DNA of 64,000 bases, taken from positions 9,736-73,735 of the forward strand of contig MFZX01000031.1 in the NCBI GenBank assembly GCA_001788095.1, given 5' to 3'. The notes below the pieces were generated by a model, which saw only the letters and a list, made by a program, of their open reading frames with translations, was not told the DNA's origin and made no database searches. This DNA is from Candidatus Roizmanbacteria bacterium RIFCSPHIGHO2_12_FULL_37_23 (GTDB lineage: Bacteria > Patescibacteriota > Microgenomatia > UBA1406 > HO2-37-13b). The position numbers and the translations under genes were made by a program. Positions within the stretch are counted from its first letter, which is position 1. Each line of letters begins with the position of its first letter. Below are positions 1 through 64,000 of this stretch, piece by piece.

Positions 1-195
1 ATGACGAATGGTTTTACAAATAATCCATTATTCCCAAATTCGCGAACTCGTCGCATGTATTTTTCCTTTCCTGAGTCTGATTGTTAAAGTACACGACAAA
101 ATAGCCAGAAGCTTTCTCTGGTATTTCGTCAAAGGCCTATATTATACTCCAGAATCGAAAATCGTTCAAATATTATCGGCCTAAAATACAAGGCC

Positions 196-234
196 AAACA
201 ACCTTAGAGGTTGTTTAGCTTCGCAACCTTGGGT
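196..234 (-). repeat. CAACCT-hairpin repeat family (R1), variant a, reverse orientation
   Basis: aaacaaccttagaggttgttt-agcttcg-caaccttggg; reverse complement matches 28203-28250. Confidence 0.55.
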
Positions 235-750
235 AGTTTACGATTTTTTAACCTCTAGATCAAAAATAAAAAACTAAGAAAATAAAAGTCGAGAATGAGA
301 TCTCGTGTATACTATTATTATGAACATTCCCGTCTACATAGCTGTATCTGTCGTTATTATCATGGTGTGGCACTTCATGTTTAACACAAACCCAAAAGAC
401 TTTGGTATTATGCAAATGGCTGGAGTATTTGTTCTTGGCGGGGCAATCGGTTGGTTTATGAATTCACTCGAAGCAGGACTTTTAATGTCTATTATTTTAT
501 CGCTGATCTTTATTTAGAATCTATGAATAAAGGTTTCTCGTTTGTTCGCATTATAATAATCTGTTTTCTCTCTGCACTCTCATTTATAGTGGGCTTTTGG
601 ATTACACAAATGATAATACAAACTCAATCTCCGCTTCCTACACGAATAAGACCTACGCTTTATCCAACACATGCTCCATTAAATAATCTTCAATAAACCA
701 AAGTCAACTTAATAGATTCTTAATATTTTTTTAGTATAGTACCCCTGCGT

Positions 751-818
751 GGGCCTACTTGGGTAAGGCACCTGGTCCATCAAACCTGGATGCGAGGGTT
801 CAACTCCCTCTAGGTCCA
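751..818 (+). other. tRNA-like element: intact acceptor pairing (gggccta/taggtcc) and T-arm (gaggg-ttcaact-ccctc), but no foldable anticodon arm and too short (68 nt); possible degenerate tRNA or small ncRNA
   Basis: Manual folding. The T-loop TTCAACT is identical to that of the tRNA-Met at 53572. It is followed on the + strand by the intrinsic terminator at 905-929. Confidence 0.3.
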
Positions 819-904
819 CGTGAATATTGACACGTTCCTATCTATTTGATATAGTAGCAATGATGGACTGGGTGTAACCTTACCTAGGTGCATTTAGGTC
901 AAAG

Positions 905-929
905 AATCCGCCTTGTGCGGATTTTTTGT
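905..929 (+). terminator. Rho-independent terminator hairpin aatccgc-cttgt-gcggatt followed by TTTTTT; usable in both directions, also lies downstream of the ppsA stop
   Basis: 7-bp GC-containing stem, 5-nt loop, T-run read directly from sequence. Confidence 0.6.
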
Positions 930-932
930 TTC

Positions 933-3224
933 TTATGTAAGTTTCTTCTCCAGTTCATACACCATCTCTCGAGTCCTATCTACGACATCCGGGGTAACTG
1001 AAAGGCTGGTAATGCCCCACTCCACAAGTTTTTCTGCAAGTTCTGGATAATCAGATGGGGCTTGGCCACAGATTGAAACAGTTATTCCATGTTTTTTCCC
1101 AGCCTCAATAACTCTTTTTAAAGCCCACATAACCACAGACCTTCTTTCATCATAAATATATGCAATTTCCTGGTTATCCCGATCTACACCAAGTAATAAC
1201 ATGGTTAAATCATTTGTTCCTATGGAAATTCCATCAATGCCCTCTTTGATAAACTCTTCTACCATGATTGCAGATGAAGGAACTTCAACCATCATCCAGA
1301 GCTTAAAATTCTTATCTCTATCAAGGCCATGTTCCTTGATCACCTCTTTGATCTGCCGGATCTCTTCAGGAATACGAACAAATGGAATCATAAGCCACAC
1401 ATTTGTATGTCCTGCTTTCCGGACTTTCTTAAGCGCCTCCAACTCCATAGAAAAAACTTCTGTATCGCGGATGTATCGCGAAGCTCCTCTATAACCGATC
1501 ATTGGATTTTCCTCATGAAACTCATACTTCTCCCCACCTTTCAAGTGACGATATTCATTCGTCCTAAAATCAGTTGCACGGTACACAATAGGCCTTTTCC
1601 CAAATGGTTTAGCAAACATCGTGATTTTTTTTGCTAAAGCATTAATATATTCTTTTTGTTTCCCTTGCTCTATGGCAAGCCGTGGATGAATATTTATATG
1701 AGCAACAATAAACTCTGCTCGTAAAAGCCCGATTCCGTCAACATTCATTCGTGCTACTCTATCTGCTGATTCTGGTTGTGCCAGATTGGTATAAATTTTT
1801 GTTTTTGTCTTAAGTTTTGCACCACGCGAGGCTACTTGTTCGAGTGTGGCACGTTGTTTTTGAGTATAAGGAATTCCTTTAAAAACTTCACCGCGAGAAC
1901 CATTCACTGTAATCATTTTTTCTTTTTTTAATAATGACGTTGCTTGTGCAGCTCCAACTACAGCCGGTATGCCTAACTCGCGGGAAACAATTGCCGCATG
2001 CGAAGTTCTTCCGCCCATTTCAGTCACTATGGCAGCTGCTTTTTTCATAGCAGGAACGTAATCAGGGCTTGTATATGCTGCAACTAAAATATCTCCAGGT
2101 TTGACTTTATAATTCTCTTTCGGAGATTTAAGAACCTTAGGAACTCCTGTAGCAACCCCAGGGGAAGCAGGATCGCAAGAAATAAGCAAGTCTTCTTTTG
2201 ATCCCTCAAGTTTGAGAGCTGGATGTTCGATATTCAACTTACCATTACCTACCCCTTGACCGATGGTCGTTATCGGGCGTGACTGCACGATAAAAACCTC
2301 ACCATTTTCTATAGCCCACTCTACATCCTGAGGTTTTTTATAATGCTTTTCAATATTTTTTACAAGCTTTGCAATCTGAAGAATTTCTTTGTCTGTAAGC
2401 TTTTGCTTATTTCCAATTTTTAATAATTTTACTTCAACATTTCTTGTACCTTTTTTTATCAACGCTTTATTCTGATATCTAATCTCTTTTTTCTTAATCG
2501 TTACATTATGCTTATCAACTTCATAATGATCTGGTGTAACTTGCCCACCAACAATATATTCACCGAGTCCAAAAATAGCCTCAATTGTTATGGTTGAATC
2601 ATCGTTGGTTACTGGATCACTACTAAAAGCAACGCCGGACTTTTCTGACTGGACCATAAGCTGAATAACTGCAGCAAGACCAACTTTGTGATGGTCAAAT
2701 CCCTGCTCTGCTCGGTAATAAATAGCACGATTGGTAAATAAGGATGCCCAACATTTTTTCACTGCATCAATAAGATCCTTTTTTCCTTGCACATTAAGAT
2801 ATGTTTCCTGCTGTCCAGCAAAAGATGCCGATGGGAGATCCTCCGCTGTTGCCGATGACCTTACAGCAACAAAAGGAATATGTCCGTTTGCATACTTTTT
2901 TGAAAAAATTTCGTAATGTTTACCGATTGCCTTTTTTAGCTCTTCTGGAATAGGCTGTTTTTTAATAAGATCGCGAAGTTTTTCTCCTGCTGTCTCTAAC
3001 TGTTTAGAGTTTTCATGATCAAGACCTTTAAGAATTTCATGTATTTTCTCTTGCAGATGTTGTTTTTCAAGAAAATAAAAATACGCATCCGCAGTTACTA
3101 TAAAACCATCTGGGACAGGAAGCTTCGCATTTAACATTTCGCCTAAATTCGCTCCTTTCCCCCCAACCCTCTCAACATCATCTTTGCCCACCTCTTTATA
3201 CCAAAGTATGTGTTTATTACTCAT
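933..3224 (-). CDS. ppsA: phosphoenolpyruvate synthase (pyruvate, water dikinase)
   Basis: 763 aa; N-terminal ATP-grasp region (VGGKGANLGEM), central phosphohistidine domain (GGRTSHAAIVSRELGIP), C-terminal PEP-utilising domain. Confidence 0.85.
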   Translation of the reverse strand: MSNKHILWYKEVGKDDVERVGGKGANLGEMLNAKLPVPDGFIVTADAYFYFLEKQHLQEKIHEILKGLDHENSKQLETAGEKLRDLIKKQPIPEELKKAIGKHYEIFSKKYANGHIPFVAVRSSATAEDLPSASFAGQQETYLNVQGKKDLIDAVKKCWASLFTNRAIYYRAEQGFDHHKVGLAAVIQLMVQSEKSGVAFSSDPVTNDDSTITIEAIFGLGEYIVGGQVTPDHYEVDKHNVTIKKKEIRYQNKALIKKGTRNVEVKLLKIGNKQKLTDKEILQIAKLVKNIEKHYKKPQDVEWAIENGEVFIVQSRPITTIGQGVGNGKLNIEHPALKLEGSKEDLLISCDPASPGVATGVPKVLKSPKENYKVKPGDILVAAYTSPDYVPAMKKAAAIVTEMGGRTSHAAIVSRELGIPAVVGAAQATSLLKKEKMITVNGSRGEVFKGIPYTQKQRATLEQVASRGAKLKTKTKIYTNLAQPESADRVARMNVDGIGLLRAEFIVAHINIHPRLAIEQGKQKEYINALAKKITMFAKPFGKRPIVYRATDFRTNEYRHLKGGEKYEFHEENPMIGYRGASRYIRDTEVFSMELEALKKVRKAGHTNVWLMIPFVRIPEEIRQIKEVIKEHGLDRDKNFKLWMMVEVPSSAIMVEEFIKEGIDGISIGTNDLTMLLLGVDRDNQEIAYIYDERRSVVMWALKRVIEAGKKHGITVSICGQAPSDYPELAEKLVEWGITSLSVTPDVVDRTREMVYELEKKLT

Positions 3225-3249
3225 AGAGAATTCAAATTTATAACATATA

Positions 3250-3396
3250 CCTCGTCATCCCGAACTTGCCCGCCTTGCCACGAGGCACGATTCGGAACCT
3301 CGGCTTTTGTCATGCTGAACCCATCGGGTCTGAGACCCTCGGGGTCGAAGACTTGATTCAGCATCTCGGGATCCTGAAATAAATTCAGGATGACAG
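3250..3396. mobile_element. MITE-like element (about 150 bp) with terminal inverted repeats cgTCATCCcGAA / TTCaGGATGAcag; GC-richer than flanks; internal nested hairpins; right end overlaps the stop codon of the aminotransferase gene
   Basis: TIRs and internal stems (atgctgaa...ttcagcat, gaccc-atc-gggtc, gaccctc-ggggtc, tcctgaa-ataaa-ttcagga) read directly. A related copy lies at 26502-26580. Confidence 0.45.
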
Positions 3397-4596
3397 CAAA
3401 ACGTACTCCTTTAATGCTTTTGACAATATTTCTACAGACCTTTCCAAAGCCCCAACATTCAACACATATGCAATACGCACTTCGTCTTTCCCTAATCCTT
3501 TGGTTGCATAAAACCCAGTAGCTGGTGCTACCATAACTGTTTCCTTATGCTCATGAAAATCTGTAAGCAACCACTTTGCAAAATGTGAAGCATTCTTAAC
3601 AGGTAATTTCACAATAACATAAAACGCACCTTCCGGTTGCGAACACACTACCCCTGGTATTTTGCGTAATCCATTTACTAAAACTGTACGGCGTTTATCA
3701 TACTCCTCGATAACACCCTTAAAATATGAGTCATCAACTCTATCTAGTTGGGCGGCAACATGCTGATCGATAAAACCAGCAGATAGTCGTGCCTGTGCAA
3801 ATCGGAGAAATATCTGCATAAGCTTTTTATTTTGAGAAAGAAGTACGCCAAGACGGGCTCCACACAAACTATATCGTTTGGATAAACTATCAACAAGAAT
3901 TACTCCTTCAGGATATTTTTCTAAATAATTAAGTACTGAATAGGGTTTTGTTCCATTGTAAACAAATTCCCTATAAACTTCATCAGAAATAACATATAAG
4001 CCGTGTTTTATTGCAATCTGCATGAGCATATCAACTTCATCTTGCGCAAAAACAGTACCTGTGGGATTTGAGGGATTACAAAGAAGAATAGCTTTGGTTT
4101 TTTTTGTTATTGTTCTTTCGATAATGCTTTTACGTGGTACGTGAAAATTATCTTCGATTCTGGTTCTTATAGGTACAAGGCGTGCTCTCGACCGCATAAT
4201 ATAACTTATGTAGTTGGTATAAAATGGTTCAAAGGTAATAACTTCATCTCCAGGTTCGCATGTTGCAATAAGCGACCATAAAATCCCCTCAGATCCTCCC
4301 ATGGTAATTTGCAGATTGTCTATACCTATGTTTCCGAATCCCAACTTTTTGTAATACTTGAGGAGACTTTGTAGCAACACTCTTTCACCTTGAGAATTTG
4401 CATAGGGAACCGATTTATAAGACCAAGACCGTAAAGCATCAAGCATAACGTCAGGCGTCTCAATGTCAGGTTCACCAATATTTAAATGGTATATTTTCAC
4501 TCCATTAAGCTTTGCCTTTTCAGCAAAAGGAACTAGTTCACGAATAGGTGAAGCAGGAATATGATCCGTGATCCAGGAAAGTTTTTTCATCTCCAT
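3385..4596 (-). CDS. PLP-dependent aminotransferase, class I/II (aspartate/aromatic aminotransferase-like)
   Basis: 403 aa; NPSNPTG motif and SLSKRYSLCGARLG (PLP lysine region) typical of fold-type I aminotransferases. Confidence 0.7.
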   Translation of the reverse strand: MEMKKLSWITDHIPASPIRELVPFAEKAKLNGVKIYHLNIGEPDIETPDVMLDALRSWSYKSVPYANSQGERVLLQSLLKYYKKLGFGNIGIDNLQITMGGSEGILWSLIATCEPGDEVITFEPFYTNYISYIMRSRARLVPIRTRIEDNFHVPRKSIIERTITKKTKAILLCNPSNPTGTVFAQDEVDMLMQIAIKHGLYVISDEVYREFVYNGTKPYSVLNYLEKYPEGVILVDSLSKRYSLCGARLGVLLSQNKKLMQIFLRFAQARLSAGFIDQHVAAQLDRVDDSYFKGVIEEYDKRRTVLVNGLRKIPGVVCSQPEGAFYVIVKLPVKNASHFAKWLLTDFHEHKETVMVAPATGFYATKGLGKDEVRIAYVLNVGALERSVEILSKALKEYVLLSS

Positions 4597-4690
4597 TTAG
4601 CTTAGAAGACCAACTCATTGATTTCTTGACATATTTTAGACAAGTTTAATACAGGTTGGACCTTCGTTGGGAAATTGTTACAATACATAA

Positions 4691-5749
4691 ATGCAAAAAA
4701 ATACATTCTTAATTCTTGCAGTAGGAATATTTCTGGCAAGTATCGTTTCAGTGGTATTTTCTTCACTAAAAAATTCAGGTGTTGTCTCGCCGATTATTTC
4801 AAAACTTTCAGATTCGTCACAAAAGCTTAATCTTTCTCCAACTCCCTTCCCTTTTCAAGAAATGACTATCCCCTATTTAAGAAATAAAACTTATTCGAGC
4901 TCTTTATATGAGTTAGATCGTATTAATGAGACACAAAATTTTACGAGTTACATAACAAGTTATGATTCAGATGGACTTAAAATAAACGGGCTTCTTACCA
5001 TCCCAAAAGGAGAAAAGCCTTCATCGGGCTGGCCAGCAATCATATTTATTCATGGATATATTCCGCCGACTTTATATCGGACACAACAGAATTATGCTTC
5101 ACATGTTACTTACTTAGCTCGCAATGGATTTGTAGTATTTAAAATTGATTTACGTGGACATGATGAGTCAGAAGGAGAACCCGGAGGCGCGTATTATTCA
5201 GCAGACTATATCATAGACGTACTCAATGCAAGGGCAGCGCTTCAAAAGAGTGATTTTGTTAATCCGGATAAGATAGGACTTTGGGGCCATAGTATGGCAG
5301 GAAATGTTGTTTTACGAAGTCTTGCTTCCCAACCAGAAATACCAGCAGTGGTGATATGGGCAGGTGCGGTATATTCATATGAGGACTTCCAAAAGTATCG
5401 ACTCAATGATAATAGTTATCGTCCCCCAAGCACAAGCACACAAAGACAACGGAGACGGCAACAACTTTTTGATACGTATGGTGAATTTAATGTACAAAAT
5501 GACTTTTGGAAACAAGTTGCTGCAACAAATTACTTATCAGATATTAAAGGGGCTATTCAACTTCATCATGCAATAAACGATACTGTTGTTAATATTGGAT
5601 ACAGCAAAGATCTTAATAATATTCTTGACCAGACTTCAATTCCGCATGAATTATATGAATACTCAACAGGCGGGCACAACCTTACTGGAAATTCTTTTAA
5701 TCAAGCAATGCAAAGGACGATTGAGTTTTTTCAAAAATATCTGGAGTGA
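4691..5749 (+). CDS. secreted/membrane-anchored alpha/beta hydrolase (dienelactone hydrolase / S9 peptidase-like)
   Basis: N-terminal TM/signal, GHSMAG nucleophile elbow (G-x-S-x-G), downstream acidic and His residues. Confidence 0.55.
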   Translation: MQKNTFLILAVGIFLASIVSVVFSSLKNSGVVSPIISKLSDSSQKLNLSPTPFPFQEMTIPYLRNKTYSSSLYELDRINETQNFTSYITSYDSDGLKINGLLTIPKGEKPSSGWPAIIFIHGYIPPTLYRTQQNYASHVTYLARNGFVVFKIDLRGHDESEGEPGGAYYSADYIIDVLNARAALQKSDFVNPDKIGLWGHSMAGNVVLRSLASQPEIPAVVIWAGAVYSYEDFQKYRLNDNSYRPPSTSTQRQRRRQQLFDTYGEFNVQNDFWKQVAATNYLSDIKGAIQLHHAINDTVVNIGYSKDLNNILDQTSIPHELYEYSTGGHNLTGNSFNQAMQRTIEFFQKYLE

Positions 5750-5758
5750 GAGTACGAT

Positions 5759-6706
5759 TTAAGTAAAATGTTCTTTCTGCGCAGCACCATATGCAAGCGC
5801 ACCTACTGCAAGAGCACTCATAAGAGCTGTATTAATTAATAATGCAATAAGAGGTCCTGATCTCGATGCTTTTTCCCTCAAGCTTGCTTGAATTGCATCA
5901 ATTTGTATATCCAATTCCGATTTTCTGACCTGAAATCGAGCAAGATCTATTTTATCTTGATCGGTTTTCTCTAGGTCGGATTTTCTTCGAATCGCTTTTA
6001 TACCCTCAACAATGTCGACTCTTTCTTGAGTAAGTTGTCTTAATCTATTTATTTCAGCAAGAACCGACGCTCTCTCAGCTTCCCTCGTATCTCGCGCCTC
6101 CTCATTAAACCTTTTTTGGAATTCCTTTTTTTGCTTCTCTCTGGCTTCTAGCCATCTTTTATGTTCTTCGAATTTAATAGCCTTTGGCTCAGGATGTTCT
6201 CGGTCCCACTGTGTCATGGAGACCTCTGTTCGTGCATCGGCAATATATTCCGTTTCGACATTCCATTGATCCTCGCACCATTGTCTGTATGCTTCTGGAT
6301 TTGTATTCGGATCTGGTTGTGGATGTTCGCGATTCCATTTTTGCAAGCTTGATTCTGTTATTGCATGTACGGCGCCTTCCTGTTCTGCGGTAAAGGCATT
6401 AACAACATCAGGCGCAGTTTCTACGGGTCCTCCTAAACTATCAGGAAATTCTGTTAATGCTCTAATTGCATGCTCTCCAGCTAAGAGATCTACAGAAGCT
6501 TCTGCACCTCGTGCAAGATCCATTACTTCTTGAGCTGCGAATGGTGATGCTTCTTTTGCAAGACCTGCTGTCTCTGTGGCAGCTGCTGCTACTCCAGCTC
6601 CTTCAGTAACCACTGCAGTTGTTTCAGCGACTACTGGTGCAGCAGCCCCAACTGATCCTGCTGCTTCTGCTACTGCCAATAATGTGTCAGTAATCGGCTC
6701 AACCAT
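5759..6706 (-). CDS. hypothetical tail-anchored protein: Ala-rich N-terminus, internal QW(N/D)REHP(Q/E)P repeats, coiled-coil, C-terminal TM
   Basis: ORF translation; moderately GC-rich compared with neighbours. Confidence 0.4.
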   Translation of the reverse strand: MVEPITDTLLAVAEAAGSVGAAAPVVAETTAVVTEGAGVAAAATETAGLAKEASPFAAQEVMDLARGAEASVDLLAGEHAIRALTEFPDSLGGPVETAPDVVNAFTAEQEGAVHAITESSLQKWNREHPQPDPNTNPEAYRQWCEDQWNVETEYIADARTEVSMTQWDREHPEPKAIKFEEHKRWLEAREKQKKEFQKRFNEEARDTREAERASVLAEINRLRQLTQERVDIVEGIKAIRRKSDLEKTDQDKIDLARFQVRKSELDIQIDAIQASLREKASRSGPLIALLINTALMSALAVGALAYGAAQKEHFT

Positions 6707-6714
6707 GAGTAAAT

Positions 6715-7008
6715 TTATTCGTTATTATGAATGTATAATCGTAATTTATCCAAAATTTCGTCTGTTTTTTCTTCATCAATATAGGTAAGCAACATGGGAT
6801 ATATTTTTTCCAATTGCGGAAACTTATCAATATACTTTTTTATTTTTTCATGCATGTCATCGTCGGAGGTAAAAGGTAAAAGCGTTAAAAATTCTTTTCC
6901 CGCTTGCTTAGAAATCGGTAAAGTGATAGTTCCTTTTTTAAGTGCTTCTGCAACTGTTTTAAGAAAATCTATTTCTATACGTTTTGTCAAAACAGAAAGC
7001 TTATCCAT
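6715..7008 (-). CDS. hypothetical small protein
   Basis: 97-aa ORF in operon-like position downstream of 5759-6706. Confidence 0.3.
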   Translation of the reverse strand: MDKLSVLTKRIEIDFLKTVAEALKKGTITLPISKQAGKEFLTLLPFTSDDDMHEKIKKYIDKFPQLEKIYPMLLTYIDEEKTDEILDKLRLYIHNNE

Positions 7009-7040
7009 ACAATGATTATCATTTATCCTTCTTATAGTTT

Positions 7041-7075
7041 CAACCTCTAAGATTGTTTAGGTTCACAACCTTGGG
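7041..7075 (-). repeat. R1 repeat, variant a, reverse orientation
   Basis: caacctctaagattgtttaggttcacaaccttggg. Confidence 0.55.
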
Positions 7076-7128
7076 TATTTTAATTTAATTTTTTAATTTT
7101 TGTACCTAAAATATGTAGGAGATGTTGG

Positions 7129-7180
7129 GCCTCACTTCAACCTTCGATGTTGGTTTGTACTCCAACCTCTGTACTTGGGG
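7129..7180 (+). repeat. R1 repeat, variant b (aaccaaccttcgatgttggtttgtactccaacct)
   Basis: 34-nt core identical to copies at 28098, 39262 and near-identical at 46255. Confidence 0.6.
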
Positions 7181-7201
7181 CATTAACTTCCTATTACATG
7201 C

Positions 7202-7207
7202 TATAAT
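7202..7207 (+). promoter_or_regulatory. -10 box TATAAT 8 nt upstream of the ychF start codon (leaderless or near-leaderless transcript)
   Basis: Sequence ctataatttctcactATG. Confidence 0.35.
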
Positions 7208-7215
7208 TTCTCACT

Positions 7216-8295
7216 ATGCTTACTGCTGGGATCGTTGGTCTTCCTAACGTTGGGAAGTCCACGCTTTTTAACGCACTTTTGAAAAAGCAAGTGGCTGATG
7301 CTGCCAATTATCCTTTTTGTACCATCGACCCAAATATTGGTGTTGTAGAAGTGCCTGATGAACGGCTTCCAAAACTTGCAAAGATTGTTGAAACTGAAAA
7401 AATAGTACCGTCTGCTGTTGAGTTTTGTGATATCGCAGGACTTGTCCGCGGGGCTTCCAAAGGCGAAGGACTTGGTAATCAATTTCTGAGCCATATACGT
7501 GAAGTCGATGCGATTATTCATGTAGTAAGACTCTTCGAAGATGAAAATGTAACACATGTTTCTCAAAAATTAGATCCGAAAGATGATATTGAAACAATTG
7601 AAACAGAACTTATTCTCAAAGATCTCGAAACACTTTCACGTCAAGAGAAACCTAATAAAAAATTATCAAAAGAAGATGATATCTATTATGATGCTGTTGA
7701 AATCCTCAAAGAAAAACTGAACAAAAATATTGCAGCAAAAGAGGTGCAGCTTTCCGACATACAAAAAGAGTCTGTGAAAAAACTTAATTTGCTTACCATT
7801 AAACCCGTTCTGTATGTACTTAATCTCTCTGAGAAACAACTGATTAATTTACCTGAGATTAAAAAACTTATTTCAACTCATTTCAACGAATTTCAACCGA
7901 TTCTCACTCTCTGTGCCAAACTCGAATCAGATATTGTTGTCCTCTCCCCTGATGAGCAAAAAGAATATTTACAGCAATACAACCTTGAAGAACCTGGTCT
8001 TAATAGACTTATCAATGCAGCATATGACCTTCTTGGTCTTATTTCATTCTTAACAGCGGGGAAAAAAGAAGTTCGTGCATGGCCGATCAAGAAAGGGACC
8101 ACTGCTCAAAATGCAGCTGGTGTAATTCATACAGATTTTATACAGCATTTTATAAAAGCAGAGATAGTTCCCTATCAGCAGTTTGTTGAAGTTGGCGGCT
8201 GGATCCATGCACGCGAAAAAGGTCTGGCAAAAATGTGTGGACGAGACTACGAAATGCAGGATGGAGATGTTGTAGATTTTAAGGTTGGTGTGTAG
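7216..8295 (+). CDS. ychF: ribosome-binding ATPase YchF (Obg-family GTPase)
   Basis: GIVGLPNVGKSTLFNAL P-loop, NYPFCTIDPNIGVV, C-terminal TGS domain; 359 aa. Confidence 0.85.
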   Translation: MLTAGIVGLPNVGKSTLFNALLKKQVADAANYPFCTIDPNIGVVEVPDERLPKLAKIVETEKIVPSAVEFCDIAGLVRGASKGEGLGNQFLSHIREVDAIIHVVRLFEDENVTHVSQKLDPKDDIETIETELILKDLETLSRQEKPNKKLSKEDDIYYDAVEILKEKLNKNIAAKEVQLSDIQKESVKKLNLLTIKPVLYVLNLSEKQLINLPEIKKLISTHFNEFQPILTLCAKLESDIVVLSPDEQKEYLQQYNLEEPGLNRLINAAYDLLGLISFLTAGKKEVRAWPIKKGTTAQNAAGVIHTDFIQHFIKAEIVPYQQFVEVGGWIHAREKGLAKMCGRDYEMQDGDVVDFKVGV

Positions 8296-10483
8296 AAGCA
8301 TCAAAAACGACATGCTCTTGTCCTGCATCAGATGTTCCTGTTTCCATCCCACCGAGAAACACTCGCAATGCATCTTTGATTCTCTTTATTTGTTGGAAGT
8401 CTGCAGGATAGGGATTCTCCCATTGAAAGACTCTTCCAAGTTCTTGAACTGACTTCCCTTGTACATATCGATAATAGAGATACCTTTGTTGGTGTGCATT
8501 AAGGCTTTCTAGAAATCTGGTGAATCTAGTTGGATCATCTTGCGCAAAAGTACCTAATTCGCGAACATTCCGAGTCGCTAATTCGCCTCTCAATATTTCA
8601 ATATTTCCCCTATTTTGACCGCGGAATTCTCTAATGGATCTTGGTCTCCTCCTGTTCCTTCTTTTCTTAACTTCTCTTGGTTTTTCAAATTTATCTAATT
8701 GCATAGAACCTTTTCCTAAATACCTCTCAAGATGGGCAATGGCCCGATGCTGACGTGCTTTTGCTGCTCCGTAAGATGTTCCCATTACCCGAGCTATTTG
8801 ATCAGATCGTAAACCTCGCCATAATCTATTCCACAATAATGTTCGTTGTTCTGGCTCCAGATCTTGGAGCATTGCTAAGAATAGAGCTGGATCTTCTAAT
8901 TTTTCGCGTACTGCTGGATTGTGTGTATGTTGAAGCAAGCTGAGTCGAATATGTTCAGCGAGTATATCAGGCGGTGGCTCTGCAAATTCCACCCGCTTAG
9001 TTTTTTGAGTTGGTTCTGGCACAATTACTTCAACGGATTGATATGTGTTATAAGCAGTAACAACGCTTTGTATCGAAGACTCACCTAATGGTGTTGTGAC
9101 ATAAATACCATCCGTTATACGCATGAGTAAAGGACTATCTCCTTGGGTAAGTCTCTTATTAAGAGTCTCTCGTAATGTTTCTAATTCTAAACCTAATCTT
9201 TGAGCTGCAGCCCTACCATGATCTCTAAAAACGAATTGTCCATATCGACTTAGATATTCATTTACCACGGTTAAAATTTCTAGTTGATACTGGGGATAAC
9301 CAACATCCGCTGCAACTGTATTATCGGGATAAGGTATGGTCATATCAGCTTCCCCAGTTAGCATATCATAGAAATCTTTTGTTGGAATCATGAGCCTATA
9401 ACCACCTCGAGTATCTTCATGGACTATGCCAATTTGCTTAGCTAAATCCATTGCTCTGATAATTTGTTCTTTTGAAAAACCAGTTCCTTGATACATGTCA
9501 CGAAGTGAAACAGCTCGAACAATGTTTCTCCGCTCTTTTTCATCAGTTCGCGCAGCCAGAAGGGTTAGGCGTGCAACCATCGACGGAGAGATTGATTTTT
9601 CAGTTCCATCCACTTGTTCAAATTGGATTGTCCCACTATACGGATTAATCACACGAGATTCAGATGCGACCTCTGTTTCTGGAGTGGTTCGAACAGTTCG
9701 TGCCAAAAGAACTGGGTGGATTGTGTATTCGGTAGTCTGACCTCTTAATATTCTTTCTGCAGCAATTCCATTTCTAATCCCGTATCCAAATGCTGTCTTT
9801 TGACGCACAATTCCAAGAAGCGGTTCTTCTCCATGCGTCGCTATTTTATGCAGTATTTCTCTTACATACTCTTCTCTAAAGGGAACTTCTATATCAAGAT
9901 CGGCCATATCGTGATGTGGTAAAAAGACTTGGTGACTTTGAATGTATCGTAATATCGATGCAACAAGATCACGATGATACTCATGGATTTTATCTTGCCA
10001 TAAATCGGGCTGAGGAGGTGGAACCTTTCTTATATTTGTTCTTGAAACAAGGAGTTCTTGGAGTGTTGGTATGGGTACCGTCGGGCGATAGCCTGATGAA
10101 TATGTTCCAGTTCTCTTTTTAACAACGCCAAGTGCAGTTAGCTTATCTAAAGCATGTCTAACTTCAAAATTTGTTTGCGCACCTTGTGTCATCTCAGAAA
10201 CACGTCTTGCAGTAATCCATGGGTCAACGCCCTGATCTGTAAGAGCCGTTGCAACTCCGGTAAACAAGGCTCCAATATATCGATCAGTTACGCGCAATTG
10301 ACGCTCTTCACCTGTAAATTCGGAGTTCGCGATAATGGTCTGGGGTCCATAAGGAACTACTATTGGAACATTAACATATGCATCTCCTGGCTCAGCGGAA
10401 TCGGGTCTTAAGACGAAAAGAGAAGGTGTAGCTTCCAAACCAGGCGGGACATCTATAGTGTCTACTAATTCAGCACGACCCAT
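8279..10483 (-). CDS. large (734 aa) Arg-rich hypothetical protein with several winged-helix-like segments and two sigma-70 region-4-like HTH motifs; unknown function
   Basis: SDQIARVMGTSYGAAKARQHRAIAHLERYL (sigma70_r4-like), GKSVQELGRVF..IKRIKDALRVFL, ALDKLTALGVVKKRTG; higher GC than flanking genes; convergent 17-bp overlap with ychF. Confidence 0.5.
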   Translation of the reverse strand: MGRAELVDTIDVPPGLEATPSLFVLRPDSAEPGDAYVNVPIVVPYGPQTIIANSEFTGEERQLRVTDRYIGALFTGVATALTDQGVDPWITARRVSEMTQGAQTNFEVRHALDKLTALGVVKKRTGTYSSGYRPTVPIPTLQELLVSRTNIRKVPPPQPDLWQDKIHEYHRDLVASILRYIQSHQVFLPHHDMADLDIEVPFREEYVREILHKIATHGEEPLLGIVRQKTAFGYGIRNGIAAERILRGQTTEYTIHPVLLARTVRTTPETEVASESRVINPYSGTIQFEQVDGTEKSISPSMVARLTLLAARTDEKERRNIVRAVSLRDMYQGTGFSKEQIIRAMDLAKQIGIVHEDTRGGYRLMIPTKDFYDMLTGEADMTIPYPDNTVAADVGYPQYQLEILTVVNEYLSRYGQFVFRDHGRAAAQRLGLELETLRETLNKRLTQGDSPLLMRITDGIYVTTPLGESSIQSVVTAYNTYQSVEVIVPEPTQKTKRVEFAEPPPDILAEHIRLSLLQHTHNPAVREKLEDPALFLAMLQDLEPEQRTLLWNRLWRGLRSDQIARVMGTSYGAAKARQHRAIAHLERYLGKGSMQLDKFEKPREVKKRRNRRRPRSIREFRGQNRGNIEILRGELATRNVRELGTFAQDDPTRFTRFLESLNAHQQRYLYYRYVQGKSVQELGRVFQWENPYPADFQQIKRIKDALRVFLGGMETGTSDAGQEHVVFDASTHQP

Positions 10484-10529
10484 TGTGGACTATTATATCA
10501 CACTACTTGTTTCATTAGCCTCAACCCTG

Positions 10530-10562
10530 CCTCAAATCCCACCTCGGGAGTGGGATTTGAGG
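10530..10562. repeat. R2 hairpin repeat: cctcaaatcccac-CTCGGGA-gtgggatttgagg (13-bp stem), downstream of the tatD stop
   Basis: Perfect palindrome. Copies also at 14283, 16901, 55680 and 57517. Confidence 0.6.
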
Positions 10563-10568
10563 CAAATA

Positions 10569-11444
10569 TTAATGAATATTAAAAAGTCTCAGTGCATTTT
10601 CTGTCGTTATTTTTACTAAATCTTCGATGCTCTCTCCTCGTAACTTCGCTACAAATTCAGCGATAATCGGAAGATTCACAGGTGTATTTGGGTATTGTTT
10701 TTGGGATCGTAAAGGTTCTGGTAGAAGAAATGGCGAGTCTGTTTCTAAGACAAGATGTTCTTGAGGGACCCGCATAATAAATTCCTGTTTTTTCCGTCCT
10801 GGAGGTGAATCATACGTTATATCTCCATCAACACCAATAAAAATATCATGGTTTTTAGCAAAACCTAATAATTCTTCCTCTGGTTCACAGCAATGAAAGA
10901 CTATTCTTCCTCTGAAATATTCCTCCCAATGCTCATTGAGAAGCCCCAGAAGATCATTTTTTGCTTCTCTATTATGTAGAATAACAGATTTTTTGTAATT
11001 CTTTGCAAGTTGTAATTGTTTAATTAAAAATTCTTTCTGAAGATTGAAAAACATTTCGTCAATGTGGTAGTTTTGATATTTAGTATCTTCATATACATGT
11101 TTATCAAGTCCAATCTCACCAACCGCTAAAACCTTCTTTTCCTGGAGAAAATTTTCAATAAATTGTAGTCGTGAAGTAAATTCAGTATGAGCTAAAAACA
11201 CATGATGCGGATGTATTCCCACCGCCGCAAAAACTGACTCATCGCGTGAAGCAATTTCCACAGCTTTCTGTGATGATTCCTCGTCTGTCCCCGGAACCAC
11301 AATGTACTTCACGCCTGACAGGTGTGATAGCCTCAACACATCATCAAGGGTTTTTGCAAAGCGTTTAAAATTGAGGTGCGCGTGGGTATCAAACATGGTT
11401 AAAATAGGTTGGAATAAGTTGTAATAAGTTACAACAGGTTGCAA
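10569..11444 (-). CDS. tatD: TatD-family metal-dependent DNase/hydrolase
   Basis: MFDTHAHLNF..VVPGTD..GEIGLD motifs of the TatD/amidohydrolase fold. Confidence 0.8.
   Translation of the reverse strand: MQPVVTYYNLFQPILTMFDTHAHLNFKRFAKTLDDVLRLSHLSGVKYIVVPGTDEESSQKAVEIASRDESVFAAVGIHPHHVFLAHTEFTSRLQFIENFLQEKKVLAVGEIGLDKHVYEDTKYQNYHIDEMFFNLQKEFLIKQLQLAKNYKKSVILHNREAKNDLLGLLNEHWEEYFRGRIVFHCCEPEEELLGFAKNHDIFIGVDGDITYDSPPGRKKQEFIMRVPQEHLVLETDSPFLLPEPLRSQKQYPNTPVNLPIIAEFVAKLRGESIEDLVKITTENALRLFNIH
11310..11346. repeat. R3 sequence (cacGcctgacaggtgtgatagcctcaacacatcatc) lying in-frame inside tatD (encodes DDVLRLSHLSGVK)
   Basis: About 34/40 identity to the intergenic hairpin at 18747-18795. Confidence 0.4.
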
Positions 11445-11485
11445 TAGGTTCCGATTTTAACTAATTGATTATAACTGATCGTAAT

Positions 11486-12412
11486 CTACGTTGCAGGATA
11501 ATCTACCACTTTTGGAGGGATATATGGAGCTTTTTTGATAAATGTATTCATAATTTGTGGTAAAAGACTAAAACCAATAATAAACATGACAACAGCGAGG
11601 AAATAACCAATAATCGAAAGTATTATCCATCCTTTAGGTCTCTCTATAACCTTTGGTATTTTCAACAAGGAATATATTTCATACATATAGCTTATGAGAA
11701 ATGGACCAAAGAAAATGGACAGTACAAAATTAATTGCATTGAGAACAGCGCTGTCGACTGAAGCAAGAGAAATAACAATTATATAAAACAACGCATATAT
11801 GAGAACCAACCGACCAGCAATTCCCCAAAATCTCTGATTAATAAGTGACCTACTTATCCATAGATTATCAAGTCCAATCTTTTGTTTCTCAATGAAAACA
11901 ATGACTGAAAAAGCATTCCAGAAAACCCAGAGAAAGAATATTAATCCAAGACTCATAATGCCAAATGGCACAAGTCCCAGAAGGAAAAGATTCAAAGCAA
12001 TATTAAACCACACAAATCCCCATACTCGAGGACGTGTTTTTTTATACGTATCAATAACACCAATATTTTCTTTTTGAATTATTATGGTTGTTAGCGTGAG
12101 TTGGGACCAAGAAACAAGATAAATGATGACGAGAGCCCCGTATATAATCCCAATAATTGCAAGAAACGCAATAATAATGGTCGATATTGTTGTTTTAAGA
12201 GTAAAAAGAACTGCTGCAAAAAGCCCGACAATGAGGAAAACGACGGCTATACCAACGAAAATAATAATATATTGGATTATTGCTGCGATAAGGAAACTTA
12301 GGAAGCGATCTTTGGTTCGTTGTAGAGCTTTTCGTATAAGATTTTCTATCTGCCAGGGGTTGTTGGTAGCCATACTAGATTTAGTATAAAAGAACTCTGT
12401 AAAGAATGTCAA
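11486..12412 (-). CDS. polytopic integral membrane protein, unknown function
   Basis: 308 aa, multiple hydrophobic helices. Confidence 0.45.
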   Translation of the reverse strand: MTFFTEFFYTKSSMATNNPWQIENLIRKALQRTKDRFLSFLIAAIIQYIIIFVGIAVVFLIVGLFAAVLFTLKTTISTIIIAFLAIIGIIYGALVIIYLVSWSQLTLTTIIIQKENIGVIDTYKKTRPRVWGFVWFNIALNLFLLGLVPFGIMSLGLIFFLWVFWNAFSVIVFIEKQKIGLDNLWISRSLINQRFWGIAGRLVLIYALFYIIVISLASVDSAVLNAINFVLSIFFGPFLISYMYEIYSLLKIPKVIERPKGWIILSIIGYFLAVVMFIIGFSLLPQIMNTFIKKAPYIPPKVVDYPAT

Positions 12413-12466
12413 TTATGTTTTCTAATGGTTTAGAATTCTGATAGAATGAGTTAGAATTACAATAAT

Positions 12467-13165
12467 ATGAAATGGAAAAGTAATATAACAAATCAGGTTC
12501 GATGGTCAGGTGATATCTCAAATAAAGAAAAAAAACAAGTAGTGGCTCAAAAAATTGCAGCACAGGTAAAAAACGGAGATATTATTGGAATAGGCTCAGG
12601 ATCAACCTCTTTCCTAGCACTCCAAGCTATAGGAGAACGGGTCCAAAAAGAAAATCTTTCGATAACTGCAATCACAACTTCATATGAGATGTTAATAACA
12701 TGCTCAGCACTCAATATTCCGACAACAACTCTTTTGCATGACCGACCAGATTGGTCTTTTGATGGTGCGGATGAAGTAGATCCAAACAATAACCTAATCA
12801 AAGGTCGCGGGGGTGCAATGTTTATTGAAAAAATTATGATTGTGAGCGCTCCAAAAACATTCATTCTTGTTGATGACACAAAGCTTGTTGAAAAGCTTGG
12901 AATAAAATTTCCTGTTCCTATTGAAATCTATCCTATGGCTATTAATGTTGTCGAAGAGAGACTTATGAAGATAGGAGCAAAAGAAATAGTGCTTAGACTT
13001 GCAAAGTCAAAAGATGGCCCAGTGATAACTGAAGGTGGAAATTTTATTCTTGATGTAAGATTTGAAAATATCGGAGATCAAACAGAGGTAGACATAAAGA
13101 AGATACCAGGAGTTATTGAATCAGGTCTATTTATAGGATATTCTGTAGAAGTCATCTCCACGTAG
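12467..13165 (+). CDS. rpiA: ribose-5-phosphate isomerase A
   Basis: GIGSGSTSFLALQAIGERV, DGADEVD..KGRGGA motifs. Confidence 0.8.
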   Translation: MKWKSNITNQVRWSGDISNKEKKQVVAQKIAAQVKNGDIIGIGSGSTSFLALQAIGERVQKENLSITAITTSYEMLITCSALNIPTTTLLHDRPDWSFDGADEVDPNNNLIKGRGGAMFIEKIMIVSAPKTFILVDDTKLVEKLGIKFPVPIEIYPMAINVVEERLMKIGAKEIVLRLAKSKDGPVITEGGNFILDVRFENIGDQTEVDIKKIPGVIESGLFIGYSVEVIST

Positions 13166-13170
13166 AATTA

Positions 13171-13196
13171 CCCAAGGTTGTTTAGATTCGTAACCT
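13171..13196 (+). repeat. R1 repeat, partial variant a, at the left edge of GC-rich island 1
   Basis: cccaaggttgtttagattcgtaacct. Confidence 0.4.
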
Positions 13197-14250
13197 GTTG
13201 CAGCTTTGATATGGTGTTGTCCGGGCAAGGAGCTTTTACGTCGTGAAGACGGTTTCCGCGAAGCGGTATAGCCACTTGCCCGAGACAAGCACCTTATGTA
13301 TCGGCTCGTGCCGAATTGTTGTGGAATCGCGATATCGCGCTAGGACAGCCGGCTGCCGCAGTGTACTTCCAGCTTCTTGAGGCTCCCTCCGCAGCCGTAG
13401 TGTGTCATGGTGTTCCAATCCACACCACTTGGGGGCACTGACTGGTGGCATCTGTTGCAGACGAAGTCTGCCACCACTTTGGCGCAACGATCGCCATCAT
13501 CCGGTCGGTCCACACTTCATTTCGTCGACCTCCTTTAGATCGCCGAACCGAAGGGTTGACTTGGATCCTCAGGCATCACACGCCTACCTGTTGTAATCCA
13601 AATCATGTCGTAGCTTCCGCACTCCGGACAAACCTTGAAGTGGTGCCGCCATACCTTTTGGCAATCTGGACACCGTATTATGAAGGGGCCTTGTCTGCTC
13701 CGGCCCTTTTGTTTCCTCCCTGGTCTTGGCATGAATACGAAGTCCTTTCTTTGGTTGGTTAGTCTCCTTTAAGAGACCAAGTCGTGATCGCAGAATACGG
13801 CTCTGCGCTCGCAGTGGCCTCCGCAGTCCGCATGGATGAGTGTGTCTACGACGAGATCTCCGTCATTGACATGCGCATAACACTTAGCGCATACCAGGGC
13901 GGGGATCCGCTGAAGACAAACACCCTGTTCGCGTTCTTGGTCACTCCTACGCTCACCGTGGATTGGACAATGCATGACCTGCTCCTTTCGCGTTTTCGCG
14001 ATGCTGACTCTTATGTCTACGGCGATACTCTGGCACAGTCTTTTGGTCGTGTCGTATGATGGATCTTCGTGTTGGTGAAACTTCAGTCTATTCTGAAGAG
14101 CATGTTCCAAACATCTGTATTTTCCACAGCATTCCATCGCAGATGGTATGCTGCTGTTTTTCTCTTGATTGATAGATTGTAGGCTTTAGTACAAACCTCC
14201 GCCTCTCTATCTCGATGTACGAACACATATAGAACCACGGGAACAAAAGA
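13197..14250. other. GC-rich island 1 (about 1.05 kb, clearly >50% GC): dense short GC hairpins, no convincing long CDS; candidate structured ncRNA or foreign-DNA remnant
   Basis: Abrupt composition shift. Many local palindromes (cgggcaag/cttgcccg, ccgcgaagcgg, cgcgatatcgcg, cagccggctg). Only short Cys-rich ORFs. Confidence 0.5.
13535..13732 (-). CDS. possible small zinc-ribbon protein (CPDC...CPEC)
   Basis: 65-aa ORF with two CxxC pairs. It lies inside the GC-rich island, so coding status is uncertain. Confidence 0.25.
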   Translation of the reverse strand: MPRPGRKQKGRSRQGPFIIRCPDCQKVWRHHFKVCPECGSYDMIWITTGRRVMPEDPSQPFGSAI

Positions 14251-14282
14251 TGAAAAGTTTATTAAAACTCCCGAAATTAGAC

Positions 14283-14313
14283 TCGAATCCCACTCCCGAG
14301 GTGGGATTTGAGG
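14283..14313. repeat. R2 hairpin repeat (opposite loop orientation) at the right edge of GC island 1
   Basis: ctcgaatcccac-TCCCGAG-gtgggatttgagg. Confidence 0.55.
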
Positions 14314-14548
14314 CAGAATTCATCCTCTATTTCCGTGACTCTATATAAATCTATCTTACGATTCCACAATGTGTTAAGGTGCTTTTTAAAAAATCCTATG
14401 AATCAATTATTCCCATGCGAAAAGGAAATAATGATTCAAAGAGTGAAACAATTATATTACTTGAGGCGAAGAATGTCAAAACTATGGGCTACAAAGTATA
14501 TACCAGTTGGAATGATTTATAATCAGTTATAATTTATTTTTAACAACG

Positions 14549-15250
14549 ATGCTTATCTACCCATCTATCCTTGAACCGACAGTTGACGACCTTTTTACCT
14601 ATCTTCAAACACTTTTTCCCGTCTTTAATCATTTCCAGATCGATATCGCAGATGGAAAGTTTGTACAAAGTAAAACCGTGCAGATAGAGGAAATAATAAA
14701 AAGTATTCAAAATTCAGACTTCAAAACCGAAAACAAAACATTTGAATTTCATCTTATGGTCAAAGATTATGAAAACGAGCTTAAGAAACTGGAGAAGCTT
14801 AAAGAGCGCGTGCGTATTCAACTGGTATTGATACATGTGGAAGCGCTTCAAAAGATACAAGCTATAAGCTCCAACTCGCAAATAACTCACAATCCGCAAT
14901 CTACAAATCACAGTTCGTTCGAACTCGGCCTTGCGCTCAACCCTGATACCTCAATTGAGTCCCACTGGCCGATCATACAACAACACACTACTGTCCAACT
15001 TATGACAGTCCATCCTGGACAACAAGGCTCCCCTTTTGTTCCTGAGGTTCTAGATAAAATCACTATTTTACGCGAAAAAGGTTTTAAAGGAGAAATTATT
15101 CTTGATGGTGCAATGAACGATAAAACGCTACCTATCATTCTTAGTAAGAAATATTGGCCAGACGCCATCTGTCCAGGAAGTTATTTTAAGCACAATCCAA
15201 AACAACAACTCGAGAAGTTGTCTAAAACAATCATTGACTATACAAGTTAA
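14549..15250 (+). CDS. rpe: ribulose-phosphate 3-epimerase-like (divergent)
   Basis: IYPSIL..VDDL, FQIDIADGKFV (compare HVDVMDGHFVPN), MTVHPGQQGSPF (compare M(S/T)VNPGFGGQKF), DGAMN. Confidence 0.5.
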   Translation: MLIYPSILEPTVDDLFTYLQTLFPVFNHFQIDIADGKFVQSKTVQIEEIIKSIQNSDFKTENKTFEFHLMVKDYENELKKLEKLKERVRIQLVLIHVEALQKIQAISSNSQITHNPQSTNHSSFELGLALNPDTSIESHWPIIQQHTTVQLMTVHPGQQGSPFVPEVLDKITILREKGFKGEIILDGAMNDKTLPIILSKKYWPDAICPGSYFKHNPKQQLEKLSKTIIDYTS

Positions 15251-16907
15251 GAATATCAGTTAAGCTAAACTGCCCATCCTGATTTTTATCAATTGGCCAC
15301 AGGGTATTCGCTTCCTCAATGTTTTCTCCCGGAGCAAAATGCATAAACCATTGTTGTGGCAAACTACCTTCTGCTATTAATACACACCGATACTCGTCAA
15401 CGAAGTTTACGCCTTCCACATGCTCAATTACTAATCTTCCAGCTTTAATCTGGCCGTTTTCGCGCGCTACGATTTGTTCGTTTTTATCAAAACACTGAAC
15501 CTCGGCGTTGGCTAATTCGACTTGGCCAGTAGGATAGCGTAAATCTGGAAACTCAAGAATTGGGGCTTGGTGAATACACGGTGTCCATTCAGCAAGCTCG
15601 AGAACAACTCGACCTTTTCGAGCTAATCCAAACCTTAATGTAGGACAACCCACCGTTCTCCCCGGATTCATGGTAAAAGTTGTCTTAAGCTCTTTTCCTG
15701 GCAAAACAATGTGGAAATCTGAAAAAGAATACTCAAATGACGGTCCAAGCAATACAAGCTCATATTCACCTCGGCGGATTGCATCGGTGCTTTTGTTTAT
15801 GAGAGAAATCTCTGTGGAAAAATCGAGGTTTTCAGCAAGATCGCGAACAAATGTGCCTGTTGTTGTTGCTCCAAAAGTAAATTCTGGCTCACCGACAATC
15901 TTTTGAGAAGAATATATAAATTCTCCTAATGGTGTCCGACTTTTATCTGAACAATTAACCATGGAGAAAGACGCAAAATTTCCATCACAGGCATTATATG
16001 TAAAAATATTGAACGATAATAACTTTTCGTCCTTTTCCCAAGCTGATATCGCTTTTTGTATATTTGCAAGTGTTTCTTCTCCAGTATCCCCACCTGTCTC
16101 AGTAACTATAACATTCATGCCAAGTGCATGATCGACACCAATTTGAAATAAATATTTCTTTTCAGCAATATAACTAGAGATAAGAGGACCGCCAAACATA
16201 TTATGGCCATTAAAATACGTATGAGTAGCAAGCGTTGAGACATTGTTAAAAATTGTTGGCTGGGCATTCAAAAGCTCTCGATAAAAAATCTTAGCATCGC
16301 AAAAAGTTGGAGGTCTATGCGGTGAGGCTTTATCAACTGGAGCTACCATAACTTCTGCATCTTTATCGACCTCAAGAATTTTTTGTTTCGTTATCTCAAA
16401 CCACTGTGCATATGCTGGAATATTACCTAAGCAATCTCCAGCGAGTTCATCACCCCTATTAAGTTCGTTTCCAAGTTGGTAATACCCATGCGATGGAGCA
16501 CGTGTGTTTTTGATAACATTTACGATGTATTCGGTTGTGCTCTCAGTTGGTAATTGCCAATTCCCACCATCATCGATATTCGTGGCAAAACGGATGATAT
16601 AAAGACACTTCTCTTCAAATGCAATATTGTATTCAGCTTGCAAATCCTCTGGTTTCATCTCTCCTTCTCGAATAACACGTACAAGACTTCCCCACTCTCC
16701 ACTATTTGCATTTACTGTTCTACATGCCTGACGAATTTCATCATGCGTCGGAGAGATAAGATGAGCGCCGTAAATATTCCGTGGTCGTCCTTGAGCCAAT
16801 ACATGTGGTGTTAAAAAAAGGGTACAAGCCATCAAAAACAGTAAAGCAATATATTTTCTCATATTACATATTATACATTGAGTATTGAGTATCGCTGACA
16901 TTCCCAC
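15231..16907 (-). CDS. secreted glycoside hydrolase, clan GH-A-like (GH5-type)
   Basis: Signal peptide. GNELN (acid/base NE) and VIVTETGG (nucleophile E) motifs spaced as in (beta/alpha)8 GH-A enzymes. Confidence 0.45.
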   Translation of the reverse strand: MGMSAILNTQCIICNMRKYIALLFLMACTLFLTPHVLAQGRPRNIYGAHLISPTHDEIRQACRTVNANSGEWGSLVRVIREGEMKPEDLQAEYNIAFEEKCLYIIRFATNIDDGGNWQLPTESTTEYIVNVIKNTRAPSHGYYQLGNELNRGDELAGDCLGNIPAYAQWFEITKQKILEVDKDAEVMVAPVDKASPHRPPTFCDAKIFYRELLNAQPTIFNNVSTLATHTYFNGHNMFGGPLISSYIAEKKYLFQIGVDHALGMNVIVTETGGDTGEETLANIQKAISAWEKDEKLLSFNIFTYNACDGNFASFSMVNCSDKSRTPLGEFIYSSQKIVGEPEFTFGATTTGTFVRDLAENLDFSTEISLINKSTDAIRRGEYELVLLGPSFEYSFSDFHIVLPGKELKTTFTMNPGRTVGCPTLRFGLARKGRVVLELAEWTPCIHQAPILEFPDLRYPTGQVELANAEVQCFDKNEQIVARENGQIKAGRLVIEHVEGVNFVDEYRCVLIAEGSLPQQWFMHFAPGENIEEANTLWPIDKNQDGQFSLTDILNLYSQ

Positions 16908-16927
16908 TCCCGAGGTGGGATTTGAGG
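16901..16927. repeat. R2 hairpin repeat in the divergent promoter region between the GH gene and PBP2
   Basis: ttcccac-TCCCGAG-gtgggatttgagg. Confidence 0.5.
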
Positions 16928-16961
16928 CTAAATTTTAAAAAGTTAATGTTTTTTTAATCTT

Positions 16962-16995
16962 TCTACGTTATCTCCCATGTTATTTCTACGTTATC
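16962..16995 (+). promoter_or_regulatory. two direct repeats TTTCTACGTTATC upstream of a TATAAT (17024-17029) preceding PBP2; candidate regulator binding sites
   Basis: Direct reading of the sequence. Confidence 0.25.
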
Positions 16996-17128
16996 CGTGC
17001 CTCTCGTTACGTTTCGTTGCGCTATAATTATACTCGTGATGAAATCACGACTTCCACCTTTTCATACTATTTCGGGCAACATTTCATTTAAAAAAGACAC
17101 AGTTCCCCAAGAAGGATCAAGGATCTAT

Positions 17129-18739
17129 ATGATTCCGCTTTTGTTAATTCTACTGATATCGATTCTTTTTGTACGTCTTTTCCAGCTTACTATCGTAAAA
17201 GGTGCATATTATCGTTTTGCTGCTGAAAATAATAGAATACGTGAAGTGTATAGCGAGGGCAATAGGGGTACAATCTACGATCGAAAGGGTTATGTTCTCG
17301 CATACTCGAAATCTGACACACAGGAAAAAAACGGGGTTGAAACGTTCAAACGTATGTATAACGATCAATCAGCGCTCGCGCATGTTATTGGTTATCGATC
17401 AATCGCCTCAGAAAAAGATATCAAAAATGATCTTTGCAAAGAGCCTTTGCGGCTCAATGATAAAGTTGGCGTCAAAGGAGTAGAAGCATTATATGAGTGT
17501 CATCTACGTGCTGAAAAAGGGAAAAAACTTGTGGAAGTTGACGCAGTAGGTAAGTATACAAAGACACTCTCAATGATTCCTCCTATTTCAGGAAAACCGA
17601 TCAAGTTAAGTATTGATGTAGAGCTACAGAACAAAGCGCTAGAGATTATTGAACAGAATCAGATTACAACGTCCGTTGAAGTGGATTTGAGAGATAAAAA
17701 TATCGCCATTATCGCGACACAACCTGATACCGGAGAGGTGCTTATGATGCTTTCTTATCCTACCTTTGATCCTGTGGCTTTTGAAGAGGGAAATAAAGAA
17801 TTAACACAACAATATTTCAAAGATAAACGCAAACCGCTTTTCAATAGAGTGTTACAAGGCACATATCCACCAGGTTCAATTTTTAAACCAATAGTTGCAG
17901 CTGGGGCTCTAGAAGAATCTGTTCTAGATCCTTCCGACATATATGTTGATGTTGGATTTATAGAAGCAGGGCCAATAAAATTCAATAATTGGTATTATCG
18001 TCAATACGGCCGTGTCGAGGGTGCAGTAGATATGGTTAGAGCACTTAAACGCTCAACAGATACATACTTTTATAAAGCTGGGGAAAAATTAACTGCAGAA
18101 AAAATCAAAGTGTGGGCAGAACGTTTTGGGCTAGGAAAACATACTGGAATCGAATTTGATGAAAAAACAGGTGTTGTTCCATCAGACTTCTGGAAGCGAG
18201 AAATTATCGGCGATAGATGGTTCTTGGGTGATACCTATAACTTATCGATCGGACAAGGGTATTTATTAACAACACCGCTCCAAATGAATCTCGCAACATC
18301 TGTTTTTGCAAACGGTGGTAATCTATGTAAACCCCAACTCTTAAAATTAACTGCAAAACACAATCAAGAACTTCTTGAAGATTCCCAACCTAAATGTACA
18401 TCGCTCAACCTCTCAAAAAAAACGCTTTCTACTATTCGTGAAGGAATGAAACAAGCCTGTGAATCTGGTGGAACTGGTTGGCCATTTTTCAATTTTGGTG
18501 TAAGCGATGATGGAGCAACATCGTCAGCCGATTTAAAGCGAATTCACGTCGGTTGTAAAACAGGCACCGCAGAAGCTCCGGGCGCAGATCTTCCCCACGC
18601 GTGGTTTACTATTTTCGCGCCATTTGATAAACCAGAGATTGCACTCACTGTCATGGTTGAAGAATCAGGTGAAGGATCAAATATTGCTGCACCAATCGCA
18701 AAAGAAATTTTGAAATTCTACTTCGAAAGAAGCGAATAG
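17129..18739 (+). CDS. penicillin-binding protein 2 / FtsI-type peptidoglycan D,D-transpeptidase
   Basis: N-terminal TM, dimerisation domain, transpeptidase motifs (STFK-like SIFKP, SxN, KTGT). ATG at 17129 has an upstream AAGGA. The track ORF starts upstream at 16997. Confidence 0.8.
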   Translation: MIPLLLILLISILFVRLFQLTIVKGAYYRFAAENNRIREVYSEGNRGTIYDRKGYVLAYSKSDTQEKNGVETFKRMYNDQSALAHVIGYRSIASEKDIKNDLCKEPLRLNDKVGVKGVEALYECHLRAEKGKKLVEVDAVGKYTKTLSMIPPISGKPIKLSIDVELQNKALEIIEQNQITTSVEVDLRDKNIAIIATQPDTGEVLMMLSYPTFDPVAFEEGNKELTQQYFKDKRKPLFNRVLQGTYPPGSIFKPIVAAGALEESVLDPSDIYVDVGFIEAGPIKFNNWYYRQYGRVEGAVDMVRALKRSTDTYFYKAGEKLTAEKIKVWAERFGLGKHTGIEFDEKTGVVPSDFWKREIIGDRWFLGDTYNLSIGQGYLLTTPLQMNLATSVFANGGNLCKPQLLKLTAKHNQELLEDSQPKCTSLNLSKKTLSTIREGMKQACESGGTGWPFFNFGVSDDGATSSADLKRIHVGCKTGTAEAPGADLPHAWFTIFAPFDKPEIALTVMVEESGEGSNIAAPIAKEILKFYFERSE

Positions 18740-18746
18740 TTTCGTA

Positions 18747-18795
18747 CCTCACACCTGACAGGTGTGATGAGGCTCACACATCATTTGACACACTT
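18747..18795. terminator. R3 palindromic hairpin cctcacacctg-a-caggtgtgaTgagg between convergent PBP2 and metG; likely bidirectional terminator
   Basis: About 12-bp stem. Shares about 40 bp with the sequence inside tatD at 11310. Confidence 0.5.
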
Positions 18796-18831
18796 TGAAG
18801 AATGATTCGAGCCTTTCATGATCTTTTGAAA

Positions 18832-20277
18832 TTATAATCTTTTGAAATAAGGTTGTTGAATAGTAACTTTTTCTCCCCCAAACTGCTTGAGCATTTTTTC
18901 CGCAGTTTGAGGCAAAAATGGCTGGAGCGCCTCGCCAATATCTACCAAGGAAGCTAGTCCTTCTATACCAATAATTATTTCCTGTAATGTTTTAAGAGAC
19001 TCTTGCTTTGTTTGTCTCCATGGTTCTTTACGATTTATATACTTATCTAGATTCGCTATAGACATCCAGATTACCTCTAATGCTTTATCAAATTTAAAAT
19101 CCCTAACGAGAGCTCCGACATCCTCCATTAACTGATTAGGCCTATTTCTTACAGGAATCATTAAGTCATGCTTATGAGCAAGCTTCGCAACTCTTGAAAT
19201 CAAATTCCCCAACCCATTAGCTAAATCTGCATTATATACTTCTTTAAAACGATCGTCTGATACGTCTCCATCTTTCCCCGAAGGAACTTCACGAAGAAGA
19301 TAATATCGTACAGCATCAACGCCGTACTTCTCCAAAAAAGTAATTGGATCAATAACATTCCCTACTGTTTTGCTCATTTTTTGACCCTGCGAAGTAATAA
19401 AACCATGTACATATAATTGTCGTGGTGGTTGAAGGCCTGCGGACAGCAAGAATGCCGGCCAGTATACTGCATGAAAGCGTATGATATCTTTACCAATTAC
19501 CTGTGCATCAGCTGGCCACCATGTTTTATATTGCTCATCATCCCAACCAAATCCCACACCTGATTGATAAATATTGAGGGCATCAAACCACACATACATT
19601 TTTTGTGTATCGTCACCGGGCACTGGAACGCCCCAATTTTTCGCACGTTCATTTGTTCTTGAAATACTAATGTCTTGCAAAGGTTCTTTGAGAAATCCCA
19701 GAATCTCGTTTTTTCTTTCCCTAGGAATAATTTTGAGGGTGTCTTTTGTAATTAAATCAAGAATCTGCTCTTGGTATTTTGAGAGTTTGAAAAAATAATT
19801 CTTTTCAGATACTTTTTCAAGTTTTTTTCCAGGATGATGAAAGCATTCGCCTTGTTCATCTAATTCGTCTTCTGCGTAAAACATTTCGCATCCTACACAA
19901 TAAAGCCCTTCGTATTCTTTTTGATAAATATCACCGTTGTTATTACATAGTTCCCATAATTTCTGACTAGCGGGATAGTGTTTTTCTTTATCGCTGCCAC
20001 GCTGGAACACATCGATCTGGACATGGTAAGCTTTTGATAAATCAATAAAAGCCTGGGAATTCTCATCAACAAATTCCTGAATAGGTTTTCCTGCTTTCTC
20101 AGCGGCTTGAACATTCTTCAGCGCGTTTTCATCAGCCCCAGAAAGAAGGCGCGTCTCGTCACCGATAAGACGGTGATATCGAGCAATGACATCACATTGT
20201 ACAAATTCTAGTGCATGACCGATATGAGGCTTTGCATTAACATATGGTATAGCAGTGGTGAGATAGAATTTTGACAT
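18832..20277 (-). CDS. metG: methionyl-tRNA synthetase (short form)
   Basis: AIPYVNAKPHIGHA (HIGH), CxxC zinc knuckle CVGCEMFY, KMSKTVGNVIDP (KMSKS). Confidence 0.85.
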   Translation of the reverse strand: MSKFYLTTAIPYVNAKPHIGHALEFVQCDVIARYHRLIGDETRLLSGADENALKNVQAAEKAGKPIQEFVDENSQAFIDLSKAYHVQIDVFQRGSDKEKHYPASQKLWELCNNNGDIYQKEYEGLYCVGCEMFYAEDELDEQGECFHHPGKKLEKVSEKNYFFKLSKYQEQILDLITKDTLKIIPRERKNEILGFLKEPLQDISISRTNERAKNWGVPVPGDDTQKMYVWFDALNIYQSGVGFGWDDEQYKTWWPADAQVIGKDIIRFHAVYWPAFLLSAGLQPPRQLYVHGFITSQGQKMSKTVGNVIDPITFLEKYGVDAVRYYLLREVPSGKDGDVSDDRFKEVYNADLANGLGNLISRVAKLAHKHDLMIPVRNRPNQLMEDVGALVRDFKFDKALEVIWMSIANLDKYINRKEPWRQTKQESLKTLQEIIIGIEGLASLVDIGEALQPFLPQTAEKMLKQFGGEKVTIQQPYFKRL

Positions 20278-20284
20278 AAAAGTA

Positions 20285-21478
20285 TTATAACAGCTCTAAC
20301 ATCTCAGCAGCCCAGATCATGCCAGTATGTGCCCCATGATAAAAGGGTCTTCCACGATAAGGTTGACGTCCATCAGGTTCAAATACTTCAACATATGTCC
20401 CCTCTCTTAAAATCCACTGTTCATATTCTTGTAGCTGAGCTTTTGCATATGCAGGATCAACGCGCGCGGCCAATTGGATATAACGGGGACCAAGCATTGA
20501 CCAAACTGTTGTTCCTTGAAAATTAGGCGCAACTGCTTGAGCAATTAATTCCAAATCTCGATCATCGTGATCCTCAGCAACATGGTACCGTAATGCAAAA
20601 GGATGATCAAATCCTGCATCTCGAATAGTATCGATGGTCGAGGCAAGCATTTTATCATCTGAAACGATACCGAGCATAAACGGTATTATTGCTGTATCTC
20701 CAGAAAGTTGCGGTCGTTTTCCTGAATCATTATCAATAAAGTGCTTTCCATTCCAAAAACGTTCCAAAAACGTCGACCGTAAGTCAATACCACAAAGTGG
20801 GTTTTCAATGGAATCAGCAAAATCGTTATCAAGAAGTTCTTGAAATTTAAGAAGAAAAGCATTTGATGATGAGGTTGCTCGACGAGTAATCATGTCTTTG
20901 ATTGTGGGAAAATGACGATCTCGGCGAACACCATTAGTTTTCGGATCGTAGACTTTTGCTACATATGCATCAACCTGTGCCTGAAGAAAATCGCCGTAAC
21001 TATCTAGTATTTCTTGCGCTTGGAGGGTTTTGATTGATTGTAATAACCATACCATTGAATCAGCCGCATATGAATACACATTGAATGGTAAGCTATTTGG
21101 TGCAATAGTCGTAGAGACACGACCGTATAAAGCGTACTGTTGCATTGCCCATTGAAGTGATTGTCGAGCTTGCTCCTCATATCCGGCGCGCATTAAATCT
21201 GCAAGAACAAATCCAAAATCGCGAATCCAGAATTGATTTATTGGTGATTCTCCAGCTTCAAAATAAACTCCATTCCAACGCTTCTCAACAATTGCTCTAC
21301 AGATATCACGCGCAGAACCGGCATATCGAGTAGGTTCTGGAGTACGGATATGTTGTGGTACTATTCTCGCCCCTTCTTGTCCAAGAAGAACCATTTGCCT
21401 AACAAGCGAAGGCCCTACGCGCTCATTGAAACTCATATATTTCAGACGCCTGTGCGTTGAGCCAATAGTATACAGCAC
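20285..21478 (-). CDS. hypothetical protein, possibly (alpha/alpha)6-barrel glycosyl-hydrolase-like
   Basis: 397 aa. Aromatic-rich; WIRDFGF-like motif. Weak assignment. Start may be the MSFNERV methionine at 21436. Confidence 0.35.
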   Translation of the reverse strand: MLYTIGSTHRRLKYMSFNERVGPSLVRQMVLLGQEGARIVPQHIRTPEPTRYAGSARDICRAIVEKRWNGVYFEAGESPINQFWIRDFGFVLADLMRAGYEEQARQSLQWAMQQYALYGRVSTTIAPNSLPFNVYSYAADSMVWLLQSIKTLQAQEILDSYGDFLQAQVDAYVAKVYDPKTNGVRRDRHFPTIKDMITRRATSSSNAFLLKFQELLDNDFADSIENPLCGIDLRSTFLERFWNGKHFIDNDSGKRPQLSGDTAIIPFMLGIVSDDKMLASTIDTIRDAGFDHPFALRYHVAEDHDDRDLELIAQAVAPNFQGTTVWSMLGPRYIQLAARVDPAYAKAQLQEYEQWILREGTYVEVFEPDGRQPYRGRPFYHGAHTGMIWAAEMLELL

Positions 21479-21552
21479 GAGAGGTAGTAAGTATTAGGTA
21501 TTACGTATCGTCTTGTTTTCTTCTTCAGCTCATGCTACTCTAATAGTATCCA

Positions 21553-24192
21553 ATGAGTAAAAGAAAATTTGTTATCGCTTCAGTAATTTTAGGTATTTCT
21601 CTATTGCTTGCTGTTGTATATTTTTATCAAAGTTCTTCAACACAACAAGGACACCCTTCTTCAACCAGGATCCAAGAAGCTCTTAGAAATAAAAAAATAG
21701 CTCAATATTTTGAGGATCTCGTTCCTCCTGAAACAGCTTCATCTGAGAATACACTTTCTTTTATTATTGATTCATATGAGCTTGGTGCCCAACTTCCTTC
21801 TATTCCTCAGAACCCTCGTATTTATGCATTGAAAACCCGATTCACTCATGCAGAGATAAATCAACTCGCTACAAAACTCCTTGGACCTAATGTGTCAACA
21901 GAATACCTCAGTGATAAAAATTTCGTTTCTCTCAATTCCAAACATGGCACGTTAACATTTAACACAACAACGGGAGCATTTTCGTTTTATTCACTTCTCA
22001 CAAAACTCCCGTTTCAAACAACACAAGATCAACCTGATATTCGACCACAACTTACGCAGTATCTAAAAAATTCACTAGGGGTTATTGACGATACCATAAC
22101 AGCAACTGCATATTACACAAGGAGCACTAATTCTAATATCACGTATTATGAATTCCATCGTGACTGGGATAAAGTAGGACTCGCTATTATTAATCCGGTG
22201 GGTGTTATAAACCTGCCTACTTCCAAGAGCGTAAGTCAACTGAGTCTCACGGGATTTGATGAATTTAGCCCAGATGATACAACAATTACATTTGCTTCAG
22301 ATGTTCCGGGGAAAAAGAGAAATGATGATTTTAACACCATGACCGTCGCTGTTTCACAGGAAGGTTATGTCGTTTCTATTGATTCAAACATCCGGCTTAT
22401 AACTGAAGAAAGAACGCTCGCTGATGCAGGACTAACACTCCTTGATCCAAATAAAGTTATCGATGAAATTAAACATGACGGCTCATACTTCAATATCGCC
22501 CTTCCTTCAGGAGAGGGATTTATAAGTCTTGAAAAAACATTCCCGAATCATGAACTTAAAGCAAAAGTTGCAGAAATTACTGACGTTTCTTTAGTGTTTA
22601 CAGAAAAACACGGGGATGTTACTCAAAAATATTTATATCCTTCATATATTGTTCGCGGTGTTGCTGAAACAGAAACAGGGGTGCGAACAAAATTTGCGCA
22701 AACTGTACCAGCTATAAATGATATTAGTAAATTATCTCAAACATCATTATTGGAAAAGGTTATATCGTATTTTGGGAAATTCTCAGTTAAGCAAGTCTAT
22801 GCACAATCGGATTCCCAAAAATGTTTTACTGAAATTATCTATCCTTGTGGAGAAGGCGAAGATTCTGTTCAGTGTACTTTTACGTTAAAAAGATGCATCA
22901 CACCTACTACAACAGTGCCTACGGTAACAGTCCCTACAGCAACTCCATATATAACACCTCCTCAGGAACCTTCATCAACCCCTGTACCAGATCTTCCAGG
23001 ACCTTGTGTTTTATATCGACTAAATGAAGAGGATGAATATGATATTGTAGAACTTGCAAATGAATTTGCTATTGATGCTCCTGATCTTAATAGTCCGATT
23101 AATCCTTTTGGGTGGAGGTATGATATACCAGGCATAGGTGTTATTGCTTATTTCCCTGTTTCTCTTCCTGATGGTCCTATTGCTGTAAGAATTTCACGAA
23201 GCACAAATGCGCGACCAGGAACACCATTGGCCGGGGGTGAAGTGCTTTATGGAAGGCAATTTGATTCTCTACAAATACAGGTAGAGTTAGAAGTAGCAAT
23301 TCGCGCGGCACAAAGAATTCAGCAAGATCCTTCACTTCTTAGATATATCGATCATCCTCGTTATCAAGTGGAAATGATTGATCTAAATCATATATTTCCT
23401 GAAGTTGGGTACGACATGCTTGATAATAGAATCATGAATAGTTTTGGAATACATTGGAATATCCAGCAGGCAGTGGAAGAATATAACGGCTGGACACTCG
23501 AACAACTAGCAAACACTACACAAGAACTTGCTGAGGTGCCCACGAGAATGCTTATTGGAGCTCGAAGAGCAACATATGGAGATAATCCAATAGGTCGGGA
23601 TGCTAATCAATTTGTTTTAGATGCTCGATGTAAATTCTTATCGCCTGTATCACCACTCTTGTATTTTTATCCTGAACAACCATTACGTATAACATTATCC
23701 TTCTTGCATCCGTATGTGGTTTATGGTGAACCCATTCTTAACAAAAATCTTGTATTTAACGCATATCCATCGGGAAAATTATTATTTGATGGGATTGAGA
23801 GAGATAAATATCATTACGAATATAGCTCTGTGAAATTTGACAAACCACAACAAGGATGGATTATTCCTTCTGAAAATGTCTTTTCTTATCTTCAATACAA
23901 TCTTGCCCCGAAGCTTGGATTACAAGATAATGAGTTGACTGACTTAATACAAGATGTAAGAGGGAGTCTTGCTGGTAAAAATCAAAAACCGTATATGTTT
24001 ATCGGACTTATTCCTGAGAAACAATTGGGTGAAAAACTTCCCTTTGAGATCAATCCAAAGCCCCAGAATATATCGAGAAAACATCTGTATATTTCTTTTA
24101 TGGATACAAAAAACTATGTAGAAGCTCCAAAAGTTACATCAATACATCGAAATGGATTTGATGTCGTAGAACTTGGCGTTTATGTTGAATAA
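21553..24192 (+). CDS. large secreted surface protein with Thr/Pro-rich linker (TPTTTVPTVTVPTATP)
   Basis: N-terminal TM/signal, 879 aa, PT linker. Confidence 0.5.
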   Translation: MSKRKFVIASVILGISLLLAVVYFYQSSSTQQGHPSSTRIQEALRNKKIAQYFEDLVPPETASSENTLSFIIDSYELGAQLPSIPQNPRIYALKTRFTHAEINQLATKLLGPNVSTEYLSDKNFVSLNSKHGTLTFNTTTGAFSFYSLLTKLPFQTTQDQPDIRPQLTQYLKNSLGVIDDTITATAYYTRSTNSNITYYEFHRDWDKVGLAIINPVGVINLPTSKSVSQLSLTGFDEFSPDDTTITFASDVPGKKRNDDFNTMTVAVSQEGYVVSIDSNIRLITEERTLADAGLTLLDPNKVIDEIKHDGSYFNIALPSGEGFISLEKTFPNHELKAKVAEITDVSLVFTEKHGDVTQKYLYPSYIVRGVAETETGVRTKFAQTVPAINDISKLSQTSLLEKVISYFGKFSVKQVYAQSDSQKCFTEIIYPCGEGEDSVQCTFTLKRCITPTTTVPTVTVPTATPYITPPQEPSSTPVPDLPGPCVLYRLNEEDEYDIVELANEFAIDAPDLNSPINPFGWRYDIPGIGVIAYFPVSLPDGPIAVRISRSTNARPGTPLAGGEVLYGRQFDSLQIQVELEVAIRAAQRIQQDPSLLRYIDHPRYQVEMIDLNHIFPEVGYDMLDNRIMNSFGIHWNIQQAVEEYNGWTLEQLANTTQELAEVPTRMLIGARRATYGDNPIGRDANQFVLDARCKFLSPVSPLLYFYPEQPLRITLSFLHPYVVYGEPILNKNLVFNAYPSGKLLFDGIERDKYHYEYSSVKFDKPQQGWIIPSENVFSYLQYNLAPKLGLQDNELTDLIQDVRGSLAGKNQKPYMFIGLIPEKQLGEKLPFEINPKPQNISRKHLYISFMDTKNYVEAPKVTSIHRNGFDVVELGVYVE

Positions 24193-25093
24193 TAAAATTT
24201 TTGCCATTATCGGAATTGTATTTCTAGCTCTTACAGGACTTGTCACGTATTCGTATATACAAGTTAGACAACAAAGAGATGTGGGTGCCGCAGATATACT
24301 TCCACAACAATGTTTAGCTCTGGGAGGAATTGTATATCCAAGTCAATCGTGTCCTCCTGGATATACACAAAAAGGAACGGTCGATGATGGCTCGCAAACA
24401 GGTGACCTCGGTGATATACAAAAAATTGGTCAGGGAGTATGCTGTGTACCAGATGTTATTCCGCTCACGCTTACTCCATCACCCACTATAACAGGAGCTC
24501 CAAGTAGTTCTCCCACACCTACTCCTGTGATATCAACAACAATAACACCAACACCTACTCCAATGTGCCCGTTGTGTGAGCCAGTAAAAATTCTGCCTAT
24601 TTCTGGAACTGATACGTTGCCAAGTTGTGATCCGACATGTGATTTCACCATTATTCAGGATCCCAATAGCTGTCCTGCACTCAATGAAACAGTAAGTATA
24701 AGACTTGATGAAGACGGTTGTATCACCTACGATGTTGATGGAACTAAGATTACGAAATGTGGAAAAAAGGGTGACGTCCTTACTTTTCCTGCTTCTCGAT
24801 CGGGTCATATTATCATATCTTTAACATGTAATCGCCCAACAGCACAGCAACAACAAATGAGTTTCCCAACCGGAACCGGTGATGGTATAAAAATTCCAAG
24901 CACTCTCATTACACCACCTATTGATCTTGTGTGTAGAAAAGAATTGACTGTTGTTTGTTTTACACCTACACCTACAATAACTCCTCCTCTCACCATAACA
25001 GTTTCACCAACACCTGGTTTTTGTAAGTTGCCGGTACCAACATTACTATTTCAGTGTGCGTATGGTTGTGTACGGATAAACGTTCCACAGTGA
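24173..25093 (+). CDS. secreted Cys-rich protein with PT linkers
   Basis: N-terminal TM, multiple Cys pairs, TPSPTITGAPSSSPTPTP linkers. Confidence 0.45.
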   Translation: MAFMLNNKIFAIIGIVFLALTGLVTYSYIQVRQQRDVGAADILPQQCLALGGIVYPSQSCPPGYTQKGTVDDGSQTGDLGDIQKIGQGVCCVPDVIPLTLTPSPTITGAPSSSPTPTPVISTTITPTPTPMCPLCEPVKILPISGTDTLPSCDPTCDFTIIQDPNSCPALNETVSIRLDEDGCITYDVDGTKITKCGKKGDVLTFPASRSGHIIISLTCNRPTAQQQQMSFPTGTGDGIKIPSTLITPPIDLVCRKELTVVCFTPTPTITPPLTITVSPTPGFCKLPVPTLLFQCAYGCVRINVPQ

Positions 25094-25094
25094 T

Positions 25095-26228
25095 ATGCAT
25101 ATAACAGAGGAACTTAAAAATAAACTAATACTTATCTCTGCACTAACTTCTGTAATTGGTGTATTGGCTGGTTTTATGCTTATTCAAAGAACACTTACTC
25201 TTGAGAATAGAGCCAATACTGATCTTGTGTGTAATCTGAGTTCTGCGCGCTGTATAGTAAATCTCCTGCCTGGAGAACAATATAGTGATTTTTATATTAA
25301 AGTCAATGAAATTGATGGTGATGTAAAAAGTATGATTAAACAAGGCGGGTTAAATGAAGTTGCAGTTTTCTTTGATGCACAACAAGGAAAAGAATATGAA
25401 TGTGAAGTTATTCCGAGTGATCGTTCAAATCCTCTATGTGTTCCTACACGAACAAGAGGTAAAGCACCTTTGTGCGTTACACCAAGTCCATCTCCCACAG
25501 GACCAGTTACACCAACTATTGAACCACCAACTCCTTCAATCTCTGAACCACCAACTATAACAATTACAGAATCACCATCAGTAACACCTCCAACTCCTAC
25601 AGTAACTATTACTACCCCAACTCCTACGATAGTACGCGCATGTCCAGTAAGTGATAGAGATGGAGAATTAGAGCTTATACCGCTTCCCTTACCAACTGGC
25701 ACTGCAAAACTCGTATGTAGATTTAGTCAAAAGTGGTTGTGTAGAATACCAAATAGTTTGCTGGAAAAACTCCAGGATTCACGGTTCCGGCTTGTGATTT
25801 ATAAAAATGGTTCTTTGTTTAGTACTGGTCCTTTAAATGGGCAAGAACATGAATTTGAAGCTGAAAATGGTTCAGACTATACGTGCAGATTAGAACTTCT
25901 TGATGAAAATGATTCGGTTTTAGATGTGTGTCTTTCACTTACTGGGTCTCAAGAATGTGTTCTCAATCGTTCTTTACTAACACCGACCATAATGCAATTA
26001 CAGCAGCAAAGAAACTTTAACCAAAATAATTATCAGAATAATCAAACACTTTGCGTCCGGTCACAAGGAGATTTAAACAATGATGGAAGCGTGAATATGG
26101 ACGATGTTACCTTGTTTAGACAGGCTTATTCAAACAGGATACAAAGTTCTTCAGGAGATCTGAATTGTGATAGTAGAGTAGATTTGTCTGATTGGTTAAT
26201 CTTAGGAAGTGGCGTACTTGTAAAATAA
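25095..26228 (+). CDS. secreted protein with PT linkers and C-terminal dockerin-type repeat
   Basis: DLNNDGSVNMDDV...GDLNCDSRVDLSD (D-x-N-x-DG-x-V-N calcium-binding dockerin repeats). Confidence 0.5.
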   Translation: MHITEELKNKLILISALTSVIGVLAGFMLIQRTLTLENRANTDLVCNLSSARCIVNLLPGEQYSDFYIKVNEIDGDVKSMIKQGGLNEVAVFFDAQQGKEYECEVIPSDRSNPLCVPTRTRGKAPLCVTPSPSPTGPVTPTIEPPTPSISEPPTITITESPSVTPPTPTVTITTPTPTIVRACPVSDRDGELELIPLPLPTGTAKLVCRFSQKWLCRIPNSLLEKLQDSRFRLVIYKNGSLFSTGPLNGQEHEFEAENGSDYTCRLELLDENDSVLDVCLSLTGSQECVLNRSLLTPTIMQLQQQRNFNQNNYQNNQTLCVRSQGDLNNDGSVNMDDVTLFRQAYSNRIQSSSGDLNCDSRVDLSDWLILGSGVLVK

Positions 26229-26260
26229 ACCGTTTTGTGTTTTCCAACCCTCGGTGTTAT

Positions 26261-26288
26261 AACCCTCGGGGTTGTAACCCCGAGGGTT
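26261..26288 (+). terminator. hairpin aaccctcgggg-ttgt-aaccccgagggtt after the dockerin protein gene
   Basis: 11-bp perfect stem. Confidence 0.5.
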
Positions 26289-26501
26289 AGTTGATACATG
26301 TCTACGAATTGACTTTTCACAACCTTCTATAGTATATTACCTATTATAGGATTATTTTTTGGTGGCATGATTGCGTTTTTCGCACGTGCTGCGTTCTTCG
26401 CGCTCATGCCGCACTTTGAAAGAAACGGCAATTGATATACGAGATACTACTTGCATACGTCTCGTGTGTAGGGTCGAATTGTGGGAAGAATATACCACTA
26501 T

Positions 26502-26580
26502 TGTCATCCTGAATCCGCCTACTGGCGGAATTCAGGATCTCGATTATTCCCGGAATCCGACCCTTCACACCGAATGGTGT
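26502..26580. repeat. second copy of the MITE terminal hairpin (tgtcatcctgaat-ccgcctactggcgga-attcaggatctcga), reverse orientation relative to 3384-3396
   Basis: Matches the reverse complement of 3350-3396. Confidence 0.45.
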
Positions 26581-26672
26581 GTGTAAGTGGTATTAGTGCA
26601 AGGAGAGGAGGTATACAACCAAATACCCGAAGGTCCCGCTAGGGACCCGTATCTGCTGTCATCCGCATCCCC

Positions 26673-27302
26673 GTGAGGGGAAACCCGAAGGAGACGGCCT
26701 TGAGACTCAGGTTCCTCACGCTACTGCTTGCAGTAGCACTCGTGACCACGTTGGCGGCGGCCGCAGCTCCCATGCTCGCGAGCGCCCCGAACGTCAACGA
26801 GACGACGATGGCGAACGCACGCGCGCCTGCTGCGTGGACCAACGACTCCGTGGGGATGAACGACAGGGCGACTTTCGCAAGGATGAGCGCGTCTCGCGCG
26901 GATCCGGTGCCGATCGTGGCCTTCAGCTCGTCGATCTCCGGCCAGGGCATGGTGTACGAGAGCCTGCGGGGCTACACGACTTCGAACGACGAGATCAACG
27001 GCACCGTCTACGCGACGAACGACGGCCGAGCGATCTACATCTACGACCAGAACGCGCTGAGCTCGACGACAACCGCACGGAACGGCACCGCGGCGTGGAC
27101 GAGCGAGAACACGAACGGAACGGCGACGGTGAGCGCTACTGCATGGTCTGATGACCACTACGTAAGGATGAGCCAGCTGGCGCTGAAGATGCCTACCTTC
27201 ACGGCCGACTTCGTGGCGAACGGCGCGACGGCTCGCGTGACCCCCTGGCGGACTGACCAGGTGGCGATCGCGGCAGTGGTGACGGTGGAGCAGCTGCTCT
27301 AG
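26673..27302 (+). CDS. secreted protein with signal peptide and many N-glycosylation sequons; haloarchaeal-like composition (GTG start likely)
   Basis: LLLAVALVTTLAAAAAP signal. NETT, NDSV, NGTV, NGTA sequons. Acidic, Thr/Ala-rich. Confidence 0.4.
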   Translation: MRGNPKETALRLRFLTLLLAVALVTTLAAAAAPMLASAPNVNETTMANARAPAAWTNDSVGMNDRATFARMSASRADPVPIVAFSSSISGQGMVYESLRGYTTSNDEINGTVYATNDGRAIYIYDQNALSSTTTARNGTAAWTSENTNGTATVSATAWSDDHYVRMSQLALKMPTFTADFVANGATARVTPWRTDQVAIAAVVTVEQLL

Positions 27303-27348
27303 CACACGATCAGGAGCGCTGATCTCCGCTGACCTCCTCCAGTAGTTA

Positions 27349-27410
27349 GGGACCGTCCCGGGCCAGTGGCCCTTGACGCGCCGGTTCTCGGTACACGCCG
27401 GGACGGTCCC
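27349..27410. repeat. 13-bp perfect inverted repeat gggaccgtcccgg / ccgggacggtccc with 36-nt spacer
   Basis: Read directly from sequence. Confidence 0.6.
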
Positions 27411-27531
27411 CGAGGAGTTTCATCGAGTAAAATGCATTCATCAGCATTCATCCTCCCCGGCCCCCCGCTCAAGTGCAACACCACTGAGCCAACAACGGAC
27501 TGGGCACCGTTGGATTGGGGGACCATTTGTA

Positions 27532-27603
27532 CCCGGCAGGCCGCTTGGACGCGGAGAGATCGCTCGCGCGATCAATTTGTTCCGTTGAGAACGGCCTGCC
27601 GGG
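27532..27603. repeat. 12-bp perfect inverted repeat cccggcaggccg / cggcctgccggg with 48-nt spacer
   Basis: Read directly from sequence. Confidence 0.6.
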
Positions 27604-27875
27604 AAAACTTTCGGCCAGATGGCGATGACAGGATCAGAAGCCTGCAATAACGCTTACTCGTTCGGCACGAAACGGAACGCCTCCCTTTCGCGTCGACTGG
27701 CTGAGTCGGCTTCTGAGACATCACACGCTGCGCGCGTGCGTTCACTATAGTCAAGCTCGTGCACAGTTTCATCTGAAACTGGCTTGACAAGACTCTGGTC
27801 TCGCGCGCTTCTATCTTTCGACGGGAGATAGAAAGACCAGGGTCTGGTTTCACAGACTCGTATATCAACAGAAAA

Positions 27876-27918
27876 CCCCGATGCAATCGGGGGCCGCTCG
27901 TCACGTATGTGACTTTTT
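27876..27918 (+). terminator. tandem hairpins ccccgat-gcaa-tcgggg and gtcac-gtat-gtgac followed by TTTTT
   Basis: Read directly from sequence. Confidence 0.5.
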
Positions 27919-28075
27919 GATAATTCCCTTCTTTGGGTTTTATTGATTTTTCGCGTGTGTGCGAGCGGTGCCGTTTCTGTTGTTTCTTTTTACATCCTTC
28001 CGTTTGACCTTCCTTATTTGCTTTTCATTAATTGCTTTTCATTAATTGTTTTTCTTTATTTGCTTTTTTCTAATT

Positions 28076-28135
28076 CCCCGAGGTTGCGAGCGTAACCAAC
28101 CTTCGATGTTGGTTTGTACTCCAACCTCCCGGGTT
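28076..28135 (+). repeat. R1 repeat variant b inserted in the AT-rich spacer within GC island 2
   Basis: ccgaggttgcgagcgtaaccaaccttcgatgttggtttgtactccaacctcccggg. Confidence 0.6.
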
Positions 28136-28202
28136 CTAATAACTTTTTCATTTTTATTCTTCTAGTTTCTATTTTTCAATGCTTCAAAATCAATTCTTCA
28201 AA

Positions 28203-28250
28203 TCCCAAGGTTGCGAACGTAATCAACCTCTAAGGTTGATTTGTTTTCAG
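28203..28250 (+). repeat. R1 repeat variant a (ccaaggttgcgaacgtaatcaacctctaaggttgatttg)
   Basis: Same architecture as variant b; outer stem aggttg/caacct plus inner hairpin. Confidence 0.55.
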
Positions 28251-28689
28251 GGAAGTTGAATGATATAATAATATGTTTTCCGTCCTATGGGACGGCTTTA
28301 TTTTAAGCAATCCTCAAGCGTAGACATGTATTTTGCTATATGTTGTATGCTCTAGGATAAAGCTCTTTAACAAAACGCACAATAGCAAGAACCTTTTTCC
28401 GTATTTATAGTTGAATAAGTGGGGCCTGTCTCGCTCTCCCTCCCAGCCGGTGCTCCCTCGACACGAGTCGAGGTCCGCTCCGTCGGGAGACCCTTCCGAG
28501 CGAGCCACCCACACAGCGGTATAAATCACTTCAATTATAGATCTGGAAAAAGGTTCTCATATGCCCAAGAGGAGGTGATGAAAACGGGCGCATGTCCCAA
28601 GTCGCAGTTTCTGAGAACCACTGCAAAACCACCTTACCCGCCTTTCGACCTCAGGTCGAAAACACGAACGCCAAGGAGTAGTTAGACAC

Positions 28690-28956
28690 ATGGACGCGAC
28701 CGAGACCGTGTTGGATGATCGTGACGACGGCGAGCGCGAGCCCAGCGACGAGCCCGAGGAGACGGACGGCGATCCCGAGGACGGCGAGGAGACCGACGGC
28801 GACGGCGACGGCGGCGAGACCGGCGACGAGGACGAGCCCGGCGACGAGGAGCCCGAGGACCCGGACGAGGGCGACGACGGTGTCGAGACCGGCGAGGAGA
28901 CCGACGGCGACGGCGGCGAGACCGATCCCGAGGTCCGCCACGAGGAGGACGACTAG
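28690..28956 (+). CDS. extremely acidic small protein (D/E/G/T-rich, 88 aa), haloarchaeal or halovirus-like
   Basis: MDATETVLDDRDDGEREPSDEPEETDGDPEDGEETDGDGDGGETGDEDEPGDEEP... Confidence 0.35.
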   Translation: MDATETVLDDRDDGEREPSDEPEETDGDPEDGEETDGDGDGGETGDEDEPGDEEPEDPDEGDDGVETGEETDGDGGETDPEVRHEEDD

Positions 28957-29167
28957 CGGTGCCGGTCTTCGGCTCTAACAGAGGGGTCTTCGATCCCCAG
29001 GAGACTGCCCTTTCTCACAACGGACCTTGGGGTTACGGGATCCCACACGACCCACCGCGCGACACGTCGCACAAGGACAAGGGTGACAAGCCCGAGAACG
29101 AAGGCGACGACGACCGCGCCACAACCAACTAACCACCGCCGCTTGAGCCACCCGGCTTGAGCTAGTA

Positions 29168-29240
29168 GGGCGGGACCGCCGGTCCCCAGTCCTCCACAGG
29201 TCTGCTGGCAAACCAACCAGCTCACCCGGCGGTCCCGCCC
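29168..29240. repeat. 15-bp perfect inverted repeat gggcgggaccgccgg / ccggcggtcccgccc with 43-nt spacer
   Basis: Read directly; the motif gggcgggacc recurs at 29352. Confidence 0.6.
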
Positions 29241-29305
29241 GTCGCTATCATATTTCGGCACATGCCGAATCCCTGCCCCACGTAAGCGCCGGTTTCCTGG
29301 GCCAC

Positions 29306-29378
29306 AGGGAGCCACCAAACACGCAAGCTCTGGCTTGCAAACGGTTTCTGGGGCGGGACCGGTGTTTGGTGGCTCCCT
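29306..29378. repeat. 17-bp perfect inverted repeat agggagccaccaaacac / gtgtttggtggctccct with 39-nt spacer containing an inner hairpin gcaag-ctctgg-cttgc; lies at the GC-island / AT-rich boundary
   Basis: Read directly from sequence. Confidence 0.6.
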
Positions 29379-29532
29379 TGGGGGCTTTGCTATTTGTGCT
29401 GCACGACACCGAAGGGTTTACGAGATACTGGCAAGAGTTTGTTTCTTGCTTTTTTGTTTTTTTTGTTTTGTATCTTGTTGTTTGTTTGTCCCTTTGGTGT
29501 CGTGTGTTGTAGTTTTAATCATATCTTAATCT

Positions 29533-30654
29533 TTGTCTGCTATTATCTTTCCCATGTCAGACCAAACCCCTTACTACGTCGCCTTCTCATATATGCTGGG
29601 TATTGGGCCTGTTCATTTTGCACAACTTATGCAACGTTTTGGAGATCCAAAATCTGCATATCAAGCAACAACAAAAGATCTTTATAAAATTTTAGGAAGA
29701 AATCTCGCGGAAAAATTTGATACCTTCAGAAAAAAATGTATACCTCATAGTATAGTAAAATACTTGTTAACAAAAAATGTACAAATATTACACCAAGGAT
29801 CTTCATATTACCCAAAAAAACTCGTTCATATACCTGATCCTCCTATTTGTTTATATCTTAGAGGAAATATAAATATCCTACATGAACATCCTGATGATTT
29901 CATAGCAATTGTTGGTACACGAAAACCTAGTTCATATGGCAAAGAGACTACACGACAATGTGTGAAATTATTATGCGAATATGACTATACCATTATTTCT
30001 GGGATGGCTTTAGGGATTGACAGCATAGCCCATTCCTGCGCATTAGACAATGGAGGAAAAACAATAGCTGTCTTAGGATGCGGAATTGAAGTAGTATATC
30101 CCCACCAAAATACACACTTATTTAAAAGGATTTTAGATTGTAATGGCGCTGTTATAAGTGAATTTCCTCCTCCGATGACCACGATGAAAGGTCTTTTTGT
30201 TTCACGCAATCGTATTGTTTCTGGTCTTTCTAAGGCTGTCATTGTCGTAGAGGGTACAGAAAAATCAGGAACTCTCATAACTGCGCGTTATGCAGCAGAA
30301 CAAGGGAGAGACGTCTTTGCAATCCCAGGTGAAATAAATTCTCCCCTCTCTAGAGCCCCAAACTTACTTATTAAAAACGGGGCTACGATCATTACTTCTC
30401 CCCAAGATATTCTTGAATCATACAACACTGAGATAAAAAGTCATGTTCGAAAAACTATCTTAAACTCTGTGGATGCACATGAAAAAATGGTTCTTGAACA
30501 ACTCATCCATGAATCTTCATATATCGACACCATTGCCCGCACAGTGAATATGCCAATTCCACACATAACAAGCATACTTACATCACTTGAAATCAAGGGA
30601 TTTATTGCAAAAAACGATAAAGGAGAATATTATATAACGAATGGATATACGTAA
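29533..30654 (+). CDS. dprA: DNA processing protein A (DprA/Smf)
   Basis: Rossmann-like DprA core: VISGMALGIDSIAHSCALDNGGKTIAVLGCGIEVVYP...; C-terminal winged helix. Confidence 0.8.
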   Translation: MSAIIFPMSDQTPYYVAFSYMLGIGPVHFAQLMQRFGDPKSAYQATTKDLYKILGRNLAEKFDTFRKKCIPHSIVKYLLTKNVQILHQGSSYYPKKLVHIPDPPICLYLRGNINILHEHPDDFIAIVGTRKPSSYGKETTRQCVKLLCEYDYTIISGMALGIDSIAHSCALDNGGKTIAVLGCGIEVVYPHQNTHLFKRILDCNGAVISEFPPPMTTMKGLFVSRNRIVSGLSKAVIVVEGTEKSGTLITARYAAEQGRDVFAIPGEINSPLSRAPNLLIKNGATIITSPQDILESYNTEIKSHVRKTILNSVDAHEKMVLEQLIHESSYIDTIARTVNMPIPHITSILTSLEIKGFIAKNDKGEYYITNGYT

Positions 30655-31069
30655 AATTAAGTCATTCCAACAAATCGAAGAATTTATCGAGGTTTATTAT
30701 AGACTTCTGCCTTCGTTACCGCTTAATATAAGAAAAAGCATCGCTACATACCTTCCGCCCTTGGCCGCTCTTGTGGGGATTTATCATATTATCGTAGCTC
30801 TCTTACCTCCTCCTTACTCTATTCTCGAATCTTATACGTTCTTTTCAATTAATTCCATCATGCTACGCGGTGTTCTTATTGTTCTAGGACTTGCACTTAT
30901 TACGTCATATAAAAATCTCGCGCAGCTTTCTCTAAAAGGCTGGTACAACCTCTACTACATCGCCTTTTTCCACTTCTTTCTGAGTCTTATTTTCTTTAAT
31001 CTCACTTACTTTATTTCCCCTCTTATCGTATGGTACGTGTTGTTTCAGGCGAAACGATTTTATAGATAA
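30641..31069 (+). CDS. small membrane protein, unknown function
   Basis: 142 aa, 3-4 hydrophobic helices. Confidence 0.35.
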   Translation: MDIRKIKSFQQIEEFIEVYYRLLPSLPLNIRKSIATYLPPLAALVGIYHIIVALLPPPYSILESYTFFSINSIMLRGVLIVLGLALITSYKNLAQLSLKGWYNLYYIAFFHFFLSLIFFNLTYFISPLIVWYVLFQAKRFYR

Positions 31070-31125
31070 ATCTTATAAGAAGTCACAAGTATGTCTATTC
31101 GCATTTGTGACGTAACTATAAAGAC

Positions 31126-32274
31126 ATGACTCGCAAAAGAAAAGGAAATTACAAAAAGAGGTTCATATTCTTACTACTTGTAGGAGCGTTAGTCATAATT
31201 GGGCTTTATTCAACTAAGAATCTTTACCAAAAAACTATCGTAGATATACCTAAGATCACCAAAATACAACAACTCATTTCACCTATTCCAACTCAAACTA
31301 ACTCATTCCAACTTTTTTCAACCTCTTTATTTGTCCCTTACTGGACCCTCAAAAATACTGAGTTCAATTCTCCAATCTCTCTGCAAGACGGCGGCTTCAA
31401 ATCTCAAATCAACACGCTTATCTACTTTGGTATAACCCCTACCGAAACGGAAATTAACAAAAATGAGCCGGGGTTCTATAATTTGTCAACTTTTAGTATT
31501 TCAAAAAACTCATATCGCGCCTTGCTGACGATCCGGATGTCAAATGAGGATGTTACTTCAACGATTCTCGAAAATGAGACTTCTCAAAAAACAATCATCC
31601 AAGAAACTCTCGAAATAGCTTCCCAATATGATTTTGACGGTATAGTGTTAGATTTAGAACATTCTGTTCTCCCTACATCAGACATTATTCAACAGATCAC
31701 AGATTTCGTAGAAACATTCTCATTGCAAACAAAACAGCAAGAATTAACATTTGGTATGACTATATACGGTGATACATATTATCGTCAAAGACCATATGAT
31801 CTTAAGGCTTTAGATCAATACGTTGATCAATTCTATATCATGGCATACGACTTTCATAAAAGTTACGGTGAACCGGGTCCAAATTTTCCCCTTAAAGGAA
31901 AAGAAATATATGGATACGATATGGAAATAATGATTCGTCAGCTCATTTCTGATATTGACGCTCAAAAACTTACTATCCTGTTTGGTCTGTTTGGTTATGA
32001 TTGGTCAGTGGACGACCAAAATCGCCCGTTGAAACCAGCTCAATCGCTTACATTACGTCAGATCAAAAACCGCTTTCTCGAATCTTGTCCATTCACACCA
32101 TGCTCTATACAAAGAGATAATCTTTCAGCGGAAACAAGCATACAGTATGCAGACGAGACTGGCCAAAAACATGTCGTATGGTTTGAAGATGAAACCTCAG
32201 TAGGTGAAAAAGTAACATTCTTGAACTCGAATTCCATCTCTAATATAGGATATTGGGCATGGGGATACTATTGA
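31126..32274 (+). CDS. membrane-anchored GH18-like (chitinase-fold) protein
   Basis: N-terminal TM; DFDGIVLDLEH resembles the GH18 DGxDxDWE catalytic motif (one Asp replaced). Confidence 0.45.
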   Translation: MTRKRKGNYKKRFIFLLLVGALVIIGLYSTKNLYQKTIVDIPKITKIQQLISPIPTQTNSFQLFSTSLFVPYWTLKNTEFNSPISLQDGGFKSQINTLIYFGITPTETEINKNEPGFYNLSTFSISKNSYRALLTIRMSNEDVTSTILENETSQKTIIQETLEIASQYDFDGIVLDLEHSVLPTSDIIQQITDFVETFSLQTKQQELTFGMTIYGDTYYRQRPYDLKALDQYVDQFYIMAYDFHKSYGEPGPNFPLKGKEIYGYDMEIMIRQLISDIDAQKLTILFGLFGYDWSVDDQNRPLKPAQSLTLRQIKNRFLESCPFTPCSIQRDNLSAETSIQYADETGQKHVVWFEDETSVGEKVTFLNSNSISNIGYWAWGYY

Positions 32275-32660
32275 ATTCCTCTCCTTTTTCTGCCACAATG
32301 AATTCTATGAACCAGTCATCGGGGACGTCATTGAATTTCACAAAATTACCTCCTCTCAATGCAAAATCCGGAAACAAAAAGACACTTCTTATTATATTAA
32401 TACTTGTATTTTTTGTTATTGCCGTGCTCATAGGAGTTTATCTCGTTTCCCAAAGACAAACGCTACAAACACCAGCTCAAACCATAGAAGAACTACAAGC
32501 CGAACCAACACCTGCCGATAATCAAAATTCACCACCAGAAGAAGAAAATCCACCACCAACTGAAAATCCTCCAGATAATCCGCCTACAGAACCACCTTCC
32601 GGTGATAATGCATGTATATTAGAAGTTCATGTTACCTGTCAAGGTTGTAGTGGAAACTAA
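32253..32660 (+). CDS. small secreted Pro-rich protein
   Basis: TM anchor then PPEEENPPPTENPPDNPPTEPP. Confidence 0.3.
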   Translation: MGMGILLNSSPFSATMNSMNQSSGTSLNFTKLPPLNAKSGNKKTLLIILILVFFVIAVLIGVYLVSQRQTLQTPAQTIEELQAEPTPADNQNSPPEEENPPPTENPPDNPPTEPPSGDNACILEVHVTCQGCSGN

Positions 32661-33468
32661 AACAAAAGCAGCACATATCAATACAGGAGCTGGAAAAATC
32701 AGCCGGAGAAATCTTGTTATACTCATAGCTCTTTTTATCGTGCTTATTGGAGTGGTGACAGGATTGCTGGTAGTACAACAACCTCAAAACATTAAGCCTG
32801 AAGCTGCTGGGGGTGCATGTCCAGCTGAAGCACTTACATGTAGCTGGAACCGCGAGGCCGGAGTAAGCTACGAATATACTATTTTTGATATTACTAATGG
32901 ATCACTACCCGTTAAGCAGGGATCTGTTCCAGCCTCAAACGAGACCGGACAGGTTAATATTTATCATCAACCCGAACCTAATCACACATATCGATGCGCA
33001 GTAACAGCCTCAAATGGATGTAGTGCAGAAGGCCAAGCTTCTTGTCAAGTTACCGAAGCTCCTCCTACTAGTCCCCCCCCTGCAACTGAAACACCTACAG
33101 CTGCTCCAACAGAAGAGATTCAACCTATTGATCAGGGTGTAAGTACTTCGCCTTCACCAACAGCAAGTCCATCTGGCAGACTAACACCCACGGATATAAT
33201 CGTTGTTCATGCAACAAATACACCCACGCCTCAAATAAAAACAGGTGGTACTGGTGGATCAAATATCACTGTAGCAACTAAAACCCCAACACCAACTACA
33301 AGTACAAATAAAGTAGTTTCTCCAACCACTTCAAGCTCATCTTCGAGCTCAAAAACAACAATTACCCCTCGAGCAACAATCACGCTCCCAGCAACTGGAA
33401 TAGCCGAACTCTCTGTAGTAATTCTCCTTTTCGGCGTACTCATTATCGCCGTAGGCTTAGTACTTTAA
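32629..33468 (+). CDS. surface protein with PT/S-rich linker and C-terminal LPATG sortase-type sorting motif followed by a hydrophobic tail
   Basis: ...ITLPATGIAELSVVILLFGVLIIAVGLVL*. Confidence 0.45.
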   Translation: MLPVKVVVETKTKAAHINTGAGKISRRNLVILIALFIVLIGVVTGLLVVQQPQNIKPEAAGGACPAEALTCSWNREAGVSYEYTIFDITNGSLPVKQGSVPASNETGQVNIYHQPEPNHTYRCAVTASNGCSAEGQASCQVTEAPPTSPPPATETPTAAPTEEIQPIDQGVSTSPSPTASPSGRLTPTDIIVVHATNTPTPQIKTGGTGGSNITVATKTPTPTTSTNKVVSPTTSSSSSSSKTTITPRATITLPATGIAELSVVILLFGVLIIAVGLVL

Positions 33469-33510
33469 TAAGCTCTCCTAAGTTCACTTAAAACCAACAG
33501 CAGAAAAGCA

Positions 33511-33533
33511 GGTGGCAGGACTGGAAGGGCTCC
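33511..33533 (+). other. conserved GC-rich intergenic motif ggtggcaggactggaagggctcc (copy 1)
   Basis: 21/23 identical to 41636-41658. Confidence 0.35.
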
Positions 33534-33918
33534 CGCCAGCGCGCAGTCGTTACAATACGAATAGTTGTGCGAGCACTGGTGGGAGGGAAAGTCCTGACGG
33601 AATCTGCTTTAATTGGGTTTTGAAGATAATAAACTTTCCACTTGACTTCTCCTATAATATAATGTTATGATGAGGGTATAAAAGGCATTTTGGATTGGTA
33701 GGTTAAAGATAATTGAACTCGAATAGGATGCATGATATAATATCCTATAGGATTAATTATATTTACCCTATAAATCGATATCATTATTATGATTAACACT
33801 ACCAATTCAGTTTGTTCTCTCCTGCCTAAGCCGGTCTTACCGGACATGGCGCATATATTAACGGAAAGTCTTATAGCTTCTTGTTATAAAGGGCTAAAAC
33901 TTATATTGTAATATACAT

Positions 33919-36519
33919 ATGTCAGCAGAAATGGAAGTACCAGTTGAGGAGGAAAGCGTCGCACCGATTGATTTTAGAGTGGTTGAAAGACATGATAAAT
34001 CCTGGGGTGAAATGGATACTCGTGAACGAGGTTTGTGGACTACAAGACTTCTTGCTTATGGAGGCCCACTTGCATTCTCGATCATCGCTGCTCTACACCC
34101 ACAACCAGCTCATGCTCGCCCACTTGAGCAAGATCCTGTGAATCAAAGACCTGGTTATGAAATTCATATGGGACAAAGTGAACTCGACGCACTTCGCGGA
34201 CCAGGTATAGCAAATGATATGTATGACGGTTTTGACGGACCTGATCCTGACGATGAGCCAGGAGCAGAAAAAGAACCTGATTCTCAGGCTACAGAGTCTG
34301 ATCCGGGCCCATCACCAACACCCGATCCTGGTGGTCATGTAACTGGCGAGCCACATTCCATTTTTTTCCCAATAGCTATAAATGGTGATCGTGTTTCACT
34401 TGCAACGCCGTCTGAAGAGCCTACTGAGCCACTACACACTCCAACACCAGTCATTAAATTTACTCCTACCCCTTCGCCAAGTCCTATTCCCTCTCCTTCT
34501 CCATCACCCATACCTACACCAGCGCCATATACTGTCACGCTTGATACCGACGCACTCATTTATCATGTGCCAGACGGCGATTCGCTAAGACACGACGGTG
34601 GAGATGAGCCATATGTGTATAGGGGTCATGATATTCCTGAAAATGGAGAACAAGTATTTGTTTGCGTAGATGATCCTGAAAGTCCAGATGGTAAGGGATT
34701 CGTAGAAATTCATGACCTAAATGATGCAATCGATCCTTCAGAAATGCGCCCTATGGACCCTGAATGCGACAAAGATATGGCTTTTAAAGCAGTTGTCCAA
34801 AGAATTAATACAACTGATGAACCTTTAAAACAACAAGTAATCATTGAGCCTATTCGACTAGAAGGTGAAACCGATTTCACACTCCATCTAAGCAGTGATC
34901 CCGAAAACGGATTAAAGGAACCGAAACCTGGTACATTTGTGGAGTTTGCACGAGGAGAACGCGTCATGCCGCAAGAAGATTTTAGCGGAGAAATGATGAC
35001 GCTTGGCGGTATTCGAGGTGAAGGAGTCAGATTTTTAGGAGATGGTATGTTTCAGTTTGAAGGACATGGAGCAAATAGTGAACCTATGCCAATTCCCGAT
35101 GATGGTGTTATACGAGTTCAATATCCGCAAGCTGGAGGAAACTTTGCCGTAGTTGGTGAAGATGCTGTTCCTATTCGGCCTATTGGAAAAATGCCTACAC
35201 AAGATGATGTGCGATGGCAGGAAATAGTGTATCCATATGTTGAAACACCTGCTGGGGGTGAAGTTGATATGGAAATTGAAGTAAACGTTGCTGCAGATCA
35301 TGCCCCTCGCGATAACGACGCGCTCGTAGTGGGAAATGGCCTTAAAGACGCTGAGAATCAAGGAGCGGGTGATCCAAATGTATCAAACATTGCAATAGCT
35401 CCTGATTGGAACGATATATATTATCCTATTGAAATACCGGACTTCCAAAATGTAGCGGGTATTAATGCAGATGAGCTTGCAGTTTACACCACGTATTGGG
35501 ATGAAACAGATCGAAGATGGCCACTGGGCTACGGGCTTGATCGTCCAGTTGTTCAAGAGCTTCGAGTGGCTGCAGTAGAACGTGGTATTGACTTAAGTGG
35601 AAAGTTCTCAGCCGATCTCACTTTAGATCAATATAATCGCTTAAAAAAACTTCCTGGTGCCAATCGGCTTAGAGAAGTAGAGAAAATATATAATCAACGA
35701 ATCGTCGATGCTGTTGAAGTAACAACACCAGATGGATATTTTAGTCTTGGAATGGGGAGTTGGTATGTAAATACCGATGTCTCCCCTTTTATGAGGCTCT
35801 ATAATAATGAACCTAGAACATTTTTTGTTGACTTATTTGAAAAAGCTCGCGAATTAAAACCTGATATTAAAACCAGTGCCCGTTTTGTGAACTTCAACGT
35901 AGAACCAGAGTATCAAGGATTTTGTTATCCTGAAGAACCAGTATGTTTGACGAGTGATGTTATTGGAGAATATGCACAAGCTGCTAAGCTGGATCGCATT
36001 GAGCTTATAGCTACAAGGAATGTGCAGTTTGGCAATGAAAGGATACCGTTTGAGAGAAGAATCGAAATTATCAAAGAAATATATGAGCATCTTACACCTG
36101 GTACCAGAATTCTTCTTGAGGGTATTGGTTTGGTAAGTTATACAAGCGGTGATAGGTATGATTATAGTTATTCGCTTGCCTACCATCAAGAAATATTACA
36201 GATGTATTATGCTTTGCTTGCAGAAGGCATCCCTGTTGATCTGGAGTTTTTCGCAGACGGCTCTGGGTTTTATCCTAATTTTGTTGACGGGCCTATGCCA
36301 CGAGATGTACGTGATTTTGATGTACACGGATATGGGCTTCGCGCTGAAGAAGTGTTTGGAGCGGTAAGAGATGCCCTTAGGAAGGGTAATCGTATACAAG
36401 GAAATAGACCACGCCCTGTCACTATAAAACAAGCATTTCCCGGCATTGAACGTGTACAACAAGGGGTTCTTGTTCCCAGACGCGAACTTTTAGTATCTCC
36501 ACACCAAGGACGACGATAA
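33919..36519 (+). CDS. large (866 aa) acidic membrane-anchored/secreted protein with PSPSP linker; unknown function
   Basis: TM near residue 45-60, TPTPSPSPIPSPSPSPIPTPAP linker, moderately GC-rich. Confidence 0.5.
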   Translation: MSAEMEVPVEEESVAPIDFRVVERHDKSWGEMDTRERGLWTTRLLAYGGPLAFSIIAALHPQPAHARPLEQDPVNQRPGYEIHMGQSELDALRGPGIANDMYDGFDGPDPDDEPGAEKEPDSQATESDPGPSPTPDPGGHVTGEPHSIFFPIAINGDRVSLATPSEEPTEPLHTPTPVIKFTPTPSPSPIPSPSPSPIPTPAPYTVTLDTDALIYHVPDGDSLRHDGGDEPYVYRGHDIPENGEQVFVCVDDPESPDGKGFVEIHDLNDAIDPSEMRPMDPECDKDMAFKAVVQRINTTDEPLKQQVIIEPIRLEGETDFTLHLSSDPENGLKEPKPGTFVEFARGERVMPQEDFSGEMMTLGGIRGEGVRFLGDGMFQFEGHGANSEPMPIPDDGVIRVQYPQAGGNFAVVGEDAVPIRPIGKMPTQDDVRWQEIVYPYVETPAGGEVDMEIEVNVAADHAPRDNDALVVGNGLKDAENQGAGDPNVSNIAIAPDWNDIYYPIEIPDFQNVAGINADELAVYTTYWDETDRRWPLGYGLDRPVVQELRVAAVERGIDLSGKFSADLTLDQYNRLKKLPGANRLREVEKIYNQRIVDAVEVTTPDGYFSLGMGSWYVNTDVSPFMRLYNNEPRTFFVDLFEKARELKPDIKTSARFVNFNVEPEYQGFCYPEEPVCLTSDVIGEYAQAAKLDRIELIATRNVQFGNERIPFERRIEIIKEIYEHLTPGTRILLEGIGLVSYTSGDRYDYSYSLAYHQEILQMYYALLAEGIPVDLEFFADGSGFYPNFVDGPMPRDVRDFDVHGYGLRAEEVFGAVRDALRKGNRIQGNRPRPVTIKQAFPGIERVQQGVLVPRRELLVSPHQGRR

Positions 36520-36563
36520 TGTTACTACTTGCTTTTCAACGCATATCTTTTTAAGATGAAAGT

Positions 36564-38372
36564 ATGAGATATGTGCGATTTTGGACTGTACTCATTTTTT
36601 TCCTCATCACAGCTATAACAGTATTTTTTTATACTCCCTCAGAAACATCTGCTCAAAGTACTACGCTCGTCTGCCCCGCTCCTCCCGCGCCTGATATACC
36701 TTTGGCAGTAGGACAAATCCAACTTCAACGTGGTCCTGGTAAAACATATACATGTGGGCCAGGCAATTATTTTAATATCGGCAAAGGCGGGCCAAATCAG
36801 CCACAAACAGAATGTGATAATCTTGCAGCCGGAGTTGCAGTCCCAGTTGGAGGACAATACAAATACAACCAGCTCAGTGGAGGTTTTCAAAGAGTGTATA
36901 CCCCCATAGCTAATCTTCTGGAAAACGGAGATGATCCCAGAAATTTTACCTGCAATATCACATTAGGTTGTCAGCAATCTTGTGTTCCACCTCAGGTAAT
37001 CGGTATATGTGATCTAAATTGCAATTTTGCAATTATTCCTTCTAGTCTTCAATGTTTACAATATGGAGGAGCGCAATCCTTTGATATCACCATAGTAGGG
37101 CCAGGTACTGGTGTTATGTCATGGGATGATGGTAAACAAGATACACCTGTAGAAGATGGTTCTCCTGTAGCTCATACATATGATAATGCAGGAGTCTACG
37201 ATATAAGACTTAATTGTAATCAAGGTGGTCAGCTATGTTCAAAAAGAGTGAATGTGCTTTGTCAACAGGGTGGTGGTGGTGGACCAACTCCTACCCCATT
37301 ACCTACAGCTACTCCAACACCAACAGGAGGTGCATCATGCGCTCCAGGTCTCCAATGTATGGATCCTTGCGCATGTAACACAAACTCTGCAGCATATCAA
37401 CAAAGTTGTCCAAACGGTCCCGGTTCTGCAATTGGTTCCAAAAAAGGGAAACAGCTCGCAAAAGGCGATAAAGCTGTTTTGGGAACTCAGCTTGCCCAAG
37501 CTGTAGGGGGAGCTCCTGGTAGTATAGCTGATGGAGGAGCTTGTGGACCAGGTCTTGTGTGTTGTCAGGCTGCACCATCTATAGGAACTGATCCTTGGTG
37601 GAAAGTCAAAGATGGTGCGTTCCATAAACTAGGAAATCTTGTTGATCCTATTCCTGATCCAGACAATGCAGATCCTTTTGACAATAATGATGATGGACTG
37701 TGTGATCAAACTGATCCACTTTCAATCACGTGCCTAAATATTAATCAGCCAGGTGTAGTTTCCGCTCATGGATTTATTGATACGGCACATGCTCCAATTT
37801 CGTATAGAGGATGGAAACTTGAAAATGGAAACTATAATCTCAATAATGTTATGACCCCAACTGCGTTTCGGGATTATGTGATAGCTCGAAAAACCTATGT
37901 ACAAATAAATGACTTCTCAGAAATGCAGAATGATACTGTTAACTATATCGTTGGCGACTATACAATAAATAATAACGGACACCAAGGAAAGTCAAATTTC
38001 ATTCTCATTATCGATGGTAATCTAACAGTAGATCAGAATAATCAGTTTAACCCTTCAAACAAACCGATGGGATTTGTGGTAACAGGCAAAATGAGTATTC
38101 GCTCAAACGTCGAAGAAATGAATGGTATTTATATTGCACAGGATGTAGATTTTGCTTCAGATATTCTTCCTGGAAACACAACAGAAAATGAATTAAAAGT
38201 TGATGGGAATCTCGTATCGTTTACTGAAAGTGAATGTACTGAAAAACGACAACGCACCGATAATAACAATAAACCGTCATGTTTCTTTGTACACAATATT
38301 GTGGATCATTACCTCCCGCTCATGGATATGTTATCAGTAAGAACTTATGAATGGGAAGAGCTTGTGCCGTAA
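36564..38372 (+). CDS. secreted Cys-rich protein (602 aa) with GGGGGPTPTPLPTATPTPTGG linker
   Basis: Signal peptide ...SETSAQ, many Cys. Confidence 0.5.
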   Translation: MRYVRFWTVLIFFLITAITVFFYTPSETSAQSTTLVCPAPPAPDIPLAVGQIQLQRGPGKTYTCGPGNYFNIGKGGPNQPQTECDNLAAGVAVPVGGQYKYNQLSGGFQRVYTPIANLLENGDDPRNFTCNITLGCQQSCVPPQVIGICDLNCNFAIIPSSLQCLQYGGAQSFDITIVGPGTGVMSWDDGKQDTPVEDGSPVAHTYDNAGVYDIRLNCNQGGQLCSKRVNVLCQQGGGGGPTPTPLPTATPTPTGGASCAPGLQCMDPCACNTNSAAYQQSCPNGPGSAIGSKKGKQLAKGDKAVLGTQLAQAVGGAPGSIADGGACGPGLVCCQAAPSIGTDPWWKVKDGAFHKLGNLVDPIPDPDNADPFDNNDDGLCDQTDPLSITCLNINQPGVVSAHGFIDTAHAPISYRGWKLENGNYNLNNVMTPTAFRDYVIARKTYVQINDFSEMQNDTVNYIVGDYTINNNGHQGKSNFILIIDGNLTVDQNNQFNPSNKPMGFVVTGKMSIRSNVEEMNGIYIAQDVDFASDILPGNTTENELKVDGNLVSFTESECTEKRQRTDNNNKPSCFFVHNIVDHYLPLMDMLSVRTYEWEELVP

Positions 38373-38423
38373 GGGAGGAATGGAGATTGGAAATTTGAGA
38401 TTTGAGAATTAAAGAACTGAAAA

Positions 38424-39227
38424 ATGAAAACTGAAGCAAATAAAAAATCGGGTCAAATACTTCTTATCGTAGTGCTTGTTGCAACTTTACTAATGACTAT
38501 TGGCCTCTCACTTACGCAGATTACAGTTGATGATACCAAAATTGCGAAGCTCGAGGAAGAAGGCAAAAAAGCACGAGCTGCTGCAGAAGCTGGAATTGAG
38601 GTTGCAATCGACCAATTAGACGTGGGGGAAACTCCAATTCAAATCGGAGATATCGTTGATAATGACATGACTGGACAAGCAGAGTTAACTACAACAACAA
38701 CAAATTCTTTCACAACCCCCCTCATATCTAAAGACGGACTCTATATGTTTTATTTAACAGGATATGATGCGACAACAAAACAGATAATTTCTACTGCTTT
38801 TAATGATGATATTATTGTTAATGTCAATAGTCCAAAAGGAACCTTGTGCGGAACTATTAACGAATTCGCACTCGAACTTACATTTGTCAATAAAACCAGA
38901 GGGATCGTGTCGCGCAAGCTTATTGAAGAATCTGGATGCAACGTTGTAGAAACAACTAATGGGATTGATGAAGTGACTTTTGGGGAAGTTATTCCTACAC
39001 TTCCTTTTTCAGATGACCCTCATCTTCTTATAACTCGTATTATTGCACCTAACGATGCATTTACAGGTGTAAAACTAGATATCGTCAACGCAACTAATAA
39101 CAGCTGGCCAATACAAGGCAGAACGATTATTTCTACAGCTACATCGCCAGCAGGGGTAACTAAAAAAATCAAACTTTTCCAGTCCTTTCCCCAATTCCCA
39201 GCAGAATTCTTTATAACAAGTTTCTAA
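38424..39227 (+). CDS. protein with pilin-like N-terminus (KKSG|QILLIVVLVATLL)
   Basis: Basic residues, Gly, then about 20 hydrophobic residues as in class III (prepilin) signals. No E+5, so only pilin-like. Confidence 0.35.
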   Translation: MKTEANKKSGQILLIVVLVATLLMTIGLSLTQITVDDTKIAKLEEEGKKARAAAEAGIEVAIDQLDVGETPIQIGDIVDNDMTGQAELTTTTTNSFTTPLISKDGLYMFYLTGYDATTKQIISTAFNDDIIVNVNSPKGTLCGTINEFALELTFVNKTRGIVSRKLIEESGCNVVETTNGIDEVTFGEVIPTLPFSDDPHLLITRIIAPNDAFTGVKLDIVNATNNSWPIQGRTIISTATSPAGVTKKIKLFQSFPQFPAEFFITSF

Positions 39228-39246
39228 TGCTCTAATCCCAATGTCC

Positions 39247-39310
39247 CCTAGGTTGTGAACGTAACCAACCTTCGATGTTGGTTTGTACTCCAACCTCTGT
39301 ACCTGAGGCT
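39247..39310 (+). repeat. R1 repeat variant b immediately upstream of argS; generates the spurious N-terminal extension of the track ORF
   Basis: ctaggttgtgaacgtaaccaaccttcgatgttggtttgtactccaacctctgtacc. Confidence 0.6.
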
Positions 39311-39338
39311 GGAAAAATCTGATACAATAATACCGATT

Positions 39339-41027
39339 ATGCTAAAACAAAAAGTGTATGAAGCCTTTCGGGAAGCCCTCGGAACAAAAGAAATTACGCT
39401 TCTTAACCCTACTCGACCTGAATTTGGAGATTTCGCAGTGAATATCCATAGATTTGAGTCCGCCAGCTGGCGGAGAGATTCGAAAGTGGAGAATGTCATT
39501 AAAAAACTCGCTCAAAACGAGCTTTTCGAAAAAATTGAGCAGAAAGGAAGCTTTATAAATGTATTCATCAAAATAGAAACTCTTCTGAACGAGCTACAAA
39601 CTATCCAAAAAAAACAAGAAAAATATGGTTACATTGACCAAAAAGGTATACGAATCAATCTGGAATATGGAGATCCAAATACGCACAAACTTCCTCACAT
39701 AGGACACCTGTTCTCGTATGTTGTTGGCGAATCATGGGCACGCATCCTTGAAGCGACAGGAAATACAATATATCGGTGTTGCTATCAAGGAGATGTTGGG
39801 CCTCATGTTGCTAAATGTCTATACGGCATTCAAAGCTCAGGAGCCAGAATTCAGGATCTTGAAAAAAAGTCGCTTGAAGAAAGAGTTTCCTTACTACAAA
39901 AAGCTTATCAAGAAGGGTCAAAAGTATATAAGGAAGACCCTAAAGCAAAGGGTGAAATCGATGAAATTAATAAAAAGATTTACGAAGGAGAACCTTTAGT
40001 CAGAAAATTATGGGAAACAACCCGCTCTTGGAGCTTGGAATATTATCAACAATTCGAAATGAAACTCGACATCTCATATGATCAACACTATTTTGAGAGT
40101 CAAACAAGTGATCTTGGAAAAAAAATCGTACAACAACATTTGGGAAATATTTTTGAGGAAAGTGAAGGCGCAGTTGTTTTCCGAGGCGAAAAACACAACC
40201 TCCACACACGAGTATTTATTACCACATTAGGTACTCCAACTTATGAGGCAAAAGATCTTGCTCTGGTGACATTGAAAGCAAAGGATTGGCCTTTTGAGAA
40301 AGCAATTATAACTACGGCGTCTGAACAAAACGAATATTTTAAGGTTGTCATTAAGGCGATTGAAGAAGTACATCCTGAATTTAAAGATAAAATTTCTCAT
40401 ATCGGTTTTGGCCTTATTGATCTCAAATCAGGCAAAATGTCTTCACGAACTGGTAATATCATTTCAGCGATGGACCTTGTCGCCAATGTAAAAAAGATTG
40501 TTCAGAATGATCTTCTTTCAGAGAACAAAGATGACAAAACTGCAGACATCATTTCTTTAGGTGCAGTTAAATTTGCATTTCTGAAGTCCGAAGCTCGAAA
40601 AAATATTCTTTTCGATATTGAAGAGTCTGTTTCTCTTAAAGGCAACTCCGGACCGTATTTACAGTACGTTTACGCGAGAACGCAAAGCGTTTTACGCAAT
40701 GGAGAATGGAGATTTGAGAGTGGAGAGTGGAATTCTCAAATCTCAAATCTCAATTTTCAAATCGGTCTCGAGGAGCTCGCTCTTCTTCGTTCCTTTCCCC
40801 ACTTCCCAGAAGTAGTTGAAAATGCGGGAACAACATATTCCCCACACTTAATTTGTACATATTTATACGATCTTGCACAAAAATTTAATGCTTTTTATGA
40901 AAAATGTCCTATTTTACAAGCACAAGAAGATGTAAGAGACTTGAGACTTGCACTCACTGCAGCAACCGGTCACATTATTAAAAACGGACTGCATCTGCTA
41001 GGAATTAAAGTTTTAGATAAGATATGA
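39339..41027 (+). CDS. argS: arginyl-tRNA synthetase
   Basis: PNTHKLPHIGHL (HIGH), anticodon-binding C-terminal DALR-type region ...PHLICTYLYDLAQKFNAFY. The ATG at 39339 avoids the repeat. The track ORF begins at 39255. Confidence 0.8.
   Translation: MLKQKVYEAFREALGTKEITLLNPTRPEFGDFAVNIHRFESASWRRDSKVENVIKKLAQNELFEKIEQKGSFINVFIKIETLLNELQTIQKKQEKYGYIDQKGIRINLEYGDPNTHKLPHIGHLFSYVVGESWARILEATGNTIYRCCYQGDVGPHVAKCLYGIQSSGARIQDLEKKSLEERVSLLQKAYQEGSKVYKEDPKAKGEIDEINKKIYEGEPLVRKLWETTRSWSLEYYQQFEMKLDISYDQHYFESQTSDLGKKIVQQHLGNIFEESEGAVVFRGEKHNLHTRVFITTLGTPTYEAKDLALVTLKAKDWPFEKAIITTASEQNEYFKVVIKAIEEVHPEFKDKISHIGFGLIDLKSGKMSSRTGNIISAMDLVANVKKIVQNDLLSENKDDKTADIISLGAVKFAFLKSEARKNILFDIEESVSLKGNSGPYLQYVYARTQSVLRNGEWRFESGEWNSQISNLNFQIGLEELALLRSFPHFPEVVENAGTTYSPHLICTYLYDLAQKFNAFYEKCPILQAQEDVRDLRLALTAATGHIIKNGLHLLGIKVLDKI
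40703..40766. repeat. R5 repeat (ggagatttgagagtggagagtgg-aattc-tcaaatctcaaatctcaattttcaaatc), internally palindromic, in-frame inside argS (encodes GEWRFESGEWNSQISNLNFQI)
   Basis: An inverted partner lies at 41028-41060. Family also at 38382, 50786, 51031, 58529 and 61023. Confidence 0.45.
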
Positions 41028-41620
41028 ATTCTCCACTCTCAAATCTCAAATCTCAAATTAATAAGCGTCCTCTCCGTGTAGGATTCGACCTCGACGGCGT
41101 CCTACTCTATAACCCAGCTCGTATTGCTCGTCACCCAATAACAATTGTAAAACGACTTTTTTTCCCAAAAAGACTCCACACTTTTTACGTCCCACAATCT
41201 GAAATTGAAAAACTCATGTGGCGCGTGTTTCATTGGTCAAGTTTATTTATCGCCCCAGGATTCAACCAGATCAAAGAGATGAGCCATAAAGGCCTCATTG
41301 AACCATATATTGTAACAGCACGATTTGACTTCCTCGAACCTGATTTCAACACGTGGATAAGAAGAATGCGTATTAATGATTCGTTTAAAGGGATATATCT
41401 TAACAAGCAAAACCAGCAACCTCATATATTTAAGGAACAAATCGTAAAGGAGCTCAAACTAGACATTTTTGTTGAAGACAATTGGGATATCATTCAACAT
41501 CTTACTCAGACAACAAAAGCTAAAACATTTTGGATATACAATATTTTTGATCGGGGAATTCAATACGAATACAAATTTCCAACACTAAAAAAAGCGGTTG
41601 AAAAAATAAAAAGTTATTGA
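41024..41620 (+). CDS. HAD-superfamily hydrolase (5'-nucleotidase-like)
   Basis: VGFDLDGVL motif I; 4-bp overlap with the argS stop. Confidence 0.5.
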   Translation: MNSPLSNLKSQINKRPLRVGFDLDGVLLYNPARIARHPITIVKRLFFPKRLHTFYVPQSEIEKLMWRVFHWSSLFIAPGFNQIKEMSHKGLIEPYIVTARFDFLEPDFNTWIRRMRINDSFKGIYLNKQNQQPHIFKEQIVKELKLDIFVEDNWDIIQHLTQTTKAKTFWIYNIFDRGIQYEYKFPTLKKAVEKIKSY

Positions 41621-41630
41621 ACCACTATTA

Positions 41631-41693
41631 ACATGGGTGGCAGTCTCGGAAGGGCTCCGATTTTATCGGAGGAGGCCATGACAGGCCCCATGT
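41631..41693 (+). other. small structured intergenic element: closing stem acatggg/cccatgt enclosing ggtggcagtctcggaagggctcc (copy 2 of the motif at 33511) and hairpin ctccga-tttta-tcggag
   Basis: Manual folding; GC-rich in an AT-rich genome. Confidence 0.35.
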
Positions 41694-41706
41694 ATACAAT
41701 TGCTTA

Positions 41707-42840
41707 ATGAAAAAAATTCTATTCTTTTCACCCTACTTTCACCCTTATATTTCCGGTATTACCGTCTACCCTTTACAAATACTCACCTATCTCGCTCATA
41801 AACATACTATAACCGTTCTCACTTTCCCTCACACAAACGATCTCAAACCCGAAGAAGTCATCAATAACATAACGATTAAACGAATGCCTTTTCTTTTCAG
41901 GATCTCGAAAGGTTTTATTTCTCCTCAATCGCTTATATTCTTCCTTAAGGAAGTTCGGAATCATGATGTGGTATTGCTTAATATCCCTAACTTCGAAGGA
42001 TTATTTCTCGCAATTATTGCAAAAATATATAGAAAAAAAATCATCACCATATTTCATTGCGAAGTTTATTTGGGTAAAAATATAGTACTGCGTGTCATCA
42101 ATGCTTTTCTCAATACGTCAGTATATGTGCAACTCTTTCTTAGTGATACCATAGTCGCCTATCCTGACTACATCAATTCACTCTTAGTTTACAAATATAT
42201 TTCTCATAAGATCCATTACTCACTTCCACCTATTAAAAAATTAAGCATAGATAAGAAAGCGTTAACAACTTTTAAAAAAATAAAGGGAAATACGATATGG
42301 ATTGGATTTGTAGGTAGAATTGCTCGAGAGAAAGGACTTGAATATCTTATTGATGCTGCAAGGAGACTAAAAATAGAAAATCGACAGATTAAACTCATGT
42401 TTGTTGGTCCTTATGGAGATGATGTTTCAGGAGAAAAATCTTATTTTTTTTTAATTAAAAAGCTATTAACCGATTATGGGATTGCCCATGAATTTTTAGG
42501 TAACATTTCAGACGAAGTATTGGGATCTTTTTATAAGAGTATCGATGTACTAGTTCTCCCTTCGATCAATAAAACAGAGGCATTTGGTATGGTTCAAGCA
42601 GAAGCTATGATGTTGGGAACACCGATTATCGCTTCCGATCAAGCGGGTGTGAAACTGCCTGTAAAACTAACTCATATGGGTATATCTGTAAATCCACGAG
42701 ATACACAACAGTTCGTAAATGCCCTCTATAAAGTCATAATACAAAAAGATGTATATAGTAATGAAAAGCTTATTCAAAAAACGCATACTATATTTTCTCA
42801 AAAACCGGTTTTTAATTTATATGAAGAACTCGTTGTATGA
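41707..42840 (+). CDS. glycosyltransferase family 4 (GT-B, retaining)
   Basis: EAFGMVQAEAMMLGTPIIASD (E-x7-E motif). Confidence 0.7.
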   Translation: MKKILFFSPYFHPYISGITVYPLQILTYLAHKHTITVLTFPHTNDLKPEEVINNITIKRMPFLFRISKGFISPQSLIFFLKEVRNHDVVLLNIPNFEGLFLAIIAKIYRKKIITIFHCEVYLGKNIVLRVINAFLNTSVYVQLFLSDTIVAYPDYINSLLVYKYISHKIHYSLPPIKKLSIDKKALTTFKKIKGNTIWIGFVGRIAREKGLEYLIDAARRLKIENRQIKLMFVGPYGDDVSGEKSYFFLIKKLLTDYGIAHEFLGNISDEVLGSFYKSIDVLVLPSINKTEAFGMVQAEAMMLGTPIIASDQAGVKLPVKLTHMGISVNPRDTQQFVNALYKVIIQKDVYSNEKLIQKTHTIFSQKPVFNLYEELVV

Positions 42841-43634
42841 AAAGGTATTCACCAAAACAATTACGTACATATGTTCAAGCATTTCTTAAAAGATATCCGC
42901 TTTTTTTTGCATTCATTCGCTCCCAAGAGGCTTATCTTTTCGATATGTATAGGCCATTACGAAACCCAATATTAGATTTTGGCTGTGGGGATGGGTATTT
43001 TGCAAAAATAGCATTGCATGGTGATATTATTGACGTTGGACTTGATTTGCAAAAAAGCAGGATTAATCAAGCAGAAAAGGAACAAAATTATAAAAACCTC
43101 ACCACATATGATGGAAACACAATTCCTTATCCACATAAGCATTTCCAGACAGCTATTTCAAACTGTGTACTTGAACATATACCTCATTTAGAGGTATCAC
43201 TCAAAGAAATTAGTAGAGTATTAAAACCAGGAGGTCTATTCTTAACATCTGTGATGACTGATCGTTGGGAAGATTATCTCGTTGGTAATAAAATTTTTGG
43301 TAAATCATATGCACGTATTCGTCGCATCGATCAAGATCATCATAATCTTTTATCATATAAACAATGGAGGAATGTATTTAAACAGGCAGATTTTGAAGTA
43401 GTTGAAGAAATCGGTTATCTTTCACCTCGAAATGCAGCCTGGCTTGATGTAATGCATTACGCTTCCTTTCTTTCTCTACCGCTTTATATGCTTACTGGTA
43501 GGTGGGTAATTTTTCCTAAGCTTTATTTTTTATGTAGAATCGATTCGTGGATAACACAGAGAATCCAACTTCCTGTTGATATCAAAAAATCTGCTGCACT
43601 TTTCTATATATTAAAGAAAAGGCGTGGGAAGTAA
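42837..43634 (+). CDS. class I SAM-dependent methyltransferase
   Basis: LDFGCGDGYF motif I. Confidence 0.6.
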   Translation: MKRYSPKQLRTYVQAFLKRYPLFFAFIRSQEAYLFDMYRPLRNPILDFGCGDGYFAKIALHGDIIDVGLDLQKSRINQAEKEQNYKNLTTYDGNTIPYPHKHFQTAISNCVLEHIPHLEVSLKEISRVLKPGGLFLTSVMTDRWEDYLVGNKIFGKSYARIRRIDQDHHNLLSYKQWRNVFKQADFEVVEEIGYLSPRNAAWLDVMHYASFLSLPLYMLTGRWVIFPKLYFLCRIDSWITQRIQLPVDIKKSAALFYILKKRRGK

Positions 43635-43637
43635 AGA

Positions 43638-45383
43638 TTAATTAGCAACCACAACTAAATCAGACGAAAGTTGAATGATTGAAGCTTTGGGATCTTTTTC
43701 TTTTATCTGTCCTATTGCATCGCTACTAAAACGTGGAATAACATATACATACTTTTCAATAATATTGAATCGTGCTAAAACATCGCTCTGATTCACTAAT
43801 GTGCTATGTTTTATACCCGAATCGTTACTAAAGTGAAAAACTTTTTGGACATGATAATTTGGAAAAGCAACGATATACACATTTCTTTTAGGATAATTTT
43901 GTTCAATAAAACGGGCCGCAACAACAGAAATATCGGTATCTTTTCTTGTAGCTTGCTTGAAATATATAAAATTAGATATTCCAAACACGACCAGTAATCC
44001 TCCTCCTAACATAAAAAATATAAATGACTGTTTGAGTAGAATTTTCTCAAAAGGCATTGTCATAAGTAATACCAGCAAAGGGAATACTACAATGATCCTA
44101 TGAAATGCAGGTGGAGGAAGTGTCATAACCATTCCAGTAAAAAATGTGGTAAAGATCGTAAATAGAATAAGACCCACAAGATAATTCTTTTTAATAAAAA
44201 TCAATGAAAATAGTGCACCTACCAGAAATAAAATCAGTGAAATAGGTTCAAACAAAGCTTGAGATCCGAAAAAGAAACCCTGACTACCCCCTATGTCGCT
44301 TATATATAGTGATTTCAGTGATAAAAATACATTATCTATCAATCGTACATCTGTGCTTTTCAAAACATCAACTTGCTGATATCGTTGTAATAAGTATATG
44401 TTTTTTGTTCCGAGCATATAACCAATAAAGGGCAGCATAACAATAGAAAAACCATATATTGATATAAAGATATCTATGAGAAACTTTTTCGATCTTTGAA
44501 AAAGTAGAGCTACAATATACACAATTATCATAAGGGGAAATGCATGATATGATTTCGGATCAAAAAGGTAACAGAAGCCACCAAAAAAACCGGTCATAAA
44601 AAAAGAGAGTTTGGAAGGTTTTTTTAGTGACCGAGCTAGAAAATAAAAAAACCATATAAAAGCTGCGAGTGTGCCTGCGTGCAAAGTAGCTAAAGTATCG
44701 TGATATAAACTTATCGCAAAAAAGGTATACAAAAAGATTGCAATTAAGGTTATTCTAAAAGAAAAAACAAGACGAGCTAAAAGAAAGAAGGCTAAAGCCG
44801 TCAAAAATATATAGGGAAGTGTTGAAAACTTTACACTTAGAAAACTCTCTCCAACAAAACTAAAATATAATTTTTGAATACCTAAGAACAATGTAGCCTG
44901 CTGGCTCACCCATGCAGCGGGATCAATTGGAAATGGACCAAAAAAATTAACCTTAGTAAAATCATATATTGATGTAAAGTAAGCAAGTATATACTCATCT
45001 CCATGCACTCTGTTGATATCCAAAAGAAGTGCTCGAACAAGGGTTGGAACAAGTGAAATGAGAATTGCAGTTTTTAAGATTGAAATATCTTCTTTAGAGA
45101 GTCTTGTAGAAAAAAAGTACAGACTTCCAATCAGAGAAAGCAGCCATAGCAGTATGTAATAGGAATAATAGTGGCCAAAATATATTTTGAAAGCAATAAT
45201 GATACTTAATAGAATAGAGCTTCCTAAAGCCCCATATCTTAATATATTATTAAAGCTTTTTGAAGATTGTAACTTTTGGGTGGTCATAAACGGTAAAAGA
45301 CTCATCAGCCCATTGGTCATTAATTGAAAAATATGGATAAGATGTAAATTCTTGGACCTGCATAAAATCCCCTCTCCCCGCAA
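43638..45383 (-). CDS. polytopic membrane protein, GT-C (ArnT/PMT-like) glycosyltransferase candidate
   Basis: HGDEY acidic motif in the first loop, more than 10 TM helices. True start probably an internal Met, since the track ORF overlaps the upstream gene by 134 bp. Confidence 0.45.
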   Translation of the reverse strand: MRGEGILCRSKNLHLIHIFQLMTNGLMSLLPFMTTQKLQSSKSFNNILRYGALGSSILLSIIIAFKIYFGHYYSYYILLWLLSLIGSLYFFSTRLSKEDISILKTAILISLVPTLVRALLLDINRVHGDEYILAYFTSIYDFTKVNFFGPFPIDPAAWVSQQATLFLGIQKLYFSFVGESFLSVKFSTLPYIFLTALAFFLLARLVFSFRITLIAIFLYTFFAISLYHDTLATLHAGTLAAFIWFFYFLARSLKKPSKLSFFMTGFFGGFCYLFDPKSYHAFPLMIIVYIVALLFQRSKKFLIDIFISIYGFSIVMLPFIGYMLGTKNIYLLQRYQQVDVLKSTDVRLIDNVFLSLKSLYISDIGGSQGFFFGSQALFEPISLILFLVGALFSLIFIKKNYLVGLILFTIFTTFFTGMVMTLPPPAFHRIIVVFPLLVLLMTMPFEKILLKQSFIFFMLGGGLLVVFGISNFIYFKQATRKDTDISVVAARFIEQNYPKRNVYIVAFPNYHVQKVFHFSNDSGIKHSTLVNQSDVLARFNIIEKYVYVIPRFSSDAIGQIKEKDPKASIIQLSSDLVVVAN

Positions 45384-46992
45384 AAAGATCTTTATAAAAT
45401 TTTGACATTTGCGGATACCGTTCCGGTGCAGTTAAAATACTCCCATATCCTCTATTACTTGAAAAAATATAGTAGTCAGCTTGTTTTAAAAGACTATCAA
45501 TACGATTCCATTTATCCGGTGTATCAGGATCAAATACTGGTAATTGATCTATTTTATACAGCAAAGGTGAATCGTAATTTATTGGCAAAGGTAAAGCATC
45601 GTCCCAATGCTCTGTCACAATATGAGAGCCAGCGGGAATATTCTTATATATCCATTGCGAAGCTGTTACTCTGCTGTGAGGACGAGTATAAATTGCCATA
45701 AAACCTAGTGGCCAAATAGATACGAAAATGAGCAATATTGATATAGCTAGTTTTTGATATTTCTTTACTTTCTCTATGATAGTGACGATACCAAAAGCAC
45801 CTATAATCGCAAAAAATGGATATAAAGGATAAAAATATCTCATTCCCATAACAAATTGCGTACTTTGATAAAGAAAAAAACCAATAATCCAGAGAAAAAT
45901 AACATAAAATTCTTTTTTTCTATGTTGCAAAAAATCTCTAACACCGATAAGAACGATTAAAAAATAAGGAATTCCAAGGCCAAAGACTGCTAAATTTATA
46001 AGAGGAAATGCGATTGATTGCTTATGGACCCACTGGACGCCAGGCGGGAACCATACGTTAGGATTCGAATAGGTGTTTAATTGTTTAATATTTTCTATAA
46101 ACTGCGGATTTGGATGGATATCAAAAAAATTAGCATTCGTAAAAAGGCGTGGATCTGCTAAACGTAGAGCGATATAGAAAGTTATTAAAAACAAACCAAT
46201 ATGAATAACCAATGTCATTGGATGTATTGCTGGTGAGTCGATGTTGGAGTAATAACCAACCTTCGATGTTGGTTTGTACTTCAACCTACCGGATCTACGT
46301 CTTAACAAGATTGGGAATTTTTCGTTTATCATTGCTAAGACAATCAAAACAATGATGAGAAAGGTTGGTAGGATGGCCGAGAGCTTTGAAGCAAATGCTA
46401 GACCAAGTATTGTTCCACATAGAGCAATATCAATCGTACGTTTATCGTAAAAATACCGAAGCGAAAAGTATATTGACGCTAATGCAAAAAAAACGAGAAA
46501 TGAGTCTGTTGTAAAAAAATGTGCATTTTGAATAGGTACTACTGCAATCGCATATAAGAATCCTGCAAAATATTTTATTCGATTATCAATCTTATACTTT
46601 TGTTCCCATAACTGCATCATCTTTATGACAAAAATAAGGCTTAAAACGTCAAAAATTGCGCTTAATGCACGGCCATATATGGCCGTTTCGTTATACGTAT
46701 CTACGTTGGAAAAAACAACGAATAACTTATTGAGAGTGAGAGGAAATGTTCCATATACGAAAAAACTGAAGCCAATATTATAAGGGTTTAATGTTGATTG
46801 TGTAGGATTCATGTATTGAGTAATTGATTCAGGTATTTTCATTGCATTTGAAACCATAGTGAGGAAACGCTCATCTGGATGAAGATGTTGGTTTTGATCC
46901 CAATTTAGGCCATATAGTCTAAGTATAAGAGCGAGTAAAACAATGGTTATAAAAAGAAACTTCTGCATTGTAGGACTAAGTAAAAATTTCAA
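45250..46992 (-). CDS. GT-C family 39-like (ArnT / protein O-mannosyltransferase-like) membrane glycosyltransferase; contains an in-frame R1 repeat
   Basis: LHPDERF (DE motif) near the N-terminus, many TM helices. The repeat-encoded segment is LKYKPTSKVGYY. Confidence 0.55.
   Translation of the reverse strand: MKFLLSPTMQKFLFITIVLLALILRLYGLNWDQNQHLHPDERFLTMVSNAMKIPESITQYMNPTQSTLNPYNIGFSFFVYGTFPLTLNKLFVVFSNVDTYNETAIYGRALSAIFDVLSLIFVIKMMQLWEQKYKIDNRIKYFAGFLYAIAVVPIQNAHFFTTDSFLVFFALASIYFSLRYFYDKRTIDIALCGTILGLAFASKLSAILPTFLIIVLIVLAMINEKFPILLRRRSGRLKYKPTSKVGYYSNIDSPAIHPMTLVIHIGLFLITFYIALRLADPRLFTNANFFDIHPNPQFIENIKQLNTYSNPNVWFPPGVQWVHKQSIAFPLINLAVFGLGIPYFLIVLIGVRDFLQHRKKEFYVIFLWIIGFFLYQSTQFVMGMRYFYPLYPFFAIIGAFGIVTIIEKVKKYQKLAISILLIFVSIWPLGFMAIYTRPHSRVTASQWIYKNIPAGSHIVTEHWDDALPLPINYDSPLLYKIDQLPVFDPDTPDKWNRIDSLLKQADYYIFSSNRGYGSILTAPERYPQMSKFYKDLFAGRGDFMQVQEFTSYPYFSINDQWADESFTVYDHPKVTIFKKL
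46235..46300 (+). repeat. R1 repeat variant b lying in-frame inside the GT39-like CDS (RPE-like situation)
   Basis: aaccaaccttcgatgttggtttgtacTtcaacct; translated on the minus strand as YKPTSKVGY. The copy at 39262 gives the same peptide in the spurious ORF 39075-39293. Confidence 0.6.
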
Positions 46993-47755
46993 AAGAAATA
47001 TTCTCTTTTAGGACTCCAAACCCTTCAACAAATGCTCTGAGTGAATCAACTGTTTGTCTCCCTCCGCAAATATAATATTCAAAATCATTGGGATTTTTAC
47101 CTTGGAGCAAAGTCTCAATATGCGCATTAACTCTACCTTGTACATAATGGTTTCCATCAAGCCCTTCCAAACTTTGCTCTCTTGATAAGCAAAGTTTGAA
47201 GTGAAAATTTTTGTGTTCTTCAGCAAGTTTCTTAAATATATCGAACAAATACACGTCTTGTCGATATCGTAGACCGAAAAACAAATAGAGGTTTGGTGAA
47301 CCCGCGAGGTCGTTAAGTCGGTGCATTGGCTCAACGAGAGGATTTGTTTGGTCAGTAACCATCTGAGCGACTTGTTGACTTAGTCGATGCTGTATCATGG
47401 CTTTTATCGGTGCTATACCTGTTCCCGTTCCTAAAAATATTTTGTCTTTGGGTGTGTCTCGGAGTATGAAAACGCCTGCTGGACCTCGAAATTCTGCTTT
47501 TTGACCTACTTGAAGCTGGGACAAATACAGCGAAGCTATTCCTTTTGGAATATATTCAATAATAATCTCAAAGGACTTATTATGTGAAGGAGGTGAACTT
47601 ATAGAATACTGCCTATAAAATTCGCCAATTTTAAGTAAAAGGTATTGACCAGCTTTGATATCAAGCTGTCCTTCATCGAGCGTGAACTCGAATCTCCAGA
47701 CATCTCCCACGAGCTGTTCTTTAGTTGTTAAAGTTGTTGCATAGGTAGTTAGCAT
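46976..47755 (-). CDS. ferredoxin-NADP+ reductase-family flavoprotein (FAD/NAD(P)-binding oxidoreductase)
   Basis: RQYSISS (RxYS FAD site), LGTGTGIAP, YICGG. Confidence 0.6.
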   Translation of the reverse strand: MLTTYATTLTTKEQLVGDVWRFEFTLDEGQLDIKAGQYLLLKIGEFYRQYSISSPPSHNKSFEIIIEYIPKGIASLYLSQLQVGQKAEFRGPAGVFILRDTPKDKIFLGTGTGIAPIKAMIQHRLSQQVAQMVTDQTNPLVEPMHRLNDLAGSPNLYLFFGLRYRQDVYLFDIFKKLAEEHKNFHFKLCLSREQSLEGLDGNHYVQGRVNAHIETLLQGKNPNDFEYYICGGRQTVDSLRAFVEGFGVLKENISFEIFT

Positions 47756-47757
47756 GC

Positions 47758-50157
47758 TTACAGCTTAGCTCGTTGTACCGTCTCTGCTTCAACAAGCTCT
47801 TTAGGCTTACCGTATTTTAGACGAGATAACTGAATAATAGCTTTTGCTATCTTATCATTTGCCTTGTCTTTGAAATTCGTCATGTCTTTTGTCATATCAA
47901 CTGAAAATGGTGGAACAGGTTCATTACTTACAATGGTTTTCATATATGCGTGATATCGATCAATATTAATAAGATCTGTTTCTGAAAAAACTGGCTGGAA
48001 TTCACGTGCAATATATGAAGCGTCTGTCACTCCAACACGAAAACAACACAAGGTTCCCACGTTACCAAACACTGCATTTTTAACTTCTTCTTCCATCTGT
48101 CCAATAAATTGATTCGCAACAGTAAGGCCTAATCGATATTTTCGTGCTTCAGAAAGTATGGTTGCAAAATCTGGTGTTGCAAAATTCTGGAACTCATCTA
48201 CATATAGGAAAAAATCTTTACGTTCATCTTCCGGAATTTCTTGTCTTGACATCGCAGATATTAAAATTTTAGGGATAAGTACCAGTCCAAGAAAGCTTGA
48301 GTTTTCTTCTCCAAGCTTACCCTTACTTAGATTTATAAGAAGAATTTTCTTCTCATCCATAACCTTCCGGAAATCAAATGCTGACTTAGATTGACCAATA
48401 ATATTACGAATAGTAGTATTTGTTACAAAGCGTCCAAATTTTGAGACTATATAATCAAGCGTTTCTGATTTATGGAAATCGCTTGTTTGGGCTATCTGAT
48501 CAGTCCAAAATCGTCGTACAATCGGATCTTTTACTTTAGGAAGTACTTCCTGCACATATTTTGTATCTGTTAAGATACGAACAATTTCGATAAAAGTAGC
48601 CCCCTCTTCTGCCATAACAGTCAACATTGCATTTCGAACAGTATGTTCAAACCGCGGACCTACGATACCAGTGCGCTGTGGATCGTATAATTTATACATA
48701 AGATTAATTATTCCTGTTGTCATGAAATGTTTTTCTTCTTCAGAATTAGCTTCAAGAAGATTGAGTCCCATTGGTCTATCGGTATCAGAGGGATCAAAAT
48801 AAATGACATCTTCGGCTCGCTCAGGAGGAATATAGCGTAACAACCCTTCAACCAAATCTCCGTGAGGATCTATAACACACACGCCGTGGCCTGCCTCAAT
48901 ATCCTGTACTGCCATATCATGGAGAAGTACTGATTTTCCAACACCTGTTTTTCCAATAATATAGACGTGTCGGCGTCTGTCTTCAAGCAACACGTGTACA
49001 GGTCTCCTAACGCCTCGATAATGACCGTGACCAATAAATGTTCCACCTTCTTGAGGTACTTCGGAAGAAACAGGCGCAGTTTTAGCCTTAACCCATACGA
49101 TAAAGGGTGTTTCAACGGTTTTATTTGGGAAATGAAAAAGTGTAGCTAACTCCTCAGAAGACAAAACTGAGACTGTTTTCATAAATGGAAACTCAAATAC
49201 AGGGAAAAATTTATAGATAAAATTAACCATAAACCCGTATGAAAAAAAGGCTCGAGCGCCTGTGAAACTATTGAGATCTGACGCGAATTGAGAAAATGCT
49301 GTTTTGAGATTTTTGAGGTGGAGATCAGCCATTTCTTTTGTTTGCGCTGATGTTACAAGACGAATCGCTACATCAAAACCGGGCTTGGTCACCTTTTCAT
49401 CAATCTTCTCAAGAACCTTTTGATCAACTCTAAACGTAGCTTCTTCAGGCGAAGCCTCCTTCTTTTTGGTTGAGGATATATATGATCTCCCTTCATCTCT
49501 ATGTTTGGATTTTGTTGACCGTATAAGGATCTGTATTATGCTTCCCTCATCATCTCCTAATTTAGAAAATGGTGATGAAATCAATGAAAGCGAATCTGTT
49601 GGGAGTTCTTTATAGGTTTTTATTGGATTAAAGGCTGAGTTTTTCTGTTTTAAAGCAACAAAAGCAACCTTACCATTTTCATGAAAAATATTGGGCTCTT
49701 CAACCAGACTAATATCGCACGAGGGGTAGAATGCATAAATTTGTTTTTCAACGAGGTCTTTAAGCCGTGCTGGAGCTGAAACATAAAACCCAATTTTTCC
49801 TTTAGTTCCGATTATTTCAAAAGCGAGAGCGTCATCAACTTCAAAAAATGACCAGAGCCCACTGTTTCCGAGCGAGGCAAATGAAGAAAACATTTGTTCA
49901 GCTGCATCAATTTTTATCTCGTTATCTTTAGGCAATCGAACTTCGAGTGTGATCATCTCGAGTGAAATCTTCTCCCTCTTTCGCAAACGAATGAAAATAA
50001 CCAATACATATATACCAATTGCTACTATCGCAAGCGTGATAATAACAGCAAAGAAGATTATGAGCGATACAATCAGCCCATTGAGAATTTCAGTACCAAC
50101 AGACTCCATAGTAGCATTATACAGAATTGTTGAATTCCTTGTTATAATATTCCCCAT
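47758..50157 (-). CDS. VirD4/TraG/TraD-like coupling-protein ATPase (FtsK/HerA superfamily), N-terminal TM
   Basis: YIIGKTGVGKS Walker A, DPHGD, YVDEFQNF Walker B, membrane anchor; 799 aa. Confidence 0.5.
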   Translation of the reverse strand: MGNIITRNSTILYNATMESVGTEILNGLIVSLIIFFAVIITLAIVAIGIYVLVIFIRLRKREKISLEMITLEVRLPKDNEIKIDAAEQMFSSFASLGNSGLWSFFEVDDALAFEIIGTKGKIGFYVSAPARLKDLVEKQIYAFYPSCDISLVEEPNIFHENGKVAFVALKQKNSAFNPIKTYKELPTDSLSLISSPFSKLGDDEGSIIQILIRSTKSKHRDEGRSYISSTKKKEASPEEATFRVDQKVLEKIDEKVTKPGFDVAIRLVTSAQTKEMADLHLKNLKTAFSQFASDLNSFTGARAFFSYGFMVNFIYKFFPVFEFPFMKTVSVLSSEELATLFHFPNKTVETPFIVWVKAKTAPVSSEVPQEGGTFIGHGHYRGVRRPVHVLLEDRRRHVYIIGKTGVGKSVLLHDMAVQDIEAGHGVCVIDPHGDLVEGLLRYIPPERAEDVIYFDPSDTDRPMGLNLLEANSEEEKHFMTTGIINLMYKLYDPQRTGIVGPRFEHTVRNAMLTVMAEEGATFIEIVRILTDTKYVQEVLPKVKDPIVRRFWTDQIAQTSDFHKSETLDYIVSKFGRFVTNTTIRNIIGQSKSAFDFRKVMDEKKILLINLSKGKLGEENSSFLGLVLIPKILISAMSRQEIPEDERKDFFLYVDEFQNFATPDFATILSEARKYRLGLTVANQFIGQMEEEVKNAVFGNVGTLCCFRVGVTDASYIAREFQPVFSETDLINIDRYHAYMKTIVSNEPVPPFSVDMTKDMTNFKDKANDKIAKAIIQLSRLKYGKPKELVEAETVQRAKL
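50138..50143 (+). promoter_or_regulatory. TATAAT -10 box 12 nt upstream of the ATG at 50156
   Basis: gttataatattccccATG. Confidence 0.3.
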
Positions 50158-50590
50158 GCGCTACCTTTTTCTCCCAACATTCGTTGGTATAGCTCTAAGC
50201 GTTTTACTTGCGCTTAATATTTTTGCGTCACAGGTGTACAATCCTCTCCTTTTTAAAATCATAAAACTTAATGATAAAAATGCGGTTAAACAATTTTTGC
50301 GTTCTATAGAGAAAACTGATGCATATGCCGATCAGTTTGATTATTTTAATAATTTGTATAACGATGCTTTTTTGAAAGAGACTCAACAAAATAAGTTTAG
50401 TATTAGTCAAGAAATACAAAAATACGAAGGATTATTACAAACTAATCCGAAGAGTCGCGATGTTCTTATCAAATTAGCGCTCCTTTATCTTGAACAAAAC
50501 GAGCCTAGAAAAGCGCGAACATACTATGCTCAGGCTAAAAAAATAGATCCGTGGATTAGTATTTCAATTTTAGAAGGAATTGAGGAATAA
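50156..50590 (+). CDS. small TPR-like protein with N-terminal TM (start set at MRYLF to avoid the antisense overlap)
   Basis: C-terminal KLALLYLEQNEPRKARTYYAQAKKIDP helical repeat. Confidence 0.35.
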   Translation: MRYLFLPTFVGIALSVLLALNIFASQVYNPLLFKIIKLNDKNAVKQFLRSIEKTDAYADQFDYFNNLYNDAFLKETQQNKFSISQEIQKYEGLLQTNPKSRDVLIKLALLYLEQNEPRKARTYYAQAKKIDPWISISILEGIEE

Positions 50591-50606
50591 TCGTTAACTT
50601 ATAATC

Positions 50607-51029
50607 ATGATTCTTAAAATCTTTACAGACGGCGGATCCAAGGGAAATCCCGGTCCTTCTGCGATTGGCATCGTAGGTTACACAGAGGAGGGAAAAGAGA
50701 TTCTACGTCATAGGGAAGATATTGGCAGAGCTACAAATAATGAAGCTGAATACACAGCAGTAATAAAAGCTCTCGAGCTCATCCATTTTCAAATTTCAAA
50801 TTTCAAATTTCAAATTAACAGAATCGACCTCTACTCTGATTCGCGACTTATGGTAAACCAACTTAATGGTTTGTTTAAAATTAAAAAGGCCCATATTCGT
50901 AATTTTGTATTTAAAGTACGGATTTTAGAGTCAGAATTACGCCTTCCGGTATATTATCATCATATTAGACGGGAAGAAAACAAGGTCGCAGATGCCTTAG
51001 TGAATGGAAATTTGAAAGATGAGATTTGA
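50607..51029 (+). CDS. RNase H-like protein (RNase HI fold); contains an in-frame TTTCAAA x4 repeat
   Basis: FTDGGSKGNPGPSAIG, EYTAVIKALE, DSRLMVNQL. Repeat at 50786-50817 encodes HFQISNFKFQIN. Confidence 0.65.
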   Translation: MILKIFTDGGSKGNPGPSAIGIVGYTEEGKEILRHREDIGRATNNEAEYTAVIKALELIHFQISNFKFQINRIDLYSDSRLMVNQLNGLFKIKKAHIRNFVFKVRILESELRLPVYYHHIRREENKVADALVNGNLKDEI

Positions 51030-51053
51030 AAATGGACGGACATTTTCAAATTT

Positions 51054-51073
51054 CACCGCCGGCCGGCGGTCTC
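51054..51073. terminator. palindrome caccgccggccggcggtctc between convergent RNase H and recombinase genes; bidirectional terminator
   Basis: Perfect GC palindrome flanked by R5-type ttcaaat repeats. Confidence 0.5.
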
Positions 51074-51090
51074 AAATATCAAATTCTCTC

Positions 51091-51933
51091 TTACAACTCT
51101 CCCAATTTCTCTTTTCTCTCGTTATCCTGCTTCACTAAATCAAGATATTTTTCGGTTGAAGAAAGCCGTTTATGACCAACGATTTTTGAAATATATGAAA
51201 TTGAAGCCCCATTTTGAAGTTGGTATGCAATAAATGTGTTTCTGAGGTCTTGGACTTTTGCATTTTCGATCCCAACCTCTCTAAAACAACGAGTAATTAT
51301 GCTTCTTATGTTACGAACAAGTAATTGACGCCCTGTCTTTGTGGTAAACAAAAACTCTGTGCTTCCGCTATATCGAATCTTAAGATAGTCACTAACTGCC
51401 TTTCGTACAGCCTTATTTAAAGGTATAACTCTGTTTTCAACTTTAAGACCTTCATCTGTAATATCATTTGTCTTGATCTCGGCTAGCTCACCAATACGAA
51501 CACCGGTTTGAAGTAGAATTTCAACCATAGCATAAGTTCTGTCATCTTCTTTTGCAAAGTCTCTTAACGCACGATATTCCAGTTTTGAAAGAATTCGAGG
51601 CGGAGCTTGTGTATATTTGGGATGAGAAACTTCAAGCGAAGGATTTTGCTTGATAATATCTTCTCTTTTAAGATATCTGAAAAAAGTGCGGATTGAGTTA
51701 AGCTTACGGGAAGCTGACTTTTTAGTGTAATTCTCACCTAAGAGTTTTTGAATAAAACCCTCAATATCATCTTTTGCTACCTCTTTAATATCGGTTTTAT
51801 CCTTAGAACTGAGGTAACCTATGAATTGCTCGAGGTCCTTTTTATATGCTACAATGGTGTGTTGGGACTTGCCCTGACTATCCAGATACTCGATAAATGA
51901 AGTTACGAGTGATCTGAGATCTGATGTGATCAT
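51091..51933 (-). CDS. tyrosine site-specific recombinase (XerC/XerD-like)
   Basis: N-terminal SAM-like core-binding domain, R...HxxR...Y catalytic layout (LRNTF, VGHKRLSSTEKYLDL). Confidence 0.7.
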   Translation of the reverse strand: MITSDLRSLVTSFIEYLDSQGKSQHTIVAYKKDLEQFIGYLSSKDKTDIKEVAKDDIEGFIQKLLGENYTKKSASRKLNSIRTFFRYLKREDIIKQNPSLEVSHPKYTQAPPRILSKLEYRALRDFAKEDDRTYAMVEILLQTGVRIGELAEIKTNDITDEGLKVENRVIPLNKAVRKAVSDYLKIRYSGSTEFLFTTKTGRQLLVRNIRSIITRCFREVGIENAKVQDLRNTFIAYQLQNGASISYISKIVGHKRLSSTEKYLDLVKQDNERKEKLGEL

Positions 51934-51997
51934 AACACCCTATAATATCATACTTTCAGCCTAAATGCAATACTAAATTTATATGTTATAGAATGAT

Positions 51998-52336
51998 ATG
52001 TTTCGAGTAATAAAAAACATAATTTTGAGCGTAGTAGCTCTTTTTCTCATCTTCTCTTTATCTCGAAATATCTTCGATTATAAAGATAAACTTAAGTTCT
52101 ATCATGAATATAGAAGGGAATATGAGCAGGAAAACGAGCTTAATAAAAGATTAAAAAGTGAGCTTAAAAAAAGTGAGGATTATTATTTTATAGAAAAACA
52201 AATTCGTGAAAAGTTGAACCTGCTTCAGCCTCAAGAAGAAGCTCTCATTCTGCCAAAAATCTCAACAACTCCAACTCTGCCTCCAGTTATAGTAAAAAAA
52301 CCATATGAGCAGTGGCTAGAACTTCTTATACGCTAA
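51998..52336 (+). CDS. FtsB/DivIC-like septum formation initiator
   Basis: N-terminal TM, coiled coil, EKQIREKLNLLQPQEEALIL C-terminal signature. Confidence 0.45.
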   Translation: MFRVIKNIILSVVALFLIFSLSRNIFDYKDKLKFYHEYRREYEQENELNKRLKSELKKSEDYYFIEKQIREKLNLLQPQEEALILPKISTTPTLPPVIVKKPYEQWLELLIR

Positions 52337-52503
52337 GATACTACTTCGGAGCGATATAACCTTATACTACGGGACAATTTTGATATAATAATACCGCTCT
52401 TTGAAAAAGCGGGATTCTTGTTGGTGATTGGTGTAGTTGGCCGAGTTAGTTAATTCGTCCGTACATAGCTCGTAATGAGCTCTACACCCAGAAGGAGAGT
52501 TCG

Positions 52504-53109
52504 ATGTCCACTGTGGTCGCGTTGTTCCTGGCCTATTTCCTCGGTGCGATCCCGTGGGGGATCGTATTTTGCCGGCTGGCAAACGGTCGTGATCCGAGAG
52601 AGCACGGATCCAGCCGAACCGGAGGAACAAACGTCTACAGGACGTCTGGGCCTATCCCAGCTATACTCACCGTTGGGTTTGATGTTGCCAAGGGCTATGC
52701 TGCCGTCATTTTGGCAAGCCAGCTCTCCGGCGGAAGCCCGATCGTGATCTCACTCGCCGCAGTGCTCGCAATAGCCGGGCACAACTGGTCCGTCTTCGCC
52801 GGTTTCAAAGGGGGTGCCGGAACGACGCCGAACGTTGGTGCCTTACTGGCGATCTTCCCCCAAATGGTCGTAGTCGCGCTTGGGCTCAGCGCGATTACAC
52901 TGATCATTTGGAGACAAGCGTCGCGAGCGACCATCATCAACTCTCTCGCGACCACAGGTGCAACTGGCGGTCTCGCGTTGTTAGTTTCCCCTGCCTATCT
53001 ACTTTACGGCGTAGGACAGCTTGCACTAGTGCTCTACGCGCTGTATCAGGGGGGGAACCTTCGGCGCCTGATCCACGGAAACGAAATCCGAGCTGAGCGG
53101 ATTAGGTAG
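52504..53109 (+). CDS. plsY: glycerol-3-phosphate acyltransferase PlsY (acyl-phosphate dependent)
   Basis: GAIPWG, GSSRTGGTNVYR (compare GSGNPGATN), HNWSVFAGFKGGAGTTP (compare H-x-x-S-x-F-x-x-FKGGKGVAT). Confidence 0.75.
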   Translation: MSTVVALFLAYFLGAIPWGIVFCRLANGRDPREHGSSRTGGTNVYRTSGPIPAILTVGFDVAKGYAAVILASQLSGGSPIVISLAAVLAIAGHNWSVFAGFKGGAGTTPNVGALLAIFPQMVVVALGLSAITLIIWRQASRATIINSLATTGATGGLALLVSPAYLLYGVGQLALVLYALYQGGNLRRLIHGNEIRAERIR

Positions 53110-53117
53110 CTCTACCA

Positions 53118-53324
53118 ATGGTCCTAGGAAGGACTACGATGATGACAAAAAAACCTGACGACTCCGAGGCTTCAACCACACCAGTAGTACCGACACGGTG
53201 TATGTCCACAGACACGTGTCCGCACTGCGACGCGTTTTGCTGCAAAGATGGTCACAGTCTGATGGACAATCATCGTTGTCCCAATGGGCACGAGTGGGAA
53301 GCAGCACCTTCCTTGTTGATCTGA
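53118..53324 (+). CDS. possible small Cys/His-rich metal-binding protein
   Basis: CMSTDTCPHCDAFCCKDGHSLMDNHRCPNGHEW; GC-rich; coding status uncertain. Confidence 0.25.
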   Translation: MVLGRTTMMTKKPDDSEASTTPVVPTRCMSTDTCPHCDAFCCKDGHSLMDNHRCPNGHEWEAAPSLLI

Positions 53325-53560
53325 TGAGATCCCGCTGTACGTCTCGCTGAGGCTAGCAGACGCTAAAACAACATATGGGTAAAAGCCTTTCGAGGTGACA
53401 AGAGTGATGAAGTACTCATCGTGGAATCCGATCGCAGAAGCAAGCGATCCTGCGTTAGCGATAACGCACTACCACGACAATCACCTTGCTCACCGAGAAT
53501 ACCCATATGAAAATTTTTAATTTCTAATTTTTATTCAATTATTAATTACGCTCTATCTGC

Positions 53561-53566
53561 TATAAT
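53561..53566 (+). promoter_or_regulatory. TATAAT -10 box 6 nt upstream of the tRNA-Met 5' end
   Basis: ctgcTATAATacagtCGCGGGG. Confidence 0.45.
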
Positions 53567-53571
53567 ACAGT

Positions 53572-53641
53572 CGCGGGGTAGTGTACGGTAGCACAGGAGG
53601 CTCATAATCTCCTAGACCAGGTTCAACTCCCGGCCCCGCAA
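53572..53641 (+). tRNA. tRNA-Met (anticodon CAT at 53603-53605); C1/A72 mismatch suggests initiator tRNA
   Basis: Manual cloverleaf: acceptor cgcgggg/ccccgca, U8, D-stem gtgt/gcac, anticodon stem ggagg/tctcc with loop cTCATAa, T-arm ccagg-ttcaact-cccgg (one mismatch), discriminator A. Length 70 nt. Confidence 0.55.
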
Positions 53642-53646
53642 CACGA

Positions 53647-54528
53647 TTACCCCATCATACTTCCTATTAATTCCTCAAATTCCATCATACTTCTCTCTTC
53701 AAAAAGCATCTCCATGGCTGTTATTGATTCGTCAAAATGTATAAAATACTGTTCTCTAAGTACGGATTGTACATCATCTGGAAGCCCAAAAAGCTCATAA
53801 TTAAGACGTTGCTTCCTACCTGCGATAAAATCCTGCTGAAGGTATGTCCACCCCAAAATTTGCCCTTTAACTGTCAGTTTTTCTGTATCAGAAATATTAC
53901 CTTTAGCAATCTGTTCAACAAGCATGATATTATCTTCAAAAAAAAGATTGTCTGCATCACGAATAATTCCCTCAGGTCCTTCCAAAGCAGCTGTACCAAT
54001 GTCTGCATATGCAATAGCTCTAGAAATTAAAGTGCTTCCTGAATTTAAGCTTGGCTGATAAACCGTTGTATTTTCAACGTCCCAGGCCGGAACAGTATCG
54101 TGAATAGATGCAACAACGAGTCTAATTTCACCTTTTGAATACGCTGGCAATCCATCAAGGGTTTTTGCACTTCGCATGGCTTCTGCTGCCCTTTGAGCAC
54201 TCACGTACTCATTATGTGGGGCTTTACGTACTCTTTTCCCATCAACCACATCATAGTCTTGGATAATATCGTGAAATGCCCCTGCTATAAGTACAAGATC
54301 ATAATCGCGGTCAGAAACAAGATCTGGCTGGACACTTCTTACTATGTCTAGAAAGGCTACCGCACGATTCATAACTAAAATTGTGTGATCCAATGAATGG
54401 TAAGGTTTATCTTTGTGTTGAACCTGAATTTCTTTTAATGCATTCACCACCAAATCATGCGTAGCTAAAATCTTCGTCTCTCTAAGAAAAAACTCGCCTG
54501 ATGTTACATATACTTCTGGATTTCCCAT
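53647..54528 (-). CDS. HD-domain phosphohydrolase
   Basis: H...HD...H...D arrangement (HSLDHT, AFHDII). Confidence 0.55.
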   Translation of the reverse strand: MGNPEVYVTSGEFFLRETKILATHDLVVNALKEIQVQHKDKPYHSLDHTILVMNRAVAFLDIVRSVQPDLVSDRDYDLVLIAGAFHDIIQDYDVVDGKRVRKAPHNEYVSAQRAAEAMRSAKTLDGLPAYSKGEIRLVVASIHDTVPAWDVENTTVYQPSLNSGSTLISRAIAYADIGTAALEGPEGIIRDADNLFFEDNIMLVEQIAKGNISDTEKLTVKGQILGWTYLQQDFIAGRKQRLNYELFGLPDDVQSVLREQYFIHFDESITAMEMLFEERSMMEFEELIGSMMG

Positions 54529-54593
54529 GTTGAGAAAAGAATACTATGGGTTTCTTAAAAAGACTGTTCTGGAAGGAACAAATTAGATTGTGT

Positions 54594-55226
54594 CTATATA
54601 ACAGTTATGTTATTGAATGAGAGTTTTATTTTCTTTTCATCTACTAATGTATGTAGGGCTTCGGTTAGGCGTGGACGAGTGACACCGACGAGTTGGGCTA
54701 ATCTTTCATGAGATACATTAATGGTCTTGTTTTCAAAAAAATGACTTAGTTCCTGAAGCAGGATCCACACTTTTTCCGGTAAATGTTTCGTTTTCTGTAT
54801 GAGCAAAAGGTTGTTTTCTTTTTGAATACGGCCAGATAAATCTTTTAATAGTTCCTGCATAAGCGCAGGGTCTGATTTTAAAATAGCTTTGAAATCGTCC
54901 CGCGATATAACTAAAGTTTCAACATCTGACAATGCTTCTACTGTTGCAGATCGGGTTTTATCTGTTACTACTCCTAATTCACCAACCGATTGACCCTTGT
55001 GAAGAAGAGTAATAGGGACAATAGTACCATCTTCCAAAAGACTATAAACTGCCACGATGCCTTTCGTAATAAATTGAATATCCTTTGAATCATCTCCTTC
55101 ACACATAAGTACATCTCCCTGGAAAAAAGTTTTCAATTTTGCAACTTCACTAACTTTTACTAAAATATTTTCAGGAAGATTCCTTAATATATCCTGTTCT
55201 CTAAGTGAAGACTTCTTGTCTAACAT
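54594..55226 (-). CDS. Crp/Fnr-family transcriptional regulator (cNMP-binding plus HTH)
   Basis: N-terminal beta-roll cNMP-binding region, C-terminal HTH RLAQLVGVTRPRLTEALHTL. Confidence 0.65.
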   Translation of the reverse strand: MLDKKSSLREQDILRNLPENILVKVSEVAKLKTFFQGDVLMCEGDDSKDIQFITKGIVAVYSLLEDGTIVPITLLHKGQSVGELGVVTDKTRSATVEALSDVETLVISRDDFKAILKSDPALMQELLKDLSGRIQKENNLLLIQKTKHLPEKVWILLQELSHFFENKTINVSHERLAQLVGVTRPRLTEALHTLVDEKKIKLSFNNITVI

Positions 55227-55345
55227 GCTTAAATTGTATCAAAGTAAAGATATTTTGTTGTTCTGTGGGGAACAAATTTTTGTGGTATGTTTTCACACAT
55301 CCACGCAAATCACTCCAGAATTTAAATAGGAAGCTCTAAAGAAAC

Positions 55346-55630
55346 TTAGTCGGAAATATCTTCATCTATCAGGCCAATCTCGATATCACCCAAAGGGGTG
55401 TAGGTATATCTAATCGTTGCGCATCCGGTTTGTACTGAAGTTATCCTCCCACCGGAATCAACACTCATAATAGCTGTATAGTTTCTATTTCCAACAAAAA
55501 CATTTCTGCCAGATAACATATGGGCACTGATCTCAGGGCCCGAAACAACTTTTTCTAGAAAATCACCCCCAGAAGCATCAAGCATTTCTTCAAGACTACT
55601 ATAAGGTCTTCCTGTAAGTTCAGCTGACAT
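55346..55630 (-). CDS. hypothetical protein
   Basis: 94-aa ORF. Confidence 0.3.
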   Translation of the reverse strand: MSAELTGRPYSSLEEMLDASGGDFLEKVVSGPEISAHMLSGRNVFVGNRNYTAIMSVDSGGRITSVQTGCATIRYTYTPLGDIEIGLIDEDISD

Positions 55631-55679
55631 ATAAAACTATTATACTATAGGATTATCTATATTGCAAACCTCATATTAG

Positions 55680-55712
55680 CCTCAAATCCCACCTCGGGAG
55701 TGGGATTTGAGC
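55680..55712. repeat. R2 hairpin repeat; a partial second half-site lies at 55746-55760
   Basis: cctcaaatcccac-CTCGGGA-gtgggatttgagC. Confidence 0.55.
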
Positions 55713-55785
55713 GTGATTTTAAGTAATTTTATTTAATTTTAATTTGAGTGGGATTTGAGGTCGGGCTGATGTCAAACTTATGAGG

Positions 55786-56013
55786 TTACTTCGTTTTCTT
55801 CCCACTAAGCGCTTCTTTGAAGTCTTTCCACCACTTAGTAAGCTGTTTATTTGTTTCTTTACCAGCAGACATACTAAAACCTAAATCCAAAGCCCCTCCT
55901 GCAACAAGCATGGGGAGGCCAAATATAGCCCCAACAGCAATAACACCAATAGTAATTTTGTCAAACACTTTCCTCGTCTTTTCCAGTACATTATCCTCGG
56001 TTTCCTTAGCCAT
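55786..56013 (-). CDS. small membrane protein
   Basis: 75 aa, one TM. Confidence 0.3.
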   Translation of the reverse strand: MAKETEDNVLEKTRKVFDKITIGVIAVGAIFGLPMLVAGGALDLGFSMSAGKETNKQLTKWWKDFKEALSGKKTK

Positions 56014-56056
56014 GACAGTTATATTATAATCGAGAATAGAAATTCAGGTACCTAAA

Positions 56057-57505
56057 ATGGATATATTTTCTTTACACAAACTAACCCTCACTACGAAAAC
56101 CCTCTCTTTAATAACAATCGTCTTTATCTTCCTCGCGTTCTGGTATAAAACTTCCATATTTCTTGATCCTGACTTTGGCTGGGAGATACGTATGGGACAA
56201 TATATTTTAAAAAACGGTATTCCATACACCGATCCGCTCTCCTACACTATGCCAAGCTACCCCATAATCGCACATTACTGGCTTAGTAGCAGCCTTATTA
56301 CACGAATTTATCCTGTCTTCGGATATGTCGGTCTTGCTGGTATTGTTTCTTGCTTTTCTTTACTTGCCATGCTTATTCTTGTCCCCCGAAAAGGATTTTC
56401 ACTTAGCCTCATTCCTCTCTTACTAGCTACTTCTGGACTTTTTTCATATGCAAGCGTACGACCACATTTTTTTACCTGGCTTTTCCTCGCTTTCATATTT
56501 CGAATTACTACCGATAAAATGTTATGGAAAAAATACTGTTGGTATATCCCTCTTCTTTTTATACTTTGGACTAATATACATGGGGGCTTTGCAGCGGGCC
56601 TTTTCTTAATCTTAATTAAGCTCATCGTTGATGCATGGCATGAGAAAAAAATAAATAAACAAATCGCGCTTATCAGCACCCTTTCAATCGTTGCTACATT
56701 TATTAATCCTTATGGAATATATGTGTGGAGAGAAATATTTATCACCATCTTCGATCCTGGAACACGGATAGGAATAAACGAATGGCAACCATTTATTTCT
56801 CGATTATCGCTCATCCACGCGCCTGTATTAGTGTTACCGCTTGTACTTTTTGCTCGATACTTCCGCTCATTCACACTTTTAGAAAAATGTTTTTTCGTGA
56901 TACTTCTCATTAATGGTTTTTCAAGCAGTAAGATGTACCCCATGTGGCTTCTCTACAGCATATATTTCTCAACAAAAGGACTTCTGTTTCTAACATACGA
57001 AGTAAAAAACAATAAAATTGCATCGCAGAAACTTAATATTATTCTATCTTGCCTCCTGATTATTGCAGGCACATATACTTCCACGTATGGTTTTCGGGTT
57101 TATACGATTTATAAACAACTATCTGAAGAGAGATTTTATCCCAAAAAAGCGGTTGAATTTATAAAATTACATCCTACTCAAGGCCATATTTTTAGCTCAT
57201 TTTCGTGGGGAGGATACGTGTTATGGAAACTGCCCGAGCATAAAACGTTTGTAGATGGAAGAATGCCACATTGGGAAAATCAAAATGCTTCAAATTCTGA
57301 AAGTAAAAAGGCAATAGATGATTTCCAAAAAATTCTTAAAACTGAACTCGCATTTGATAATATAGCTTCAAAATATACAATTGATACACTGCTTCTTCCG
57401 AAAGAATACCGGAAGAAATTCAAAAAGTTCTTCCTAGCTCTTAAAAAAGACGATTGGAAGACTATCTACAAAGACGATATATCAGTCATCTTAAGGAAAG
57501 ATTAA
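56057..57505 (+). CDS. polytopic membrane protein (GT-C-like glycosyltransferase candidate)
   Basis: 482 aa, more than 10 TM helices, directly upstream of the GT2 DPM-synthase-like gene. Confidence 0.4.
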   Translation: MDIFSLHKLTLTTKTLSLITIVFIFLAFWYKTSIFLDPDFGWEIRMGQYILKNGIPYTDPLSYTMPSYPIIAHYWLSSSLITRIYPVFGYVGLAGIVSCFSLLAMLILVPRKGFSLSLIPLLLATSGLFSYASVRPHFFTWLFLAFIFRITTDKMLWKKYCWYIPLLFILWTNIHGGFAAGLFLILIKLIVDAWHEKKINKQIALISTLSIVATFINPYGIYVWREIFITIFDPGTRIGINEWQPFISRLSLIHAPVLVLPLVLFARYFRSFTLLEKCFFVILLINGFSSSKMYPMWLLYSIYFSTKGLLFLTYEVKNNKIASQKLNIILSCLLIIAGTYTSTYGFRVYTIYKQLSEERFYPKKAVEFIKLHPTQGHIFSSFSWGGYVLWKLPEHKTFVDGRMPHWENQNASNSESKKAIDDFQKILKTELAFDNIASKYTIDTLLLPKEYRKKFKKFFLALKKDDWKTIYKDDISVILRKD

Positions 57506-57516
57506 CCTCAACTTAG

Positions 57517-57549
57517 CCTCAAATCCCACCTCGGGAGTGGGATTTGAGG
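57517..57549. repeat. R2 hairpin repeat after the membrane protein gene
   Basis: cctcaaatcccac-CTCGGGA-gtgggatttgagg. Confidence 0.55.
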
Positions 57550-57601
57550 CTAGAGCATGGGCATGCAACCTTAGAGGCTGACAATATGCTACAATATCCG
57601 T

Positions 57602-58534
57602 ATGAAAAAGGACTTTCTGCTTTCGGTTGTTATTCCAGTATTTAACGAAGAAGGAAATATAAATACACTTCTGAAAGAACTCATTCCAATTGTTTCCACC
57701 TACGAATATGAGATTATTTTTGTAAATGACGGATCCCAGGATAAAACAGAAGAGGAAATAAAAGTTTTTGCCCAAGAAAATAAAAACATTAAGCTCATTT
57801 CATTTACGCGTAACTTTGGCCATCAAACAGCACTTACCTGTGGATACCAATACACCAAAGGTGACTGCGTAGTAACTATTGACGCTGACCTTCAAGATCC
57901 TCCAGAACTTATTCATGAAATGGTTAAAAAGTGGGAAAAAGGGTTCAAAATTGTTTACGCGAAACGAAAAATGCGTGAAGAATCGCTTTTTAAAACTTTG
58001 ACCGCTGATTTTTTTTACAACGTAATTAATATGCTCTCTCAAACGCCAATCCCACGAAATGTTGGTGATTTTAGACTCATTGACAAACATGTTGTTGAAC
58101 TCCTCAATCATATGCCAGAACGATTTAGATTTTTACGAGGCATGGTGGCTTGGGGAGGCTTTCCATCAACCTATGTTTATTTCGATCGTAAGAAAAGGTT
58201 AACTGGTGAAACACACTATCCTCTTTCAAAAATGATTGGTTTTGCACTAAATGGCATTGTTTCTTTCTCAACAAGACCGCTTCGCATAGCGATATATGTA
58301 GGTATACTTGCATCAATTATTGGAATAGTAGGTATTATTTACGCGATATATCGAAGGCTCTTTCTCCCATCTGCCTATTGGGTTCCTGGATGGACGGCCA
58401 CGTTCGTAGCAATAATGTTTTTTGGCGGAGTGCAGCTCATTACTATTGGAATCATTGGAGAATATATTGGAAAGATATACTCGGAGATTCAAGGTCGACC
58501 GCAGTATTTAGTAAAAGAAAAAGTCAATATTTGA
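57602..58534 (+). CDS. GT2 polyprenol-phosphate glycosyltransferase (dolichol-phosphate mannose synthase / ArnC / GtrB-like)
   Basis: LSVVIPVFNEEGNI, DGSQD, DADLQDP, C-terminal two TM helices. Confidence 0.75.
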   Translation: MKKDFLLSVVIPVFNEEGNINTLLKELIPIVSTYEYEIIFVNDGSQDKTEEEIKVFAQENKNIKLISFTRNFGHQTALTCGYQYTKGDCVVTIDADLQDPPELIHEMVKKWEKGFKIVYAKRKMREESLFKTLTADFFYNVINMLSQTPIPRNVGDFRLIDKHVVELLNHMPERFRFLRGMVAWGGFPSTYVYFDRKKRLTGETHYPLSKMIGFALNGIVSFSTRPLRIAIYVGILASIIGIVGIIYAIYRRLFLPSAYWVPGWTATFVAIMFFGGVQLITIGIIGEYIGKIYSEIQGRPQYLVKEKVNI

Positions 58535-58582
58535 GACTGGAGAGTTAACTTTCAAATCTCCATTTTCAAATCTCAAATCATT

Positions 58583-58732
58583 ATGCGTCGTGTCGGATAT
58601 CTACTTATCGCAATCGGGCTCGCTTTATTGGTTTTTCTGGGCTATTCCTATTGGAGACAGCGAAGCCGCTTTATAACACCTATTCCTGAAGATAAAGGAG
58701 TAAAAGTAATATTTATTACACCGGGAAGTTAA
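58583..58732 (+). CDS. small membrane protein (49 aa)
   Basis: ORF found manually; preceded by R5-type repeat ttcaaatctccattttcaaatctcaaatc. Confidence 0.25.
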   Translation: MRRVGYLLIAIGLALLVFLGYSYWRQRSRFITPIPEDKGVKVIFITPGS

Positions 58733-58735
58733 ATC

Positions 58736-59122
58736 CTACGGTGTATCTCCGGGTATTTCGAACTCAAGGATACTGTGTTCTAATCCAAGAAGGATATTTA
58801 TTGCGTTTAAAATAAGATACGAACCTAAGAATAGTGCTGTTCCAATCAGAGCATACTTTAAGGTTCCTTGCGCCTTTTTAACACGCTCCGGATCTCCACC
58901 AGAAGTTAAATAGAAAAATGAGCCTACAACAAACATGATAAAAAGTACTAATACAACAAGTCCTGAGGAAAGAATTAATATATTACTGAATACCACCTCG
59001 AGACATTTAAGTGTTGGAACACCATCGACTACACACGAATTCCCTTCGAGGCTTTCTATTTGGGCATACGCAGAAAAAGAAGGAAGTAGAGAAAAGAATC
59101 TGCTTGAAGCTGATAATGGCAT
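58736..59122 (-). CDS. VirB2/TrbC-like pilin paralogue (signal peptide, two TM helices, TSGGDPERV loop)
   Basis: SAYAQ signal cleavage motif, then hydrophobic-loop-hydrophobic topology shared with 59125-59553. Start set at MPLSAS. Confidence 0.4.
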   Translation of the reverse strand: MPLSASSRFFSLLPSFSAYAQIESLEGNSCVVDGVPTLKCLEVVFSNILILSSGLVVLVLFIMFVVGSFFYLTSGGDPERVKKAQGTLKYALIGTALFLGSYLILNAINILLGLEHSILEFEIPGDTP

Positions 59123-59124
59123 TT

Positions 59125-59553
59125 TTATGGTGTACCTGGGGGTTCCAAAAGATTTGGCAACGTAACCGGGCATGAAATACCGAAACATAGTTGCTGATCA
59201 AAAACAATCTGCTCAAGACTCCACATAACCGTTAAGGTCGTAATAATAACCAACACGCCTACAAGAGCAGCTATAATCTTACCTCGTGCCGCAGCAACAT
59301 TATCCTTATCTCCACCTGAAGTTACCCAAGCTAATGCTCCCCAAAGTAGAAAAAAGAGCGCTGCGATACCTGCAATAACGAAAAAGAGTCGTACCATGAA
59401 CGAAAGTAATTCTCCAAAGGTTGGTACAGAAAATCCAAGGTCTACTTCGTTAATCTGTATATCTCCTGGAGCAGGTTGAGCATAAACTGAAGAAGAAAGC
59501 TTCATCAAAAAAAGAAATGCCGTTGCAAAAAAGCTTGTTAGAATAGTACGCAT
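59125..59553 (-). CDS. VirB2/TrbC-like pilin paralogue
   Basis: SVYAQP signal; TM1; TSGGDKDNVAAARGKIIAALVG loop; TM2. Confidence 0.4.
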   Translation of the reverse strand: MRTILTSFFATAFLFLMKLSSSVYAQPAPGDIQINEVDLGFSVPTFGELLSFMVRLFFVIAGIAALFFLLWGALAWVTSGGDKDNVAAARGKIIAALVGVLVIITTLTVMWSLEQIVFDQQLCFGISCPVTLPNLLEPPGTP

Positions 59554-59566
59554 AGTTTTAGTATAA

Positions 59567-60097
59567 ATGAATTTTTTCGATTGTCAAGGAGAAAATAGCA
59601 AGGTATTGAAAGTTAAACTGATTTCTGCTATACTACAGGCTATGGATGACGCTAAACGTGTTTTTGCTATATTTGCAGCTCTTCTACTCATAATTATTAT
59701 CATTGGAGTAGTTGTGAATCGAGTCGCTAAAGAAAAAGGAAATATTCCTATTATTGGAGGCGCTCTGGAAAGAGTCCTGTTCCCTAATAGACCTACTCCT
59801 AAACCTGAAGAAAAGGAGCTTGTCGAAAAGACTGATAGTAATAAAGAACCGGCTCAGGGTTCGGATGGTTCAATCATCATTAAAAAAACGACTAGCTCAC
59901 AAGATTCTCAATTAACAGAATCAATTAATGAAAGCGCTGGCCAAACACTTGGTGGAACCTCTTCTGATTCCACTCAATCTAAAGGAGGACAACAGGCTAA
60001 TTCGATTCCAGCTACAGGTGCTCCTGCCGCTATCATCATCTTCTCTCTCTCAGGTCTCGTGAGCGGCTTATATCTGAAACGAAAAGCTTCAATTTAA
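59567..60097 (+). CDS. surface protein with S/T-rich region and C-terminal IPATG sorting-type motif, TM and KRK tail
   Basis: ...SIPATGAPAAIIIFSLSGLVSGLYLKRKASI*. Confidence 0.4.
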   Translation: MNFFDCQGENSKVLKVKLISAILQAMDDAKRVFAIFAALLLIIIIIGVVVNRVAKEKGNIPIIGGALERVLFPNRPTPKPEEKELVEKTDSNKEPAQGSDGSIIIKKTTSSQDSQLTESINESAGQTLGGTSSDSTQSKGGQQANSIPATGAPAAIIIFSLSGLVSGLYLKRKASI

Positions 60098-60168
60098 AGC
60101 TACACTCCTAACTCACCTACACTCTGAGTCTAAGAAAATGCGAATAGACATGTGAAGAGATTTTTATC

Positions 60169-60705
60169 TTACCCAAATCCTGGTAATCCTAATCCTGTTG
60201 AGATCACTCGAAGTATAAATACTGAGAAAAGCGCGAATAATAACCCGATAATTGCTCCATAAATGATGCGCTTACCGTAATTCAAACGTGCTGGATCTGA
60301 ACGTGATGTGGCAACAACCCCTGCGCCATAGAGGAAGAAAAGAAATGCAATTCCCCCTATTATGGAAAAGAAAAAACTTGAAACTGCGGTTGCAAACTCC
60401 CCTGGGAGAGTTGATATACAACCGAAATCTGTATAAAAATGTTCAGGATCCGGTGTTGGTAAACCAATAAGAGTACTATTTGAACTTGGATCTATATCTC
60501 CTTCTCCAAATCCGCGATAGAGACATCGGCGGCAGTCCTGCCATCTGCCTGGAAGTATTGCTCCCTCACAGTATCCACACACATCACAATTTGCTTTACC
60601 AATATATGGCGTCGGTGTTGGTGTGGGAGGTTGCTGCGCATTAGCTGGAAAGACATTCACAAATAGTGAAGTAACAAGAATAAGTAATAAAAAGATTTTA
60701 TTCAT
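60169..60705 (-). CDS. Cys-rich secreted domain fused to VirB2/TrbC-like pilin module
   Basis: PANAQQ signal, CDVCGYCEG..CRRC, then two hydrophobic helices with ATSRSDPARL loop. Start set at MNKIF. Confidence 0.35.
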   Translation of the reverse strand: MNKIFLLLILVTSLFVNVFPANAQQPPTPTPTPYIGKANCDVCGYCEGAILPGRWQDCRRCLYRGFGEGDIDPSSNSTLIGLPTPDPEHFYTDFGCISTLPGEFATAVSSFFFSIIGGIAFLFFLYGAGVVATSRSDPARLNYGKRIIYGAIIGLLFALFSVFILRVISTGLGLPGFG

Positions 60706-60817
60706 AGGACTTGATTCATTATATATCACTCTACTTTGATTATGCAAAAATTGGTATATACCGACCGTAGCCGCGATTAAATCGGGGCGAAGGGGTATAG
60801 TCAATGTTTGGGAAATT

Positions 60818-62521
60818 TTGCAATTGTTCTATAATAATCGTATGCAAAAAATTCTTGGAGCTCTTTTTATTACAATAATATTTTTTGGGTTATGCTTTTC
60901 CGTAAACGCAGACGAGCTTGATGATATCAGTCATGAACTTGATAAGCTGAATAGAGAACTCGAGGATTCAAAAAAAGCAACAAAACCTCTTGAAGAGGAT
61001 CTTGACAGACTTCGTAAACAACTTTCAAATATCAAATCTCAAATATCAAATATCGAATCCGATATTGTCCTAAGAGAAAAACAGATTGTTACCGCAGAAA
61101 AAGCTTTAGAAAAACAAAAGGAAATAATTGATGAACGAATTAACGCACATTATAAAAATATTAAAAAAGCAGAAGCATCTTTGATTGATATCCTTATTAC
61201 AGATAACCTTTCCATCTCTCTTCAGAATTTTTTCTACCAAAAAAAAGCAGCGGATAATGATAAACAGACAATACTCCGCATCGTCCTTTATATCAAAAAT
61301 ATTGACGATAAAAAAACAGAGCTCGCTTCAGAAAAAAATAGATTGGCTCAAGTAAAACAAACTGTAGACGAGCAATCGCAATTTCTCTCAGGTGAAATAG
61401 GAAAAGCAAAGGACTTTCAAGCTGAATTATCAGGACGTATCGCGTCATTGACCACCCGTCAGCAACAATTGATTGGGCAGAAACTGGCGAGCTTAAATAT
61501 TCCCCGTTCGGCTGGTACGTCTTCCCGAGGATGCTCAAGCGATCTTACAAACGGCCGCGATCCCGGATTTTCTCCTGCAATAGGTTTCTTTACATATGGA
61601 GCTCCACACCGTAATGGCATGAATCAATATGGTGCTTGGGGACGAGCTAAATCAGGACAAAACGAAGAACAGATTCTCGCAGAATACTATCCGAATATGA
61701 GTTTGAAAAAGGATTTTGACCAAGGAACTCAAATTAATGTTGATGGATATGGAACATTCTCTATCGAAGATTATGTGAGGCGCATTTATGAAGTTCCAGA
61801 TTCGTGGACTGACAATAATCTTGCTGTACTTAAAGCGCAAGCAGTCGCAGCAAGAACGTATGGTCTTAATTCTATGCAAAGGAACGGTCATATTTGTACA
61901 ACAGAAGCATGCCAAGTATTTAAGGCCGAACCAAAAGGTGGTAATTGGGAACAAGCTGTTGAAGCTACAAAAGGATGGGTGCTAATGGATGGAGGAAATC
62001 CTGGATTTACACAGTATGCTTCAACACATGGTGGTTATATATTAAATCTTGGAAAGTTTGATGGTTCAGGAGGAAATCCGACAAATTTTTCAGAACTTAA
62101 CGAACGAGCGTATGATAGAGAATCTCCATGGTTTTATTGCAATTGGGGAGCTCGAAGCCAATACGGGGGCACTGCATGGCTCAAGTCCGAAGAAGTTGCT
62201 GATATCGCAAATGTGATTCTCCTTGCACGATATTCTGACGTTGATAAAGAACATCTATATCAAGTTGATAAACCAAATCCCGCAGGAAAAGAAACATGGG
62301 ATGCGGAAAAAGTAAAATCTGAAATTCGTGCTCGTGGAGGTAATCCCGTAGGAGATGGTTCAAATACATCGGTATCTGTCGATTTTGGCTCAGGAAAAAC
62401 TTCTTCTGTAAATGTTGGAGGTACGAGTTTCGACGCAGGCGAATTTAAGGATTGGTTTAATCTTCGAGCACCTGCAAATATCCAGATCGTCGGTCCTTTA
62501 TTTAATGTGGAGAAGAAGTAG
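60818..62521 (+). CDS. SpoIID/LytB-domain protein with N-terminal coiled coil (peptidoglycan-remodelling)
   Basis: GMNQYGAWGRAKSGQNEEQILAEYYPN and AVLKAQAVAARTY signatures of the SpoIID family. Confidence 0.55.
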   Translation: MQLFYNNRMQKILGALFITIIFFGLCFSVNADELDDISHELDKLNRELEDSKKATKPLEEDLDRLRKQLSNIKSQISNIESDIVLREKQIVTAEKALEKQKEIIDERINAHYKNIKKAEASLIDILITDNLSISLQNFFYQKKAADNDKQTILRIVLYIKNIDDKKTELASEKNRLAQVKQTVDEQSQFLSGEIGKAKDFQAELSGRIASLTTRQQQLIGQKLASLNIPRSAGTSSRGCSSDLTNGRDPGFSPAIGFFTYGAPHRNGMNQYGAWGRAKSGQNEEQILAEYYPNMSLKKDFDQGTQINVDGYGTFSIEDYVRRIYEVPDSWTDNNLAVLKAQAVAARTYGLNSMQRNGHICTTEACQVFKAEPKGGNWEQAVEATKGWVLMDGGNPGFTQYASTHGGYILNLGKFDGSGGNPTNFSELNERAYDRESPWFYCNWGARSQYGGTAWLKSEEVADIANVILLARYSDVDKEHLYQVDKPNPAGKETWDAEKVKSEIRARGGNPVGDGSNTSVSVDFGSGKTSSVNVGGTSFDAGEFKDWFNLRAPANIQIVGPLFNVEKK

Positions 62522-63482
62522 CTGAAAATATCTTTCTAACAATATCCTCTATTTTCTCTTCATAAATATTAAGGTCTACGAATTCAATATTTTTAGTAAT
62601 TTTTTCGATTGTCTTTGAAATCTCACTTCTTTTTACTTGAAAAAAAAGTCGCGGAAATTCAATTTCAATATTGTTATCTAACTTTTCCAAAACTTTAACA
62701 TCGGGCATATCCTCAACTATGACTTCGATTGTCTTCTTTGTTGCATATTTTTTAATCAACTTTTCTAGATAGCCATCATAAATAATTTTTCCATGATCTA
62801 TAATCATAACTCGCTTGCAGAGTTCTCGAACATCTTCCATATAATGACTTGTTAATAAAATCGTTGCACCATACAAGCGCTGATAATCTTTGATGAAATC
62901 CCGAATCGTTTTTTGTGCAACGATATCAAGACCGATGGTTGGCTCATCTAAAAATAGAACTTTTGGCCGATGAAGAAGTGATGCAATAAGCTCCATCTTC
63001 ATACGCTGACCAAGTGATAATGTTTTAGCAGGCTGATATATAATTTTTTTAGCATCAAGGAGTTCGGTCAATTCATTAAGTGTTTTTGTATATACTTGAT
63101 CGGGAATTTCGTAAATTTCTTTATTCAATCTAAATGTATCAATTGCTGGGAGCTCCCATAAAAGCTGGTTTCTCTGCCCCATAACAAAAGCAATCTGCTT
63201 GAGAAATGCTCTTTGTTTTTCAAAGGGAGTAAAATCTAAAACATTTAATACTCCTTTTGTTGGGAAAAGAATGCCAGCAAGCATCTTCATAGTTGTTGTC
63301 TTTCCTGCACCATTTGGGCCCAAGAAACCAACCAATTCCCCTTGTTCAATTTCAAATGAAATATTATCAACCGCTGTAGTCATCTCGTATTGGCGGTGAA
63401 ATGTATTTCGCACAAAATCAAGAAGCCCTTCCGTGTGTTTGGTGGTCCTATAAGTCTTGGTAAGATTCTTAACCGAAATCAT
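62502..63482 (-). CDS. ABC transporter ATP-binding protein
   Basis: GFLGPNGAGKTT Walker A, LSLGQRMKM signature, LFLDEPT Walker B. Confidence 0.8.
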   Translation of the reverse strand: MISVKNLTKTYRTTKHTEGLLDFVRNTFHRQYEMTTAVDNISFEIEQGELVGFLGPNGAGKTTTMKMLAGILFPTKGVLNVLDFTPFEKQRAFLKQIAFVMGQRNQLLWELPAIDTFRLNKEIYEIPDQVYTKTLNELTELLDAKKIIYQPAKTLSLGQRMKMELIASLLHRPKVLFLDEPTIGLDIVAQKTIRDFIKDYQRLYGATILLTSHYMEDVRELCKRVMIIDHGKIIYDGYLEKLIKKYATKKTIEVIVEDMPDVKVLEKLDNNIEIEFPRLFFQVKRSEISKTIEKITKNIEFVDLNIYEEKIEDIVRKIFSATSSPH

Positions 63483-63546
63483 AGAGCTAGTATACAGGAA
63501 AACATATGTAGGATAAATTCTTTAGATTAATACGAAAAGCAGTAAA

Positions 63547-63798
63547 TTACCAAGGACACTGATATATTTGAGGACAGACCATGCATCCCTGAACCAATCT
63601 TGTTCGACATTGACTTGCACAAAAATAGTAGGCTCTGCATTTTATATTTGAGTCACATGATGGTGCATCAGGATAAGTTTTACACATATTATCTACTTCT
63701 TCAGCACTTGGACATACTGGAGAATCACAATAATAATACCCTCCATCTCCTCTCGGATATTGGTTACAATTACCGCCACCTTTTATCGTACAAAGCAA
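63547..63798 (-). CDS. small Cys-rich protein
   Basis: 83 aa with about 16 Cys. Confidence 0.3.
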   Translation of the reverse strand: MLCTIKGGGNCNQYPRGDGGYYYCDSPVCPSAEEVDNMCKTYPDAPSCDSNIKCRAYYFCASQCRTRLVQGCMVCPQIYQCPW

Positions 63799-64000
63799 AC
63801 TGCAAGCTTGATTAACAGCGCTTTCAATAGATGGTTTAGATAAACTTGGCGAGTAATACTGCCAAAATTTACATTTAAACCCGGTGTCCGTAACACTCTC
63901 GTAATTACAGCATACCTCTTTAGCATATTCTTCATCCGCACCTGATCCTGAAGGGATATTATATTCTCTTCCATCTGTGCAACGTATTAAATCAGATCCT

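Follow-up and report, generated by a model that had tools for sequence, protein, structure and literature searches.

Probable in-frame insertion of a REPIN-like palindromic element in a GT-C glycosyltransferase gene of a Candidatus Roizmanbacteria species

REP and REPIN elements, together with the RAYT (TnpA-REP) enzymes, are the closest described counterparts of the repeat family reported here (Nunvar, 2010; Bertels & Rainey, 2011, PMC3116915; Ton-Hoang, 2012; Messing, 2012, PDB entry 4ER8; Bertels, 2017, PMC5581495). The likeness lies in short dispersed palindromes that are mostly extragenic in the DNA sampled, in inverted doublets that give a long hairpin, in a single-locus Y1/HUH gene that is flanked by repeats and whose predicted product has a fold closest to that of TnpA-REP, and in related lineages that carry related transposases with similarly built flanking hairpins. 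However, the host here is a CPR (Microgenomates) bacterium, and its Y1 protein is ~225–230 residues long, has a C-terminal extension of ~65 residues and scores below the NCBIfam cut-off for RAYTs. Furthermore, the Roizmanbacteria family lacks a constant GTAG tag, both units of a doublet use one hairpin without a spacer, the flanking copies are direct whereas inverted copies are more usual, and the copy number in the sampled DNA is modest (four per 64 kb).

Intragenic REPs, often dimers that encode 20–30 amino acids, have been documented, and so have TAG stops provided by the ends of REPs (Di Nocera et al., 2013, PMC3733652). The points of likeness are REP singles or dimers that lie wholly inside ORFs of known proteins and contribute ~20–30 residues, and a TAG stop that comes from a REP end. 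The previously described copies belong to GTAG or CGTC families of Proteobacteria, Opitutus and Rickettsia, many of them in replication or repair genes, whereas the present one belongs to a non-GTAG family and is found in a GT-C glycosyltransferase gene of a CPR host.

Rickettsia palindromic elements (RPEs; Ogata et al., 2000; reviewed in PMC10969869) are also palindromic repeats that sit in frame within genes and add a peptide at a structurally permissive site. The original prediction for this locus likened the element to them, and the likeness holds for the behaviour, which is in frame and at a loop site, but not for membership of the RPE family, the element being best described as a REP doublet instead. 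No sequence relationship to RPEs was found, the two being set apart by host, length and exact-pattern scans rather than by consensus alignment. RPE-1 is ~100–150 bp long and has a large intragenic share, compared with 57 nt and one intragenic copy in ten here, and a dedicated transposase has not been identified for RPEs. With IS200/IS605 elements and PATEs, the present system has in common a Y1 HUH transposase and end hairpins on the same strand and, by analogy, may share the lack of a target-site duplication and the use of single-stranded DNA as a substrate. In contrast to IS200/IS605 elements, the Y1 gene here is apparently single-copy and fixed, and RAYT models score above IS200 models.

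In this study, the repeat was analyzed in a 64 kb stretch of Candidatus Roizmanbacteria DNA (the window) and in further loci, which were assigned to one species by their common locus-tag series and MAG names. The reading that we consider probable as a whole is that positions 46237–46293 of the window hold a copy of a REPIN-like family, with a RAYT-like Y1 enzyme as its mover, that is tolerated in frame within a GT-C glycosyltransferase gene (Table 1).

Table 1. Positions of the repeat copies and of the associated genes (window coordinates unless another locus is named; bit scores are for model R1)
Feature	Position	Strand	Basis or remark
GT-C/PMT_2 host ORF	45250..46992	-	Pfam, alignment, AlphaFold model, Foldseek
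REP-doublet (REPIN-like) palindromic element in the GT-C CDS	46237..46293	+	~57 nt, 19 codons; approximate bounds, set by alignment with nine other copies
Intergenic doublet	39246..39302	+	75 bits; flanked by an ORF with its end at 39227 and by the arginyl-tRNA synthetase gene, which starts at ~39339
Intergenic doublet	28077..28133	+	72 bits; GC-rich region with no clear ORFs
Intergenic doublet, degenerate left arm	7118..7177	+	68.8 bits; upstream of a ychF-like GTPase ORF starting at 7216
Single REP-like unit (short form)	28204..28241		15.8 bits
Single REP-like unit (short form)	7041..7075		Shares a divergent spacer with the 7118 copy
Single REP-like unit (short form)	196..233		Repeat comparison, R1
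Y1/HUH transposase ORF, 230 aa	L002 1343..2035		Pfam, NCBIfam, Foldseek

The palindromic repeat family

The locus was originally noticed through a 34 nt core, for which three matches (three to four with the diverged copy) were found in the window compared with 0.00 expected in shuffled sequence. An exact copy is located at 46254–46287, and copies with one mismatch each are located at 28094–28127 and 39263–39296. The fourth copy, which had been placed at 7129, is real but diverges on its 5′ side; its conserved part (CAACCTTCGATGTTGGTTTGTACTCCAACCT) begins at 7138, and a 21 nt core matches at 7135 with three mismatches. The variable base of the core had been placed one position off, the actual sequence being GTACT[T/C]CAACCT, while the description of the three other window copies as intergenic was correct. 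The full element, at ~57 nt, exceeds this core, and the window holds four doublets and three singlets.

The basic unit of the family is a 7 bp hairpin (AACCAAC/GTTGGTT) followed by a tail of ~20 nt that ends in CAACCT(N)GGG. In the 57 nt form, two inverted units have a common central hairpin, and both strands read as a hairpin plus tail; it is because the two units are inverted around one central hairpin that this form can fold to a hairpin of 20–23 bp. The canonical form, a perfect hairpin of 20–23 bp (AGGTTGGAGTACAAACCAAC-CTTCGAT-GTTGGTTTGTACTCCAACCT), is seen in six more copies from this species, and the stems at loci L006 and L009 are perfect over 20–23 bp (−22 to −27 kcal/mol; z = −9.7 and −11.1). 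No stable fold was obtained for the copy at 7118–7177 (z = −0.2). Among the short forms, the unit at 28204–28241 consists of the hairpin AATCAACCT-CTA-AGGTTGATT and a CGAACGTAA/AAGGTTG tail, and is related to the doublet halves. The 5′ tag is GTAG only in the two copies that flank the transposase gene, and GTAC, GTAA or CGTA elsewhere. Across copies, the right arm and the loop are much better conserved than the left arm, an asymmetry that is partly due to ascertainment because the external copies were retrieved with a 21-mer from the right half of the element.

Ten distinct doublets were counted in ~100 kb of this Candidatus Roizmanbacteria species, nine of which are extragenic; when other copies inside coding sequences were sought, the glycosyltransferase copy proved to be the only intragenic one. 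The canonical 57-mer is open in six of six frames, a property shared by 4.6% of shuffled palindromes of matched composition and by 0.8% of random palindromes.

Exact-pattern scans located the element in contigs of this species only. The exact 21-mer core gave no matches in a species-representative genome collection, from which the source species itself is seemingly absent or in which it is masked, and the two matches to the arm pattern in the same collection (in a Burkholderiaceae MAG and an Acidobacteriaceae MAG) were discarded as being at about chance level. A 21-mer match at L005, inside an ORF of 1033 residues from an organism with 55% GC, has no flanking arms and was put down to chance or coding coincidence. 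Rfam has no family at or near the elements, its sole match in the window being a tRNA-Met. A search of a set of 5.8 billion proteins with six joined element peptides returned one match of 125 residues (E = 1.5), but this search was powerless in that it missed the glycosyltransferase itself. A replication strand bias was also rejected; all of the window copies are on the + (C-rich) strand, but those at L001, L019, L006 and L009 occupy the G-rich one. The element is best read as a REP doublet (REPIN-like) belonging to a species-specific palindromic repeat family of Candidatus Roizmanbacteria.

The copy in the glycosyltransferase gene

The host gene is that of a glycosyltransferase of the GT-C fold with an intact ORF. 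Its product is 580 residues long when counted from a TTG start, with 572 residues annotated in public records, and matches the Pfam family PMT_2 with 32 bits (cut-off 26.1); its homologues carry GT39 or ArnT family annotation. The AlphaFold model (pLDDT 87.3, pTM 0.88) has a multi-helix GT-C fold, and Foldseek returned AglB/STT3, ArnT and Pmt4 for it. In an alignment with 23 homologues, D40 and E41, which form the acidic motif in the first outer loop after TM1, are invariant, all 91 of the 91 invariant columns are retained and both halves of the protein align in a single frame. A frameshift or truncation relative to orthologues had been named in the original prediction as the mark of a pseudogene; since both halves are in one frame and all of the invariant columns are kept, the gene is not read as one.

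As predicted, the core at 46254 lies within the 580-residue ORF without breaking the frame, and its peptide LKYKPTSKVGYY corresponds to residues 237–248; the full element, read on the − strand, corresponds to residues 234–252 (SGRLKYKPTSKVGYYSNID). The same peptide had been reported from a spurious ORF through the copy at 39263. The matching − strand frame at that copy does give ...RLEYKPTSKVGYVHNL..., but the term ORF was used loosely, no − strand ORF of at least 100 residues being listed there. The copy in the glycosyltransferase gene matches model R1 with 74 bits (E = 1e-17). Its right half and loop are near-canonical (one mismatch), its left arm is mismatched at four of 20 positions, and its hairpin as DNA has a folding energy of −10.3 kcal/mol (z = −2.9).

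In the protein, the insert is positioned in the loop between helices 204–222 and 258–279. Alignment with orthologues had been proposed as a way of finding out whether the segment is an insertion in a loop, and the element-encoded residues are indeed extra with respect to 21 of the 23 homologues, with an excess of 16 residues. None of the homologues examined (sets of 23 and 119) conserves the peptide at the protein level. Measured from anchor to anchor (K203–R277), the loop has 75 residues here compared with a median of 49 in 119 homologues; its length varies from 40 to 80 residues among homologues, five of the 119 having loops that are at least equally long. In the AlphaFold model, residues 226–253 form the sole long stretch with a pLDDT of <50, located between two helices.

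The insert is present in six of six near-identical public variants of the protein, all of which are at least 99% identical, and the nearest non-identical homologues are 48–51% identical. As regards mobility, no allele without the insert was found among the six cluster members and no orthologue closer than 51% identity was found in databases, and for this reason the insertion is a deduction rather than an observed event. An origin by insertion is suggested by the comparison of loop lengths, in a loop that is variable anyway. A tolerated in-frame insertion of a dispersed palindromic repeat is supported, and its effect on the glycosyltransferase is probably a longer disordered loop of small consequence.

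Repeats were also observed within other genes and in related lineages. A second, unrelated palindrome of the same genome, which is GC-rich and 92 nt long, sits in frame in LeuRS. In another lineage (L025), the orthologous GT-C gene contains three to four in-frame repeat-derived inserts, one of which is in the same loop, and one of these inserts recurs at 96–97% identity within two neighbouring genes. In a third lineage (L027), a palindrome is located in the same GT-C loop. Two other candidates were set aside: an AT-rich TCAAATCTCAAAT repeat in ArgS, which gives only ~6 extra residues compared with ArgRS structures in the PDB and is not established as a second in-frame insert, and the long loop of P0017, which shows neither palindromic structure (z = −1.5) nor repeat copies.

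The Y1 transposase gene and the rival explanations

A gene for a Y1/HUH transposase is present in the same MAGs as the glycosyltransferase gene (A3H80_ and A2862_ tags). The protein matches Pfam Y1_Tnp with 35.1 bits (cut-off 23), and among NCBIfam models it scores best with REP_Tyr_transpos (47.4 bits, below the cut-off of 80), the IS200 model giving 16.5 bits. No variation was seen among 23 homologues at H89 and H91 (HUH) or at Y149, which is part of RYxHxNP. When the predicted model (pLDDT 86) was searched with Foldseek, the top PDB match was 4ER8, the complex of E. coli TnpA-REP with a REP hairpin (E = 4e-6, TM 0.71); the TnpA proteins of IS608 and ISDra2 gave E = 3e-4 or worse, and the coverage was longer for 4ER8. 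In a sequence-profile search against the PDB, ISDra2 TnpA (E = 0.002) and 4ER8 (E = 0.029) are about equally far from the Y1 protein. As modelled, the protein is structurally akin to TnpA-REP.

Copies of the element flank the Y1 ORF on both sides (L002 1237–1299 and 2020–2082) in direct, not inverted, orientation. One is 51 nt upstream of the start and the other extends across the stop codon, which is the TAG of GGAGTAG within this 3′ flanking copy. The gene context glyA-Y1-hyp-trpS-leuS was found in 24 of the 24 contigs read, and no second Y1 copy was found in the window or in the sampled loci. More than 2,300 Y1 homologues were found, and those named by organism all belong to Patescibacteria/Microgenomates lineages, bar one 'subsurface metagenome'. 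In Levybacteria (L015) and Microgenomates (L017), homologues that are ~50% identical are located among housekeeping genes and are flanked by units consisting of a hairpin plus ACCTnnGGG, the L017 hairpin ACCAACCTTAGAGGTTGGT being nearly identical to that of the window short forms. The Y1 gene is RAYT-like and apparently domesticated at a single locus.

Most likely, the repeat family is spread by a RAYT-like Y1 (HUH) enzyme encoded at one fixed locus, and the analogy with IS200/IS605 TnpA and E. coli TnpA-REP suggests that this enzyme would recognize the hairpin when the DNA is single-stranded. One copy would have landed in the GT-C glycosyltransferase gene, adding ~19 residues, rich in K and R, between two transmembrane helices, and would have survived there because its length is divisible by three, the frame used has no stop, and the loop is disordered and variable in length. 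The Y1 enzyme would thus be the mover of the element and is presumably still functional.

The classification of the mobilizer alone would differ, and the reading of an in-frame insertion would be unchanged, if the Y1 gene and its two flanking hairpins were an autonomous IS of the IS200/IS605 type and the 57 nt copies were miniatures derived from its ends (PATE- or MITE-like). Direct copies at both ends of a ~850 bp unit resemble the LE and RE hairpins of IS200, the Pfam match is to the IS200-like Y1_Tnp family, the PDB profile search places ISDra2 TnpA slightly ahead of 4ER8, and many Y1 homologues are on contigs of 1–3 kb, as expected if repeats break assemblies. However, this explanation is unlikely in view of the single fixed context in all 24 contigs with no second copy in the sampled DNA, the fixed housekeeping-gene sites that homologues of two other lineages also occupy across samples, the NCBIfam score for the RAYT model (47.4 versus 16.5 bits for IS200) and the fold search, which ranks TnpA-REP first with longer coverage. 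It is also distinctly unlikely that the repeats are selected, non-mobile signals that act in cis, for instance as promoter elements, as sites for protein binding or as hairpins for termination or RNA stability, with the glycosyltransferase copy as an internal regulatory site or a gene-conversion accident. Such signals would fit the siting of three window copies out of four, which share one orientation and either closely precede + strand genes or occupy a divergent spacer, as well as the far better conservation of the right arm and loop, a pattern that can mean strand-specific function, and the calling of one short form as terminator-like. However, a T-run is missing from the doublets and no doublet is called as a terminator, on which grounds a terminator reading was rejected, and the regional terminator-like calls (22) are not above those in shuffled sequences (15.5 ± 4.4). 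In addition, no Rfam family is found near the elements, the arm asymmetry is in part ascertainment, the orientation over ten copies is inconsistent with respect to GC skew or genes, and the association with a Y1 gene in three lineages is that seen for mobile REPs.

The tolerated insertion that we prefer must also be weighed against the possibility that the element inactivated the glycosyltransferase, leaving a recent, still-open pseudogene. A second GT-C-like ORF is arranged in tandem directly downstream of the host gene (43638..45383), the added loop is long and charged, and the public variants are all at least 99% identical, which therefore leaves little time for decay. Nevertheless, inactivation is very improbable: the frame of 580 codons is intact and has all 91 residues that are invariant in the family, the DE motif that follows TM1 among them, the insert sits in the single loop that varies from 40 to 80 residues among homologues, and the remainder of the model is confident. 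The paralogue gives no Pfam hit and is so strongly diverged that it is therefore no obvious back-up. It is scarcely credible that the 19 residues are original to the loop and that the intergenic copies are derived from the gene or are chance lookalikes. Loop length does vary, and equally long loops are present in a few homologues, but the glycosyltransferase copy is a diverged one (four of 20 left-arm positions), while perfect palindromes and transposase-flanking copies are found elsewhere; moreover, 0.00 chance matches are expected and the peptide occurs in no homologue.

Significance for CPR bacteria

In-frame insertion of a palindrome has precedents, for instance in Rickettsia, and has apparently not been described in the CPR lineage. 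A wider reading is that palindromic repeats colonize housekeeping and envelope genes in frame as a general, undescribed feature of CPR (Microgenomates) bacteria, with a clade of RAYT-like Y1 enzymes that spans the CPR as the driving force, and that the elements have been selected to be free of stops in six frames, such that insertion into genes would rarely be lethal. The palindrome in LeuRS, the inserts in the GT-C genes of L025 and L027 and the taxonomic spread of the Y1 homologues are hints in this direction. We regard this as possible but tentative.

CPR bacteria have very small genomes, which are thought to be poor in repetitive or mobile DNA. This Roizmanbacteria species nonetheless has a REPIN-like family and a dedicated, apparently domesticated Y1 transposase, and copies from two palindromic families are tolerated within real genes of one CPR species. 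The RAYT/REP phenomenon is thereby extended to a major uncultured radiation, and a concrete source is offered for some of the lineage-specific insertions that are common in CPR proteins. Such elements break metagenome assemblies, produce spurious ORFs and inflate the apparent novelty of proteins, and their recognition improves annotation.

Copies and anatomy of the palindromic element

The 34-nt core of the repeat occurs exactly at 46254-46287 of the window and with one mismatch each at 28094-28127 and 39263-39296, for an expectation of 0.00 matches in dinucleotide-preserving shuffles. A fourth window copy is genuine, with divergent first bases and a conserved part that starts at 7138. The copy at 46254 lies within the minus-strand ORF 45250..46992 of a GT-C glycosyltransferase (580 aa from a TTG start, 572 aa in the annotation), the frame of which is unbroken; LKYKPTSKVGYY corresponds to residues 237-248 of the protein, and the peptide core YKPTSKVGY is also read from the 39263 copy in the matching minus-strand frame. 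The original prediction had described a repeated core, a single copy inside this gene with the frame kept and a peptide shared with the 39263 copy. All of this was borne out, and the predicted copies are real, although one coordinate and the placement of the variable base needed slight correction.

When public metagenome contigs were scanned for an exact 21-mer, 12 stretches matched, of which four were the window's own loci and one an unrelated coding match; the remainder yielded six further copies on contigs of the same species, as checked via neighbouring proteins. The copies at metagenome loci L006 and L009 are perfect palindromes, AGGTTGGAGTACAAACCAAC-CTTCGAT-GTTGGTTTGTACTCCAACCT, that fold as single-stranded DNA with -22 to -27 kcal/mol (z -9.7 and -11.1). 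Across the ten aligned copies, almost no variation is seen in the loop and right arm, unlike in the left arm, an asymmetry that is partly due to ascertainment because the search 21-mer was taken from the right half. The basic unit, read on both strands, consists of a 7-bp hairpin followed by ~20 nt up to a CAACCT(N)GGG end, and the 57-nt form comprises two inverted units with one common hairpin. In the window, three units occur singly, each with a CAACCT-CTA-AGGTTG hairpin, and a search of the window and the loci with a covariance model of the ten copies added no doublets. By alignment, the gene copy spans ~46237-46293, i.e. 57 nt or 19 codons, SGRLKYKPTSKVGYYSNID.

The unrelated match, at L005 2992-3012, places the exact 21-mer core in a truncated 1033-aa ORF of a 55% GC organism and likewise reads YKPTSKV. 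It was rejected as an element copy: the palindrome arms are absent, and one match is about what chance gives for a 21-mer in such a collection. At L009 572-949, a 125-aa hypothetical ORF (database protein P0260) terminates within an element copy (...TEVGVQTNIEGWFVLQPL...) and is likely to be spurious or C-terminally altered by the repeat.

Position of the probable insert in the host glycosyltransferase

The host protein is identical to hypothetical proteins in several Candidatus Roizmanbacteria MAGs (CPR, Microgenomates; locus tags A3H80_00795 and A2862_00480) and carries a Pfam PMT_2 domain; homologues bear GT39 or ArnT family annotations. A confident AlphaFold model of the protein (mean pLDDT 87.3, pTM 0.88), computed from 24 sequences, matches AglB/STT3, ArnT and Pmt4 structurally, indicating a GT-C fold. 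When 24 sequences were aligned, both the N- and C-terminal parts of the protein matched in one frame and none of the 91 invariant columns was lost; 21 of 23 homologues have a gap where the element-encoded residues stand. The invariant anchors K203 and R277 span 75 residues, compared with a median of 49 (range 40-80) among the 119 best homologues, just five of which are as long. Furthermore, pLDDT falls below 50 internally only at residues 226-232, 236-238 and 240-253, between helices 204-222 and 258-279.

The insert is present in 6/6 near-identical public variants, and none of the homologues conserves the element-encoded segment at the protein level. The orthologue alignment called for by the original prediction thus places the segment as extra residues in a loop, and neither of the contrary outcomes that it named, a frameshifted gene or a segment conserved in distant orthologues, was seen. 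With the frame intact and the conserved residues kept, a pseudogene is unlikely. These sequence comparisons support an in-frame insertion in the loop, as judged against non-identical homologues that are only ~50% identical at closest and among which no empty site was found. The predicted resemblance to Rickettsia palindromic elements (RPEs) holds for behaviour (PMC10969869), which is shared by the intragenic REPs that Di Nocera et al. listed (PMC3733652); the element itself is not an RPE.

The associated Y1 transposase

At metagenome locus L002, two element copies 783 nt apart lie on either side of a 230-aa ORF (1343..2035), the product of which matches Pfam Y1_Tnp above cut-off. Among NCBIfam models it scores highest with the REP-associated tyrosine transposase (RAYT), at 47.4 bits and below the 80-bit cut-off, far ahead of the IS200 model (16.5 bits). 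Across 23 homologues, the HUH histidines and the tyrosine of RYxHxNP do not vary. The AlphaFold model (pLDDT 86) finds its best PDB match in 4ER8, E. coli TnpA-REP bound to a REP hairpin (E 4e-6, TM 0.71), with IS608 TnpA and ISDra2 TnpA scoring lower. The MAGs that carry the glycosyltransferase also encode the Y1 protein (A3H80_04940, A2862_04125). The ORF runs into the 3' flanking element, so that the final codons ...ERLE and the TAG stop at L002 2020-2035 (= L019 10678-10693) come from GAGAGGTTGGAGTAG of the repeat; provision of a TAG stop codon is a noted feature of REPs (PMC3733652). The gene directly 3' (L002 2057..2629) gives weak Pfam matches to RnlA/RNase LS HEPN-type toxin domains, which are under cut-offs (E about 1e-3).

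More than 2,300 Y1 homologues of ~225 aa were found, and those with named organisms are nearly all from Patescibacteria or Microgenomates lineages. In a Levybacteria (L015) and a Microgenomates (L017) locus, the homologue lies amid housekeeping genes, at the same place across samples, and has hairpin-plus-ACCTnnGGG units on its flanks; the hairpin at the Microgenomates locus, ACCAACCTTAGAGGTTGGT, is nearly the same as that of the window's single units. Since like-built hairpins thus flank proteins only ~50% identical in three lineages, the sequences argue for the Y1 protein and its flanking hairpins being a functional enzyme-substrate pair.

The direct orientation of the elements flanking the Y1 gene, a sequence profile equidistant from the RAYT and IS200-type clades and the many homologues on short contigs would suit an ordinary IS200-type insertion sequence and its miniature derivatives. 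However, this reading is improbable given the fold match to TnpA-REP and the single fixed locus of the gene, with the context glyA-Y1-hyp-trpS-leuS in 24/24 contigs read and no second copy in the sampled DNA. A purely regulatory or terminator role for the repeats is unsupported, and an origin of the repeat in the gene with spread to spacers is ruled out by canonical copies elsewhere. The element system fits most of the defining features of REP/REPIN-RAYT systems, sharing the transposase fold, the single flanked gene, the hairpin doublets and, among the ten copies sampled, a mostly extragenic location, whereas a constant GTAG tag is absent. Assignment of the protein to the RAYT clade is tentative, and the abundance sampled so far, ten distinct doublets in ~100 kb, is modest. 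A literature search gave no paper tying a RAYT, REPIN, REP or MITE to CPR or Patescibacteria.

IS200/IS605 TnpA and TnpA-REP bind hairpins in single-stranded DNA, which they cut and join without target duplication. By analogy, the Y1 enzyme would spread the doublets around the genome, and an intragenic copy would be tolerated only if its length were 3n, it brought in no stop and the site were structurally permissive. The glycosyltransferase copy combines all three properties. The canonical 57-mer is open in 6/6 frames, which is suggestive but short of decisive, as the same holds for 4.6% of shuffled palindromes of matched composition and for 0.8% of random ones. The added peptide is K- and R-rich and would suit a cytoplasmic loop by the positive-inside rule.

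Other repeats and in-frame palindromes in CPR genes

A partly palindromic AT-rich repeat family, TCAAATCTCAAAT / GAGATTTGAGA, occurs at gene ends and within ORFs of the window, with translations such as ...SQISNLNFQI..., ...SNLKSQIN..., ...FQISNFKFQIN... and ...SNIKSQISNI...; its reading as an insertion in ArgS was not established, with only ~6 extra residues there versus PDB ArgRS. Five copies of a third hairpin family, GCCTCAAATCCCACCTCGGGAGTGGGATTTGAGGC, are present in the window; its hairpin resembles ATCCACCTGGGAGGTGGAT, which flanks the Levybacteria Y1 gene. The ~3.3 kb at 26230-29530 are GC-rich (up to 0.47 in 4-kb windows versus ~0.38 elsewhere) and lack both a convincing long ORF and an Rfam match. 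They hold an acidic D/E/G-rich coding-like repeat (28737-28952) and a 14-nt tandem repeat (28010-28075), and are 30 nt shorter in the population variant L004.

Coordinates of repeat features, in the window unless a locus is named
Feature	Coordinates	Orientation	Context
Single unit, CAACCT-CTA-AGGTTG hairpin	196-233		
Single unit, CAACCT-CTA-AGGTTG hairpin	7041-7075		
Single unit, CAACCT-CTA-AGGTTG hairpin	28204-28241		
AT-rich family	40704-40778, 41027-41074, 50784-50831, 51002-51036, 61024-61074, 38377-38413, 58547-58594, 31397-31417		window
Third hairpin family	10529-10563, 14278-14314, 16902-16931, 55676-55711, 57513-57550	both	intergenic
92-nt palindrome	28420-28511		GC-rich spacer
92-nt palindrome	L019 7554-7643		rplK-rplA spacer
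92-nt palindrome	within L019 13031-13172 (= L002 4373-4514)		in-frame in LeuRS gene, same genome
P0041 inserts	L025 10404-10449, 10591-10614, 10730-10775		inside GT-C orthologue
46-nt repeat	L025 13072-13117		GT4 gene
46-nt repeat	L025 14333-14367		N-terminus of third gene

A second GC-rich palindromic repeat of ~92 nt, unrelated to the 57-nt element, is found in three places. Its LeuRS copy encodes ...WVARSEGSPNGADPDSSRGSTGWEGERDRP..., giving ~38 residues at this point versus 6 in T. thermophilus LeuRS, and the 142-nt stretch that contains it folds as RNA with -58.7 kcal/mol. In addition, the GT-C orthologue P0041 from another CPR lineage (639 aa; L025 10001..11920) carries three to four in-frame GC-rich repeat inserts; one palindrome occupies the same loop as the window insert, and a 46-nt repeat recurs in two neighbouring genes with 96-97% identity. 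In a third lineage, represented by a 3.7 kb contig sample, the same loop of the orthologue P0090 (L027 1054-1164) holds the GC-rich palindromes TCATTCCCGCGAACGCGGGAATCC and TTCCTGGTTTGGGGCCAGGAA (z -3.5). Together, the LeuRS, P0041 and P0090 cases suggest that many CPR genomes may show RPE-like behaviour.

Follow-up and report, generated by a model that had tools for sequence, protein, structure and literature searches.

One species of Roizmanbacteria has in all probability acquired about 1.05–1.1 kb of foreign DNA carrying a Chloroflexota-type plsY gene, and this is taken as the best explanation of a GC-rich patch in the stretch of DNA analyzed here (64,000 nt in full length; referred to as the window). 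Bacteria of the candidate phyla radiation (CPR, or Patescibacteria) are believed to rely on other cells for the lipids of their membranes. The foreign DNA would have entered a short spacer between the divIC/ftsB-like gene and the tRNA-Met gene, and a host-type TGNTATAATA box upstream could have made plsY transcribable at once, while plsY would be set apart from the tRNA promoter by a 138-nt hairpin and, after it, a T-rich tract. As predicted from its family, PlsY may let a cell without fatty-acid synthesis use scavenged fatty acids to make the first intermediate of phospholipid synthesis, a pathway that would need an acyl-phosphate source such as fatty-acid kinase or PlsX. Neither the nearby Xer recombinase nor the tRNA is implicated in the entry, and by default the DNA is assumed to have been taken up and then integrated illegitimately or through short homology. 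The gene order proposed in the earlier note, with plsY located 5′ of tRNA-Met and 3′ of a recombinase and an ftsB-like gene, was confirmed (Table 1).

Table 1. Features of the plsY locus, with positions given in the numbering of the window.
Feature	Position	Strand	Remarks
Xer-type tyrosine recombinase	51091–51933	−	Pfam Phage_integrase and SAM-like N domain; native, outside the insert
DivIC/FtsB-like septum protein gene	51998–52336	+	PF04977, E 6.6e-8; GC 0.32; native, left flank of the insertion site
TGATATAATA, extended −10-like box	52381–52390	+	114 nt 5′ of the plsY start; candidate plsY promoter
Inserted foreign segment, ~1.05–1.1 kb	52391–53510	+	GC profile, empty sites in relatives, identical junctions
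Short hairpin CCGCTCTTTGAAAAAGCGG	52394–52412		Left edge of the insert zone; flagged terminator-like on the minus strand
Shine-Dalgarno-like AAGGAG	52492–52497	+	6 nt before the plsY ATG; read from the sequence
plsY, acyl-phosphate:glycerol-3-phosphate acyltransferase homologue, 201 aa	52504–53109	+	PF02660; Chloroflexota-type variant
Cys/His-rich open frame, 68 aa	53118–53324	+	GC 0.52; probably not a gene
Imperfect branched 138-nt hairpin	53372–53509	+	Right edge of the insert; AAAATTTTTAATTT directly after
TGCTATAATA box	53558–53567	+	4 nt 5′ of tRNA-Met; putative native tRNA promoter
tRNA-Met (CAT)	53572–53642	+	ARAGORN and Rfam RF00005, 46.7 bits; native right flank

The patch extends from about 52440 to about 53470 with a GC content of 0.50–0.62 against a background of 0.37–0.39. 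When 150-nt windows were used, GC was 0.52–0.62 inside the patch and 0.25–0.41 in the adjacent sequence, the mean of the whole window being 0.394. The earlier note described plsY as well above background in GC, and this was confirmed at the level of codons: plsY (GC 0.583) has a GC content of 0.639 at third codon positions (GC3), and the 40 other open reading frames of at least 150 aa give a GC3 of 0.28 ± 0.032, none of them exceeding 0.368, placing plsY at a z-score of about +11. The excess of plsY over its flanks is +0.213, compared with +0.022 ± 0.025 (maximum +0.081) in 80 other organisms. The edges of the insert are resolvable no finer than 52391–52440 on the left and 53470–53510 on the right.

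An alternative is that plsY is native and vertically inherited, that its GC stems from the amino-acid makeup of a membrane protein, and that the gene was lost in relatives. The Gly and Ala richness of PlsY does raise GC at the first and second codon positions, and PlsY is encoded by some CPR bacteria (PMC7242380). The excess is, however, greatest at third codon positions (0.64 vs 0.28), and the tail at 53110–53470, about 360 bp 3′ of plsY that are non-coding in appearance, likewise has a GC of 0.50–0.53. In none of the 80 organisms does plsY exceed its flanks by more than 0.08, three relatives carry a short uninterrupted spacer at the site, and no PlsY homologue exceeds 51% identity while Xer has many at 80–85%. 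A native origin is thus scarcely credible. The plsY segment derives from an organism of higher GC content, the genome of which would have been about 53–60% GC.

Relatives without the insert provide the second line of evidence. The distance from the divIC stop to tRNA-Met is 78 nt in L097, 107 nt in L090, and 214 nt in L092, compared with 1235 nt here. All three of these plsY-less relatives retain Xer beside divIC, and their Xer proteins are 84–85% identical to that of the window; the transfer occurred after the divergence from these relatives. An orthologue of DivIC of 112–113 aa adjoins Xer in L090, L091, L092, L097, and L098, and the tRNA-Met of the relatives is 87–92% identical and located directly 3′ of divIC. 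In L091, the same neighborhood carries three other genes including a NikA-like one, and the tRNA is inverted. The genes 3′ of tRNA-Met are different in every relative.

The source is a metagenome-assembled genome (MAG) and chimeras typically show sharp GC steps, so an artefact of assembly or binning, by which a Chloroflexota fragment was chimerically joined into a Roizmanbacteria contig, was considered. Its probability is negligible. The same arrangement of 12.6 kb recurs in JGI, in ENA (megahit-style k141 contigs), and in two NCBI MAG assemblies, on contigs of 10–80 kb where shown and up to 174 kb as recorded for the protein cluster. In total, at least nine independent assemblies (JGI, ENA, and NCBI; at least seven samples) have identical junctions, each with private single-nucleotide polymorphisms (SNPs) that differ between contigs from different samples, and the insert of about 1.1 kb has host sequence on both sides within one contig. 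The plsY gene was present in all 24 long contigs with an identical DivIC. The population is near-clonal (0–3 SNPs per 12.6 kb), and selection on plsY is therefore not measurable.

A classical genomic island was also considered, in which the recombinase is the integrase that inserted the plsY segment at tRNA-Met. A tyrosine recombinase, a tRNA gene, and DNA of foreign composition all lie within 2.6 kb, and the divIC–tRNA-Met neighborhood is variable among relatives, both in L091 and in the genes 3′ of the tRNA. The recombinase placed about 1.4 kb upstream of plsY in the earlier note is indeed there, with its far end at that distance and its near end 571 nt from the plsY start. Its composition, however, is native (GC 0.367, GC3 0.30); it matches the XerC, XerD, and XerA models of NCBIfam, all below cutoff, and more than 100 protein clusters in Roizmanbacteria/Microgenomates are 68–85% identical to it. 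Since it also stands beside divIC in plsY-less relatives, this protein is a housekeeping Xer and not an integrase, and its use as a mark of an island was not sustained. In addition, divIC stands between the recombinase and the insert. The tRNA likewise failed as an island landmark: at least 60 nt lie between the insert and tRNA-Met, the insert is 5′ of the tRNA promoter box and not in the 3′ end of the tRNA, and no tRNA segment is duplicated, the only flanking direct repeat being the 10-nt promoter box. A classical island is very unlikely.

The promoter box itself is of a host type. The motif TGNTATAATA occurs in seven copies in the window against 1.0 expected, a number reached in none of 100 shuffles, and a box of this type precedes tRNA-Met both here and in relatives; the TGCTATAATA box aligns with its counterparts in L090, L092, and L097. 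The start at 52380 given in the earlier note falls at the TGATATAATA box. A target-site duplication formed by the flanking TGNTATAATA boxes was rejected, because two such boxes also stand in the spacer of the empty site of L092, which makes both boxes probably ancestral. A further pair, 52423–52437 and 53471–53485, forms an inverted repeat with 12 of 15 positions matching and brackets the GC-rich patch. As a terminal inverted repeat this pair was also rejected: by a rough estimate chance alone would produce such a pair in about one case out of ten, two other matches with three mismatches occur window-wide, and the total of four matches was equalled in 4 of 100 shuffles.

As to the donor, the best PlsY match is 51% identical, both in a word-indexed search of 5.8 billion proteins and in a phmmer search run exhaustively over 1.84 billion representatives, indicating that the donor lineage is unsampled. 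The best 80 species-representative genomes were almost all Chloroflexota, and none was of Patescibacteria. In a neighbor-joining tree of moderate support, built without a named CPR PlsY, the window PlsY was sister to a clade of 16 sequences including an Anaerolineae MAG (bootstrap 70/100), inside the Chloroflexota radiation. In this sister clade plsY is native, with a GC of about 0.66–0.71, and is located beside the ATP-synthase operon or ApbA. The synonymous sites of the window gene are still GC-rich, and most of its divergence from homologues therefore predates the transfer. A plasmid or phage vector was examined and rejected, the best tblastn matches being at most 36% identical and all canonical plsY genes; among IMG/VR contigs, none encoded the window type of PlsY or carried the 138-nt hairpin.

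The suggestion of the earlier note that plsY is a xenologue is borne out by the GC anomaly at synonymous sites, the three empty sites, the identity of homologues at or below 51%, and the Chloroflexota as nearest relatives. Clustering of PlsY with relatives of the host at a similar GC, the pattern opposed to this suggestion, was not observed: the relatives have no orthologue at the site and no protein above 51% was found. The reading of plsY as horizontally transferred is well supported.

The plsY gene is intact and full-length with a strong ribosome-binding site. Its product matches the PlsY (YgiH) family PF02660 over residues 9–177 (E 1.2e-32; 113.7 bits vs a gathering score of 24.1), and misses the cutoff of the NCBIfam equivalog TIGR00023 (109.2 bits vs 137.2). 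The match to PDB 5XJ5 (E 8e-16) covers residues 6–196, a full-length homology to the PlsY of Aquifex aeolicus. An AlphaFold2 model (pLDDT 94.1, pTM 0.90) was matched by Foldseek to 5XJ5–5XJ8 at TM 0.83–0.88, with an rmsd of 2.0–2.2 Å over 197–202 columns, and the next match had E 0.44. The window protein is thus modeled with the multi-helix PlsY membrane fold of about 200 residues. From family membership it is predicted to transfer the acyl group of acyl-phosphate to glycerol-3-phosphate (G3P), giving lysophosphatidic acid.

The active-site residues follow a variant pattern. The Aquifex enzyme (5XJ5–5XJ9) and the window protein share Ser35, Thr41, Asn42, Arg45, His92, Gly102, Gly103, Gly105, and Asn180, but in the window protein Asn37 is replaced by Arg, Lys104 by Ala, His177 by Leu, and Ser142 by Thr. 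In the canonical enzyme the phosphate of G3P is clamped by Ser35, Arg45, Lys104, and Asn180, and its 2-OH is liganded by Ser142 and His177 (Li et al. 2017, PMC5700162). The G3P pocket is accordingly only partly kept, with Ser35, Arg45, and Asn180 present and Lys104, His177, and Ser142 replaced as above. The acyl-phosphate site is present, including Thr42 and His93 in window numbering (equivalent to Thr41 and His92) and the loop GGAG at 102–105; within the Gly-rich loop 102–107 only position 104 differs, a position that contributes via its backbone amide. The changes N37R, K104A, and H177L are common to about 120 of 183 Chloroflexota-type sequences and absent from the canonical enzymes of Aquifex, Bacillus, and E. 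coli, and the Arg at position 37 might stand in for the lost Lys104. This variant contradicts the view of the G3P pocket as “invariable” and merits biochemical study. The change of Gly36 to Ser in motif 1 is unique to the window protein and is the sole subfamily-invariant residue altered.

The small Cys/His-rich frame downstream of plsY was described in the earlier note as GC-rich, which stands at GC 0.52; its status as a gene found no evidence. By codon position its GC is 0.48/0.54/0.54, showing no third-position signal. An alternative start at 53139, with a GGAAGGA box upstream, would give 61 aa. No match was found in Pfam or NCBIfam and no homologue by the word-indexed protein search, the exact sequence is absent from a collection of 15 billion proteins, and the frame was left uncalled by gene callers in any assembly examined. 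When 82 Chloroflexota and other loci were searched by tblastn, no counterpart was found beside plsY. On the contig of the closest PlsY (P0002), a 64-aa open reading frame lies right after plsY. The frame in the window is probably not a gene.

The right edge of the insert is marked by strong secondary structure. The 138-nt hairpin has a minimum free energy of −55.8 kcal/mol against −28.2 ± 3.5 for shuffled sequences (z −7.9), and the minus strand of 53325–53520 gives z −4.1. The variant L002 keeps the fold (z −6.7), and in L092 the spacer of the empty site shows no structure (z +0.2). The hairpin has no Rfam match, and a terminator-like or insulator role may be considered for it. At the left edge, the fold of 52391–52510 contains the hairpin CCGCTCTTTGAAAAAGCGG, with an overall z-score of only −1.5. 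Three further GC-rich intergenic patches of about 1–1.4 kb are present in the window (13180–14100, 26500–27900, and 28350–29400), mostly without credible genes and with strong hairpins at their edges; the five strongest 160-nt structure windows all lie within about 150–250 nt of a patch edge. These edge hairpins are alike in structure and not in sequence. Relatives contain similar GC-rich patches elsewhere, with the same association of hairpins. No similarity among the four patches was detected by blastn, and a signal by tblastx without low-complexity masking was rejected as compositional noise. A search of all the patches with Rfam at permissive thresholds identified only tRNA.

Given these patches, plsY might share the foreign origin proposed above and yet be functionally inert, one of several GC-rich pieces picked up and intact only because it is recent. 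The other three patches, mostly geneless and with similar ones in relatives, point in this direction, as do the 360 bp of non-coding appearance after plsY, the lack of key canonical residues with the unique G36S, and the absence of partner lipid genes, for neither plsX, plsC, fak, nor cdsA was found within the 64-kb window. Genes for DprA and T4SS-like proteins are nearby, and DNA uptake was perhaps the route. On the other hand, the open reading frame is complete, has a consensus ribosome-binding site, and keeps all subfamily-invariant residues but one, and the insert is fixed in all the long contigs sampled. Moreover, random capture would not be most likely to yield exactly one whole gene complete with start signals and in the correct orientation behind a host promoter box. 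An inert plsY is possible, though we consider it doubtful.

The hairpins at the plsY insert and at the other patches hint at an insertion more specific than random capture. One such mechanism is a cassette-like mobile unit, composed of a gene and a structured site and inserted by a site-specific or single-strand mechanism, for which an integron-like attC, a folded att site exploiting Xer as in CTX phage, or hairpin ends of the IS200/IS605 type would be models. The attC sites are imperfect hairpins of 57–141 nt with boxes RYYYAAC...GTTRRRY at the base of the stem. The plsY segment consists of one open reading frame followed by an imperfect hairpin, the length of which (138 nt) falls inside this range; among structures in the window, the edge hairpins of the four patches are the most extreme outliers, with the same association in relatives, and relative L091 has a Y1 transposase gene. 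By eye, however, the stem base CATATGGGTA/TACCCATATG has no RYYYAAC/GTTRRRY boxes on either strand. An integron integrase is likewise absent, the recombinase being of 280 aa with 47 bits for TIGR02249 against a cutoff of 265, and with XerC/D/A as its best models. The GC-rich patches are dispersed and do not form an array, no significant structure is seen at the left edge of the plsY insert (z −1.5), and several hairpins precede T-rich tracts and may thus be terminators of native or imported genes. No second copy of the hairpin was found in the viral or metagenome contigs searched, the metagenome scan consisting of one 19-mer from the hairpin tip that gave three unrelated chance matches and missed the source organism itself. 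A cassette-like unit is therefore unlikely, and it is to the same degree improbable that this lineage repeatedly installs foreign GC-rich segments of about 1 kb in its spacers as hairpin-ended units, the plsY segment being one of them. If this were true, it would be a kind of capture, cassette-like or linked to DNA uptake, so far undescribed in CPR bacteria; one of the units would by chance provide the committed step in phospholipid synthesis, and the episymbiont might have the Chloroflexota-like donor as its physical host.

As a finding, the horizontal acquisition of one gene is of a familiar kind. In the preferred reading, the import of a Chloroflexota-type plsY, one species has recently gained the first phospholipid acyltransferase from across phyla while its closest sampled relatives remain empty, which makes a small natural experiment. 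The import would show which step is worth acquiring and offers a concrete gene for expression and assay. The Chloroflexota affinity offers a clue, open to testing, to the cells with which these bacteria live or from which they take up DNA.

Among known systems, the plsY segment resembles tRNA-associated genomic islands in having DNA of foreign composition by a tRNA, a variable neighborhood, and absence from close relatives, but differs from them in the lack of an island integrase and of att repeats, in its size of about 1.1 kb, and in carrying only one gene, and may be called an “islet.” With integron cassettes it shares a single open reading frame plus a long imperfect hairpin (~138 nt) and a total length of about 1 kb, but it has no R-box consensus, IntI, array, or attI, and has its own ribosome-binding site and possibly its own promoter. 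Some CPR bacteria, the Nealsonbacteria, encode PlsY and PlsC but no PlsX, and an enrichment of lysolipids is seen in CPR fractions (Probst et al. 2020, PMC7242380). The genome studied here is similar in carrying the first phospholipid acyltransferase in a lineage without recognizable fatty-acid synthesis, and the same question of the acyl-phosphate source applies to both. In comparison with Nealsonbacteria as described in PMC7242380, however, plsY in this Roizmanbacteria species is a recent import, as marked by its foreign GC3 and the empty sites in relatives, and it is of a Chloroflexota type.

The mean GC content of the window is 39%, while 150-nt windows from ~52440 to ~53470 gave GC 0.50-0.62, and those beyond 0.30-0.39. 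Within this patch, plsY is the single convincing gene, and an identical protein is recorded as a hypothetical protein in Candidatus Roizmanbacteria bacterium RIFCSPLOWO2_02_FULL_37_1... The GC content of plsY was 0.583 and that of its third codon positions (GC3) 0.639, against a GC3 of 0.28 +/- 0.032 (maximum 0.368) in the 40 other window ORFs of at least 150 aa, from which plsY stands ~11 standard deviations away. The excess GC peaks at synonymous positions, so it is not caused by the many Gly and Ala residues of a membrane protein. The difference in GC between gene and flanks was +0.213, compared with +0.022 +/- 0.025 (maximum +0.081) in 80 other organisms with related plsY genes. The observation of a GC-rich plsY, well above its background, was confirmed.

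Features of the plsY insert, its surroundings and the other GC-rich patches (window positions except where a relative's locus is named)
Feature	Position	Strand	Size	Remarks
Tyrosine recombinase gene	51091-51933	-		upstream of plsY
DivIC/FtsB-like gene	51998-52336	+		upstream of plsY
TGATATAATA box	52381-52390			end of spacer-like sequence before insert
AAGGAG box	6 nt 5' of plsY ATG	+		read from sequence
plsY	52504-53109	+	201 aa	Pfam PF02660 (glycerol-3-phosphate acyltransferase PlsY), E 1.2e-32
Cys/His-rich frame	53118-53324		68 aa	no support as gene
Imperfect branched hairpin	53372-53509		138 nt	right end of insert, then AAAATTTTTAATTT
tRNA-Met(CAT)	53572-53642			downstream of plsY
TGNTATAATA sites	10491, 20283, 28261, 33733, 50140, 52381, 53558			
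Three further GC-rich intergenic patches	13180-14100; 26500-27900; 28350-29400		~0.9-1.4 kb	GC 0.50-0.74
ORF in further patch	26673-27302	+	209 aa	signal-peptide-like N terminus; GC 0.648, GC3 0.85
Patch-edge hairpins	26246-26288, 26470-26564, 27866-27982, ~29275-29385, 13209-13297, 53372-53509		~40-140 nt	
Relatives' patches	L091 7200-8000; L092 7000-9400			GC 0.52-0.62; between RNase H and T4SS coupling-protein genes

The distance from the divIC stop to tRNA-Met is 1235 nt in the window but 78, 107 and 214 nt in three relatives without plsY at this site (loci L097, L090 and L092, respectively), of which Xer is 84-85% and tRNA-Met 87-92% identical to those of the window. A fourth relative, with a closed 938-kb genome (locus L091), carries at this site (2783-4585) three unrelated genes, one of 229 aa, one NikA-like and one for a methyltransferase, together with an inverted tRNA; a Y1 (IS200/IS605-type) transposase gene begins at the end of the same locus (10838-10843). 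No PlsY homologue above 51% identity was detected by either word-indexed search of 5.8 billion proteins or exhaustive phmmer search of 1.84 billion representatives, and only six sequences reached E <1e-30, whereas over 100 protein clusters, several of them under the names Roizmanbacteria or Microgenomates, are 68-85% identical to the neighboring recombinase. As an orthologue in relatives with 85%-identical Xer would have been found, these relatives are judged to be without one. The best 80 species-representative PlsY matches were almost all from Chloroflexota (Anaerolineae, Dehalococcoidia, Ardenticatenales and Chloroflexia), with a few from Veillonella or other Bacillota and none from Patescibacteria. 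In a neighbor-joining tree of 180 sequences, the phylogeny that the earlier note had proposed, the window PlsY was sister (bootstrap 70/100) to a 16-member clade that includes an Anaerolineae MAG and is nested in a Chloroflexota radiation. The gene looks native in this clade: its loci are of the same GC as the gene (0.66-0.71), and three contigs have plsY close to the ATP-synthase operon, one of the three (L094) with ApbA after plsY. This plsY-ApbA order recurs in L102, a less closely related Chloroflexota-like contig (40% identity, GC 0.66).

Composition, three empty sites, the 51% identity ceiling and the Chloroflexota affinity altogether support the horizontal transfer suggested in the earlier note, and plsY is almost certainly a recent foreign import. 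Since its GC3 has not fallen towards that of the host, the 49% divergence must for the most part be older than the transfer, and the donor lineage therefore is an unsampled one, probably with a genome of 53-60% GC as estimated from loci of similar gene GC. Nothing close to this plsY was found on any plasmid, phage or IMG/VR contig. The segment is a horizontally acquired single-gene islet, by itself a familiar phenomenon; its interest lies in the identity of the gene and in its site of insertion, and one structural feature might point to something more.

An assembly artefact was ruled out, because gene order and junctions are identical in at least nine assemblies (JGI, ENA and NCBI, including two NCBI MAGs), on contigs of 10-80 kb among those listed, with up to 174 kb on record, and plsY directly follows divIC in all 24 long contigs encoding the identical DivIC protein. 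The exact DivIC protein was indexed in 70 blocks (38 with contigs <5 kb) and PlsY in 39 (9 with contigs <5 kb), a difference that could be due to assembly breakage at the GC step or to strains without the insert. Each of the other assemblies has 0-3 private SNPs per 12.6 kb relative to the window; the population is nearly clonal, with too few SNPs for a selection test. The sole variable stretch within the 12.6 kb lies in the non-coding tail of the insert in one ENA assembly (L002 6980-7030; window 53487-53527). In this assembly, unlike all others, the 3' arm of the hairpin lacks 1 nt and carries two C-to-T changes, and the AT-rich tract beyond it has small changes.

The earlier note pointed to the tRNA at the end of the island, a classic landmark, and to the recombinase 1.4 kb upstream. 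The GC (0.367) and GC3 (0.30) of this recombinase are, however, those of the host, and each of the five relatives examined has it beside divIC, those with empty sites included. It is thus rejected as an island integrase and is the housekeeping Xer-type recombinase of the lineage; its best NCBIfam matches were the XerC, XerD and XerA models, all under the cutoff. The landmark also fails, for the insert is located 5' of both tRNA-Met and the TGCTATAATA box that precedes this tRNA in every relative, and no tRNA sequence is repeated. At the top of its acceptor stem, tRNA-Met has a C1/A72 mismatch, a hallmark of initiator tRNAs in bacteria; its anticodon stem is without the run of three G-C pairs. 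The neighborhood is plastic. The region 3' of the tRNA (53647-56056) is of native GC and variable, with other genes in every relative: the window has small ORFs there besides the genes for a 293-aa protein and a Crp-like regulator, L092 encodes a CopG antitoxin and has an SQS_PSY-like gene, L091 and L097 have methyltransferases, and L090 has almost nothing.

The left edge of the insert lies between 52391 and 52440, and the preceding sequence is like the spacers of relatives. The TGNTATAATA box occurs seven times in the window against 1.0 expected, and because the same box is directly upstream of tRNA-Met, it is probably the strong extended -10 promoter element of this organism; one copy is within the AT-rich gap separating the GC-rich patches at 26.5-29.4 kb. 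Two such boxes are also present in the empty spacer of L092. In the simplest reading, the foreign DNA would have landed between two pre-existing boxes, and plsY would be transcribed from the first. The ~360 bp after plsY are of GC 0.50-0.53 and hold no supported gene. The Cys/His-rich small ORF of the earlier note is not upheld, as this frame has neither family match nor homologue, record in a 15-billion-protein collection, GC3 signal, or counterpart adjoining plsY in 82 other loci. The hairpin at the right end has a minimum free energy of -55.8 kcal/mol against -28.2 +/- 3.5 in shuffles (z -7.9); the fold of the minus strand is weaker (z -4.1), and the three 3'-arm changes in L002 weaken the fold yet retain it. 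It matched no Rfam family, and the empty spacer of L092 is unstructured. The hairpin is read here as a putative terminator-like insulator between plsY and the tRNA promoter.

The three further GC-rich patches have no sequence relationship with one another or with the plsY patch, and they gave no Pfam or Rfam match; their ORFs are recorded from many assemblies and in four NCBI protein records. The 209-aa ORF, a hypothetical protein by annotation in several MAGs of Roizmanbacteria, appears to be a second foreign gene, its high GC3 pointing to a different donor, much GC-richer than that of plsY. A scan of the 64 kb with 160-nt windows placed the top five structure outliers all within ~150-250 nt of a patch edge, and the plsY hairpin ranked seventh. 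The patch-edge hairpins (shuffle z -3.5 to -7.9; 150-nt z-scores -4.8 to -7.9) have no sequence in common; T-rich tracts follow several of them, and none contains integron R boxes. The patches of L091 and L092, at other positions, again hold the hairpins that rank strongest in their loci, among them perfect GC stems of 12-15 bp. Some patch-edge hairpins may serve as terminators, either of imported genes or of native ones. Genes for DNA handling lie nearby, namely DprA (29533-30654), a type-IV-secretion-like TraG/TrwB/HerA-like coupling ATPase with DUF8128 (47758-50157) and several T4SS-pilin-family genes (58736-59553, 60169-60804); this is context, not evidence.

The window PlsY aligned end to end with Aquifex aeolicus PlsY (PDB 5XJ5, E 8e-16), and its AlphaFold2 model (pLDDT 94) superposes on 5XJ5-5XJ8 with TM 0.83-0.88; by sequence and predicted fold, it is a member of the PlsY family. 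Among the residues that matter in Aquifex PlsY (PMC5700162), Ser35, Thr41, Asn42, Arg45, His92, Gly102, Gly103 and Gly105 of the glycine loop, and Asn180 are kept, while Asn37, Lys104 and His177 are changed to Arg, Ala and Leu. This trio is common to ~120 of the 183 aligned sequences and represents the Chloroflexota type, in which Arg37 may substitute for Lys104. The PlsY of Aquifex, Bacillus, E. coli, Veillonella and Clostridia keeps N/K(R)/H, unlike that of the window, and some Dehalococcoidia and Chloroflexia are intermediate (Arg37, Arg104, His177). Gly36-to-Ser is unique to the window protein, which further has Ser142-to-Thr. Owing to these changes, the protein passes Pfam yet misses the equivalog cutoff of TIGR00023. 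As predicted from its family, it would produce lysophosphatidic acid from acyl-phosphate and glycerol-3-phosphate, and that plsY is functional is judged somewhat the likelier case. No other lipid gene was found within the 64-kb window. The host belongs to the Candidate Phyla Radiation (CPR). The source of acyl-phosphate raises the same question here as in Nealsonbacteria, from which PlsY and PlsC without PlsX were reported, along with lysolipid enrichment in CPR-sized cells (Probst et al., PMC7242380); PlsY in a CPR genome therefore has a precedent.

Follow-up and report, generated by a model that had tools for sequence, protein, structure and literature searches.

The locus examined here raises the question of whether an ultrasmall CPR bacterium carries a reduced T4SS-like or novel pilus system on its chromosome, as was proposed in an earlier note on this DNA. 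The DNA comes from a Candidatus Roizmanbacteria genome (Patescibacteria), and the window, meaning the whole 64,000-nucleotide stretch that we analyzed, contains the chromosomal locus at positions 58583-62521. We found that the locus codes for three two-helix proteins (A, B, and D), an IPATG protein (C), and a coiled-coil SpoIID-like protein, all five located where the earlier note had placed them. Judged from their sequences, these are genuine, conserved genes and not chance ORFs, since A has 547 homologues at E ≤ 0.001 and D has 74. Chromosomal T4SSs of Patescibacteria with an array of VirB2-like pilins have been described previously (PMC12102498, PMC10633639, PMC12857230), with arrays of 2-11 divergent genes that are arranged in tandem or with one non-pilin gene between them and are abundant in Microgenomatia (PMC12102498). 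The locus is therefore neither a reduced nor a novel pilus system; it is a fresh example of an already published, functionally unsolved one. Our favored reading, which we consider fairly likely, is that three VirB2-like (PF18895) pilin paralogues of ancient divergence form a chromosomal array here, and that this array belongs to the Patescibacteria chromosomal T4SS, with the core encoded elsewhere in the genome.

Pilin A (58736-59122, minus strand, 128 aa) matches the T4SS_pilin family PF18895 at 35.5 bits and pilin B (59125-59553, minus strand, 142 aa) at 26.7 bits, both above the cut-off of 26.6, and by this profile measure both are members of the family. The start of A has alternatives up to 59188, and other gene-caller starts yield proteins of 145 or 150 aa; the leader of A is only weakly hydrophobic. 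Pilin D (60169-60705, minus strand, 178 aa) probably starts at M34 of an ORF that extends to 60804, as the 178-aa version is called in two other assemblies. It scores 26.2 bits, 0.4 bits short of the cut-off, and is almost certainly a PF18895 member: most of its homologues have a precomputed match to this family. Comparison of the two families identifies D as a paralogue of A (hhalign probability 92.9%, E 3.7e-7). The homologues of A come from Roizmanbacteria and Microgenomates and are mostly 58-70% identical among the matches listed; NCBI and JGI names for homologues of A and D include "pilin" and "Type IV secretion system pilin". The paralogues share 24-30% identity with A (30% for B), in agreement with the mean of 25% among paralogues of published arrays (PMC12102498).

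All three minus-strand genes have the architecture described in the earlier note, with an AxA leader, two long hydrophobic segments, and a short charged loop. The putative cleavage sites are AYA↓Q in A, VYA↓Q in B, and ANA↓Q in D, the loops are net basic (TSGGDPERVKK, TSGGDKDNVAAARGK, and TSRSDPARLNYGKR), and the C-terminal tails read IPGDTP, PPGTP, and LPGFG. Structure prediction, which the note had suggested as a check on the two-helix fold, returned helical hairpins in confident AlphaFold 2 models of both A (pLDDT 76.9; helices 38-72 and 78-111) and D (pLDDT 87.4; helices 101-133 and 138-171). Cysteines flank the hairpin: they are invariant in the family alignments of A (Cys30 and Cys40) and D, and they recur in the few orthologues inspected for B, which carries a C-terminal pair (CFGISC). 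The Cys-rich domain that had been noticed in one pilin is the N-terminal domain of D, with the pattern CxxCxxC...CxxC...GC and six cysteines invariant in 68 homologues. Among 1.84 billion proteins it had matches in only 31 representative clusters, and in all ten matches inspected it was fused to a hairpin; some of these proteins have an additional C-terminal domain, which fits a topology with both termini outside the cell.

The description of these proteins as VirB2/TrbC-like holds for their topology and the Pfam family name, but not for their sequences: in profile comparison they were detectably similar neither to canonical VirB2/TrbC nor to any pilin of solved structure. This mismatch, together with the housekeeping-like rates at which the pilin orthologues evolve, would suit a different reading, in which A, B, and D are envelope-biogenesis or cell-division membrane proteins that act with a GT2 glycosyltransferase, DivIC, the SpoIID-like protein, and C, and the label "T4SS pilin" is a misnomer for this subfamily. 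We consider this unlikely, given that PF18895 genes adjoin virB4 in 1135 of 1948 assemblies of other Patescibacteria classes, and that pilin genes in the essential T4SS cluster are themselves essential by Tn-seq in the one species tested (PMC12102498, PMC10633639). In Southlakia epibionticum, the T4SS cluster includes pilin genes that are essential (PMC10633639). Conservation of the pilins at about the level of adjacent housekeeping genes also indicates fixed, distinct roles rather than antigenic variation.

Gene neighborhoods bear on both readings. Our synteny sample comprised 71 loci with a SpoIID orthologue, of which 64 were evaluable; all come from one lineage, so common ancestry alone could account for part of the synteny. 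Two modules are conserved separately, one consisting of C, D, and SpoIID, and the other of the B-A pair, a 49-aa protein, GT2, and DivIC. The B stop codon lies 2 nt before the A start, so the two are probably co-transcribed, and B orthologues lie immediately upstream of A orthologues in L004, L006, L009, and most other loci that have both. The GT2 gene (57602-58534, plus strand; PF00535, 114 bits; C-terminal membrane helices) is convergent with A and has a matching neighborhood in 12 related loci. Downstream of it is a conserved ORF for a 49-aa single-pass membrane protein (58583-58732, plus strand), with orthologues in the equivalent position in L004, L006, L008, and others; the earlier note's start coordinate, 58583, is the start of this gene. 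The steadiest neighbors of B-A are the glycosyltransferase and DivIC, not T4SS genes, and in the complete Roizmanbacteria genome CP066689.1 VirB4 lies at ~64 kb and the B-A pair at ~132 kb. The pair is thus remote from virB4 in at least one genome with a T4SS core, and its constant place beside GT2, the 49-aa protein, and DivIC, 68 kb from VirB4, favors an envelope or division role. Against such a role, GT2 and SpoIID run opposite to the pilin genes, either convergently or divergently, and so are not co-transcribed with them, and in many relatives a few kb separate D from VirB4.

The second module contains the SpoIID/LytB-like gene (60842-62521, plus strand), which is divergent from D and encodes 559 aa, probably from M9 of an ORF that begins at 60818. 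The protein is predicted from its sequence to be a secreted, coiled-coil lytic transglycosylase. Its SpoIID assignment is borne out by matches to PF08486 (50.4 bits, curated cut-off 23) and TIGR02669 (95.7 bits, curated cut-off 83.3) and to the SpoIID structures 4rwr, 5txu, and 5i1t, and orthologues occur in 71 species genomes. Pilin D adjoins the SpoIID orthologue divergently in 48 of the 64 evaluable species genomes, which adds support to the proposed SpoIID-pilin link; a functional connection of the pilins to SpoIID, C, or the VirD4-like ATPase discussed below is one that we can only infer. An IPxTG protein lies just upstream of SpoIID in 56 of the 64. Roughly one quarter of related genomes have C upstream of SpoIID but lack D at this place, in at least one case with C 49 nt away and on the same strand; C and SpoIID may therefore act independently of any pilin. 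This pairing on one strand again favors the envelope or division role, as does the combination of a coiled coil with a wall hydrolase, which is reminiscent of EnvC and PcsB, regulators of division hydrolases.

Protein C (59642-60097, plus strand, 151 aa, within ORF 59567-60097) probably starts at M26, because homologues begin at the equivalent position and an upstream promoter-like site stops 7 nt short of it. That site (59606-59634, plus strand; TTGAAA-17-TATACT with TG) and a divergent one toward B (59587-59560, minus strand; TTGACA-16-TATACT) match the consensus better than any other site in 57400-62700, each ending 7 nt before its start codon; the total count of matches in this interval is not above shuffled expectation. 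C begins with a membrane anchor, continues as a low-complexity linker rich in S/T/Q/P, and ends in the cell-wall sorting signal that had been noticed before, IPATG followed by 19 mostly hydrophobic residues and KRKASI, the sole such signal in window ORFs of at least 80 aa. Among the 56 positional homologues the signal is IPSTG in 21, IPNTG in 17, and IPATG in 14. The IPxTG form is similar to the sorting signals of pilins that are substrates of sortase C, for example RrgB of pneumococcus (IPQTG), and C could on that basis be the polymerized pilin of a sortase-assembled, Gram-positive-type pilus. We regard this as hardly credible: C lacks the YPKN pilin motif and E-box on reading its sequence, retains its N-terminal anchor without an obvious cleavage site, and has homologues of only 100-220 aa, mostly low-complexity linker. 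Searches of C against Pfam and NCBIfam gave no family above cut-off. The sortase catalytic-site motif TLxTC is absent from all ORFs of the window and of the first 81 related loci, and no window ORF matched a sortase family in profile searches.

The earlier note had combined the pilin trio with the sortase substrate, SpoIID, and a VirD4-like ATPase into a reduced T4SS-like or novel pilus system; read as self-contained, such a system would not need VirB4. Profile searches indeed found no VirB4, VirB3, or VirB6, either within the window or across the 10 kb past its 3′ end. The VirD4/TraD-like coupling-protein-type ATPase (47758-50157, minus strand, 799 aa) scores above cut-offs for T4SS-DNA_transf (29.1 bits), TrwB_AAD_bind (26.3 bits), and TraG-D_C (22.2 bits), matches TrwB in the PDB, and in one sub-lineage keeps its position relative to the array (the window, L009, L022, L024, and L076). 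Even so, a self-contained pilus is very unlikely, and the ATPase is no more than a candidate partner of the array. It lies ~8.6 kb away, separated by housekeeping and other unrelated genes that include RNase H, XerC, DivIC, PlsY, and a tRNA; coupling proteins have no known role in pilus assembly (established T4SS knowledge; PMC12857230); and VirD4-like genes in Patescibacteria are usually far from virB4 and non-essential in the sole species tested (PMC12102498). VirB4 itself shows ~80% conservation and is very widespread, with many of its homologues named Roizmanbacteria, and relatives with these pilins also carry a PrgI/TraC-like/VirB4 core, located near dnaA. The C/D/SpoIID triad is 4-8 kb from this core, beside dnaA-dnaN, in L010, L012, L026, L028, L033, L088, and others, and of the 64 evaluable loci, 17 have at least one core gene in the flanking sequence that was available. 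In L009 and L024 the array encloses a gene of the TraX family, the family of the F-pilin acetylase.

If the array does belong to a chromosomal T4SS, prepilins A, B, and D would be exported by Sec and cleaved by signal peptidase, leaving mature, membrane-embedded pilins whose two termini face outward and whose basic loop faces inward, like VirB2. A VirB4 machine, with its ATPase core of PrgI/VirB3, TraC-like protein, and VirB4 encoded elsewhere in the genome, would then pull the pilins from the membrane into a short pilus or a wall-spanning conduit. A and B would be the structural subunits and D a minor or tip subunit with its disulfide-rich N-terminal knob facing outward. The SpoIID-like transglycosylase could open peptidoglycan locally as a VirB1 analogue, and the IPxTG protein, sortase-linked to the wall, could tether or mark the opening site. 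Pili of this kind have yet to be observed in any Patescibacterium.

Fold searches with the A and D models were non-discriminating, with all matches at E > 1 and many unrelated helical hairpins scoring equally; the only pilin among the matches for the two models is the archaeal Ced/Ted conjugation-like pilin of Aeropyrum pernix (8dfu; target-normalized TM-score 0.61-0.62 over 68-71 columns, E > 2, ranking only 6th and 11th). With VirB2 (Ti plasmid), TrbC (RP4), and TraA (F), the locus pilins share small size, a long leader with an apparent cleavage site AxA↓Q that puts Gln at +1 (the VirB2/TrbC alignment has A45, A47, and Q48 invariant), and a pair of hydrophobic helices with a short basic loop between them. 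They differ in their monoderm host, additional Cys-containing extracellular segments, and a location other than between virB1 and virB3. The SpoIID-like protein shares the motifs LKAQAVAARTY, STHGG, and GMxQYGA with SpoIID of Bacillus and Clostridioides (the engulfment lytic transglycosylase; 4rwr, 5i1t, 5txu). In contrast to these, its host is non-sporulating, it has an added N-terminal coiled coil of ~210 residues and a C-terminal region of ~160 residues, and GMNQYGA lies N-terminal of the PF08486 segment rather than C-terminal.

PrgA and PrgC are LPXTG-anchored accessory proteins of T4SSs, and VirB1-like wall hydrolases also accompany Gram-positive T4SSs. A further LPXTG-anchored surface protein of a Gram-positive conjugative T4SS, PrgB of pCF10, is an analogue of C (PMC12857230). 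Both settings are monoderm and place a sortase-anchored surface protein and a peptidoglycan hydrolase beside T4SS components. C has no adhesin domain and the hydrolase fold is SpoIID/LytB instead of SLT/CHAP, and we treat the likeness as one of analogy only, not homology.

The systems to compare most directly are the arrays of Patescibacteria (Quinonero-Coronel et al, 2025, PMC12102498) and Southlakia epibionticum SEML1_0006-0019 (Wang et al, 2023, PMC10633639). Unlike them, our locus has no adjacent virB4, is split into two separately conserved modules, includes one paralogue with a Cys-rich extracellular domain, and has as its flanking genes those for a SpoIID-like hydrolase and a protein with a sortase signal, neither of which is mentioned in the main or supplementary text of PMC12102498. 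In common with them, it has PF18895 pilins, a host in the same phylum, divergent paralogues (~25% identity) in tandem or with one non-pilin gene interposed, and a chromosomal location with no relaxase nearby.

The locus lies in a low-GC Patescibacterium chromosome segment that also carries the housekeeping genes PPDK, PBP2, MetRS, ArgRS, YchF, DprA, PlsY, XerC and DivIC, and its nearest named homologues belong to Candidatus Roizmanbacteria. Identical proteins put the window in assembly GCA_001789875.1 and in a scaffold of 136.5 kb from the Rifle aquifer metagenome. It opens with a gene for a 49-aa membrane protein (58583-58732, plus strand), followed by the genes for two small two-helix proteins, pilin A (58736-59122, minus strand) and pilin B (59125-59553, minus strand), for protein C, which bears a sorting signal (59642-60097, plus strand), for a third two-helix protein, pilin D (60169-60705, minus strand), and for a SpoIID-like protein (60842-62521, plus strand). 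Read in the order D, C, B, A, the array spans 1.97 kb, with C as the non-pilin gene; its neighbours encode a GT2 protein, the 49-aa protein, the IPATG protein C, the SpoIID-like protein and an ABC ATPase. Just past the ABC ATPase gene is an ORF of 83 aa with 13 Cys residues and no family match (63547-63798, minus strand), and the 10 kb beyond the 3' end of the window encode ABC permeases, ClpB, thioredoxin and ribonucleotide reductase.

We set the starts of C (at M26), D and the SpoIID-like protein (at M9) shorter than the longest ORFs, based on homologues, on gene calls in two other assemblies and, for C and the SpoIID-like protein, on promoter-like sites. The top three sigma-70-like sites of the region, at 59560-59587 (minus strand), 59606-59634 (plus strand) and 60808-60835 (plus strand), each stop 7 nt short of a start codon, that of pilin B, of C (M26) and of the SpoIID-like protein (M9), respectively; the number of such matches in the region is not above shuffled expectation. 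The spacing of these promoter-like sites suggests leaderless transcripts for the three genes. Elsewhere in the window we observed two GC-rich islands (26500-27900 and 28600-29450; GC 0.58-0.67, versus 38% for the genome) that match nothing in Pfam or Rfam; they could have been acquired horizontally from a high-GC organism, or the assembly could be chimeric here. An ORF in the first (26673-27302, plus strand) resembles a high-GC secreted protein, and one in the second (28690-28956, plus strand) encodes an acidic low-complexity sequence of D, E, G and T. The plsY gene (52504-53109) also sits in a GC-rich block, and the gene is found in two independent assemblies.

The earlier note had described A, B and D as proteins with an AxA-type leader, two hydrophobic segments, a short charged loop and PG tails, and our sequence analysis bears this out. 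The leaders end in AYA (A), VYA (B) and ANA (D), in each case followed by Q, and all three proteins combine two long hydrophobic segments with a short loop that is net basic and starts T-S, and have PG in the tail. With a gathering cut-off of 26.6 bits for the Pfam family PF18895 (T4SS_pilin), A (35.5 bits) and B (26.7 bits) both pass and D (26.2 bits) falls just under. We group D with A and B because a precomputed PF18895 match is on record for most of its 74 homologues, and because its family aligns with the pilin A family profile at 92.9% probability in hhalign. AlphaFold2 models of A and D, built from alignments of 63 and 68 sequences, both show a confident two-helix hairpin, so the objection that these proteins might lack it fails for the two that were modelled: A has predicted helices at residues 38-72 and 78-111 (pLDDT 76.9), and D at residues 101-133 and 138-171, together with a well-predicted Cys-rich domain (pLDDT 87.4).

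That one pilin is fused to a Cys-rich domain was also read correctly in the earlier note: the N-terminal domain of D has six Cys that are invariant among 68 homologues. Only 31 representative clusters in 1.84 billion proteins match this domain, and in all ten matches that we read it is fused to the pilin hairpin. Several of these proteins have an extra domain beyond a conserved IPGF tail, an arrangement compatible with both termini lying outside the cell. The modelled domain appears to be unique to the pilin D subfamily and is predicted to face outward.

Paralogues of A in the array are 24-30% identical to it. Across species, A, B and D share 38-63% identity with their orthologues, similar to the SpoIID-like protein (44-58%) and the GT2 protein (52-73%), while C shares only 24-30%. 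The three pilins thus represent old lineages, each conserved in its own right and not diversifying fast, which argues against antigenic variation for this array, and we rejected the idea that they are hypervariable copies. We also rejected type IV pilus pilins. These have a class III leader (cut between G and F/M-xxx-E) and a single N-terminal hydrophobic helix, whereas A, B and D have AxA-Q leaders and two helices. Elsewhere the window also encodes components of type IV pili and of competence, namely DprA (29533-30654) and a PilX_N-like minor pilin (38424-39227, plus strand) that follows two large predicted extracytoplasmic proteins without a family match (33919-36519 and 36564-38372).

The profile search for TrbC/VirB2 pilins, proposed in the earlier note as a check, gave a divided answer: PF18895 matches A and B, with D just under, but PF04956 (TrbC/VirB2) matches none of the three at E<=0.1. 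Aligned by hhalign to seven annotated plasmid VirB2/TrbC proteins, the A and D families score below 1% probability, and the pilin A family profile finds zero PDB chains at E<=10. Foldseek searches of the PDB with the models of A and D returned nothing under E=1; a helical hairpin finds matches in many unrelated proteins, and the archaeal conjugation pilin 8dfu is among the non-significant hits. What A, B and D have in common with VirB2/TrbC is a leader, two hydrophobic helices and a short basic loop, and an AxA-Q site with Gln at +1 that is invariant in the VirB2/TrbC alignment and the consensus in the A and D families. Unlike genes of canonical conjugative pilins, the array is not adjacent to virB3 or virB4. 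The name of the family suggests a closer link to canonical VirB2/TrbC than these results bear out.

The coiled-coil SpoIID/LytB protein that had been proposed at this locus scores above curated cut-offs (PF08486, 50.4 versus 23; TIGR02669, 95.7 versus 83.3), and consists of a signal peptide, a coiled coil of ~210 residues and a SpoIID/LytB domain. An E325-V-P sequence, which we tentatively take to be the E-M-P catalytic-Glu motif, is invariant in four orthologues; HMMER instead paired the structural Glu with D328. In sporulation SpoIID structures the GMNQYGA motif is C-terminal, whereas here it precedes the PF08486 segment (residues 255-301 versus 317-439), which suggests from the sequence that the domain is permuted or rearranged. 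The canonical position is taken by a weaker SQYGG motif.

Protein C, noticed earlier as an IPATG sorting-motif protein between the pilins, has the layout of a sortase substrate: the pentapeptide IPATG, the hydrophobic stretch APAAIIIFSLSGLVSGLYL and the basic tail KRKASI. It is the sole sorting signal of its type among window ORFs of at least 80 aa, and IPxTG is kept in 56 positional homologues. No sortase family match was found among the window ORFs scanned, and the TLxTC motif is absent from ORFs of the window and of the first 81 fetched loci; a sortase has been reported in another Microgenomates genome (PMC7143001). Otherwise C consists of low-complexity linker sequence and matches no domain, and we rejected a sortase-assembled Gram-positive pilin. 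Such pilins have Ig-like (CnaB-type) domains, a YPKN pilin motif and an E-box, none of which is seen in C. Near the GT2 gene, three large polytopic membrane proteins are encoded at 43638-46992 and 56057-57505, of which one matches PMT_2 and the other two read as GT-C-like; speculatively, these and GT2 could make up a polyprenol-phosphate-sugar pathway through which S/T-rich surface proteins, C among them, might be glycosylated.

With the SpoIID-like protein as query we retrieved 71 loci from species-representative genomes, and annotated them with ad hoc profiles and a regular expression for the sorting signal. Many of the metagenome-assembled genomes (TPA entries) in L011-L081 bear the title 'uncultured Gammaproteobacteria bacterium', which is wrong: the genes they contain and their similarity to Roizmanbacteria show them to be Microgenomates. 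In 56 of the 64 loci with enough upstream sequence, SpoIID is closely preceded on its own strand by a gene for an IPxTG protein (IPSTG in 21, IPNTG in 17, IPATG in 14); the Cys-rich pilin D is divergently adjacent to SpoIID in 48, and both are present in 46, although all loci come from one lineage and common descent may account for part of this synteny. The flank contains DnaA in 29/64 loci and at least one of the T4SS core proteins PrgI, TraC-like and VirB4 in 17/64. The usual gene order is PrgI-TraC-like-VirB4, XerC, DnaN-DnaA, then C, D and SpoIID, and then thioredoxin. Twelve loci have a second module of pilin B, pilin A, the 49-aa protein, GT2 and DivIC. The two modules are juxtaposed in the sub-lineage of the window (L008/L019, L009, L022, L024, L076), where dnaA and VirB4 are no longer adjacent, and in the complete genome CP066689.1 68 kb separate the VirB4 cluster from the B-A pair.

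C and D stay together through rearrangements (L041, L059), and C is also found upstream of SpoIID where D is absent, with a gap of 49 nt in L028. Two further genes vary among these loci. A TraX-family gene (PF05857, the F-pilin N-acetylase family) lies between C and pilin B in L009 (11345-12004) and L024 (7775-8542), with none in the window. Where the triad of C, D and SpoIID is near dnaA, C adjoins a conserved two-helix membrane protein with the N-terminus MxxNPQxLFxWKAPLRPY (L010, 11111-11608; L028, 8786-9484), which has no counterpart in the array of the window. The main rival to a secretion function is an envelope or division role for the locus. GT2 and DivIC are constant neighbours, C pairs with SpoIID without D, and A, B and D lack similarity to canonical VirB2, all of which would fit such a role; we consider it rather improbable.

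We favor A, B and D as pilin-type subunits of a patescibacterial T4SS, a reading we hold to be probable. No VirB4 is encoded in the 64-kb window or in the 10 kb past its 3' end, and relatives do carry VirB4. The prepilins would be exported by Sec and their leaders cut by signal peptidase, leaving a pool in the membrane whose N and C termini face the outside, from which a VirB4 machine would extract pilins to form a short pilus or a conduit across the wall. D may be a minor or tip subunit displaying its knob, the SpoIID-like protein may serve as a VirB1 analogue, and C may be a tether fixed by sortase. More tentatively, C, D and the SpoIID-like protein might constitute a dedicated and so far unrecognised wall-spanning module of the Patescibacteria T4SS in Roizmanbacteria and relatives, in which the SpoIID-like protein, a predicted lytic transglycosylase and thereby a non-VirB1 hydrolase, would open the wall, C would be the sortase-fixed tether, and the disulfide-rich knob of D would form the distal or host-contacting end. 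If true, this module would fill a stated gap, since VirB1 and VirB6 homologues are reported to be scarce in Microgenomatia (PMC12102498).

The VirD4-like ATPase at 47758-50157, which the earlier note had joined to the array in a reduced T4SS-like or novel pilus system, holds up on its own: it exceeds the cut-offs for T4SS-DNA_transf (29.1 versus 20.1), TrwB_AAD_bind (26.3 versus 20.5) and TraG-D_C (22.2 versus 22). With the TrwB match and the Walker A and B sequences GKTGVGKS and VDEFQN, it is by sequence a genuine T4CP-type ATPase. A self-contained pilus system driven by this ATPase is very unlikely, however, as RNase H, XerC, DivIC, PlsY and a tRNA separate it from the array, and no coupling protein is known to assemble pili. 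VirD4-like coupling proteins occur in nearly all Patescibacteria genomes, but only 148 of 5,713 lie near virB4, and the coupling-protein homologue of Southlakia epibionticum is not essential (PMC12102498).

In S. epibionticum, so far the only species tested, epibiotic growth requires the T4SS cluster, pilin genes included (PMC10633639), and pilin genes make Patescibacteria T4SSs unusual among monoderm systems (PMC10633639, PMC11665869, PMC12857230). From our 71-genome comparison, a conserved SpoIID-type hydrolase, a sortase-signal protein and a Cys-rich pilin subfamily emerge as candidates for wall crossing in Microgenomatia. The locus itself adds no new kind of system. When PF18895 and related profiles were run against 3,035 Patescibacteria genomes, 1,948 VirB4-containing assemblies proved to have VirB2-like pilins, adjacent to virB4 in 1,135; the VirB2-like arrays described there have at least two pilin genes of low paralogue identity, either in tandem or with one non-pilin gene between (PMC12102498). 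With three paralogues, B and D being 24-30% identical to A, and C as the one intervening non-pilin gene, the array described here is a further example of these published VirB2-like pilin arrays.
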